64,000 nt of DNA from NCBI RefSeq assembly GCF_026571515.1, contig NW_026861239.1, positions 62,001 through 126,000 of the forward strand. Direction: 5' to 3'. The notes beneath the pieces were generated by a model. It had not been told where the DNA came from, searched no databases, and was given only the letters and a program-made list of their open reading frames with translations. Origin of the DNA: Ruditapes philippinarum. Lineage: Eukaryota. Each line of letters starts with the position of its first letter. Position 1 is the stretch's first letter. Both the position numbers and the translations under genes were made by a program. Shown piece after piece: positions 1 to 64,000 of this stretch.

Positions 1-787
1 CAATCCTAATTTCAACCTATCTGGTTGAGGAAAATCTGTTTTGAGATAAAATAAAACAACCAAATCATATTTTTGATTTCTAATTATAGCTATTTGCAAT
101 GATGTGGGCACTTTCAGAAATCCGAGATTGATCAATGCCATTTGTTATTTTGCCATTAACAAAATTAAATTAATCATCAGATATAATTTCCAGATTTTTA
201 TTTAACAATATTAAGTTAGAACGTGAACATTTTAAGCTCTTTTTAAAACTCAAACAGAATAATAAAAAAAAATACGTCTGGTGTTGTCAACGAATATTAT
301 TTATGCGTTTGTGCTTTTAAAGCTAGATACTGATGCAAGAAGTAACAATGGCAGAGTCCATTGACGATATTTCAGAATCGACATTATGTGGGCCAATTGC
401 AAAATTTGTATTTATATGACAAGATCGGAAATTAAGTACAGACAAAATAAATACTTCATATAACTGAATACATGTATTTTTTATTGATGTCATAACAATA
501 TGAATTATTTCTCGAGTTTTGATATCATCGATCGGAATTTTGTTATTTTGTGTCATCTATTATATAAAATATTTATCTTTAGTAAATAATAAAGACAAAT
601 AAAAGTCTAACAATCAGATACACAATGATTGATTATTTAAATTGTTACTATTTGTATTACAACTCTAAAGATACTAAGTATGCAGTCTTGAATGAAAATA
701 TAAGCGAATTTGAGCTGCAGTTAAAATATTTGATCATTTATTGATCTTCGGTTTTGCCTTCAGGGACTTTAAGCTTATGAACAAGCT

Positions 788-912
788 TTTGTTTGTTTGT
801 TTTATTGGGTTTTACGTCACACCGACACAGTATATGTCATATGGCAACGTTCCAGCTTTACTGGCGGAGGACGACCTCGGGTGCCCTTCCGTGCATTATT
901 TCAGGAACGGAC
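788..912 (-). mobile_element. 5'-truncated SINE (bivalve RUDI/V-domain-like family) with 12-bp TSD
   Basis: TSD tatgaacaagct at 776-787 and 913-924; (tttg)n tail; body aligns with the copies at 57.6, 58.5 and 63.7 kb. The family name is from memory. Confidence 0.85.
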
Positions 913-3059
913 TATGAACAAGCTAATAGATTTTTTTATTAAAACATGACTGTATCATTTAAAACAATAAACGATAATGTTGTTCATTTCTGAAGTGTAC
1001 TATTTAAACTTTTGTAGGAAGCATAAGGCTTATACAATTTAATTGGCGACCCTGAACTTACACGAACTTACCCTTATCACTTGTTCAGAGTAAAGTGTGT
1101 GTTAGATATAGCAATGAAGAAAAATATATCAGCTTCTAAGCCTGGTAAGTTAATGTTCCTTTGCATATAGAGACTATTGTTAAAGAATCCGTAATGAACA
1201 TAGTTTAAAATTTAAATGAATGTGAAATCGAAGAACAACTCGGTTGTTTAATGCCGGAGGAATATGTTTATTTTGAGTATTTTTATGTTTTTGCCTCTTA
1301 GTATTTCTAGATACACTTATTTGTAGTAATAATTTAAATAAATCAATCAGAGTATGTCGGAGTTTGTATAATCTTCATAAAAGAAGCGAGGAAAATGTGG
1401 ATAGCAACATCTAAGTTCATATGGCTAAAAATAAAACGGAACAATTGGTCATAGCCTCCTGCTTTTGAGATTAAACATTAACAGTTGTAAGTGCCTTTTT
1501 TTGGGTTATTTCGAACATATTATATTCCTTGGGAACAAAAGTATAATAGCAGTGAACTGTGTCATGATGACGCCTGTCTGTGACGGGAACTTTGACTAAA
1601 GTAGAATTTTACATTTTCATTTCTATACAGATTTCAGATATAAACTTGACACGACAGAAATCATATCGTTTTAGATATAGGAAATTATGTTACTTTTGTA
1701 TATTTCTCCTGATAAATCCTTAATAATAACATCCTGTTCAAATTTCTATAAGCAATATTAAATAACTGATACTGTTTTGTGTTTACTCGTTTGGCAATTT
1801 GACTAATACAATTAACGATTTGATATATCAAGGTATTTAATGTTTAATTAATTGATTTAATGTAATGAATTTCCAGACCAACACAATAGTAAATATCTAA
1901 ACTTGAAAATGAGTGAAGCGAAGAATTATGTGTTACAGAAAGAACAATGGTGAATAAGGCAAGGCGATGTTCACAAAATGCAGCCCGATGCAGCCACACT
2001 AGCAGGGTACTCAGAAGGCACCGAATCAGAAGCGTGAGAGGGCAACACAGCGGGGAAAGGAGGAGGGGACATGTCAATATCATAACGTATCATATAATAT
2101 TATCGTAATGAAGAACCGATTACATAAAAAGTATAACTAGCTGATACTCATCTCATTTAAAATGAGATTATGCTTATTTTTTCGATGTCATTTTAAAGTT
2201 GACTTGAATTAAGTAATATATTTCTATATGTGATTTACTATAATAGATGGTGATTAACCAATAATGTTAAGGATAAAATAAAGAAATCTAAAAGTATAAA
2301 TTTTTTGAAACACTGAACCATTTTTTTAGAAATTGAACGTTATCGATACATTTTGAACAATACTTATAAAAATTTCTAAAGAAACAGGGATTATTGATAA
2401 CTTTTGCACAGCGAAATATAAATTTGAACAAATTCATGGATCAATGTGAAGTGATTTTGACTTAAACATGTGCAAACACTATTAACACTTGGATTGGCAT
2501 AATGTGGCTTTGTTTTGCCACCTCATTACAGTACAGTTTACTGTTTACTAATCTCCTTGTAAAGCTTTTCTTACCTTAATCAATTCAGTTTTTAAAACTG
2601 TACGGATTTAATTGACTGATTTAAAGTTCAAACCAATATTGTAAGGATTTTATTTCTCTGGTTAAGTCTACACGAAGTCTTATAGCATTAAATACTTGAT
2701 AAATTGTCAATTTCCAAAACATTGTTTTATTACGAACCATGCTTGATTTTTTAAGAGCATTATTGAACTTTGGAGAATTGTTATTGTTAAGAATGACGCT
2801 GACCTAGATTGTGTATAAATTGAGTTAAATTATCAAAGGGTAACAACATAAATTGTCTTCAGGAGGCACGCAGTGAAAATAAAAGCAATTGTTATATAAT
2901 CAATCAAATAATTGAGATATATTGAATAAAAATTGCACAAAAAGTTGGCTATGGGATAATGGAATTTATTAAGTAAAATGATGAAACATTGTTTTATGAT
3001 GGAGTTGCAACGGATTATCATTATCGCTCACAAGAGAGTCAGTGTTAGAAATATGAAGA

Positions 3060-4180
3060 ACAAGATAAACAAGGAATGACGACATTTAGTAAACGTATTA
3101 GACAAAGTTCATAACTCTTCATCATTATTTTGTTAATATATGGCCCTAAGTTCATGATTTATTTAACATTGTAGAAGTTCACTAGGCAATACTACATGCC
3201 ATATATCAAGGCTCAAGACTAAGTCGTTTCCCACAAAACGACTTAAATGTGTTTTCTATAAGTTTATTAGCTGACCTCGAGAGAGGGACCAATTTTGATT
3301 TTTTTCAAAGAACTACAAGGAATGTTAAAATGGAAAACATGGGCATTTTAGTCTCACAAAAGTATATTTGAATTACATTTACTATGTATATTATATTTAA
3401 ACTAAGTGACTCAAGGGCGGGCACATTTTGACCTTAGGTGCATCATTTATATACTTTTGTAGTGGTTCTTCCATAATACTACAAGCTAAATATCCGAGTC
3501 GTGTGCATAATAGTTTAACGCAATAATATGAGTTTTCTGAAAGTTTCTTAAATCGTGAAAACAAGAGGCATGGTTTGCAGAACTTTTGTAGTTGACCACA
3601 AGTTGATGCTACATGACAAATATCTTGTTCTGGTCATTGCAGTTTCGAGGGAGAGTATTTATCAGATGTTTAACTATACTTCTATGAAAAATTGTGTCCC
3701 CGAATGGCAAGAGCTTACATTATTCTGTAGAAGACAACTATGTAATGCTATTGACTGAACATCAATACTTTGACCATCGTAGTTTCACAAAAAGGCAAAT
3801 ACATTTATTTACTATAATAGTATATTTTAACTTAATGAGCCCTAAGGCATAACAAGTTTTGATCCCTGGGACATGATCTATATAATTATAGTAAAGGAAG
3901 ACAAATTTATATTTCGCTTCATATCTAAGCTTGGGTTCTTAGAAGAGATTTTAAAAGATTATTTCTAGGTCCATTTTATGTTCCTGTGAATCAGACAAGA
4001 ACCGTGTATATAATACAATTTGCAATGGACCACCATATGACTATTCCTATTAACTTAAGTCACAATCTACCCTAGAAATATTGTTTTTTGGAGTAAATGT
4101 TATTGTGAATAACGACGAACGACGAATCACGCACGAAAGACGACATACATGTACATCATGCGAGCTCATGTGAACTGAAA
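3060..4180 (+). mobile_element. Degenerate Helentron-type non-autonomous element (pearl/CvA/HINE-like) with internal ~130-150 bp tandem units
   Basis: Recurring ctacatg.caaatatc-like motifs (~3192, ~3479, ~3609), a (gacga)-rich microsatellite at ~4110-4145 and a terminal hairpin-like gctcatgtgaactgaaa. A decayed paralogue lies at ~13500-14130. Confidence 0.55.
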
Positions 4181-6276
4181 ATTACAATAAAGTGTGAAGA
4201 TAATTCTTTTAGAAACCAATTTCAAATGATGTATGAGATACAAATGTTTTGATTATTATTTCTAGCACTGTTTCCCCTCTTTAATTGTTTTTGCTTACAA
4301 CAACGGGTGTAGAAGGGTGTGTGATGGGCTTCCCTGACATAATTTAAGTATTGCTATAATTTTATGTCCCTGGTTCTTCGAGAGAAATTGCTATAATTTC
4401 ATTGGATTCGTAATAGAACTTATTGCTTAATTTAGTGCTAGGTGAGTTAAAAAATGAGATATCTCATATTATCTGTCATAAATAGATTTATTTGAACAAA
4501 ATATAACTATTTTGTGCAGTATATCTTACGTAAGAATATACGAATCTTTGGATCTCTGGAAGAATCAACAAGACATTTAACTGATTAAAATTTTAATAAC
4601 AAACAAAACGATAACAAGCTGATGTGATCATTATCAACATTGTGAAAGGATGTACTGCACACAAAATGTCGTCAAAAAGGTCACTTAAGTGAAGTACAAC
4701 AATAAAACCCCACGGCATAATTCCTACTTAACGTTAAATGGTGAGAAATTGAATGTCAGGCAATTATTGCAATCATATTATTTATTGTACAGCGGATGTT
4801 ATTTTAGTGCGTGTCAATAAACATAGAGGAGATAGAGAAGAAGTCAAATAGTACATCATAGTTAAATCGTCGCTGATTTACAAAACGTGCAAAAAAATGG
4901 TCAAGATTTTTTTATATAAGCTATCCTTATAAAAATACATATTTTAGTAACTATTTAATTTACAGTCTTTCTGTATTTAAACATAAAAATCCTTCCACTA
5001 AAATGTACTTATCTACTGACACTTGATGATGAGAAAGTAGTGTCTTATGTACGTATTATATACTGTTTTGATTTAAAGCCCGAGTTTCTGCAGTCTTAAA
5101 ACCTTTTACAGAGAATGAAGAAAATGCCATTTATTTTCCAAATAAGATACCTAAATGATATACTTTGAGCCCGAAGAGAAAGATGAACCATTAAACTGTC
5201 ATAGAAATGTGTTTCCACTTTAATGTGTCTTTGAAAAAGATCTTAATAATGTAAACAACCTAGAAAGAAAAAAAGATTATGATTAGAAAAGAAATTTAGT
5301 ACAGAAACCATGTTAAACAAGAGTCAATAATAGTGTAAACATGTAAGTGTACAAATTATGTTGAATTCTTATTCAATTCAAAATTAAATATTGTTGTTAT
5401 CAATTCTTGGCATTTATAAAGACTAATACATACATCAAAGAAATGACATTTAATAAAGTTTAAAAAATGATTTTAATAAAAACAATGCAACGGAAAAGGG
5501 CATACATGTAAAACCACATGTGCAACATTTCTATCTCTAAATAAGCCTATAGTAAAACATACTATATTCATAACATTCTTACGTCAGATAACAATCTGAC
5601 ACATTTTTAGAAGATAGATGAAACAGATGATTTGATCGATGAGTGAATTTTATGTATAAAGTAGATAACGATATCACATATTAAATGTTAGAGTTATAAA
5701 CACGTATCTTAATACCCGTTGGGACGTTTTCTTTTTTAATGAATGCTTAAAAACAAGTGTTCATTATTTTCCAATCGTTTTCCGAGTCCATCTTGTTACT
5801 TTGTCCATTATCTAATTATTGAATAAAAAAAAGACTAAATTTTACATTCCAAATGTTTAAATGTCTTCCGATTTTTTTCTGAAACAATAACTTGATTTAA
5901 AGAGCATTTTAAAGAATGTTTGAACAGTTTATTTCAATTTCTGAATTGATCAATCAAGAAGAGGAATAAAAAATAAATGAATGGAACTTTAAACTATCAC
6001 GCTATTATCTCTTCATTCAATTTCGAAAAGAAATCGCTTCCTAACTTCAATCAATGAATCAAAGCTATCCAATTCTATTGTAACATCACGATAATATTTC
6101 ACCATCAAATGCATATATAAATTCTGAAAGCGTTGAACTATTTTCCGTATTTTGATTAACTTACAAAAGCCTGGATATTCTCAACCAATTTATAAGTGGA
6201 ATGCCGTATTGATATTTTGATAATATCCTTTTTTACGTTCACACAATTGACCTTAAACGAATTTGGTATCGTTATT

Positions 6277-7150
6277 GCTGCGTCACAATAAACTCCGATT
6301 AGGTTAAGGATGGGGTATGAGTGTCTGAACACTAGTATTTAAAGGTCTCGGACCGATGATCCTTCGCTGACAAGCCAGAGGTAGGGCATCGTACGGGTAA
6401 CCGTAGACATTTAGCACGGAGTTATTTTCTTGCGGTATGAAGCACATCGCTGGCTCACTGTAGCAGACAAGGTGAAAAACCTTCCGATATCCGGTTGCAT
6501 GCCGGTGAAAAATTTCACATTCTTGGCACAAAATAACCCTCCGAACGGTCAACAAAGGCGACTCAGCTGGACGCCGTACGTTGTCCGTATGGTCTTATAA
6601 TGCCCATATTGACACCGTAAGACCTGACGACAGGTAAAGCGTTGGACTGTGAATCGGAACTCGGGTTAAATTCCCCGAGGTTAAGGACACTTTCGTTGTG
6701 GTTGATCATGAACTCTTTTCTATGGTCATTCGCACTGTACCTCTGCACCGCATGTACAGAAGTTATCAGTTCCTTGCAAAAGTGAAGTCGACTAGTACTG
6801 GTTAACTGCTGGACAGCCTGCCTAAGAACGAAGGGAGAAGACATGCCATACAAATACCAATAGCCGATCGGATATCGCACGGTTTTTGCCCGCATACCTT
6901 ACTGTAACTGTACGATGGCGCAAAATGGCCGGATAACGGACAACAATTGTGCATTTATAGTAGTACGACAGTCGGCCAATTATCTTTAGAATATCGAACC
7001 GTCCGAAATGCCTTCAGGACCACAGAGGGTAAATGACGACTCCTATCTTCCTGGATAGGATTAAAATGTTTCCTTCCGATCTTAAATTATAAACGGTGTT
7101 CCATGGATCCCTGTATCTCGGCCGGTCCCCGCTTGTAATGTGACGCAGGC
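6277..7150. mobile_element. Non-autonomous TIR element (Harbinger-like MITE), GC-richer than its flanks
   Basis: ctgcgtcaca at 6278 and tgtgacgcag at 7139-7148 are inverted repeats. The element is absent from the paralogous site near 17270-17290. The superfamily is an inference. Confidence 0.65.
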
Positions 7151-7788
7151 TTTAACGAACACATTTTACATATTGTATCATTGAATTCTGTCTACCTGCA
7201 AGCAGTCATCTTTTCTATGACCCAAAATATCTTCTGAACATATAATGGCTAATGAAATATATATATTTAAGACTTCTATAATTTGAATACAATTCTTAAT
7301 ATTCTATTCAAAACCAAATATTACAAATTGTGCTATTAAACATTAAATAAAATAGAAAAACAAACAGTCCTGTTATTCACTAGCAAATATTATGGTATAG
7401 AATTACTTTCACCATCATTGTGACTACAAAAATCTATCACGTTAAAGCACACTTGACAACATTGCAGCGTTCTGCAATTTTCATGACACCAACGGATAAC
7501 CTGTTGTGACAGTTTGCATACAAATAACTGAATTAATAAATCTAAACTTGATGATATTTCATTTCTTAAAACAAGGTCTGAGGTTTGTGATCAATCTTAA
7601 ATTAAAATGTTGAAATGTTGAAAAACGATATTACACTAGTGTAATAACACTTTGACGTGACGTCATTTGCGCTATATAGAAACATAGCGTAAAAACGCGC
7701 TAATGTTAGCGTTACACTAAAGGCGTGTCAATGAAAAATGACTCTTTTTGACAGTTTACCGTTATGATTTTAATATGTGATAAATAGT

Positions 7789-8933
7789 ATATGTTATTTT
7801 GGTTTTGGAGTGATATATGTGGATATATTACCTGCTAAGATTTTATATCACCCGAGCCGTTAGGCGAGGGTGATATTTTATCTTGGCAGGTAATATATCC
7901 ACATATATCACTCCAAAACCAAAATAATAATTTTATTACCCTTCCCCTGCCGAGTTTAGACGATTTTTAAAAAAATCATTGCTGTTTCAAATGAAACGTC
8001 GAAATAAGATTCCCTTTAGGGTACCTCTTCGTCACAACATGACGTCACATAAATACATGACATATTTTTCCCGTACCTAACGAATGTAAGGGGGCAGGGG
8101 ACCTAAAAATGAAAAATTTTGTATTTCAGTGTGACCAGAAACACAATTCCAAATATTTCAAAATCTGTTTCACAGGCAGATAACCAGTTGCACAGCTTTA
8201 TTCAATGATATATGACATACATTGAAGAAAATAATAGTTTGCATGCATTGCTCCTTCAAAAAATGACTGACAGCAATTTATATTTACCCCCACCCAGCCA
8301 AAATCACACCTAAAATATACCAATATGGGCAATCTTCATGAAGGTGCAGCATACTCCAGAATCCGCCCGATTCCTTTAAAAATATCTGTAACACGCAGTG
8401 CAAGCTATGGCATTTTCAGAAATGACAAATAAAGTGTCTGTCATACGTTTAGATTTTTCACAAAATTTATCTGAAATTTCTTACTTGTTTGGCGCCAACT
8501 GTCAAAGCTTGATTTTTAACTTTTTCACCTCCATACGGAGAGTCAGAAATACATACAAAGCTACCAAAATGCTTAGTTTCGGGTAAAATCCCAAAAATAT
8601 ATCTCATTTCCTACACACAAACAAGAAAGAATTACAATGACAGAGAAATATCAGAAGTTATCAGTACCTTCAAAACACCATGTCTGAGTTATTAAACTAT
8701 TTGACCGGGGCCATCATTCAAATATGTCCCCTGCCCCCCAAGAGAAAAGGAGTAGTCTATTGAAAGCACTTTTTTGAAATTAATATCAAGCATCACAAGG
8801 TCATATTTGTTTTCAATACTGATAGGAATTTGTATCATTACTCTACTTTGGTAAATATTTATCATTTGACAGTTAAAAAAATCTTAGCAGGTAATATATC
8901 CACATATATCACTCCAAAACCAAAATAACATAT
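7789..8933. mobile_element. Fold-back element with perfect 56-bp terminal inverted repeats and a third internal copy of the arm (Crypton-like non-autonomous candidate)
   Basis: 7789-7844 is the exact reverse complement of 8878-8933. A third arm copy at 7880-7927 forms a ~135-bp hairpin around cacccgagccgttaggcgagggtg. Confidence 0.8.
8090..8738. mobile_element. MITE with GGGGGCAGGGGAC TIRs, nested in the fold-back element
   Basis: taa|gggggcaggggac at 8090 and gtcccctgccccc|caa at 8738; 3-bp TAA-type TSD with one mismatch. Confidence 0.75.
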
Positions 8934-8944
8934 CATATTCGTGT

Positions 8945-9062
8945 AGATTCAATACTAAATTTATTGAACACGTTGAATAAAACAATATTATGCTCGCCAG
9001 AGGCTCGCATAATATAATTTTATTCAACTCGTTCATTAAACTACACTCATTCAATATCCTCT
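8945..9062. mobile_element. Fold-back end of an older element (its left part probably ~7560-7788)
   Basis: gttgaataaaac.atattatg-ctcgccagaggctcg-cataatat.attttattcaac is an imperfect palindrome. Confidence 0.65.
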
Positions 9063-10856
9063 ATATAATTGATGGAAAAGGTCTTAATGCGGTCAAGTGA
9101 ATGATATATTATGTGACTTTTGTGCATGTTGATTCTACAACAATAATCATACTTGTAACCATCCTCATTAAATTTATCATTCAAGATATGCAATGGGTGA
9201 AAAGCGAAAAGTTACATACCATGATCAGTCAGGATGATCTTGATGCAAAAGTAAAATTAGTTGTTACTATAATGAGACTAGGTGGTCAATACGGAGAAAC
9301 AAATGGCCAATATAGATATAAGGTGCTTGCCGATGTTGATAAGGATGAGCCTTTCACATTTAACAAATATTCATAAAATAAACAATCGGGATTTTAATTT
9401 TCCTAAACGTGAAAATGTCTTGAAAACAAATTTATATATTTACAGACATTTCCTGAAAACAATATCAAACAAGTAGATTCTCGTATACAACTTGTAACAA
9501 ATGGTTATATATGAAAAACACGCGATTTCTTTATTAGAAATGTTTGTATAGAATATTTTATATTGTATTGCTTGTTTTTAGCCTTCTAGCAATAAACCTT
9601 TTACATTTGTATTTTGGTTGACATAAGGAGACATATAGTCGCGGATGTAATATTGATATTGTAGTGTTATTGAATTCAAGTAGAAATTTATACTTATATC
9701 TATAGCTTATTTGTCTGAATTACTATGAATTTCTGGCCTGCAGAACTAACTTCTTATTTCTAGAGACATATAATTTATACCGTTTCCATGCTTTACGTTT
9801 TGGTAAGCTCAAAATTGCTTAATTCATACATAAATATTATGACATATTAACTGTAAAAGCCGTTCCACTCAAAAAGTATTGTATGACAGTGTTTTGTCAG
9901 AAAATATAACAAAAGTGGAACGAATTACAAAACTATATATATATATATATAGTTTTGTAATATATAGTACATGTATATATATTTATAGTATGTATAAATG
10001 TTTATGTATCTTTTGCACCCTTGGCTTCACTGATTATCTAAAACAAAGGTGTGTTTTGAGAAATGAAAACTTATTATGCTGTCAGATTCAGTTAGATAAC
10101 ATCTGTCAAAAGGCAAAGAAAAAATATGGAATGAAAAAAATAAAATAAAATAAAACAAATATACGATGTAGGAAGAACCCTATATGTCTTTTGCCATTAA
10201 TAACACAAAACAAGACTACTTTTAACTAATTAGTATCTGTTTATAGAAAACAAATATTTTTATGTTCTGAAAAAATACAAATTCGTCTTCAGACACGCAC
10301 ATTTATAATTAGAGCTATTTGCAATGATATACGTAATTTCATAATCAGATGTTTGATTTATTATTTTGTCATACACAAAACATTAAATTACTCATTAGCG
10401 ATATTATCAGTAAATTGTTAGCAAAAGTGTAATAATTTTGGGCTCTCTTTATTATTTAAACAGAAGGATAATACCTATAAACTTCTTTAGACAATGAATA
10501 TTACTTTTGCATGTTATATCGTTTGTGCTTTATGTGTTTGACGAGGGAGCAACAATAGAACGAAGTTTCTTTTATGTTATGAATCCGCAAAATGCGGATC
10601 ATGATCACAAATCTATGTGACAAGAACGGCAATTTAGTATAGAGAAATTTGAAATTCATTTGTCTTCGGGTTTTATGGTGCATATGACAGCACATCAACT
10701 GAACTATATGAAGTTTTAAAATTTCTTATAATGTTTCTTCTATAATACCTATAGCCTAATGTGATATTGCCAAGACAGATCCTTACACGTTATCTGTATT
10801 GAATGAAAGAAAGAAAACTTTTAATTTTACGCTTATAGCGAATTTAAACTGCTGTG

Positions 10857-11209
10857 TAAAGTGACATTATGCTCATATTTTCATAGTCAAGATGCACACT
10901 CTCAAGATGAGCTGAACTGACTATATATTTCAAAATATTGACTGTTAAAATGGTGATTGACCAACAGTTCATATTGGAAAATGTTTTTGATAAAATTTAA
11001 AATCTGCCTAAAATATAAGAAGACTGTCCCACTCTTTTCAGGTAAATTCTAATGGATATTTACGAAAAAATCGTTTGGATCCATGAGTTGTTTATTGTTT
11101 ATCTGAACTAATGGACTTCATTAAAAATAATTATGGCAAAATGAAAACTTATTTTGTTTTCCACCCGTTCACTCATTTATACACTTGGATGGGTATAATG
11201 TCACTTTAA
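10857..11209. mobile_element. TTAA-target MITE (Kolobok-type ends)
   Basis: Left aaagtgacattatgctcat versus right (reverse-complemented) aaagtgacattatacccat; flanked by gtaa / ttaa. Confidence 0.75.
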
Positions 11210-11438
11210 GTATTTGATAAATTACAGATTGACAGATAAAGTGTTTCATGAATACCGGGGTTCTATGCTGACTCGTTACACTTAGAATAATGCAATTGAT
11301 TGATTTAATGTCATGAATTTGAAACATATATTAAACTTGAAAATGAGTGAAGGGAAAGAAACATAAAGGAGGATAATTATATCAATGAGTTAATCATCAT
11401 AAAATGTATAACAAGGTCATGCTCAGTTATTTGCATTA

Positions 11439-12638
11439 CGAAGGGTGTTCTATGAATGCAACTGGGTCAAATTTCAGAAGTGCTTAACAAACAGTGCCAA
11501 AATAATTGTCTCAATCCTTATAAATACTCACCACCATGTGATATACAATAATTTAGTCTTTTTATCCAATTTTTAATGCGTTTTCATAATCTTTTCGAGG
11601 TATTCGGTTCCGACACTGGAAAAAAGCGATCCGAAACTTTTTCGCGTTTTATTTTTCTTCCAGCAAGGTGTTTTTGAGTCTCGGAAATAGGAAAAAGTCA
11701 CAAGGGCAAGATCTGGCGAATAAGGAGGGTGATGAAGCTAGACAACCTTTTTCTGTTTCAGATATTCTCGTACAATGGCCGCTATGTGTGAAGAAAAAAA
11801 GCATTGTCATGCATTTGAATAGCAGGACCTTGATTGGTAAAGAAAATAATTACATACATGACATTTTTGACGCTCATGGTGCGTTTTGCTATGCAAGGTC
11901 TTTGACTTCCTTTGGTTGCTTATATTTTGTTATGCATCTTTCGCTTGGGCTCATAAAAGTGAACCCATGCCACATCGCCAGTAATGATATTTGCGAAAGA
12001 TCGATTGTTTATTTCGCGAACTGTTTCAACAATTGTTTGGAGAGTCTTACACGAGCAAGTGTTTGCTCATTTGTTAGGAGATGGGGTATCCATCTGGCAC
12101 TTATCCTTCTGATTTTTAAGTCACGCATGAGAATTCTATGAGGGGCACATACAGAGATACCTACGCATTTAGCTATATACTTAGTTGTAAATCTTGCATC
12201 AAAGCAATAAAATACTTTACTTTTCAGCCATCTTTTGCGAAGTTGCAGGTTTCGGACGGCCTTCATGAGATGCATCTTTTACTGAATAAACACCACTTTT
12301 AAATTTCTTACACCACCGTGTGGCAGATGAAAAAGAATGTTTATTGTTACCATAAACACGTCATATTTCATTTATTATGTCTTTCGCCTGTATACCAATA
12401 ATATAGCAGTTTTTGATATAAGACCGTATTTTGTCAGTGAAAGGAGACCTTTTGCTTTAGTATACACGAGTAGATAGCGTAAATCGAGCTATTGACAAAG
12501 CTAGACTTCACCGATTTACACATGTATTGTATTAATTGAGAGCTTACACAACCATCTATGCCATTCATGTACATAGTTCGCGCAAAACGTGGTTAAAAGC
12601 GAGATTTTGGCCAAGTTGCATTCATATTTGAACACATT
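11439..12638 (-). mobile_element. Decayed mariner (Tc1/mariner) transposon with a pseudogenised transposase
   Basis: TA|CGAAGGGTGTTC left end; TIR tatgaatgcaactgggtcaaa versus right (reverse-complemented) tatgaatgcaacttggccaaa. Minus-strand frames give ARWIPHLLT (WVPHEL motif) and HPPYSPDLA-CDFFLFPRLK (YSPDL motif), with frameshifts. Confidence 0.92.
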
Positions 12639-15600
12639 TGAACAGTTAACCAATCTTGTTTGTAAAATAGAGAAAATAAGAATCCCTAAAGAAAGAACAA
12701 CACGCCAAAATTGAAAATGTTGTAAGTTTCTTTTTATAGTATTGATAATAGTACGGATTTAGGTGATACATATGAGAGACTCCCGCCTGTTGGTTGATTT
12801 AGTGCAAACCTATATTTTTTGTTTCATTTCTCTCTGGTTAAGTCTACAAGAAGCGATAAAGCATAAACTACTTAAATTGTCAATTGACAAAACAATTTTA
12901 TATAACTAAACATAACTGATATTTTACGAACATTACATAACTTAGGTCTCCTGTCCCCTTCCCCTTTGTGGGCCTATTATTATTTTCTTTGAATTCCTAA
13001 TCAGTTACAAATTATTTATCATTTATTGATTAACGTGTCGTTGCCCTGTCCTTTTTATGTTTGGGGTCCGCCTGGGCTCCTTGCCATTGGTTCTTGTTGC
13101 TGGGTCATATGGGGGTTGCGTTCATTGAACGCCGCCTTTCCTTGTTGATCTTGTTTTTCATATTTTAGGAGAAATATAATTGATAAAAAGCATTCCCGTA
13201 TTTGTTGACCTAGTTTGTATGTAAATTGAATCAAACTACAAAACAAATCGTCTCAATATGATTCTTTAGGGGTTTTAAATTGACATTGCACGCAATGCAG
13301 ATAAAAGTTGTTGTGAAAAATATAACAAATAATTGAGATATTCTAAATCAGAAATAACATACATAAATTGGCTATGGGATAATGCTTCTGTAATTAAATT
13401 GGTAAAATTATGACATATCGTTCCATAACGGAATGTGCATCATATTACGACTGATCGCTCGTCGGAGATACACTGCTATTCTTTGTAATAATGGTGTTTC
13501 AATTTTGTTCCTAAGGTCATTGTTAACTTAAATTTTGTCGTCGTCTACTTCTTGTCCATTCAACATGACATAATTCAAAGCTATGTGCACAGCTGCTTCC
13601 CACAAAATGTAAATGTGTTTCCAAGTTTAAATAAAGAAAGTGATCTCGAGTGTGGAACCAATTTTGATCCGAGTGACATGATCTATTTAAAAACGATGTA
13701 GAGAACTATTAGGTGATTTTAAATGCGAAACATCTATGTCATGGACATTTTAGTATCATAGAAGTTGAAGTTGAACTTTGAACTACGTTTACAATATAAC
13801 TCTCTTGACTCCATTGTGAGGCATATTTTGAGGAGCATCAATTATGTTTTTGTAGTGGTTCATAAGATATTGCTTCATGCTTAATTATATATGTTAATAT
13901 GAGTATAAAAGATTTTTTCTAAACTAAGTCTTTATAAACTTATAAAGTGACACTAAGAGGAGATCTTTCTTGGACACAATGTATTAGATTTATCTACTAA
14001 CGTTTGTAGTGTATTACAAGGTGATGCTGTCTTTGCGCTGGTCTTTTCAGTTTTGGAGGAGCAGATTTTTAGCAAATAATCACATGTTAAATACCAAAGC
14101 TTTGGGTATTGTAGTGTCACAAAAATTATAATCACCGGTATGAGGAAACATAACTTAACGTCATTTAATATTTTTAAACTAACATACTGAATCTTTAGAG
14201 TTATTCAATTTTATAGCTCTAGAAATAAATAAATTCTTCTGAAATTTTCTGATCGTTACTTATTTATTACATTAATCTTTAACATTTCAAGGGTAAATCA
14301 CTTTTTATAGGTTTCAAATGAAGATTCCCCTATCTATCATAATCTAAGTATTTCTCCGGTGCTCCAATTAGATATTAAATGTAATATATTGCATAATATA
14401 GTACATAAAGATTTGACAATTGTGACACCTTATATGGTCCGCCCTGAAAAGATTCATTTAAAACAAGTTTAAATATTTTATTATCTTTAACATAAGAATA
14501 TACGAACCTCTGGATCTTTTACAAAGTCAACAACACATATAACTGTACAAAATTTTAATAACGAACAAAACAATTACAAGGTGATGTGATCATATTATCA
14601 ACATTGTGTAAGGGTGTATTGCACAAAAAATGTCGCCCAAAAGTTCACTTAAGTGAAGTACAACAATAAAAGCCCACGACATCCTTCCTACATCCTTCAT
14701 ACTTAACGTTATAAAAAGAGTGAATGTATGAATGTCATAGTGGCATAATATGTATGTTCCGCTGAAATTATTGCAATCATATCATTTATTGTACAGAAGT
14801 GCGTGACAATAACTATAAATGAGTTACATGTCGCATGGTACAACCTAATAAAATCGTCACAGTCTTACTAATTTATCAATGTAAAATCAAGAAGAAACAA
14901 ATCACAGCAAATATTCAATTAGTGGATAATTTCAAGAGTATCAACACATGTGCTAACTGCTTTACAAAAATATTTACTAAAATGTCCGAAATAAAAGTGA
15001 AAATTTTATCGTGATGAAATCTACATTTAAATTGCAAAACATATTTATATATTTCAGTATTTGTTTGGTAAACGAGTGGCGAAAAATATGTGAGTGTTCG
15101 CTTAACCTTGTCAGAGGAGTGTGTCATCTATTTAAATGAAATGTATTACAATATAATCACTGAAATAATCACTGAAATAATCACTGTATAACATTTATTT
15201 TTCCAGATATGTATTGATTGTGTAAACACACAAGCAATGAAATATCTGAAAAATGTACAAGATTTTAATCGTAAATTACACCAAATCTTTTCTATTGACT
15301 TGCAACCATCTTCAAACATGCACACAAAATTTAGTAAGTAGCGATTAAAAATAATGAAAGCACACAAATATTTTTAACATAATTACACTTTTGTTTTTTT
15401 ATAACATCACTAAATTTTCACAACATGAATTTTCAATAGTCATAAAATTTTACATTGTATATTATTACGTTATTTTCACTGTGTTGAGTTGAGTGGCTCT
15501 TGCATCATCCAAAAAAGTCTTCAATATTTACATCTTTTCATCAATGCTGTCAAATTCCTTTTTTGTAGCCATTCAAACTCATCAAGTTTGTCTATCACCA

Positions 15601-18600
15601 TATGTTGACGAGCTCATGAATCTTCATGTTCATTTGATTCAAAACATCAAGCAAATTCACATATGAATGTTAAGATATTTTTTCGACGAAGTGAAATGAA
15701 AATTTCAAAGAATTCATCAATTAAAAGATGAAACTCACTTAATGAACTTATGAGAAATGGCACTGCACTATAAACGTAAATTCTAAGTATCCATACACGC
15801 TAGTATTTTGCAAACAAGTTAAACCAGCTAATTTGTTTGTTTTCTAACACCAACCAAACCAATTGATGTCATTTACATTTAATACACAAAGGAAAAATGG
15901 TACAACATAAAAGGCGCGACTATGTTTCTTACTGCTTCTTAAATAATTTTTGATTATCAGATAAGCTGCCGAGGTAAGGGCTTCTTGAAACAAAAAATAA
16001 AATGTCTCATAAGATGTTATTACAAAATAAGGTTTAAATGATCACACAATTAGGCGTGTTAAAACAAGTGCCTTTGTCATTTATCTTGGTCAAGATTTTT
16101 TTGATAACAGTTATCTTTGAAAAAATAAGTATTTAAAAAAATGTTTATTAACATTCAGTGTTTATTGAGTCCTAATATTAAGTCCTAATTTGTGATCACC
16201 TAAAATTTACAGAGATCTTAAATCTCTTTGAAAAGCTTTTAATTTATATCATAGTAGGTTAAACATCTAGGAACAATTATTCTATGATGATAAATAGCCG
16301 TACATAAACCATTAAAAACTATTAAATTTATAACAGCGTATACATGTTCTTGAATGTGCATATTATGTTTAATTCTAAATAAATTCAAAATCAAATTTCA
16401 TCTCATTCATGACTTTTATGATAATAGTAAACACTCATCAATATGGTGACATTTAATAAAGTTTAAATGATGATTTTAATAAAACCAATGCAACAGAAAA
16501 AAGAATAAAAAACCATCCATGCAACAATTCTCTCATGACAAGCCTATATGAAACAAAACTATCATTATAACATTCTTGCCTAAGATAATAACTGGACACA
16601 TTTTATAAAAATAAAAAAAAATGAGTTACATCGATAATTTGATCGATGAATAAATTTTAATAATTTATATATAATATAAAATATGTCAACTATAACCATG
16701 TGTTTAAATACGCTTTGGAATGTTTTTTTTATTAATAAATGCTTACAAAAATATGTGTTAACTATTTTTCAATTAATTCTCGAGTGTATCTTAGATTTAT
16801 TAATTATTTAAACACTTAATTATAAAATAATAAAAAGATAATTTTTACATTCCAAATTTTATAAATCATGTCTTCCGCTTTTCCAAGACACTAACTTGAT
16901 TTAAGGTGCATTTAAAATTTGTTGAAACAATTTGTTTCAATTCCTGGAATAATCACTCATGAAGAGGGATAAAAAATGAATGGAACTTTAAACTATCACG
17001 CTATTATCTCTTCATTCAATTTCGAAAAGTAATTGGTTTCTAAACTTCAATCAATGAGTTAAAGCCTTCAAATTCTATTGTAACATCAGAATAATATTTA
17101 ACCATCAAAGACATTTATAAATTCCGAAAGCATCGATGCATTCCCAATATTTTAATTAAATTACAATGGCCTGGGTATTCTCAACTAATTTAAAAGGGAA
17201 ATATCGTTTTGATTTTTTTTCATATTATCCCATTTTGCATTTAATCAGTTGACACGGAAAGAAGGTTGTCTTCTTTCTATTAGCCAACAAATTTTTCATA
17301 CATCTTTATTAATGTACTACTCGTAAAACCTTTCAAATTTGAACAACAGTTTTAACAATCTATGCGAAACGAAATTATATAAATTGTTTTTAGTTTAAAC
17401 AGAACATACAGTTATTCCAGAACATACAATACGTGATATACAGTTTCGCTGTGGAAATGGATTAGAACAAAATATATCAAATCTTATAAAGTTCCACTCC
17501 AAACTGATTTACAACCAAAAGATGTCATCGACTTACAGGAAAATTGTGTATGGCTAATACGTGACATTTAAAAAGTTAAAGTTACATAACACTGATTGAA
17601 AATGGCAATTAGTTTATATTTATATAAAGTAATAAAAATATAACTGTTACAACGTTCGTTTAAAGAAATGTATAATGAATAAATTGTTTTATTTAACAAT
17701 GAACAAACAGGGAGAAAAAAAATTATCTGTGAAAAACACAACCCATTATTCATTAGCAATTACTAGTACGATGGAATAGTATTACTTTGACAAAATCATT
17801 GATTAGTCAAGACTATAAAAACCATGTGAAGCAATCTTAAACAGCTGCAGTTTTGTTGAAACCAATTGATGCCGTGCAAGAATTACAAAAACATTCTTCA
17901 TTAACTTTTAACAGTCTAGGACACAAATATATTGATGAATTGTTTTCACTTTCAAATCTCCTTTCTGTTATTTTGTGTAGGTGCATTACTTTCCTTATTT
18001 TTGCTTAAAAGTAAAATTATTAAGTCAAAACTAATTCGATGGTTTAGTTCTTAGAACACGCTCAATTGTTGATGAAACTAATTCATACAATAAATTATTT
18101 GACAACTGTATGCGTACCGATTACAATAACAAATAAAATGGGTTATATTGTAATATTTGATTAAAATCCGAGCAATAATCAGTCGTAACGAGTACAGTTC
18201 ACATGCATGTTGCATGGCAAAACAATTGTCATAAAATTAATCAATCAAAGATGAATATTGCATGACCATTCGGCATGGATGTTTCGCCTGATCTTGATCT
18301 GCATTTGTTGCATTTATAGAATCATCTGCCGCATAAAGGCTTAGGATAACATTTGATAATAACCAACATGTGACCAACCAGGAGATTAGGTTGAATATTA
18401 GAATATTAGGCTTTTCTCCTTGTTATCAGAGGGAGATTATCGTGTTTTTTCAGCTGCACTGTTCCAAACTGTCGCAAAACTGACGACAATCAACGAATCT
18501 TCTTGTTAAATTAAGTCATCAATGAAAGATATGCAATGTTAGTAAATGAAATAATTTTATTTAAATGTAAGGAAATAGCAACCATTGCACTGTAACCAAG

Positions 18601-19199
18601 TGTTATATAGAACTGTGAATGTGAAATAATAATAATATTTAACAAGGATAAAAACTTTTGAGATAACGTAATACTCAACATGTAATAAATTAAATATTTG
18701 AAAGTTATCAAGGATTTGATGGCAAATACCATACTCATAATATCCGACAATAAAACTGTTAAAGTTTCAGAAACAAAATAAGTATGAAAAGATTATTTAT
18801 CAGGTCATGTCGGTATGGCATTAACATGTATCTTACTTAAACAATTTATTACTACATAATTTTTAAAGTACTAACCATAGTTAAAAATAAAAACTGCGCA
18901 CTTAAAATAAAAATTGTGTACTTACGCAGTTTTAATAAAGTAGCAATTACTCGTGATGTTTCAAATATAATATTATGAAATTATATAACAAATGATGTAA
19001 AACAATCAAACGTTTCTTGACATTGAAAATCACGTCTTACAAAAGCATGATTTGATTATAGCACATTATTTTTCATCATATCATAACCAACATCATAAAT
19101 ATAAGATAAAACATTATAAGAAAGAACTGTCAAATATCATGCTACACTCTTCATTGGCACTTTTGTTTGCAACGCAGTCCCAATACGGCTCACTTGTAA

Positions 19200-20377
19200 C
19201 TATTGAAAAATAGGACCATCCTCGGTCATGGAAGTTTCACTGTCCGAAACAGAACCGCGTTCAAACTTTAATGGCGTCAGATTCCTTTCCGAGCCGTCGT
19301 CAGATTTATCATCAGCCACCGGGGACCAATACACTTTGTTATTGATAGTGTCTGTATGAAGCTGTATCGACTGCCGTCTGCCGTCACCTAGTTCGATGCT
19401 TGCAATTAGTTTTTCAGGGAGAACATCTAATGATCGTTTCCTTTCACCATTTCCACCCTCTGAGCGGGAAACCATAGGCGTATGTTCAATTTCAGGCAGA
19501 GATAATCGCTTTCCGTCTTTGCCCAATTCTTGAATCTTCTCCATTGATCGAGCTTTTGATTTTCCTTCGGCGGATTTCGTCTTGTTTGAATTCTTTACTT
19601 TTGACCTATCAAGGTGATATCGTGAATCGTGATGTAAAACTGTAATTTCTGTACCAACGTCACTTTTTGCGGTTTCTGCTACAGTAACAAGAGTAGCTCT
19701 ATCGTCACCATCATCGTTCTGAATCACAGCATTCTCATTGTCGTCATCATCTCCTTCATCGCATTGTGTCTGTGTTGACGATGTTTTAAGTTTTGGTCGA
19801 CTGTTTTCACGATATGGATAAATCTTATAATGTTTTTGGGCAAAGTCAAGTTCAAGGTCATTATAGCGTTCGTTATATCTGTTGAGATATCTTGAAATGG
19901 ACTCAGCGGAGAAATCTGTCCCTGTAGTCGCATCAGAAAAATCATCATCGTCATCAATTTTTCCAAGCTGGAAGCGATTCAAATGATAGTCAATCTCTCC
20001 GTACGGTGGTGCTGCCTGAGCATGTTTCTTTGGAGCCGAGCAGATAGCAGCGATATTTGCAAGCTTAACAAATCTTGATCTACCCTTCCCATCTTGTCGA
20101 ACTGGTTTTATATCTTGCAAAGTGAAGCCTTTCTTTGCAAGCCACTCTTCTACAGATAAACCATACTTTTTATCTCGATGTTGGGTACTCGCTTTGCCTT
20201 GACCTACAAGAATCTGTGCACATGTAATATTTCCATGCTTTGCAGCCATAAGTAGAGCCGTGAAACCTTCATCATTTATTGCTTCTATATTTAGACCAAG
20301 GCGCCGGAAATGACGTATGAGAATATCACATGCGATGTCGTTTCCAACCATTGCGCTATAAATCAGAGGCGTGTTTC
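19200..20377 (-). CDS. ANKRD63-like: ANKRD63-like ankyrin-repeat gene, terminal coding exon (last ankyrin repeats plus long acidic/Ser-rich tail)
   Basis: Acceptor tttcattttgcag| ends at 20378. With the G from the previous exon it reads GNTPLIYSAMVGNDIACDILIRHFRRLGLNIEAINDEGFTALLMAAKHGNITCAQILV, then continues as the 383-aa ORF to TAG at 19202-19200. The FRRLGL segment between ankyrin repeats matches my recollection of vertebrate ANKRD63. Confidence 0.9.
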
Positions 20378-20852
20378 CTGCAAAATGAAATGAAACACCT
20401 CGATAAGAACTGATTACGTGCTTTTAGTGAGATTAATTTTCTATGTATTCTATCCGTTCACGATTGCATCTCCTATCAATCTGGTTTGATAGAATTAATA
20501 CAACGTATATCAGTATCAAGTGTACGACAATGACTTTGTAATAATTGAATTGCCGTTTCTACTTGTATAATTGAAATTCTAGCAATCAACTTAATGCGCA
20601 AGCGCAAGACTGACGACAGCAAATTAGATATGAATGTCATTTTTATATGAGACCAGATAACGTATTATCAAATTATCTTGCTGCTAATGGATGAGACAAT
20701 GAACTTCTTTACCAAGACACTGATTATTACGTCTAATAAGATGAAAATGACACGCTGAGATACAATACATAAACAAACGTTATATAGTAGTAGTTAATGG
20801 TAAATGTACTGCTCTTTTTCTTCGGCTTTATTGCAACCACTAGGAGTTTCGA

Positions 20853-21020
20853 NNNNNNNNNNNNNNNNNNNNNNNNNNNNNNNNNNNNNNNNNNNNNNNN
20901 NNNNNNNNNNNNNNNNNNNNNNNNNNNNNNNNNNNNNNNNNNNNNNNNNNNNNNNNNNNNNNNNNNNNNNNNNNNNNNNNNNNNNNNNNNNNNNNNNNNN
21001 NNNNNNNNNNNNNNNNNNNN
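20853..21020. other. Assembly gap (168 N) inside an ANKRD63-like intron
   Basis: Run of n characters. Confidence 1.
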
Positions 21021-21268
21021 TTAATGTGAAAAGTTAAATTCAAGTAATTTCCCTACTTTCGTAAACATTCCTTCTTTTAAAAACGGTCATCGCAATGTCT
21101 TTAAAAAATTAATGACACTTAGAAAAAACAGATTTAAATCTGATTTTAAGAAGAAGAGAAAAATATGTTCAAATTTTTAATTTTGACATCATAAGTCATA
21201 GTAATTAAACTTAATTTTACAGAACGGTAAAAATTATCTCATTAAGTAATGATGAGTAAAATGTATAC

Positions 21269-21446
21269 CATTTGTATCAGTTATGTCCGGATCGACGTTA
21301 TGCTCTTTGATTAGAATTCTCAGAATATCATTACAGCGTCTTTCGCAGACGTAACTGAGCGCCGTTCGTCCACAGTCATCCGTTGCGTTAACGTCAGCTC
21401 CATGACGTAATAGTAATCTCACTGTATTATCTCGAGCACCCTCCTC
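21269..21446 (-). CDS. ANKRD63-like: ANKRD63-like internal exon (ankyrin repeats), 178 nt, phase 0 in / phase 1 out
   Basis: ttgtttttgcag|GAG GAG GGT...ACA AAT G|gtatac. Encodes EEGARDNTVRLLLRHGADVNATDDCGRTALSYVCERRCNDILRILIKEHNVDPDITDTN(G) and joins the 20377 exon in frame to rebuild the canonical D..GNTPL ankyrin motif. Confidence 0.9.
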
Positions 21447-22122
21447 CTGCAAAAACAATAATATACAGTAACACCTATGTAGAAAAAGCCCTAAGGAGAT
21501 CAAAGATTTTTGTTGTTGAGAGGTGTTGCTGTAGAGACGTCAAATGTATTATAAATGATCGCATAGTGGGGACTTTTCCTTTGTTCTTACTAACCTATTA
21601 TACTCAGTACACTTCAATGAGCATTTGAAAACTGTATTGATATATAGCAGTACAGTTTTTTCATTGATTCATATAGGAAAAAAGTTTTTCCGCACCTTGT
21701 ATATATCAATGTAGTTTTTTTTACAGAGGCTTCATTGGGGCAGTGGTAACGAACATTCCCAGTAGCCAAAAAAAAAATGGAATCAATAAAATAAAATAAA
21801 TAAATAAATACAATGAAAAATATAAACAAAGATAATTAATGAAATGAAATTTACTCTCATTTAATCAAAAGGTACGGCCACTGAATGAATTATTTCCACT
21901 GAAAAAAATCCTTTAATCTTGAATCAATATTGGTAAACAGTTTACAACCGCCTCTAACATTGGATGTCTTTTGTATATTTTTTTTTGCGGCAGCGAAATA
22001 ACTAGAAAAAAAAACTGCCTATTATAAATAAACTGTAATGGAGCTAACGATTTATTTATTTCTATAACAAAAAAAAAAACATTATGCCATTGCGATTAAA
22101 CAGTTATTGTATATCAAACTTC

Positions 22123-22266
22123 GTTAGTTACGAGGATATAACACTGGCTGGGCGACATCTCGGGATGTTTCTGCAAAAAATTGTCTCGGCCTTACGGCCT
22201 CGCCATTTTCTAAGCAGAAACAGCCCTTGATGTCGCCCCAGCCAGTGTTATATCATCGTAACTAAC
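22123..22266. mobile_element. 144-bp fold-back palindromic element in an ANKRD63-like intron
   Basis: gttagttacgaggatataacactggctgggcgacatc... and ...gatgtcgcccagccagtgttatatcatcgtaactaac are inverted arms around ctcggccttacggcctcg. Confidence 0.8.
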
Positions 22267-22521
22267 TCGTTTCATGTAGCTATTACGTATTATTTGGGAT
22301 ATTGAAACTGTTGTTAAGAACGGCCACTCTTCATGAAATTTGATACACTATTGTCACATTTTTTAAAAAAACCCTTTTTTTTTTGAAAATTTTTTATTTT
22401 TTTTTAAAAAATAAATAAAAAAAAAAACGAAAATTGCTAGCTTGGGTTTCTTTGGAATTGTATAACAACAGCGATAACTATTTTTATATTAAATTTGTAT
22501 ACAATTAAATAATTAATCAAG

Positions 22522-22882
22522 TTAAAGCAGCATGCTTCAAGATAATGCTAAATTCATGAACATTTTGAAAATGTATTTAGAAGTTAAATAGTGTGATGGG
22601 AACAGAAAATGATTAACAGATTACAAGCCACGTAAATACCCAAACCACCCCCCTCCTCAAGAAAAAGAAAAGAAAAAAGAAGTCAAAATATGCACAAATA
22701 GCCTTAATTGTGTAAATTACGCAGTATAAATATTGTGCAAAATCAGTTATTAATAGCACATTTTAAGTAAATTGCTACTTGAATCTTGAATTTGTTTACT
22801 TTTTCTCAAAATCTTAGAACGTTTTGCTCAAAATTTGATTTTTTTGAAATTCTTTGGCTAATCAGGAGGCATGCAACTTTAA
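22522..22882. mobile_element. TTAA MITE (AGCAGCATGC family, Kolobok-type ends)
   Basis: TTAAAGCAGCATGCTTCAAGAT on the left versus TTAAAGTTGCATGCCTCCTGAT (right end reverse-complemented); same family as the copies at 42.8 and 47.2 kb. Confidence 0.75.
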
Positions 22883-23412
22883 ACTCACCAATAAAAGATA
22901 CTAATTTGAAAGTTTCACTGCTGATTCTGCTTTAAGCAAGAGAAACGATATTAGTTATTGCTCGAAACATAATTTTATTTTTAGGTAATTTTGTACAAAA
23001 AGAACTTTTTCAGTCAGCTGGTAATCTGAAATTTGGCACACAAATAATTATTAATAAACCGACATCAAATGGTAAAATAAAATTGAATCATATTTTTTTT
23101 CGATACCGTCATGTCAAAATACCCCAAAACAAAAACAATACAACAAAACATCCTCAAGGGTGTCCCTTCAAAGGTTTGATAAACACGCAAAAGCCACCGT
23201 TGTAGTAGCTTTAAAAGGATGCCCACGACATTATATGCTCATTTCTATAATGTACGTTATCTTAAGTAGTATATCAATAATCATCATTAAACCTGAACTT
23301 TAGAGCACAGTAAATTACAGACGTTAAGCTTTAATCGATCGATGTGCAGGTATACTGAAACACTAATTAATTATACATGATTGATAAGGTATATACTTCT
23401 TGTGAGATCTCA

Positions 23413-23584
23413 TTTATTTATTTGGGATAAAGATGCCCTAAGCGGGGCTTTCTGTAAATAGTAGTTGAAAAGTCAAACCCATGATCATCCCCGGATGAAC
23501 CGCACGAGGTGATTTTTGCCATGACGCACGGCGTCGAATAGTACTCTGGCGTCTGTTGTTACGTCAACACCGGTGTCTCCATAA
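23413..23584 (-). CDS. ANKRD63-like: ANKRD63-like exon (first ankyrin repeat); 3' half disrupted in this sequence
   Basis: Not in the ORF track. gtatattttcag|T TAT GGA GAC... encodes YGDTGVDVTTDARVLFDAVRHGKNHLVRFI, which resembles the ANKRD63 N-terminal repeat (…FLEAMQAGKVHLARFV…, from memory). It then reads RG-TGA (23487-23485), followed by a frameshifted GKTPL-like remnant (agaaagccccgctta). The 3' boundary (~23413) is inferred from the expected length. Confidence 0.75.
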
Positions 23585-24788
23585 CTGAAAATATACAAAC
23601 GATAGAACTTTAAATAAATAGGATTAAAAACACCACTAAGCAAAGGATAAAGCCTACAGCAACTTTTGTAGAATGATTGTGCAGATAATTTGCCTCTTTC
23701 CTATTTTATTGCAACCAATATAATCTTGGCTGCATTTATTTGGCTGGAAAATGATTTCTTAAACTATGCTGCATTTCACGAATGCCATTTTTCCTTGTCG
23801 ATATTTAATTTTATATTGTTATATGTCTGTAATATAAACTATTAAAAAGTCAGAAAAGGCATGTCTGAAATGCCAGTCAATCTTTGGTTAATCAACAATA
23901 CATTCATCAAAGTGCGATATCCTCCGTACATGTTTTTGACGTTCAGAGGAGGAAATAAAATGTAATAGAATATTCTTGTTATAAAACTGAAATAATAAAT
24001 GTGTTCATCGATTTAAAGAGTTATTATGAAAACCTTTATTTGTAAAACATAGTTTTTATAAAACAACATTCCCTTTCCTCATAATAATAACAGCTGGTGC
24101 ATTTTCTTAGGTATTAAAGAAAACTACTGGTAATAAATGATGATGAAACATACAGTAATAGGTACATTTACTAGTCAACAAGCATTTAGTGAAACAACAA
24201 AAATTATCATTCCATATTGTCCATAAATGGGTTACCCGTTTTCATTTAAATTCAATGAAAGCCGACTATCATCGGATTTCAAAATGAGAAATTTCTTAAC
24301 TGGTATACATTCCTCTAGATTTCATATCTGTTATAGCCTTTATCAAATATATTCAAGTGTAAAAGAATCTTTATATAAAGCAACTGACAGAAGTTTCATA
24401 CAATGACCAATGTACCTGATAAAATACATTTTTTTTGTAAATCCAAAATAAAAATAAAAATTCAATTATCATTTCAAGCAGGTGATATTAAGATATACTA
24501 GTTTACGTCATAAAAAATGCACATACAGCACGCCTTTTCCTCAAACTGCATGTTTCGTTGGACTTTTCCTTAATACCTAGCACACTACAATACTACATTT
24601 CTTAACATGAAGCTAACTTTACATTATGTTTCATGTGCAAACTGATTTTATTTACTTTCACAAACGTAGTTTTCAATGAATCATTGTCGGTTATTTAATG
24701 GTAAACAAAGTAATGATATTCCTCCAAAACGTACGAATTGAAAACGCATTGTTTTGCGTATAAACATTGAAATTAATAACGTGCGTAC

Positions 24789-25195
24789 ATGTTAACAACA
24801 CCTCCTTTAGCGATATACTTTTGAAGATATCTATCAACCCTGGCTTTTGAAGAATTGAGTTTGGCTTTTGATTGTATTCGTTTCATATGATTCCTCATAA
24901 GGTCAACAGACAAACTCCTACAAATGTCCGTCTGTCTTAAGTCGTCTCCAAGTTGACTCCAACTTTCAACATCTATATTATTTTGATTTTCAGTATAATC
25001 TGATTGTGATGATTTCTTTGCTTTTCTGTTCCTCCTTTTCCTAGATCTTCTTCGTTTTATTTTGGACCCCTCTAGACAGTCTTGTTCGTCAGTGGTAATG
25101 GATTTTGTCTTATATTTTGTATCATCAGTATAACACAGTCTTCCCGGAAGTCTTAGTTTTCCGTTTTTAACCTCCTTGTAAATGTCATAATCCAT
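24789..25195 (-). CDS. Probable first coding exon of the ANKRD63-like gene (Lys/Arg-rich N-terminus); alternatively a stand-alone 140-aa ORF ending at 24773
   Basis: 140-aa hydrophilic ORF in AT-rich DNA containing KIKRRRSRKRRNRKAKK. A donor AT|GTACGC at 24789/24788 gives 407 nt (phase 2), matching the phase-2 acceptor at 23584. The ORF stops four codons after this donor, as expected for read-through into an intron. Confidence 0.55.
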
Positions 25196-26189
25196 TCTTC
25201 TGTTAAACTGTTATCTATATTTTTATTATATAAAAAAGTTATTATTTTAAAGACGTTGCAGTTATTGTCCTCTACCAGTTTTCAGTTCCGTTTTAGAAAT
25301 TGATAAATTTAAAGTCTTTGTTGTATTAAAGTAACTTTGCATTTTATGTTCTTCTAAAAGTTGGTATCAATTGAATTCCTTAAGATGTTTTTAGTTTGCT
25401 CTTTCTCTTTTTATGCTCTGATTTTCTATTACACAAGCAAGAATTACTTCATTTAAAAATACTTAAAAGTCAGAAGTACCAACAGTATCGAAATTTAGAA
25501 GAAATAAAGCTTTCTTGCTGAAGACAGCCAACTTTGAATTCAACCAAGTGTAATCAATTACATTTGGTAATTAACAATACTATTTGTATTTCTTCATGTC
25601 ATTACTGGATATTTGCGTTTTTGCACCGGTTTTACAGGACTTACATAAGTAAAACAAAAAATCCGCAACCATTGCTGTGATTGAATTGTTTGTTTTGATA
25701 GGTTGATGTCACGAGAGAAAAAAAAATTGACAATTAACTCTTGTTTTATCATTGCAAAATAATTAATCATGGTAATAGCAAATGCACTCTCGCTAATGAA
25801 CACAGTCCTTCGTACAAGGTATGTGTCTATTAATGAAAGGTTTCATTGCACTATCAGAACGAGTGAAGGAAGAAAATTGAAAGTGCACGCAAAACTTCTT
25901 TCATCAAAATTACTTTTTCCTGGCAACTATCTCGTTCTTTAGAAATAAAACTATAATAAAATAAAGCAAACAAAGAAATTGAAATAATATAATTGTAAAT
26001 AAGTTCTGTCCCCATGGTAATATTTATGTAACTACAATGTAAAGTTTCAAGTTTTATTTATCATTTTGCCATGTATGTACATGTATAGAAACAAATTGGT
26101 AGAAATTGTAAGGAACCTTCTATAATGCTTTTTTTCTTAACTTAAAATATATCCACTGTTTCAAAACCAGTATCCATCTTTGATGAAGG

Positions 26190-26380
26190 ACTCTTAACAT
26201 GTCGGTTAAAGAAACAAGTCGTTGTTACCTTTAGCAAGAAACTTTAGCAAGAAACTTTACACTCATTGCTCAGTACTGGTTGGGTCCAGGAACGGATTCG
26301 AAAATGTGTCTATAAGCTTATTGCTTCCTGCACAATTGAACTAAAATAAATTCTGTATAAACCAAATCAAAACAAAACCA
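26190..26380 (+). mobile_element. CORE-type SINE fragment
   Basis: CORE-like gcaagaaactttacactcattgctcagtactgg, then ccaggaacggattcga and an A/C-rich tail. Family assignment is from memory. Confidence 0.6.
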
Positions 26381-28123
26381 TTCTATAAGAACATATAAAT
26401 GCTTTTTTTAAAGTTCAACCTTTAGCATTGCATCCGTTTTAAACAGTACGAGAAACGTTTGCCTTAAAAAAGGAATGATCTAAATGGGACAATTAAGTGA
26501 AGTTTCTTCGTTAGAGTACAATTAACAAAATAATGTATTTTTTTCTTCATGTTACCATTAATTTACATGTACTTTACACTTCAATTAAATGTGTTCTATC
26601 ACGTCATTGCATTGCCGTATTTAAGAGTTAAAATTACCGTGTGAAGTGTATCTAAACTCAAACGATCTCTAAATGGGTCAGAAAAGATTCCGGCAGTTAA
26701 AATGTATTACTTGCGTGCAAATGTTTATTGATTCCGTCACTCAAACAGTCTCAAATCTCCAGGGACTGTTCAATTATTTGAGTATTCCAGAAATAGCTTT
26801 GTCTCTTTATTTAAATTTAACAAATTCAAGACAACGTCGTCCGTTCAATTAACAACGAATAAGATAAAAAATGTCACTGATAACAAACGACCCATATGTT
26901 GGGAGTGTATCGTATTCAAGTATGATAAGGGGTAAAATTCATTTGGTTTAGTTAAAACTTTCAAGCCTGCTTCAGTGTTACGAAAGGTTTTATGTCCATG
27001 ACCACTTAAAAGCGCGAAGTCATCTATTTTTGCCTGTACGTATGACGTTATTTACAAGATGTTGTACTGAATGCACTACGTTGTAATTTAAGCTTGAACT
27101 TGAACTTTTAACTTTCTCTTAGCGTAATGTAATATGGCAAACTTTTTAAACGATAGAAAATTAATTTCATTTACGCTTCATTTGCAATTCTGATATAACT
27201 GTAAATATAGCATGGTACAACTTTAGGGATTCTTATTTTCTCTATTTCAAAGTATATTCAGTTACCAAATAATGATGGATGAAGATAAGAGCTACATCTA
27301 AGATGAGTGTCAGATATACCATCGTTTGATATCACCATTATTTGCATTTTGTTTTTTCCTCACTAGTAAATATATTTAATGCAATGACATTTTTTAGCTT
27401 GGTTATATGAATTTCTATTTATCATTGAAAATATATGTTTTACAAAAAGGTATGTTATTGTTGTTGATTTTTAATATTAATATTTTGTTGATTCATACGT
27501 TTTGCGTTTTGTTTTCTTCATATATATTTTTTTCAAACGTACAACAGGGTAAATTTATCAAACAAATACCTACTGTTGTTTATTTTTCCACCGTAATCCT
27601 AACATTTTCTGATCTAATATTTCCAAGAACTAGCATCCATCAGGGAGTAATCACCAAGTCTCTGTCTAGGTTAAAACATTACCACACAAACACTGTTTGC
27701 AAAACACCAAATTTATAACATACTAAAATATCCTGACTTTATATGCTTCTCGAAATAATAAAAAGTTACTGGATGAGAAGTCAACACGACAGCAAAATAT
27801 CTCTTAAACATGCTTTCTCGAGAAAACATAAGAACACAACAACAGATAAAACGCGCGAAACCCGTGAAAAAAATGATCGCGTGGTTCCTAGTATTTTCTC
27901 ATAAATTGAATTTAAATAACAGAGCTTTGAAGAGTTTGATTAGGGTTGTAATTGATAAATTGAGAGGAAGTACGCAGTACTAGGGATGTTTTCTCCATTC
28001 CAAACATCCCACCTGCTTTGCTTTATTTTATCCAAACCATCTGTTCTTAACAAATGCTTGCTAATTTGTTTGCGTACGTAAGCTGGTATTGTTTTTAAAC
28101 ATCATTTTTTGCTAATCTTCTGA

Positions 28124-28745
28124 CCCTTTCTCCCATGAGCATATTGTGAAAAATGGCCATTTTCACTGAAAAGCCTCCTCTTACAAGTTCAAACTGCTAT
28201 GAAACTATGAAAAATGCTTCAATTCTAATCAAACTTGGCACAAATGATGACTGGACCATTGCCTTTCTAACGACATGCTCAGTCCTAAATTTCCTGTCAC
28301 CATGGCAACGAGGGGACATCTCAAAATTGCCAAAAATCACTTTTTTGCCTCGATCTTTTCCATCAAAATTTATTTCAAAGTGCTGCAACTTCTCAAGGGA
28401 TTGAGATAGAGTCAAAGGCTTTTCAGCGTTGGTTACACGTTACCTTATGATCGACCTGGGGTCATTTTAAGCGTCTCACAAGTCCAAAATTTTCTTGGCG
28501 ATGAGGGGGACTCCGCCCCCCTTCAAACCCCCCAAACAGAAGGGGGCACATCCCCCTTCTGGCAACCCCCTGATGTAATATTTGAATGGGGGACGGCGCC
28601 GAAAAAATGGTCACTTTTTTTAACAACATTTCGCAAACGAAAAACAGTGTTTGGGGCCTAAATAGGGCATTTTTTCACTGTTTGAGGCCTCAAAAAGGGG
28701 GGGGGGGCAAAAAGCCGTCGAAACACGCTTATATAAGGGAAAAGG
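28124..28745. mobile_element. piggyBac-like MITE (CCC...GG|TTAA), right half error-rich
   Basis: ccctttctcccatgagc on the left and gcttatataagggaaaagg|ttaa on the right. Confidence 0.55.
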
Positions 28746-31700
28746 TTAACAAAAAATGATGAAAAACCTTGGAATCACCCAAAATCTAGTTTTTCCATGT
28801 TAACATGTTGTCTTTTACCTAATTTTGGTGAAAAATTCTTGTTTTGTAACATTTATAATTTCATTTAGTTAAGTGAAACACAATACTGTTCTCGCATTTC
28901 TTTATTATAATTTTAAAAGACGATAATTAATAGCAGTAGTTTGCATGTGTTAACGAAACAGAATTAATAATCTGTAATCAAATTGTTAGATTTCAAATTC
29001 ACTATTTAAAGACAGTATCTGAATAATGCAAGAGGCTCAGCCTACTCAAAACATTTCAAAGGTTGCCTTCAAGGTTTCAAACACTGAGTATATCTAAACC
29101 TTCATTGAAAAGTATTTAAAGGAAATTATTACTGTACAGACTTAAGAAATATGCAATCTCTTTTAATTGGATTATCATCTTTTAATGTTAAACTAATAAC
29201 TTAATTGGTGAAAGAATTAAAAAATTTTTAATTCTGATAGAATTATGAAATGTTTTTAATTTCACATTTCTGAGTTCAATTAAAACGCCCGTCAAAAGTT
29301 ATTTGAGAAGTTTCCTTAGAAAAACCAGATTTTGTAAACAAGTTTAAATATAAAGATCAAAGCAAGACATGTTTAGTACTCTTTAATAAAACGTGTTATT
29401 TTAAATCATTATGACGTCAAAACAGGTTAATTAGTCATCATTTATTCTGACGTAAAATTGTTAATTGTCGTTATAAATTAGTAAATCATTAATTGTTGTA
29501 ATAAATTAGAATGAAGAATTGAAAAAATCTTAACAACATATTGACTTTTTGCGCTCTAAACGCATTATACGAACTTTGCTTCGGGAAAAATACTGTGGCG
29601 ATTGCTTTTATTCACACTATGGGGGACAAAGTAGTCCTTATTGTCAATTACCTCTTTTCAACACGTTTACCTAGAAAAAAGGGCTACCAGTGATTATAGT
29701 TGAAAGCAAACAATAGTTTGTTTATTTATGACATAAAGCTTATGAAAATACTAAACTGTTTACTAAAATGTTCTAATAGAAATATTTATTTTCTGATTTT
29801 AGCAACGTTAATTTAGCAGCCTTGGCAAAGAAAATCACACTTCAAGGTTGCAGGAAAATTAGCGTATCATAATGACAAGTGCGATTATTCATTGAGTAAA
29901 GATTTTAACGTGTTACTTAATATTTAACTTCAAAGAATGTTTATTTCTAAGTCTAATGCCTTTGTTTCGAGTAAAACATTGATTTGAAATAGAACAAAAT
30001 CACAATTAAACAGAATAATTGTATCAATGAAGTTTTGTACTAAGATCGGAGGTTATATTTCATGTTGATCACTAATAAGTGCAAACATAAATTCTTAACT
30101 GAAGATTAAAACATGACTTATATTTTTCCCTGTGTTCTGTCACAAACCTCGTTTCCATATATCAATGTATATTTCAACGCTTGCAAAGGACATCAAGTCC
30201 ACTCAAGTCAATTACATGAAAATCAAAAAATGTAAAGTACTCATGAAATATAAAAGTTTCCAGATGACGATGCGGTGAAGGGGGGGGGGTGGTTGATGGC
30301 AGAAGTTTTTTTTTTAGATTAATCTCTTGAGCAGACTCTATCAAACTGATTCTGCAATTAAATAAGTTCGTTGCTGTCTTTGCGTCCGAGAGATCACTTC
30401 TTTTATATGTACTCGCACGTTTAACGAAAATAACTTGTGATTATTGAAATAAATTGAGGACATCTCAACTATTGACTTTAATACACATTATATGTTGAAT
30501 CTGCAGATTTTTTAAGTTTGACATATCCTTTTGTTCATTTCAAAAAAGCAACAACAATGAAGCTGGTTCTAAATTTAATATTGTTCAATCACTACTGTTT
30601 ACTGATATTGTGAGATGAATATTTCATTGCAGAATGTGCAATTCCAGATAATGGGATTTTCCTTCAATTTAATCGTCTGCAAATGTGACTCCTCGGTACC
30701 GGATATCCGGTAGCGCATCAATCATTGTCTGTCAATAAGCATGTTTAATGGCATTTGCACTCGTCGTTAAATATCCAATTTATGACATTTACGGCTAGAT
30801 GTCACTTAAAATTTTATTAAAATCAAAATTTATGGGACAATTGTTCAGATTTTACGAGTCTTAAAATCATGGCTCTCTACTGAGTAATAAATATTTCTAT
30901 ATATTGTAAAAATAATACAGAATATGAATCCGGATTGTAGCAGGTATCGTTTCATGTCTGATGTCGGCGAAGACAATGAAAGGAATAATAAGTACTTTAA
31001 CGCCAGACAGTGTTAGTTAAAATTTGACACCGTTAAAAAGCTAATCAATATAAAAGAGAGTTAAGTTTCAAATTTAATTTGAAAGTTTATAGGATATGCA
31101 ATTAAAATTGATTATTAAGGGATAAAGGTGCTTTGATTAAAATTGACAGTAGGTTCCAGAACAATATCTTGTGTGCAAAATTTCAGACCAAAGCTCACTC
31201 CATTCTTATAGAATTATTAATCTAATTGTACTCAAAACGGGCTAAGAATATCTATCTTTTGCATATCTTTCTGTTTTTAAGTGCCAAAGCACTAAGTAAG
31301 GAATTGAAATTTTATGTTTTTAGGTTTTTGGACCTTAGTGGAGTTCTTTTAAGCCGCAATTTCTAATAACTCTGCCAATATCATTTAATTATAAAGTAAG
31401 AGCTCTAGCAAATTAAGTTTCATTATTTTGTTTTGAAATAAATATATATCTATAGACGAAATTATAATTTTCAAAACGACCAAAAATTGTACAGGTCTTT
31501 TTTTTCCAAAAACAGCAGACAAATTCGATTGCATTTTGGTTTTTCAAAGTAAAATTGAAGATAAGTATCATAAAATGCCAGCAGAAAACAATAAAACTGT
31601 TCTAATCGCGAATAACATTCAAAATCTTCCATTCACTCACACTGAGGCACCATTTTTCCATACAATCATTTTGTAAACAAATAAATACAATGTATATATG

Positions 31701-32024
31701 CATGAAAACACGTCAATAAGTCATTGAAGTGTATTACAGCTTTAAATTTTAAAGATTGTAAATAAAAAACTATATTAATTTTGAAATCAAGAATTAAAAA
31801 TAACATTGTTTTTTAACGAATGACATTTAGCGCTTTGCAGTTATGCAAGATGACTATTTTCTAACCCGTGCACATCACATCACAACTGTTTTTCTTTTAA
31901 ATTAAATTTTGACCCATAGTGGTAAGTGCCAAGTGATTTTTAGTCAACAGTCATAAATATCCATAATGCTTTTTTAATTGTGATGTACTTTTATAGTATC
32001 CAAAAAGTTGCTCCTGGCCAATAA

Positions 32025-32260
32025 CCATCTTTTGCAACTGTTGCTTTTCGGCAATAAGTACACTTACAGTGAAAATCAGTATTTTGTATAGAAGTCAAAA
32101 TACATACTACTGTGGTTACATTTTGCTACTTTTATGACAAATTAATTCACATTTATTGCTACTTTCTTAATGTAACAAGTACTAACATTCTCTACAATCA
32201 TTATTTAAAGTTCATGTTTATCCTTTCTAACGAAGTAAAATTTTATTTGTTTCTGAGGCA
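32025..32260 (+). repeat. Dispersed repeat fragment, paralogous to ~35165-35400
   Basis: ccatcttttgc...agtattttgtat(a/g)gaagtcaaaat...ttacattttg is shared and collinear between the two places. Confidence 0.65.
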
Positions 32261-34595
32261 TAATGTGCTTCTACCCACTTGATCACGTATGATACATAAC
32301 ATATGAAGTCTTCACAGATAGGAAGGGAATAGGAGATAAGATTATTTGCATTTTGATCAGTATTATACCCTCCACTGGATTTTCAAAACGATTTCATAAT
32401 TTGTAAATTCTTGAATTTCGAGACAAGACTATTATCAGCTATCGTTTGTTTTAATAGTTGATGAATTAAAATCGATTTTAACTGGAAATGTGTTTTGGGA
32501 GATACTGAATTAGTCCTAGAGAAAGCATCTTGTAGTGTTTCAGGTTAATTTGCATAAGGTATAGACATTTGTTAAGGAAGTTTGTTGTTTTTCATATGTA
32601 AAACGTTGTTATTCTGTAGCTGGATTATCGTGTAACTACGCTAAAGTTTTACTTTTAGTAAATGCAATTATTCTGCATATACAATATAATTCTAATTGAA
32701 AAACTAAAACTCCTTTAACTACATGTACCAATAAAGCTTTAAAGTTATCTTTCGAAACAAGTTATGTCATAATGTGATTTCGTTATCTATCAACTAAGAT
32801 GCTTGCTGAGTATAGGCCTCATTATTTATTTGAAAACAGAAGGTCAATGCGTACTTGCTCTACTTCGATTGAAGATTTCCATATCCCCGAAATACTCGTT
32901 TACTCATCCGTTGAAATACATCGATGGGTTCAAATATCACATCATGCTCATTTTGAACAGAAACATATTCTGGCAGTCTGTTATACACAAAATTATGATC
33001 AGAACCAAAAACTCCTTTAAACTCTTAAACACTGCTTTATGTGAAATTTTTCATGCAATTATTTTCGTATTAATTTGCGTATTGTCTAAGGTTTTGTCCA
33101 TTCAACTTACACATATATTAACAAAATGTGTTACTATTAATACATGTATAACATGCATACAATGTACAAGGCAGTTTCCAGGTTTAAATTCGAAAATTAT
33201 TTTATAACATTTATCACCTATTAAAGGAAACACTATTTCATTGAAAACAATACGAGCAAACTAAACGTGCGAAATTTATAACGAAGGATATTCATTATTT
33301 CCTTTAATACCTCAACAGAAAGGTTATTAGAAGATTTTAGATTTCTACATTGCGACTTTTATAAGTAGAATATAAAAATTGTTTCACCTTATCTATCGTT
33401 AACATGTTCACGCTTGATTAGTCTGTCATTGAAAGATTTATGTTGTTATAGTCAAACATAACTTAAAGAACAGAATTTGCACTCAGAAAAACATTTTTTA
33501 AATATGTAAAATCAATAGCTAAAGTGATATATTTGTGATTGAAGTAGAAGCTTTTTCCCTTTTCCTAAGATAAATGCGAAAATGTCAAGTGAAATTAGTG
33601 AAAGCTTGCTGGAGAGATGATACATATCTGAGATTTCAGTCCAGAACTCATTAACGTTGAAGTAAAAAAGCACAATCTTCCGAAGCTATACTTAGGGAAA
33701 AACCTTTTACCATACCAATCGCTTCATGAAACAATCAACATCTCCAGCCCCGATGGTATCTTAACGAACTTTAATGCCTGAGCAGATAAAGTTCAAAAAG
33801 AAATAATAGCATGTTTTAAATGTATAGCGGAAGAAATAATATATTTTCAGGAGTTATTTTAAGAGTTTGGAACGAAAGAATGAAAATGTCAACTAGATTG
33901 ATATAAACGGTAACCGTTTGACCCTACTATTTATTTAAACTTTTTCAGGTTGAAATAAATGCAATTTAAAAATAATTATTGTTTTGGTCTATATAAGTTC
34001 ATTGATGAATCTTCCTATATTCCGTGGTAAACCAATCGTTTTAATATAGGCAATGCTATAAGAAAACACAAACAAAATCATAACAAATAATCATAATGAT
34101 AATGATAAAACATTTTCGCAAGAAGATAAAACCTTTGAAATTTTAATCTAAAATCCACAAAAACACATCAATGAAATACTTTAAGATTCTGTATGTTGTA
34201 ATTAAGGTTGTTACCACACATAAGGGAAATAAAATCTTATATATGTATCTAATTATGCTTCTAAAACAATTTTCAAACATCAAAGAATAAGTAAAATATA
34301 TACGGCAGCTATTTTTTCACATTATATGTAGTCATTAAAATATATGTATTTATTTCTTATTGAAAAAATTGACTTAGATTTATTAGAAAAAAATAAAATT
34401 ACCTCCCTTTATTAACATGAAATAAAAATTTGGTAATGTCTTTGCAAATAATGCTTTTTGGAATTTACAATATTGATAAATCTTCATTTGAGCATTATAT
34501 TTATGATATAAAACCATACAAAATTGAGTTACAGGATCTTCAATGAATATATATAGATATATTACATTTTCTTAAATTATACCAAAAGCATACTA

Positions 34596-34750
34596 TTTTG
34601 ATGGGTTGTAAGTCACACTGGATGAATATATCATATCTGAGTAGAACCACCGACTTAACGTGGGCTACCTGGATAGCTTCCTAACATTAAAAAATAATCA
34701 AGGTCCCTGGCTAAACTCAAACCCATAGTGGTTAGGGGCAAATGGTTTGA
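34596..34750 (-). mobile_element. Degenerate SINE of the same family as 788-912
   Basis: gagtagaaccaccgac...ctggatagcttcct...ggttaggggcaaatggtttga. Confidence 0.6.
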
Positions 34751-34794
34751 TATACTTATCTCTAACACATACTGTATCTGAAATTCAGATATTA

Positions 34795-34858
34795 ATTATT
34801 ATATTATATCATATTATATTATATTATATGTATTATATCATATTATATTATATTATTT
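34795..34858. repeat. (ATATT)n microsatellite
   Basis: Imperfect pentamer array, directly visible. Confidence 0.9.
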
Positions 34859-37800
34859 ATGTAGATGTAGAAATAACGTCGTGACATCATTAAATTTGGT
34901 GATACATGAGAAAAACCAAATGTTGTCCTAGAATTTTTTTATATTGCATACATTTCGTTCAAAGTTATATATGTAGAATACTGCACATGCACATAGGTAA
35001 AACAACAAGGCCAAATATCGTTAAACTCATTAATGCAAAGCATTTGAAAAACAAACAAAAAACCCATCTCTTTAAAGGCCCATTAAGTCTTAAAATGATA
35101 TCATTTTATTTCTCGAAAGCTTTGAATTTTTGCTGGCCAGTTTATACAACACGTTACCCATTTGGCCATCTTTTGCTTCTTTTGTGTTCGTGCAATTAGT
35201 ATAATTATAGTGAGTTAGTATTTTGTATGGAAGTCAAAATTCCATTTTGTTTACATTTTGTGACTTTTTCTGACTTAGTTTTTTCACATTTAGGACTATT
35301 TTCTTAAGGTGATCTACATCTCACGTAATCTTAATCATTTTATTACAACGTCATAAAACACATTTTCCTCCCTTCTTCAGAAACACAAAATGTATTCATT
35401 TCTGTTACAGTCTTGACACATCTTTTAATATGCCCTTATTGCACACAGAATGAAAATTCTTTATATGATGCATTAATAAACTATATATTATACTTTCAAT
35501 ATAAATGCAATACAAAAATTGAAATTTCAAAAGCCTCATTTCGGCAAAAGGATAAAGATTTAAACGAACGGAATGCAAATTGTACACAAGAACACAATAT
35601 GGCTCAAAACTTACAAAATAACATTATTACCCATATTCACTTACCTTCTTTTTGTTGGTAATGCCATTTTAATGTCCAAGCTTTTTTACTTTGCTTTCAA
35701 CATTTCATTTAACACAGCCAAGGAAAGTGATGTTTGAAAAGCAATTATAAACAAATTACGTAATTATTTTCCTTTTTTTTGTAATTAAATTGAAACAATT
35801 ATGTTTACATTAAGCCAAGATCATTGCCTTCTGTACAGATTTAGCAGTACCATTGACAAAATCGGAAAGCAATTAAGAAAGATGGTAAACAAATTAGCGA
35901 ATGATATCTATTAAGTTATAAATGGAAAGAGTCAAAGCACCTCACTGGCTTTCTTACAACTGCAATCAATTTCGCACCGAGCACGGCAGAATTGTACATT
36001 ATATCGCCGGATTTCACTTCCAATATCAGTTAGTACCGCAGCAGCTTCTTTATTACTTTCTAAAAATGGAAATGTTATAGAGAGGAAAAAGTCCATTAAT
36101 AAGCTGTTTAATGTCGGTCGGAGGAAAAACTGTTTGGTTTTATTTCTTTACACTTTATCGTAATGTTGCCTCCATACGAGACTGGATTCTTTAAAAAAAA
36201 GAAAAGAATACAAAGTACATGTAGCATTTTGAATGCCGCTAAATGTACGTTTTAAAGTAATACAAAACTATTTATACGTACATTAAGACTAGTAAAACCG
36301 AATTAAAATCATTTTAATATGTATATCTTTGAAAGCTTATTTAAAATATAAAGTACTCGATTTTAAAAATAAATACTACGTCGTTTATAGCTATAGATGC
36401 ACTATGCTCATCGTTTGAGTTAAAAACATTTGTTGTTGAATTCAAGTGATTGCTAGGAAATTCATACTGAATATTTCTAAATTGACTTATTGACTACCCA
36501 CTTTAACAGAGAACCTGCTTTCTTTAATTTCAGACAAATTAAATTGGTCCTTTCTGTAAAAAGACTGCTAAATTTTTAATTGTATACTGTATATTTATTC
36601 TGTTTACCCATAGTGTGCAGAATTTGCAGAATTTTAAACGTTATATATCTAATTTATATGTTCTCCAACGTATTTACGTATTTATTCACTATTTCTATGA
36701 CTGTATGATTTATATTTTTTAGTAATAAATCTGTACAACAAGCCGAGCAATTATAGGATTTTTAAACAGTATCGTTACAGTGTAAAGAAATATTATGAAA
36801 ATTAAAAATCCACGGTCAAAAACTAAAAATGATGGAAAATAGAGAGGCTCGAAACAAAACGGTAATTATATTCTTTGCCACAAGTTTATGCTTTATTCAT
36901 ATTTGATAAAAATGTATCTTGTTATTGTATAATTCTTTCATATAAAAACAAATGGAAAAATCATGGCATACCTTCGCATAAATTGCCCGAAAGGCATATC
37001 ACATCTGTACGCGGCAAAAGACTTGAAGTTAGCATGAATATAAAAAATAACCACTTTGACTATTCAATTCTTTTTTATGCAGAATGTTAACTTTTAATAT
37101 TCTAAAATCACGGCGTTTGTGACTTCTTACATAACTTTTTTACTTCCATCTTCGGTTATTTCAATATCCCTTGTTTTCAGAAAATTCATCACACTGCTGT
37201 TTCACTTTCTAATGCCGTTCGTTATTACATTAGATGATTTGGACTGTATAGCGTGTATCTGGGTGGCATTGTACGTGTTTCCCTTAAATGTAATGATCTG
37301 TGTTTCTGTCTTGTACCATCGTATCATCAATTCTGATTAATTCTGTGATTAGGAAAATCCTAAAATGCTCACGTAATTGATACATTGTCTTAGAAGATAT
37401 TAAACAGATATCAATATCGCCTTAAGAAAGTGATATGGTACGGCAAGGAATCGTATATATAGTTATATTTCTCTTTGCCTGTTTTCGTCATGCATGTGTT
37501 GTATAATTAGAAATGACAACAACCATTGAAAACATGTTGCTCATGCTTTAATACTCATCCATAGTAAAATTTAGCGACAAGGAGATTTGCTGGACTTATA
37601 GAATTATATTATAATTACAATCGAACGATCTAATATGTGTTAAAATAGTCAGCAAAATAGTCAGTCTAAATTGAATGACTGTCACAACGTGAGTAGGTCG
37701 TGTGCGGACCAAACAAATTTGGTAACGGATGATTATTTATTATCTTAATTTAAGTCTAAATCTAAGTGTCTTATTGATCACGATTGCTGTCATAATCGTG

Positions 37801-40800
37801 AAAATATTGACCATTGACCCAGTTTAAATATTGAAAGATTTAAAGCTATTATTGTGAATATTTATCAGTCTTATTAATTACACAGTCTATCCTTGGCATA
37901 TTTACACGATACCGGCTACAAACTGATGAACTGGTATAGATCGAACGGTGATGGATGCCATCATTTTTGTTTGGTCATTAACAGGGAACATCCGAATACA
38001 TCGGATGGTAACGCATAGAAACGTTACCCACTTTTTTTTAAAAAAAAGCTCATAAATTGAGCTCCAACTTATTTAGTAATTATCGCATCACTGCAAATAG
38101 CGTAAAACCGTTTTATTGACCATATTTTTTAGGATTGTCCTTTAGCGTAACATATCAACGTCAATGTATGTCCAAAATCAAGAACAATATCCTGCAGACA
38201 AATTATTTTGCAATGACATAATTTTTACTCGTTACCACTACTTATTACAATGTACATCGCGGTATATTGACTTCTTCAAAAAGAACTTTAATTAACCCCT
38301 TTGGAATTCAATATATTATAATTGAAATGAACAAACAAGTCGCCATGTCTGTTTTCTTAGTGCTTTGTAGGCGTTTTCGGACATTTATTTGAATAAGATT
38401 CTAAAAACACAAACTTTGTCTTCAAATGAAATCAAAAACAACTTACCCGACATCAGGATTTGCAGTTTTTCTTTTTAAAATCTTTTTACTTAAGAAATCC
38501 ATTGTTGATTTAATTCAAACTTTTGTACAATTCCAAAAACTGATTGTATGTAAACGGTTATCATTTGACAACATCAAAATTGTTACAATTAATTTTTCCT
38601 TTCCTCATTTGCATTCCACGAAACAAACATTCCAATTTGGTAAAAAATATAGAACAAACATCTAGCATTGAAAGTGAGCTTTTGTATGAAAACAGATGAG
38701 AACTGCTATTTGAATTGCCATGGCAGCCGCCGTCCTGTGATTTTGGAGTTTTATTAAATCATTGCATGTCATTAATTGTTTTATATACTCTGCCTGATTG
38801 TTCTATATATTGATCAACAATGACAACAAAGATCATAAAATCAATCTTAAGATCAGACAATTCATCAGACACTGTCTTACAATCAAACTTAGTTTGATAA
38901 AGAAATATATGGATGACGTTACTTCCATTTGTTCTGTCTATATTGCATATGATTAAATTTAGAGAATCTTCCAGATTCATGTTTTCGGTTACATAAAAAC
39001 AAATTACACCAATTTATTAAAACAATTTCAAACATGATAATAATAATGCAAATTAAACGAAAATTACATCTATTTTACAAACAGTAGAAAGTACGAACGT
39101 ACCGGAAAACAATTATCATAATCGCACAATGCGTCAACATGGAAAACAGCCAAGGTAGAAACAAACTGGAAAAGCATTTGTGAAATTGAATTGTTGACTG
39201 TTTGATTTTTTCTGTTCCTTCAATTAATTTAAAGTTAAGAAAACAAGAACATTGGATATAACAACTGACAGAATGTCATTTGCAAATGTTAATGTAAATA
39301 TAAAAAGTGTATTTTTGTTTTATTCAGGCAATTAATTTTGATATGGTTATTAAAAAAACAACATGTTTTCTAAAATTAAAACACGATTATGCATACCATG
39401 CCAAGAGCACATCAAGGAGCACTTGTCAATTAAAAGATACATAGTCATTATGATACTTTTCATAGATGGAACATTCAAACACTTATAATGTGCTGTGAAG
39501 GACTAAGTTTTTCAACAGCCTAATAAAACTAACGGTGTACAGGTATAACTCCGTTCACCGCTTACACCGACATAAAATTGTAGTAAATTAATAGTCATAT
39601 AAAACCAACAAGTCTTTCAAAGTGTATTAAAGAAAGAAATAAATAACACAGGAAACTTCGACAAAAACAGACTTTCATTGACATTTCTTCTCTGTATTTT
39701 TTCAGACAAATGCAACGAATTAATCTAGTAATTACGTAGTTCTATTGCCGAATACCAAACAGAATTTCCCAAATGGGAATATATTGTCTCTTATAATCTA
39801 CTATTTGCAACGTACAACAATGGCAATTTTTACAAATAACAATAAACAATAACCATGAATTGCTCGAAAACGCAGACGTATGGAGGACACTTATAATTAA
39901 CTATTTACATCAATCACTATTTACTCAAAATCGCTATAATATATAAGCTAATTTACCTTAAAACGCTGATTTTACACAGCGGCTCGGTACTGTAACTTCT
40001 TTTTACTACTGGTGGAAAACGATCTGGATAATAACTCATTGTCTCGCAGATATCAATGTTGTTTCTTGTCATAAAATACCTAAATATCTTATTCCACAAA
40101 AGGTATTTTATAAGGAATTCCTTTTCGCATTATCTATTATAAACAAACATCCAGTATATCTGTAATAACCATATTGAACCAGTTATTTCAACAATAATGT
40201 AAATTTCATTTAAATCTTTCAACTGCAGTTTCAAGTAGTATACATAGATACTTCCTACTACGTTTTTAATGTCTTTTTTATTTCATCAATGTTCTTTGTC
40301 TCTTTAATTTACTTATATACTTATATATAAAATATACTCCAGAATGATCATCGTTGAATACCAGGTGAAATGCTGTCATTAACAATAGATTATATTAAGA
40401 GACATAATATGTCACGGAGTGACTAGAATGGATCTGTTACAATACTGACCTTCTACTGACTTATAGCCTGATTAACTATAGCTCAATCGTGATCAATATC
40501 AGTCTTACAACTTATTGTTATCGTACTAATGACCTCTTCATCATCAATATAACAGGTAGAAATCCGCATTGAAAAAGATACTGATTAGAATTAGAGACAA
40601 CGTGTCTTAATATACTCCTACGTTCAAAATCATTATAACATCTTATTTCTATAAAAAAAACTTTCATTTCCTATCTATATGATCTGCAAGGAGTAAAAAA
40701 ACATAGATTGTTTTATTGTGATGCTGTTCTGAAATTCCTATTCATTACACTTGCAAGTTCAAAGCTGTCATAATTCATAATTTCAATTTAACAGTGTAAA

Positions 40801-42429
40801 TATTAATGCCATGCCGATAGCCAAACACGATATCATTATTTCATAATGGTATTCTACGTGGCATGAGTTTTATGAGTTTATGGTAATGTTTATGGCGAAG
40901 ATATATCATTGTGATAGATCAATTTGTGCTGATGATATATAAATATATATGAATATATATGCTTTATTATTTTATAATGATATATAATACTAAGTTTTAT
41001 GGTTTAACGAGAAAGTTGTTGATTGCTATGATATGTCACTCTATCTGATCTGATCAATTTGTGCTATAAGGTTTGCTATGAAAATTAATAATTGTACGTG
41101 ACGGGAATGTACATGTAAAAGATGTACATCGTAAGATATGTTTCCGTATATCCAAAGATTACCAAGATCGAAAATCATATTAAAGCTGTCATTCAAACAT
41201 ACGAATTGTTGAATACTAAGAGGTTGGTAATTTTTCTTAAAAAGTTTGTACCACCTTTATTTATGGTTGCCACAAAGAACCAATACACATTTTACATCCC
41301 AAAATTATATTACTTATGTCTTTGGTAACAGGATTAGCATATCGTTTGATAATTAATTTCAATCTAAATATATATCTGACAAAGCAGTTGTAACGCAAAC
41401 TGTTCTTAATATAGCCTGTTCAATAAAATCAAACACTTTTCTTTAGCTTTCGACGTTTTTTTTAAACTGTTCTTAACCAGTGAACATTACATCATATAAA
41501 CGGATGAAATTATCAAAAATGATGGACGGGTGAAAATAAAATGTTTACAAATAAGTTATAATATATACATTTTTTAAAAATAATTACCTTTGACATTTTG
41601 CATTTTGATTGTAATGTATAAACTGAATTTTACCTTATATGGAATACTTTACATTGTAATTTTTACTGTAGAAAAGAACATAAGTCACTATCTAAAAGAG
41701 TACATATTAAGATTCGCATTTTAATTGAAACTTTAAAAAACGTGTGTTATCCGCTTTGCAGTTGAAATTGTAAATACATTGGTACTTGCTACTATTAAAA
41801 GAGGTTTATCTACTTTTATATACAATTTTCAGCATTGTATAGATTAAACATCAGAAGCTTTCGCCAATACCTTGTAATTTACGACCTAAAAATCATTAAG
41901 AATTTCTTATCTATCTGTCAAATAAATCCGTGTAACGAACTGAATTCTAAGTATCAGAACATCGAACCCAAGAGTCACGTGTTATCTCATGCGGTGACAA
42001 TCTCTGAATCTCATCAAGCGTCAGTTGAAATCAATTATGGCTATATCAAAGATTCATCTCTGATATCTAATTCCTAAGTAGCGAACAAATAATCATACAG
42101 ATCTTTCTATGTTTCAATGTTTTTGTGATTAAAGTTTAAAAATTCTTCATTAGCTACATAACTTCAACACGTTTTATATTAAACAATCTTATTACATGGC
42201 AAGGTGTGCTTTCGTTATCCATTTAACTGGTTTTGTTTCATGTAAAACTTCAATGTATACGATTAAGGTCTGCAAAACTGGCATTATTGCAAAGCGAAAC
42301 TATCTAAAAATATATTTAATTCTAATCAGGGACAGAACTATCTTGATAGAAGAAATGAAATGACAAAAGAAATCATCATGATAGAAAATTTATTTCAAAA
42401 CAATTTATTTAAAACGGTTTTTTTGGACA

Positions 42430-45400
42430 GAGTGCAATTATGATATACTGCCGGCTTCTTTAATATTGTTATAATGCATTGTAACATTGGTAAATAGGAT
42501 AGGCAGAGTAATGGAGTAGTGTTATGGAGTAGTGTGTAGTTTTTGTAGTTTTATTAGAGAAAAGAACATGCCAAAGCTGTTATTTAGGTTTGAAATAAAT
42601 TGAAAAATAACAACGGTTATTTACTCATGTTATTCTCCTTTTTATATCTGGTAGAATTGTCACAAATAGACCATCAAAACTATTGATTCTAGCAGTCATT
42701 ATCTAACGTAATGAATAGTGAAGAGAAAGTTACATGTTTATAGCGATGTGTTATGCCATTTATTATCCAGATTTTAAAGCTTTGTTTCAGGCAAAAACTA
42801 TTTCCTTATTTCAAGCTGCCCGCCTCTAGAAAGACGAACACAAAAGCTAGAAAATCAACCTTAATAAAATGTGCTAAGATTTAAAAAAAAATTGTAAAAG
42901 TATACACAATGCAAGAAATAATTTACATTTTATGTGCAATTAATGTCTGATTTTACAGAATCTATTACCATATTTCTACTGCGTGACAAACGCAATAAAG
43001 ACTATTTATGAATATTCTGAGCTATTTTTCGTATTTTTATAGATTTTGCAATGTGTCATTTACTTTCCTTGTTCACAAATAGTTCTTAAAACATTTCAAA
43101 AGATTTCTTGAAAATTAAAATGAAATCTGGAGGCATACTGCTTTAAGGGCATGTAAAGTCATATTATTAATAAAAGGATGCCATATATGTACACTTACAT
43201 AAAACAAATGTGTCCATAAGCAGGCAAAAGCAATGACAAATCATTGCACGAATTGTCGATTAATATAATCAAGCTCATATAAATATTTATGAGGAAAATC
43301 TACCTGTCATCACCAATTTTATAAATTCATATAAACGTGCCTTTAATATCACATAATGACAGGGTAATAATTGCTAACTTTGCTAAAGGCAAGTCATTAC
43401 CTTTCATACACAGTCTGTATTTTATTTGCAATTCTCGGGGGACATTGCATGGATTTTTGTTGACTGTAAAACCATTGGCACAAAATATTAGCGCCGTACA
43501 GGGACTATTGTTGCCATATAAATAATTCAAACGAAATATATTAGCATATTTACAATAACTAAAGATAAAAACAGTTTAAACTTAAAATAATAATGAAGAA
43601 TAATCTTGTACAGTGATTTTCGTTATGTGAATCAATGATTTCTTTTGACACCATGAATTATCAGATATTATCTTTTGAACTGTATGATAAGAATAACAAC
43701 TAAACAAACCAAACAGTTTGCATTTGAATATTATTCTTATTAAACGGTATAAATAGATTCAAATAGTTCAATGGTATAAACACATTTAAACACACGTGAC
43801 GTCATATGAAAAGGACGAAAATTGCAATCGATTTACACAAATCAAGCAAAAATTGCAAGCAAAAACAAATTATTAAAGAATGACTTTGGTGGCGCACAGA
43901 ATCCCTGTGTTTAATTAAAATAATGAACTAAATCTGTTAACGCGTTTGGTTTTTGTCGATTTTAAAAGCAATGTTGAAATTATAAATAAGCCATAGATGC
44001 AATCTTAGAGAATATGATTTTCTTTTTTATCATTAAGATTTAATGATATTAATTAAGAAACTTAACGATGTAACACCACTATCATTTGATCATAAATAAA
44101 TGTGTGAGACTTAAAATATTGTCCCTATTTGTGGTCTCAAACAACGTTAGTATATTCAATACTTTGATTTATGAAACAGCAAATCCATAGTATAGTATTT
44201 ATATAAAACATCGTTTTGAAACGTGTCATACAGAGAAATGAAAGTCTCAAACAAAATGCACAATTACAGAAGAGAACGAAACTTACACGCAAGCAGAATT
44301 CCTAACCTAATTTTTTTAGCAACAAAAATGTATCGAAAGACCGAAAAGGTCACTTCTTGAAAAGAAATGGTACGGAATTGAACAAATTACGTACATAACG
44401 TTCGTCTACACTGCTTGACATTTTTGTAGACAACTAGAAATATATTGTTGGGTCATTAAATAGTCAGTACAGCTAATTCAGCATTGTTAACGAACTTCAA
44501 ATTAAATTATCATGTCTATCTTGCTTGAAATGGTGATTGTGAAAACTTATTGGGGAGACTTTTTGAGAAATCGAAGTGACGCTTTATCACCAGTAAAGGC
44601 AATGTTACACTGTGTTAATAAATTGTAATATTTGTCTTCTTTTAAACAGTCTTGACCAAATTAAAAAGGAAATAGCCAAGTTGAAATTTAGAAGTAATAT
44701 TGTGTCTGGAGTTTGAATGAATGACAAACTTGTTGACGTCTAGAAATAACAAAAGTAATGAAAGCTTAGCACGACAGACAAATAAATTTAAATGTGATGC
44801 TTGAAACTGTTTATTGCACAATAACGTTGCTTTATTTCTCTTCAAAATGATAATATTTTGTAGATTTAAGGTGAGACACTTATGCAATTGTACCAATGCA
44901 CCCTATCCAACTTGATTCGTAACGTTTTATCTTGATACAAAATCAAAACCCTATAAACGGAAAAATGCTTTACTAAAGGAAAAACGGTTTAGGAACTGTT
45001 TCAGTCATGTATAATATCAAGTCATTTCGTAAACAACTTGAAAAGCTACTCTTGCAAGTAGAAAATTGTTGTTCTACAAAATTTTAATGATAGGATAGAG
45101 CTAAAGTTTTTTGCTACCTTAATCAAAATCAATCCTCACATTTTTGTAAACACCATAAGATAACAAACTACTTGCTTTGTCACGATTGTAGAAAACAAAC
45201 CTGCAAAAGATAAATCGCATCGCAATGATAAGGCAAAATATCTTTGGGATTTTGACATCATTTTGACATCATTGATAAGGTTAATTTTGTCAGAGATACA
45301 TCAATCAGACATGCTGCTTTCCTAGAACACCTTTCATTCAAGGACGAATGAATCTTCTTATTTGACATTAAGTTCTATTAACAGGCTAACAATCTAACTA

Positions 45401-46610
45401 TTTACGGAGTGAAAACCATTTTCAACTGTCTTTATACACATATGTTTTATGAAGTGTACCTTAAAATTTTTTTTGTACACTAATACTATAAATATTTTCT
45501 TAAAACATTTCGTTAAAACTGGCAAGAATCTGAAGCCGTCCTTGCGAAAATAATCAAAGATTATTGATTTTTATAAAGTTCAATGTGTCTTATTAAGTGT
45601 ACTCCCTGTTAGCGCAAGAAAAGTACATGTTTTAAGATAAAGGCTCCCAAGGAAAATTTCAGTGATCGGAAGATGCAGGTGCTTGTAAAGACTTGCAATG
45701 CAAGGTACGGTGATGTCGAAGTCATGCTTCTTAGCAACTTGTTTTAAACAAATTTATAATCTTCATAAAATGAATATAATTACCAATTTTCGCCCACTAT
45801 TTACAAAACTGTTTTAAAATATAACCAATGAGGAATTGATGAATAGAAATCATACAATACGTGCTAATTTTGAAAATACCACCTCTATCAGAGCAGATAA
45901 ATGGCATGCCCTTAGCAAGTGATGTATTGCTAATAACTTTTAGAGCAACCCACAGACATTACAAAATGCAATTGCGAAAAATGTCAAAGATGTTATTACA
46001 TTATTCTGTAAAAGAAATTTATTATTTTTATTAATATTTAACGAGCAATTAAAAAACTTAGAATACTGACTTGAATCATCTCATTTTCTGCTACAATGTC
46101 CAAAGCAAACAAGACCAAACTATAAATAAAACACAGAGTGTCTTTTGTTCTTAGAAAAAATCAACAACATTATAAACACTTTGACAGGTACAGTTTTAAC
46201 ATGATTTCTCCTGAGTCACTCCCTACATTTTAATTAGACGAAAATAAAACAATAAAAACAACAATTAATGAATTCATCTTTGATCTGAACTGAGTCTACT
46301 TTACATGGATTTTGCTAAATTTCTGAAATCGACTTGCCAATCATTCAATTTGGACATGATCATTAATAACTCTGAAGGGAAGAATACAAAATATGTACTG
46401 ACTGAATAGCGAATAATGCGGATACTGATATATGATTGGATAAAACAGAATTACCGGCTGACCTTGGTCTGTGTTGGTCGCTTGCACAGGATCGGTTACC
46501 GCCAGCCGGCTAAGAGTTTATGAATCGATTATTTGCATTATAAGAAAAATGTGAAGAATTATATATAACAATGAAGCAACATATCAAAAGATTTAATCAA
46601 AATATTTTAA
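42430..46610 (+). repeat. Tandem segmental duplication 2, unit A
   Basis: Long near-identical runs with 46625-53570, e.g. 43350-43530 versus 47745-47920. The paired noise ORFs 44642-44896 and 49071-49325 are paralogous. Confidence 0.95.
42809..43146. mobile_element. TTAA MITE, AGCAGCATGC family; predates duplication 2
   Basis: aagctgcccgcctctaga ... tctggaggcatactgctttaa; the corresponding copy in unit B is at 47193-47546. Confidence 0.7.
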
Positions 46611-46711
46611 CGATATGCTATGATAGAATGCAATTATGATATAATGACCGCTTCATGAATAATGTTATTATGCATGTAAGCATTGGTATATAAGATGTGC
46701 AATTTTGACAA

Positions 46712-46865
46712 GGAGGTAGTGAAATGGAGTAGTGAAATGGAGTAGTGTTATAGAGAAGTGTAATAGAGTAGTGTGATGGAGTAGTGTAGTGGAGTAGTGT
46801 TATGGAGTAATGTAATAGGGTAGTGTAATGGTGTAGTGTAGTGGAGTAGTGTAATGGAGAAATGT
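46712..46865 (+). repeat. 13-bp minisatellite (GGAGTAGTGTAAT)n, ~11-12 units
   Basis: Directly visible; only ~2-3 units at the paralogous site 42510-42540. Confidence 0.9.
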
Positions 46866-47192
46866 GTAAGATAAAGAACAGGTTTTATTAGAGAAAGAAC
46901 ATGCTACAGCTGTTATTTCTGAATTATATTTAAGTCTGAAATAAATTGAAAAACAACAACCATTATTTTCTTATGTTATTCTCTTATTTACATCTGTTAG
47001 AATTGTCACAAATGGACCATCAAAACTATTGATTCTAGCAGAGACATTATCTAACGCAATGAATAGTGAAGTCTGGCACTAACGCAATGAATAGTGAAGA
47101 GAAAGTTACATGTAATGGCGATGAGTTATGCGATTTATTATCCAGATTTTAAAGCTTTGTTTCAGACCAAGTCCATTCTATAATTTGAAGAT

Positions 47193-47546
47193 TTAAAGCT
47201 GCATGCCGCCAGATAAACAAACAAGAAATTAAGAAAATCAACCCTGAGAGAAATGTACTAAGATTTTAAGAAAAGTAAAAGTATTCACAATGCAAGTAAT
47301 GGTTTACATATTATATGCAATTAATGTCTGATTTTACAGAATATATTACCATATTTCTACTGCGTGACAAACGCAATTACGAAGATTTTTGAATATTCTG
47401 AGCTATTTTTGTATTTTTGTAGATTTTAAGTGTCTTTTGCAATGTGTAAATTACTTTCCTTGTTCATATGACAATATTATACATTTTAAAACATTTCACA
47501 AGATTTCTTGAAATTTAAAATGAAATCTGAAGGCATGCTGCTTTAA
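47193..47546. mobile_element. TTAA MITE, AGCAGCATGC family
   Basis: TTAAagctgcatgccgccagat ... atctgaaggcatgctgctTTAA. Confidence 0.8.
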
Positions 47547-50500
47547 GGGTATGTAAAGACATTTTATTAATAAAAGAATGCCGCCAACGTACACTAACAT
47601 AAAACAAATGTGTCCTAAAGCAGGCAAAGACAAAGAAAAATCACTGCACTTATTGTCGATTAATATAATCAAGCTCATATAAATATTTTATGAGGAAACT
47701 CTACCTGTCATCATCAATTTTATAAATTCATATAAACGTGCTTCACATAATGACAGGGTAATAATTGCTTACTTTGCTGAAGGCAAGTCATTACCTTTCA
47801 TACACAGTCTGTATTTTATTTGCAATTCTCGGGGGACATTGCATGGATTTTTGTTGACTGTAAAACCATTGGCACAAACTATTAGCGCCGTGCAGGGACT
47901 ATTGTTGCCATATAAATAATACAAACGATATATATGAGCATATTCACAATAACTAAAGATAAAAACAGTTTAAACTGAAAATAATAATGAAGAATAATCT
48001 TGTACAGTGGTTATCGTTATGCGAATCAATGATTTCTTTTGACACCATGAATTATCAGATATTATCTTTTGAACTGTATGATAAGAACAACAACTAAATC
48101 ATTCAATTATTGGTTACAAACCAAACAGTTTGCATTTGAATACTATTCTTATTAAAGGGTATAAATAGTTTCAAATAGTTAAATGGTATAAACACATTTA
48201 AACACAAGTGACATCATATGAAAAGGACGAAAATTGCAATCGATTTATACAAAGCAAGCAAAAATTGCAAGCAAAACCAAATTATAAATGACTTTGGTGG
48301 CGCACATAATCCCTGTGTTAATGTTAAAATAATGAACTTAATTTGTAAACGCGTTAGGTATTTTTCAATTCTAAAAGCAATGTTGAAATTATAAATAAGC
48401 CATAGAGAAATCTTAGAGAATAGGATTTTCGTTTTTATCATGATTAAGTTTAAATGATATTCATTAAGAAACTTAACGATGTAGCACCACAATCAGTAGA
48501 ACATAAATAGATGTGTGAGACTTAAGATATTGTCCCGTGAGACTCAAGGTATTGTCCCTATTTGTGATACCAAACAAAGTTAGTATATTCAATACTTTGA
48601 TTTATGAAACTGCAAAACCTTAGTATTTATATAAAAACATCACTTGCATCTTCGTTTTGAAACGTTTCAGTGAAATGAAAGTCTCAAACAAAATGCGCAA
48701 TTACAGAAGAGAACGAAACTTACATGCAAGCAGAATTCCTAACCTATTTTTTTAGCAACTAAAATATATCGAAAGGCCGAAAAGGTCACTTCTTGAAAAG
48801 AATTTGTTAGAAAGAAATTACGTACATAACGTTCGTCTACACTGCTTGATATATTTGTAGACAACTAAAATGTATTATTGGGTCATTTCGTAGTCTGTAA
48901 AGACAATTCAGCATGGTTTGTAAATTGCAAATTACATTATCATGTCTATCTTGCTTAAAATAATGATTGTGAAAACTTATTGGGGAGACTCTTTGAGAAA
49001 TCAAAGTGTTGTTTCATCAGCATTGAAGGCAATTTGCCGCTGTGTTTACAAATTGTCATATTTGTCCTCTTTAAAAAGTGTTGACCAAATTAAAAAGGAA
49101 ATAGCAAAGTTGAAAATTGGAAGTAAGATTGTTTCTGGAGTTTGACTGTATGAAAGACTTATTGACGTCAAGAAATAACAAAAGTAATGAAAGCTTAGCA
49201 CAGCAGACAAATAAATTTAAATGTGATGCTTGAAACTTTTTATTGCACAATAACGTTTCTTTATTTCTCTTCAAAATGATAATAGATTGTAGATTTAAGG
49301 TAAGACACTTATGCAATTGTACCAATGCACCCTATCTAACTTGATTCGTAACGTTTTATCTTGATATAAAATCAAAACTCTACAAACGGAAAAATGCTTT
49401 ACTAAAGGAAAAACGGTTTAGCAACTGTTTCAGTCATGTATAATATCACGAATCCAAAAGTCATTTCGTAAACAACTTGAAAAGCTACTCTTGCAAGTGG
49501 CAAATTGTTGTTCTAAAATGAAAGATAGACCTAAATTTTTTGCTACCTTAATCAAAATCAATCCTCACGTTTTTGTAAACACCATAAGATGACAAACTAC
49601 TTTCTTTGTAACGATTGTAGAAAACAAATCTGCAAAAGATAAATTGCAACGCAATGATAAGGCAAACAAAAAATCTATGGGATTTTGTCATTATTGATAA
49701 GGTTAATTTTTTTTGTCAGAGATACACCAATCTGACATGCTGCTTTCCTCGAACACCTTTCATTCAGGGACGAATGCATCTTATTATTTGATATTAAGTT
49801 TAATTAAAAAAGGAAGACAAATTAAAATGTCCAAAACTCCAGATAATGAAAAATAAAGCTTAATCAAATTAATGTACACATTTTAAGGAAAGTTTTAATA
49901 TTCCAAATCCATTGTTTTGCATTTTTAACATGATTGTTACCTCTCTATTAACAAGCTAACAATCTAACTATTTACGGAGTGAAAACCATTTTCAACTGTC
50001 TTTATACACATATGTTTTATGGAGTGTACCTTAAAATTATTTTTGTACACTAATACTATAAATATTTTCTTAAAATATTTCGTTAAAACTGGCAAGAATC
50101 TGAAGCCGTCCTTGCGAATATAATCAATGATTATTGATTTTTATAAAAATCAATGTGTCTTATTAAGTGTACTCCCTGTTACCGCAAGAAAAGTACATGT
50201 TTAACGATATAGGCTCCCAAGAAAAAGTTCAGTGATCGGAAGATGCAGGTGCTTGTAAAGACTTGCAATGCAAGGTACGGTGATGTCGAAGTCATGCTAC
50301 TTAGCAACTTGTTTTAAACAAATTAACAATCTTCATAAAATGAATATCATTCCCAATTGTCGCCCGCTATTTACAAAACGGTTTTAAAATATCACCGATG
50401 AGGAAATATATATAGAAATTATATAATACGTGATAATTTTGAAAATACCACCTCCATAAGACCAGATAAAGGGCATGCCCTACGCGAGTGATGTATTGCT

Positions 50501-50631
50501 GGCAACCTACAAAGATTACAAAATACAATCACGAAAAAGGTCAAAGATATAATTACATTTATGAGAGATATTTATTCTTTTTATAAATATTTTAAAGATA
50601 TACTATGCTCAAATTTGATATCAGAAAATAC

Positions 50632-52751
50632 CACAGTATGTAAACGATTTGAACCCCAACCGGATCTTGTGAGAAGATTTTAGTGTCAGCCATATTCTGC
50701 CGCTTCACTTGTTTACGATATTGGTATTTATATTGATACTGATGGACGTAAGGTTAGTAAATCTATATTTATATTGTAAGAGAGAAACTTTATTAAACGT
50801 CTAAGTTATGCAAAACATAAACGTAAGCACGAAGGTTATAAAATAACCGAAACTCACGAACTGCTTTCATGTGATCAACACTGAACACGAACAAAAATCC
50901 GTCTTATTCCAAGGTTGATTTAGTTTTAACATCGAATTGTGATATCGAACTACTAAAGTAATCAATAACAAACGATAATTTAGTCATATGCATAACATAT
51001 TGCTGTACCTTGAACATAAATTTAAGAGTTTTACCAAGGAGGTCATTTCCGTAAACTGAACGTTACTTGCTGGTGATTGTGAACCCTACTTGTGAGTTTA
51101 CGAATTTTATCTGTACCCTGACTTGTGAGTATATTTAAAGATTTATTGGAGAAAACGTTTACGTTAATTGCGATTTTGTATCAATTATTGCGAGAAAATA
51201 TAAATGATTGTAATAGAATTTTATTATATAAGGTGGGATCTAAGGTATTTACCGAGAATTGGTTTAACTGATACTATTGTTAATCATTTATGTAATAAAA
51301 TATATAGTGTTATGTATATTTTTCTTTCAGATCACCATGAAAGAATACAACTGCATATACTGTTCGGTCAAGACTACGATATGTACGAATTTCAATGCCG
51401 TCATTGACCACATAATTATTCGCCATCCAGACTGCAACTTGAAAATAAGAATAAATAATGATCAAAATAAAATTTCCTACTTAAAAAATTTCAGTGTCAA
51501 AGCCAATAACGTAAAAGAAAAAAAGAAATTTATAACACCAATAGCTGAAACACTAACAATTAAAATTTCAAAAATTCCCGAATATTCTCCGATTAAAAAG
51601 ATGCCAAAATTGTGGACGCCTATGAAAGAAAAAAAGACGTTTATAACTCCAATAGCTGAAACACTGACAATATTAAAATTTCAAAATTTTTCGAATATTC
51701 TCCGTTTAAAAAGATGCCAAAATTGTCGACGCCAATGATAGATATACAAGAATAAAAGTCGTACATGTCAGAAATAGAAAGTCAATGAATTTCTGAGAAT
51801 ATAGAACCTTGTTTTAAATCAACGGTAGGTGTAATAGCTTTCAACATGTTGCAAAAAATCTTGTAATCTTGTAATGATATTTCGAGGTTTATTGATACGT
51901 GATGTTATATAACGGTCACGGCAAAACTAACAACAATTCCGTTGAACTAAATATAAGAAATTTATAGTACATACGTAATATTTTAGCTTTATATCTTTCC
52001 AAAGAAGTATGAAAGGTATGTGAAGTTAATTATTCCTATCAAGAAATAATTGACTTTCTGGTTCGTATAACCAGCCACTTCATGCTGGTATTTTCGTAGA
52101 CAGTGAAAACATGACGAAACTCCATTCATATGCAGTTTTAGTTACTTACATAGAACTAAAACATGTACCATGCTCTTGTGACACAATAACTTCGTATTCT
52201 GCACAATAAAATTTGGATTATATGATAAAAACACAATAAATATCATCAAAAGTGACTCGCAAGTAATGGTTCAGTGAAAACACAAGTAGGGTACAGATCA
52301 TTAAAATTGTTTTAGCAAGACGGGTACAGTTATCAGAAATGTCGCCTCTATTATTTACTATGTTTTATCAATATTCAAAGCTATTTTCACAAGTGTCTGT
52401 CCGGTAATATGAGGTTAAGACAATAAAGTAAAGATTCAGATATGAGTTATAGTGAAGTAAAACAATTTTTAGCATAAATTTGCTAGTGTAATCGGCGTGT
52501 GTTGACATAAACAAAACATGAGGCGAAGAGCACAGCGTTTTATGCGCATATATTTTACGAAGAAGGTTATGGATGTATATATAAGCAAAGATAAAGTATA
52601 TCTCAATATGTTTCAAATGTTAACATATCGTAACATACTGAAATTAAGCCGATCTTTAATAGTTTAATGTGTCATCCCGCCTGATTGTACGTTTAGATGC
52701 TGAGATCTTCTCACAAGATCCGGTTGGGGTTCAAATCGTTTATATACTGTG
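50632..52751 (+). mobile_element. 2120-bp TIR transposon with CAC...GTG termini and 5-bp TSD (Transib/RAG-like candidate, non-autonomous)
   Basis: TIR CACAGTAT(G/A)TAAACGATTTGAACCCCAACCGGATCTTGTGAGAAGAT, 46 of 47 positions identical between the ends; TSD AATAC at 50627-50631 and 52752-52756. Confidence 0.92.
51337..51738 (+). pseudogene. Residual transposon ORF with an N-terminal CxxC-x15-HxxxxH zinc finger
   Basis: ttttctttcag|atcaccATG gives an acceptor plus Kozak-like context. Reads MKEYNCIYCSVKTTICTNFNAVIDHIIIRH...; an internal ~111-bp tandem duplication has a frameshifted second copy; no catalytic domain is visible. Confidence 0.6.
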
Positions 52752-53264
52752 AATACTGATAATTGCTACACAGTCTCTTTGTAAATATGAAATAGACATG
52801 TTTTGACTTCACACAAAGTTATTATGTCGTGTTTAAAACTCAACACTTATAGGTCGTCACAATATAAATACATAGTGTCGTTTAAAAAACTGGAAGTTTT
52901 TTTTTTAAGAAAAGACCAACTTTACTTGTTCTGTATTAGAAAACGTGACTTACCATATAGATTATGATTCATTTTCTATTTAAATTAGACAAATTCAGTA
53001 CGAATTTCATAGGTTTTAATAAATTTCTTCGATTAAAATATTTTACTCAAAGATGAGCATAGTATATCTGTAACGACACTTGAAATACCATGTCCAAAGC
53101 AAACGAGACCAAACTATAAATTAAACACAGTCATCCGTTCTAAGAAAAAAAAACATAATTTTTATAAAATTTGATAGGTACATGATTTATCCCGACTATA
53201 TACATTTATAGTTATACTACAATAAAGATATACAATTAATAAATTAATCTTTGATCTGAACTGA

Positions 53265-53480
53265 GTCTAACTTACATTTATTCTGCTAATTTTCTTAAAT
53301 CGACTTGTCCATCTTTCAATCTGGACAAGACCAATCATCTTTTAAAGGGAAGAATACTAAATGTATACTGACTGAATAAGCGAACAGTGCAGATAATTAT
53401 AGGTACAATGTAGGCACAGCTGTGTCGGCTGATCTTTGTCTCCGTTGGACGCTTTTACCGCCGGCCGGTTATGAGTTAAT
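53265..53480. mobile_element. Degenerate piggyBac-like MITE (paralogue 46295-46520; related fragment ~18250-18345)
   Basis: gacttgtccatctttcaatctggac...tactgactgaata.gcgaacagtgcagat...ggctgatctt...gagttaa. Superfamily is from memory of similar bivalve elements. Confidence 0.5.
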
Positions 53481-53941
53481 GAATCGACGACATGCTTCAT
53501 AAGAATAGTTTGAAGAAATATATATAACAATGATGCAGCATATCAAAATATTCAATCAAAACATTTTATTTCATATAAAATATTTCATTATGACATTGCC
53601 TTTAACAAATTTTCCATAGCAGTAGTTGAATCAAAATAACCAAAAAATATAGAAAATACCGTTCACTTATGAATACATTTGAAAAATAACACCCCAAGTT
53701 CCATATCATTTCTTTATATATGATATTGGCACTAAAATGATAAGATAGAGTTCATTATAAACATAAGCTTAATGCTAACAGTAAACAATGATAACACATA
53801 TCGATCATTGCCTTTATCATTCAAATTATTACTTTACGTTCATAAAGTTTTCCAGTCAATCTCAATAAAGTAAACCATGATTCACGTAAATTTACCGCCT
53901 ACGTTTTGACCTTTTTATTAGATTTATAAAAGAATTTTTAA

Positions 53942-54092
53942 TCCCCCTTCATCTCTATACGTCCCTGTATGTAGATTTGACAATTATTGTCGTTAAATCG
54001 CTGAAAAAAGCTCTCATTTATTTGTGGAGACGTAACCCATTTACAGACTTAATCCCGTGTCATTGATTATGGGATATCTCTATGTGAAGGGG
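53942..54092. mobile_element. Short piggyBac-like MITE
   Basis: TTAA|tcccccttcatctcta...gtccc on the left and gggata...tgaagggg|TTAA on the right. Confidence 0.65.
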
Positions 54093-56635
54093 TTAAGAAA
54101 TAACAGACTCCTAACGCAGAGAATACAAATACGTTGAAATGAGCGCGGAGAAGTGTGCTTTTGTGCAGACGACTAGGAATAATGGTTTTTGTTATGAAGA
54201 AAAATTAAGACTTGGAAATTGTTTATCATATTTTCTCCTTCTTTTTCTTTGGACTCAAAGGACTGGCAAATAAAATAATGCCATATTGTATGAATTTCAA
54301 CACATCGGTCAGAGTATATAATATATATCAGAAACTTGTCCCATCTAATAACAAAAAATCGTTAAAATAAGAACACTTATTAGGAAATCAGATTATAAAC
54401 ACCTATAAACAGAACAATTTTTCTCTTAAAACCTCAAATTTTGAATCATCTTTTAAAATGACGTAGATTATAACATTCAACATTTCGAAATCAAAATTAA
54501 AAAAGGACATATCCGCAGTTGATGCTGGAGACAAATGTCAACCAATTACTTTATTAAATAACAAAAACAAAACTATCTTCCATTAAATCAACACATCCTC
54601 CATATATTATTCAGATACACAGCTTTGTTTTCTGAAAATCTATTAAAACAAATATATGTACCAGTTAATTTCTTTGAAAAATTAAGAATTAGTAGTGTTC
54701 TCTCATATCTTTGGTTAAAGTTTAAATCGCAGAGCCATTATAAAAGACCTATGGTGACTTTACTATCTAATTGGTGGGCGTATACTTCAGACATCTTTTG
54801 CGCTTAATGTTTGTCTTAAAAAGACAAAAAGGCATCCAATTTAGTCAAGTCATGTTGTTCAGGTTTGAAAGTATAAGTATTTACAAATTTTACATACAAA
54901 TTACATTTGTGTCCTTAAACATGCATATCTTTTAAAGTCTGATCAAGAATTTAAAAAAATCAAATGAACTAAGATTCACTATCTTATCAGAAATCTTAGC
55001 CTGGTTAAGTCTTTGCTAAACACTATTCAAAATACTCTTTAAGGTGTATTTACTTCCTTACCAACCAAGTAAACTGTTTCAATTATTTCAATCACACCTC
55101 GCACGAAACAGCAGATGTAATAACAAGACATCCTTTAGAAATGCTTCAAGCAAATCATGTAATGCGATAGTGAAGCGAGAAAACGTGCAATATTTGCAAT
55201 ATTTGCAACACGAGTGTTTTCAGCAATTGACTAGTGGCAATATTCATTCAAAATCCATATTGTATCATTTTACTTGCAGTTTCAACATTTTTTTTGTTCT
55301 GTGTTCTGCTGAATGTTTATTTTCAGCTATACAATACAGGTATATACAATAATAACAACAAAAGTTGCACTTTTAAATTATGTTGAATGCGATGATATAC
55401 AGTCCAGTTAATGTGAAAGCTGATTTAAACGCATTCCAAACATATCTTATTCGTACTTCTTAAACCTGGAACATAATTTCGTTTGTCGAGAATGAATTAA
55501 TTGAAACAGGTTAAACAAGCTCTAAGAACGCAATGACCTCACGTAGAGTAAAGAAAATGCGATTTAAAATAATTACATTGGTGCTGTGTTTGGTCCGCTT
55601 ATTTTTCTTTAAAAAAATGAGATAATCTTGTCTTGAATATGAAGGTTACCTTATTTTTTTTATTTCAGATATAAAAATAAAGTTCGACTATACTTAAAAT
55701 GCATTATTCTGTGTGCATGCTTGTTGTTAATGTGGAAAACGAAACAACAAAACAAAAGAAAAATAAATAAATAAATGAATAAACCCAAACACTACAAATA
55801 ACCAATAAAACAAAAATGCAAACTGCTAACGTTCTCACTTATTCAATTAATTGCATTTCTTCAGTAATTCTGTTGTTTCTTCTTCATTTGTATAATTGAA
55901 AATAAAAAAAAATGAAATAGAATTATCGCAGAAGAGGACATCACTACTGTACATTTGGGTTTCTTTGCCCCTTTTTGTAGCACAATTATTCTAACAGCTG
56001 TAATTTTTTAACACTACAGTTCTAGGCATGGACGAATATCATTACATCCGTCTTTCCGTCCTGCACTTATTATTAGGAAGGATTTAAATAAAATCAAAGG
56101 TTCATTCCATCATCAGAGAAGCCATTTACGCGCCTTGTTCGAGAATTAAGATTGTCGTCTGCAAGAATGATTTCTTCTATAAAATGCTTAATTGAATAAC
56201 AAGTAGGAATACCAAATCTCTGACTATATGTAGGTAGATTATTCAACCAACTTGCTGGCGTCAATGAAATAATGTATACTACAACTACAATATATAGTTT
56301 TATTGTTATCATCATTCTTTTTAAATACGAAACATTTATAAAAAATGTGTTTACATCAATGAAACAAATTTAGACCTGATATACATGAAAACTATTGTAT
56401 TTAATGAAAGATAACAAGAATGCGTAAATTTTGCTCAACAACCGTTATTTTTATTCTTAACTAACATGCTGTTTTGCTAACGTAAAACGATCACAGATAT
56501 AACATTACACCGTTATGAATGTAATGTGTCTCTTGAAATAAAGTTCAAGAGCGATCAATAGTAAAACAACCTTAATAACTGATATAAATACTGACATTAC
56601 GACAGTGATCGTAAACATACAATAACTCCCGACAT

Positions 56636-56969
56636 TTAAAGAAATATTATGCTCATATTTGATTCTTCAAATCATTGATAAAATTGCTTTCTCCGTTTAC
56701 TGTAATTATTGTAAAATAATTATGTTTTGATAACACAGAGATATGTCAAATTTAAAACTCTACACACTATAGGTAAAGGCAGCATAAACACAAAGCCTCA
56801 TAAGAAAGGGCCACCCTAACATGACCTGTAATAAGAAAATGTAGCTTCCTATTTATAGTTTGTGCATTTTTTTATTCAAAGTATATATAGTCAGTAAACA
56901 TTTCCTAGATTTCAATAAATTTCTTCTCTAAAATTATTTTGTCCAAAGATAAACATAGTCTATCTCTAA
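56636..56969. mobile_element. TTAA MITE, same family as 50592-53073
   Basis: ttaaagaaatattatgctcat ... ataaacatagtctatctctaa; internal similarity (tttaaaactc.acac..tataggt). Confidence 0.7.
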
Positions 56970-57589
56970 TTAATTTGAATAAATGTTATTTAGATTTGTT
57001 TATAGATCATACTACATTAAAAAGTCAAGAAGGTGTGATTTAACACCAGGAATGTTACATGTATTTATCTCACAGAAAAAAAACTTATTTTAATTAGCTG
57101 TAATCAGTCAACGACAGACTTTAAGTTTGATTGCCATGTATGTGCGGCGACCTTTAAAGTTCACACTAGCTGATCTTATAGAAGAAAAAGATTTATTGTC
57201 CATTTGTTCTGACAATTTGATATGTAAGAATCACAATCTATTAAACGTATTACCTTAATTCTATAACAAAAAGAAGTCATGAGCATACTAATGACACTAA
57301 TTATGCGAAAGGAGTGTCCGTTAGGTTGTTGTTGTCTACGTAATTGTAACCAAACTTTAAACCAAACTACCATGATGAAGTACCAAATGAATAATTCTTT
57401 CCTTTAACATGTCAAAGGCTTAAAAAAAAACGAGCGTGCAGTTGAATAAGTATTTGGAGTTTTGTCATGAACAATTCATGTTATTTCTGTTGATGTCTTA
57501 GATTTAGTTTTTCTGGGATTATACGTCTTTCACAAGAAAAACAAATAGAATTAATGACCTTTTCATCCTCGAAAAAGAACATATATGAT

Positions 57590-57848
57590 TTTTATTTTGT
57601 TAGGTTTTCAACCTGCGCCGAAACAGTGTATGTCATATGGCGAATTCCCAGTTTTACTGGTGGAGGAAGACTTCAGGTGCCCGTTCGTGCCTGAAATAAT
57701 GCATGGAAGAGAAGAACCACCGACGTCCAGTAATATAGATGGATAGCTTCCTCACATGAAAGAATCTAAAGTTTATGTCGAGATTTAAACGGGTAGAAGG
57801 AAGTGGTTCGAAGTCGATGCCTTTAACCACTCGGATACGGGCGTCCCA
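57590..57848 (-). mobile_element. Near full-length tRNA-derived SINE (RUDI/V-like)
   Basis: The minus strand begins with an A-box-like tatccgagtggttaaagg, followed by tcatgtgaggaagctatcc and gtcttcctccacca; same family as 788 and 63662. Confidence 0.8.
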
Positions 57849-57919
57849 CAAACAAAATATAATCAAATATTATTAATTCAATTTTAATATAAATCTATAA
57901 ACATTTAAGATTCCAAATA

Positions 57920-57978
57920 ACAGACGACGGAGAAGTGATCCCTATATGTCGCCACTACTCCGTGGAGGCGACACAAAA
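57920..57978 (+). mobile_element. Terminal fragment of a Helentron-type non-autonomous element
   Basis: cagacgacgg...gtgatccctata-TGTCGCC(13 nt)GGCGACA-caaaaa: GACG-type repeat, terminal hairpin and A-run typical of pearl/HINE ends. Confidence 0.7.
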
Positions 57979-58541
57979 AGTCAAGAAGATGTGATTTAAC
58001 ACCAGGAATGATACATGTATTTATCTTAAAGAAAAAAACTTATTTTAATTATTTCTCAGCTTTCTAGCTGTAATCAGTCAACGACAGACGCCATGTATGT
58101 GCGGCGACCTTTAAAGTTCACACTAGCTGATCCTATAGAAGAAAAAGATTTATTCTGTCCATTTGTTCTGACAATTTGATATGTAAGAATCACAATCATA
58201 TTAAACGTATAACCTTAATTCTATAACAAAAAGAAGTCATGAGCATACTAATGACTCTAATTATGCGAAAGGAGTGTCCGTTAGGTTGTTGTTGTCAACG
58301 TAATTGTAACCAAACTTTAAACCAAACTACCATGTTGAAGTACCAAATGAATTATTCTTTCCTTTTACATGTCAAAGGCTTAAAAAACGAGCGTGCAGTT
58401 GAATAAGTCTTTGGAGTTTTGTCATGAACAATTCATGTTATTTCTGTTGATGTCTTAGATTTATTTTCTGGATTATACGTCTTTTACAAGAAAAACAACA
58501 GAATTAATGACCTTTTCATCCTCGAAAAAGAACATATATTG

Positions 58542-58801
58542 ATTTTTATTTTGTTAGGTTTTACCTTGCGCCAAAACAGTGAATGTCATATGGCGAATTA
58601 CCAGTTTTACTGGTGGAGGAAGACTTCAGGTGCCCGTTCGTGCCTGAAATAATGCATGGAAGAGAAGAACCACCGACGTCCAGTAATTTAGATGGATAGC
58701 TTCCTCACATGAAAGAATCTAAAGTTTCTGTCGAAATTTAACCGGTGAGGAGGAAGTGGTTCGAAGTCGACGCCTTTAACTACTCGGATACGGGCGTCCC
58801 A
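58542..58801 (-). mobile_element. Duplicate of the SINE at 57590-57848
   Basis: Part of tandem duplication 3. Confidence 0.8.
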
Positions 58802-61800
58802 CAAACAAAATATAATCAAATATTATTGATTAAATTTTAATATAAATCTATAAACATTTAAGATTCCAAATATCTTTTTACGATATTATAACAAAGAATA
58901 TTATTTAAATTTAATCAAAATATCATGGGTCCGTATTAATAAGTTCACAATCTTTGATAGGAAATTTTGCAAACCATTTATTTTTTTATGCAACGATATT
59001 CAAAGATCGGAAATATAACTTCTTTAATTTAATATATGTGGCGATTTCAACGGCCTCACACGGCACAAACAACGCTGATGTAACGTTTAACTTAAGAAAA
59101 ACTGAATCCTCCAAGAAAGTTATAAAAAAACGGCAAGATTGACAATATTGCTGTACATACGAAGACTGAATATATCTATAGTTTTACCTATGATATGTTT
59201 TATGTTAGAATTAGAAAACGAAGAAATAAATTTTTTCTAAGGCATGGTATGACTTCGAAGCACTTACATTTCCACTAGGCCCTCAACAAGAAACAAATAA
59301 AGCTCCTTTTTACTGCGTTAACAGCCTTTCTGTTTACTGACCTTGAATTAAATTCTTTAATGTAGTTTTAGGCTAACTCCTTATTATTATGATCATTCTT
59401 GTATTTGATGTGTTTGCTTTAAGATCTGCTAATAAACGTCATAAAATCGCTCAAAGAGTTTTCTTCATATTTGTCGAGACATGACCCATTTACTACTTTA
59501 TCCTACTTCATCGATTATAAGCACCCTTATAATGAAGAAAGCTTTTGAAGATAATAGACTTTTAGAGCAGAGAAGAAAAAGGACGCTGTCAAGAGCTCGC
59601 AGTATATTTTTATATGGCAGACAATGAGTAATTGCTTTTACCGAACAGAAAAAGAAATATCTTGAACACCGTTCATGACATTTGCTCAAAAATAGATCTG
59701 AAAGAATTGTTAAAAATAAAATAAAGATGAAATTTAAGAAGTTTTTTGTTCCATGAGTGTACACGGCTCAGTCGCCAATTGTTTGAATATATTTTTTTTT
59801 AACAATTTAAAGTTGTAACATATTCCAAAACGTATGAAAGCAGCAAATATAATTTTAGTTCTAGTTGAAATATACAGACATATAATAGTTTTCATGTTTT
59901 ACTCATGTTTCTCTAGAGATCATCTTTAAACTTTAACAAAATAAATATGTCATTTTCGAAATATCTCTCTTTAATGCGCATGAAAAGAAAAGGTAACATA
60001 GCGACTATTATTATAGACACCTATGATTTCTCTTATTTCGGATTTTCTTTTCCGATTTTTGTTTAAACGCTTCGATATAAAAGCAGAAGATATTTTTTAT
60101 TGAAGAACTTACCATAGTCAGATTTTTTTAAATTTCACAGCTGACAATTTAAATTACGAGTGCACTCACTACCCACTGTTTCACAGCTACGAGTTTAAAG
60201 TAAGAGATGAAACTTGCTTGTTGTTGTTATTAACAGATTTTGTGCTTAATAAACATTTAATGAATTTAACCTCTCACTGTTAGTTTGACATAACCCAGAA
60301 AAATATGTTTCACGCCTCTTTAGACGTTCAAACCCTTTCACAGTTTATGTGGATAAATTCATCATATGAACTATACTTGAGTAATAAACGTGCAACGGCA
60401 ATCAATTTAAATTGCTTATTATGTTAAAACACAGACCTGATATAAATCGATTAACCTTATTTTCAACAATAAAACTGTAGACATCCTCTAATAGATTTTT
60501 ACGAAAACCACTGGCCAAAACCACTGACTGTCCGTATGAATTCTTCCCTTATCGAGTATTTAAATTAAAAATTAACATCAAGAAAAAAATCTTTACACGA
60601 ATAATAACCATAATACGTATAATCTTATGAAAAGATATTGCTTTTTGATATATAAGATCGAAATGATTTTCTAACAGAAAATAAATATATTTATACTATA
60701 CAATAATTATTTGATTTATTTTTATCATATCTCGGAAGAAAAGAGGAATAAAATAATAAGACGTCTTTCATGCTGCTTAAAGCAAGTCATTCTATGACGT
60801 ATTAATGAGGAAAACGCAGTTATTTCGAACTTTAGAACTCCGATCAAGTAACAACATGTATCGCCCGCAAGGGTATTGTCTTTACAGTTTTTCCCCAAAA
60901 GAAATCAGAGTCATCGCCCAATAATGCATTTAGATAACGTTTTTTTTTTTCAAAAATAATGAAAATTGTGTATACTTAAAACAAGTGCAATTTTCATGGA
61001 ATGTGTGTAATAATTATTTATATCATTTTTTTTATAACATAAATCTAACGTTACCAGCGCTTGTTTTTAAAGATGGGTCTTCATTACACATTTTCGAATC
61101 AAGTACCATTATTGTTAAGTTACATTGAAAAAAAAATAGGTCGCTTACAGAACTGATTAAAGTTGCAATGGTTTACACGCTTCAAATCTTTAGATTTACG
61201 CAAAAACAAACAATAGCATCATGTGACGTGCAAATGAGAGTCATTATTTGATTTGTATTTTTGAAACAGAAAAATATGTGAATGCCACATACTTACCTAA
61301 GTTTAATGTAATAAAAGTATTGTCTAATTGTTTCGTTTTTGCCTAAACTAGAGAAAACCGAATCCCTAAAGAACGCATAAAACGACAAAATGAAAATTGT
61401 TGTAGACTCAGTTTGATTCAGTCTGTTGGACGTTAATGTTTAAATGTGATAAGTATTAACACAAGAACAGTACGTTCAATGTTCATACTTCGTTATGATT
61501 AAATAAGTAAAAATAGTTGTTACCGAAACCGCCAATTTCCCAGAATTAATCAATTTAAAGTACTATAAGAACCGTCGTGGTTTTCTTGTCTTGAAAAAGA
61601 AGCATACAAAGTTTCAATTTTAACTCTTCATTCTAGACAAATTTATCGTATTTGATGAAGCATAAAATTGACAATGACACATTCAATTCCAATGATCGTA
61701 AGCAAGTGTCTCTGTGTAAGAGCTTTGTAATTACAGAGTTGCAATAAAAAGCAAACAGGAAATGTTTTACAGACATGCTTTCTTAAAATAATCAAAGATT

Positions 61801-63661
61801 AAATGGAAATTTCAACTGTTCAAAAAGTTTGATCGTAAGTAATAATTATAATTGTAACATACATCTTAAACAACTTACAAACGCATATTGTAATACAACG
61901 TGAATCTAAGTTCATTACCTTACGTTTTTAACATTCTTAATTTTGAATTAATTTCTGTGCTTATGGGGAACAACTCTCTTGAAAATACAAATAATCTCTG
62001 TTCAATTTTAAGCGAAGCTCCTGATCAAATACCGGAGAGGAATCTTGCCAAGCATATTTTTTATTAGTTTACTCCAGACCTAAACATTTCAAATAGAGAG
62101 AATAAAATAATTGCGATAATTCAGATATAGTTTCAGGCAATTAATTGCACACAGTACAATTAAAGAATATTATTACAAAATCCAAGTTCTCAGGCGACAT
62201 TATGTCTTCATTTGTATTAAAGTATCTGAAACAAAATGTTATTAGATTATAAATTTTCAAATAAGTTAACCAAATAAAAGGATGTATTATATACTCCTCA
62301 GGACTTTGACTTTTGATATGATTAGAAAAAAATATTGATGTATGAAAGAAAAAATCAAAATATAACAGTTAACGTGCCATTTATTTGTAATCAAAATTGT
62401 ACACACAATAAAATTTCATAATAAGAGCCTGTTTTGTTTACATATCTCGTAGACAAACTGACTTATTAGGCAAGAACCGCAACGAATTATTCTGCTTAAA
62501 ACAATATAATAGTAAGGGCTATCAAGCTATTTAGTATATTCTGTTTGCTAGTATTCGGTTACAAATATTTTCAAAGTTATTCAAGTTTAACGTGCCATAT
62601 CTGGGCTTATATAATCTATCTCTCTCCCTTTCTTATTTGCACTTAATAATATTTTTTATCAAACATTTTATCAAACATTGTTCTTATCAATTCCTACCAC
62701 TACATTTCTTCGTTGTCCTGCAAAATAACATTAACACTAGCTTTAAACATGCTTATATTTTGAATTGAAAAAAAGAAAACGTTTAAAGATACACATGCTT
62801 ATAGATAACTAAAGACTGTTTAATGTTTCTAGACTCATAGACCTCATTAGAGTTCCTTTCAATGGTTTTATTACAAATAATGTCATGATTTAACTTATCC
62901 TGAAAACAATAATAACTTTTCAAAGAACTTCAAGCTTTGCCTTCCAAATTGATCACATTGTTAGCGGATAATTTTGGCCTCTATCATATATTAAGCTTTG
63001 TTTGATATTTTGATGTTTGTTATTTCACCTGTTTTGTAAATTGGTCATTTCAGATCTTAATCAGTAATCTTCATCGCATCTTTTTCTTTACTTGCACTGT
63101 CATATAAAAATCAATTCAATATTGGTTGCTATGGCTACAAAAAGTATGGCAAAATCTGTCAATTTTGTATAGGGACACCCTTTTAATTTAATAAGTAAGT
63201 TAGGAATTTTGTGACATTCAAACAGTATGATTTTTTGTTTTGTTTTATTAATTAAAAAAAACGGTTTTGCTAATCATTCCTATTATCCACACGTATATAG
63301 ACATATGTAAATGGTCATCGATGTTTATTTATTTGTTTTCTGTTGTTGAAATGTATCTTTCAAATGCATGTTACATCAATCAAAGCCTGTAACATTTTCA
63401 ATTTTGCTGTTTTGTCTTTCTTTAAGGATTTCGTCCTCTACTTCGTTTGCACTGCAGTCGTGATATACCTACATTATACCTAATTATGTGTTTAAAAGAA
63501 GCCGCTTTCATCTGGCTATTCAAAATGTTTAACAGTCAATTTATTTTTATAGGGCTATCTGTGTAATATACTGCAAATAATTCAATTTCATGTCATTCCT
63601 GAGCTATAAAAAGGTGTGCATATTTGCATACAGGTCTTTATTTCCAATTGATATATTTTGT

Positions 63662-63816
63662 TTGTTTGGGGTTTTACGTCACATCGACACAGTATAGGTC
63701 ATATCGCGACGTTCCAGCTTTACTGGTGGAGGAAGACCTCAGGTGTCCTTCCTTGCATTATTTCAGGCACGAACAGGCACCTGAATAGAACCACCGCTGG
63801 ATAGCTTCCTCACATG
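63662..63816 (-). mobile_element. 5'-truncated SINE with 13-bp TSD
   Basis: TSD tgatatattttgt at 63649-63661 and 63817-63829; body aligns with 788-912. Confidence 0.88.
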
Positions 63817-64000
63817 TGATATATTTTGTACAAATTGATATCTATAATTCGCTTAAACGTCTTTACATAATTTCAAACTTAGAATGTGTTCAATCAAAAA
63901 TTATCTGAAAAAAGGGGAAAAAGAAAAAGAAAAACATTGATCATTTTTTAATTTGGTAGATGAATTAAAGTTAAGAAAGTTTTGATTTGGTTATTTAATC

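Follow-up and report, generated by a model that had tools for sequence, protein, structure and literature searches.

The DNA analyzed here, a window of 64,000 nt from Ruditapes philippinarum (NW_026861239.1), contains a transposon of 2,120 bp at 50632-52751. [quoted passage not shown] In kind, the element likely works as P elements do; what is likely new is a P-like, exonuclease-bearing lineage with RSS-like ends. An earlier note on this DNA had described a young Transib/RAG-like transposon with a spliced zinc-finger ORF, an interpretation that our analyses support in part.

The two TIRs are identical at 46 of 47 positions, with the single mismatch at position 9, and both start with CACAGTA, which matches the RSS heptamer at 6/7 positions. 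Their 26-nt core occurs twice in the window, a count equaled in 0 of 100 shuffles. Comparing TSD lengths of 2-10 bp, a full duplication is found at 5 bp only (AATAC, 5/5), with 1-3 matches at all other lengths, and five such bases are expected by chance at 0.003 from the local composition. In the public runs compared with the window (4 of 24 found), a joint from 50626 to 52752, with 5 letters that fit either side, is supported by 176 raw RNA reads and by the contigs of 3/3 contig runs. This joint represents the empty site of further host-repeat copies, which have one AATAC, and a paralog of the host repeat at ~56635-56970 also spans the insertion site without the element. The transposon recognized in the earlier note, with its ends and its duplication, is therefore real. 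The TSD was measured at this one insertion, in an AT-rich target, and no second copy with both ends was recovered, the sister-family loci described below being 5' ends or a lone TIR. In run X15 the summed contig depth is 209-5,090 inside the element and 10-18 in the left flank; this depth is not a copy number and indicates many copies in DNA runs, no more. Chapaev/EnSpm (CMC) transposons combine CAC termini with a TSD of 2-4 bp, and this assignment was rejected because the 2-4-bp windows match at one position each. Elsewhere in the window, two identical 50-nt stretches starting CACAGTCTG lie 4.4 kb apart at 43409 and 47803 (+) in a direct repeat; they resemble the TIR at 15/20 positions only.

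Table 1. Coordinates of the element, its parts and the repeat into which it is inserted (window positions)
Feature	Position	Strand	Basis or remark
Host MITE, older and high-copy, with the element inserted	50592-53073		Loose ends at 50591/50592 and 53073 in runs
Left TSD, AATAC	50627-50631		Sequence comparison and empty-site joint, 5 shared letters
Left 47-bp TIR, starts CACAGTA	50632-50678	+	34/47 identical to sister-family 5' ends in L003 and L004
Predicted 5'-UTR intron	50753-51330	+	GTTAGT as donor-like site (+122), TTTCAG as acceptor, 6 nt upstream of ATG
Two subterminal TG(A/T)ACCC-N1-3-CTTG copies, candidate transposase-binding sites	51080-51126	+	449 and 481 bp from left end
Truncated transposase ORF, C2H2-type zinc-finger N-terminal domain	51337-51738	+	Profile homology, codons 1-96 (to 51627)
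Internal tandem duplication of codons ~60-96, 111/113 bp, 89% identical	51514-51742	+	Repeat comparison
Two TG(A/T)ACCC-N1-3-CTTG copies in mirror orientation	52282-52328	-	457 and 424 bp from right end
Right 47-bp TIR	52705-52751	-	TIR alignment
Right TSD, AATAC	52752-52756		Window test of duplication lengths

The zinc-finger motif noticed earlier in the ORF is present (C6-x2-C9-x15-H25-x4-H30), with x12 in place of x15 in its relatives, i.e. CxxC-x12-H-x4-H. The ORF has no match in Pfam, and a phmmer search against 1.84 billion proteins gave 14 matches. Using a profile built from the ORF, six short phmmer matches and four cluster mates, one long protein was found among 8,000 candidates scored: P0020 of R. 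philippinarum (LOC132745056, 1,563 aa), with an E-value of 4e-48 and 48% identity, the homology being confined to the first 96 codons of the ORF. A tree of N-terminal segments, 29 of 34 rows after removal of 5 with fewer than 60 residues, places the ORF in a starred clade with P0020 (99/99). The ORF is a member of the P0020 protein family. After the tandem duplication, stops follow soon in every frame, and no catalytic or C-terminal transposase sequence is recognizable in the window element, which, as the earlier note had supposed, is a deletion derivative of a larger one. Searches with residues 150-900 of P0020 identified 37 proteins, with names including Mytilus, Mercenaria, Pinctada, Batillaria and Branchiostoma. 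Pieces of the transposase gene were also found in two bacterial symbiont genome bins (L005-L007), probably as host contamination, which is also the likely source of one protein with a bacterial name (P0028).

With respect to age and splicing, the earlier description requires modification. The TIRs and the TSD are intact, but raw reads nearly all differ from the element copy at 19 of the 33 positions listed (447 others lie beyond that list), and an insertion of 2 bp at 51670, the cause of the frameshift in the ORF, is absent from 40 of 42 reads. Together with the drift of the tandem duplication to 89% identity, these differences mean that the copy is not brand new. As for splicing, the window element shares with L003 and L004 a conserved acceptor, 6 nt upstream of the ATG, and there is a donor-like site at +122 in the window element and at +123 in L004, a pattern that suggests a 5'-UTR intron and not a spliced ORF. 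The 15 joints listed among the reads are all host-repeat joints and include no splice joint (399 others are unlisted), and one contig runs unspliced through the predicted intron region.

Do the TIRs belong to the gene that they enclose? A metagenome scan identified four loci, three of them distinct, of a sister family (L001-L004), whose DNA is 65-69% alike around the gene start. In L003 and L004 the homology sets in sharply at a TIR that is identical to the window TIR at 34/47 positions, compared with 27/47 for the best match elsewhere than in TIR copies, and the distance from TIR to ATG is 698 bp in both versus 705 bp in the window element. The first bases of L004 are a perfect CACAGTG, and L004 fuses the zinc finger to the C-terminus of the protein (E-value of 2e-9 to residues 1534-1568 of P0021), which identifies it as an internal deletion of the whole gene. 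Given that the same TIR, the same gene start and the same distance recur in the sister family, with the C-terminus in one copy, TIR and gene go together. In L003 and L004 no right TIR was identified, and the 3' half of the window element gave no alignment to L002-L004 above shuffles. In L001 (position 855) and L002 (position 4105) a lone sister-family TIR lies inside a truncated transposase gene near codon 212-222, with no partner TIR found in the contig; the bases that follow it are more right-end-like, suggesting a nested insertion in reverse orientation.

Proteins of the P0020 family are predicted to be P-element-like DDE transposases, the catalytic fold of which is interrupted by a lambda-exonuclease domain. 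Based on a structural model and alignments, the RNase H triad is predicted to be D306, D854 and E1421 with a DxxH motif at 1251-1254, i.e. the D, D, [C/D]xxH, E signature given for the P superfamily in PMC8230255, although [C/D]xxH is common to hAT, MuDR, Kolobok and Dada (PMC9587614). The predicted structure has an RNase H DDE fold with a P-type insertion domain and two large insertions. The YqaJ domain (residues 505-652) lies between D306 and D854, its predicted PD-(D/E)XK site is intact (E562, D604, E620 and K622), and all DDE and exonuclease residues are kept in 20 of the 37 sampled proteins. The link to P rests mainly on the predicted structure: PF21787 scores 20.8 bits in P0020, under the curated cut-off of 24.6, and a sequence-profile search of the PDB found no transposase.

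Several features separate this family from Drosophila P transposase and THAP9 (6p5a). D1 and D2 are 548 residues apart in the P0020 family instead of 73, because a helical bundle and the lambda exonuclease lie between strands 1 and 2; D2 and DxxH are 397 residues apart instead of 36; and the length is about 1,560 aa versus 751. The N-terminus is a C2H2-type domain in place of the C2CH THAP domain, none of the Pfam families listed for the members sampled (37 or 34) being THAP. The GTP-contacting D528 of P, three residues before E531, corresponds to Leu (21), Gln (3) or Met (1) in 25/25 proteins when positions are equated by offset from the catalytic Glu and not by residue-level structural mapping. 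As for the TSD, P-superfamily members have 7-8 bp (8 in P, 7 in Galileo and 1360; 8 and 9 in BuT5), with ~2% of natural P TSDs differing from 8 bp (PMC3698922). An ordinary P-superfamily member, either with a normal 7-8-bp TSD of which our single 5-bp case would be an aberrant instance or from a lineage already curated as P in Repbase or Dfam, would account for the strong structural match and for the CA termini. We consider this improbable, given that the empty-site reads show exactly 5 shared letters and that matches in the 7- and 8-bp windows are limited to 3 positions, and given the missing THAP, the two large RNase H insertions and the Leu in place of Asp. Moreover, the literature searches listed no paper on such a P lineage; the family may already be present in Dfam, Repbase or Repbase Reports, in subscription journals or in supplementary files of PMC10294476, the bivalve TE library.

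A Transib or RAGL transposase acting on these ends, with the zinc-finger piece as captured cargo, would explain the CACAGTA termini and, at this one insertion, the 5-bp TSD, but it is hard to reconcile with a TIR and gene that travel together in the sister family, and we regard it as quite improbable. The TIRs are long and symmetric, and they agree at 6-7 of 17 positions with the protostome RAGL consensus (PMC7204232). The absence of a nonamer, reported earlier, holds: 1/9 positions match at the 12- and the 23-bp spacer at both ends. In addition, and in contrast to HzTransib (6pqx), BbRAGL (6b40) and RAG1, the target is AT-rich, and the parent protein is not of the RAG1-core type and is much closer to P. 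A convergent RAG2L was looked for in this deletion-derivative element, the minus strand of which has three short frames without a Pfam match. The earlier note had made its Transib/RAG-like assignment depend in part on the transposase of full-length relatives, and the full-length relative P0020 is predicted to be P-like, YqaJ-bearing and non-Transib. Because the 7-8-bp TSD and THAP are missing on the one side and the transposase is of another type on the other, we file the element as a plain member of neither P nor Transib.

KolobokE and ISL2EU are named eukaryotic DDE transposons that likewise have a PD-(D/E)XK lambda-exonuclease/YqaJ domain of putative role, and the presence of YqaJ here, the Kolobok-like appearance of the host MITE and the C/DxxH motif of Kolobok (PMC9587614) would fit an origin in one of them. 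Such an origin is nonetheless highly improbable: the YqaJ domain separates the first catalytic Asp from the second, no conserved zinc finger is found between D2 and E, and the element has CAC...GTG ends and AATAC as TSD. By comparison, KolobokE has a TTAA TSD and RR...YY termini (PMC9587614) with the exonuclease located downstream of its transposase domain, and ISL2EU has YqaJ in a second ORF, GG termini and an AT target (PMC4482050) where the P0020 family has one polypeptide.

We therefore return to a P-like, exonuclease-bearing transposase acting in trans. In this model, the transposase of an intact family member would cut the element out and attack the target strands 5 bp apart, and its C2H2-finger domain, replacing THAP, would bind TG(A/T)ACCC...CTTG. 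P elements likewise have internal binding sites (PMC7776569). The motif, which was defined post hoc, has four interior copies, none in the other 61.9 kb and at most 1 in 2,000 shuffles; it is also present in both TIRs, and in L003 and L004 it was not found beyond their TIR.

Lambda-type exonucleases act 5'->3' on double-stranded ends. For the inserted domain we tentatively favor a role in resecting the broken donor site 5'->3', which would direct repair towards re-copying of the element from the sister or homolog and thereby increase copy number. A general job at the donor break appears likelier because the unrelated superfamilies KolobokE and ISL2EU carry a YqaJ nuclease too. In our judgement a second, less probable role is trimming of the non-transferred strand to give a 3' overhang like the one that results from the 17-nt staggered cleavage by P (PMC7776569), and other roles, or none, are slightly less probable still. 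The role of YqaJ nucleases in DNA transposons is called unknown in PMC4482050; the element provides candidate ends, target geometry and binding motifs with which this role becomes testable in a plasmid excision/integration assay.

A more far-reaching possibility, to which we give only limited credence, is that the family represents a widespread but as yet unnamed lineage of cut-and-paste transposons in animals that is sister to P, converged on RSS-like CACAGT ends and a 5-bp TSD, replaced THAP by a C2H2-finger domain for which no solved structure is a clear counterpart, may not need GTP, and uses its lambda exonuclease to generate long 3' single-stranded ends, which P generates by staggered cleavage. 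If so, some mollusc or annelid elements with CAC ends and a 5-bp TSD that were taken as Transib/RAG-like belong to it. CAC ends with a 5-bp TSD are a basis for calling an element Transib/RAG-like (PMC1131882, PMC7204232), and in Repbase the class of a non-autonomous element is assigned from its termini and the length of its TSD (PMC4455052). With a P-like lineage that has a Transib-like end signature, this combination is likely no proof of a RAG link, and such calls therefore need the transposase. As a P relative from nature, the family can also be used to ask what determines the 8-bp target stagger and the GTP requirement.

The host MITE has 357 bp without the insert, inverted ends of ~27 bp and TTAA/GTAA outside AG...CT termini, from which we infer that it is Kolobok-like, and its depth is very high in 4/4 runs compared. 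Host-MITE paralogs are present in the window at ~56635-56970 and 36392-36483. The host MITE in turn lies within a third repeat (50381-53250), which makes three layers of nesting, and a copy of this third repeat at 45811-46279 is without the MITE. Elsewhere in the window, ankyrin-repeat-like exons were judged by eye from the translation at 19200-20423 and 21234-21539 (-), with an N gap at 20853-21020 within the region of this gene, and open frames of 183 and 145 aa at 11590-12141 (+) and 24773-25210 (-) may be remnants of other mobile elements.
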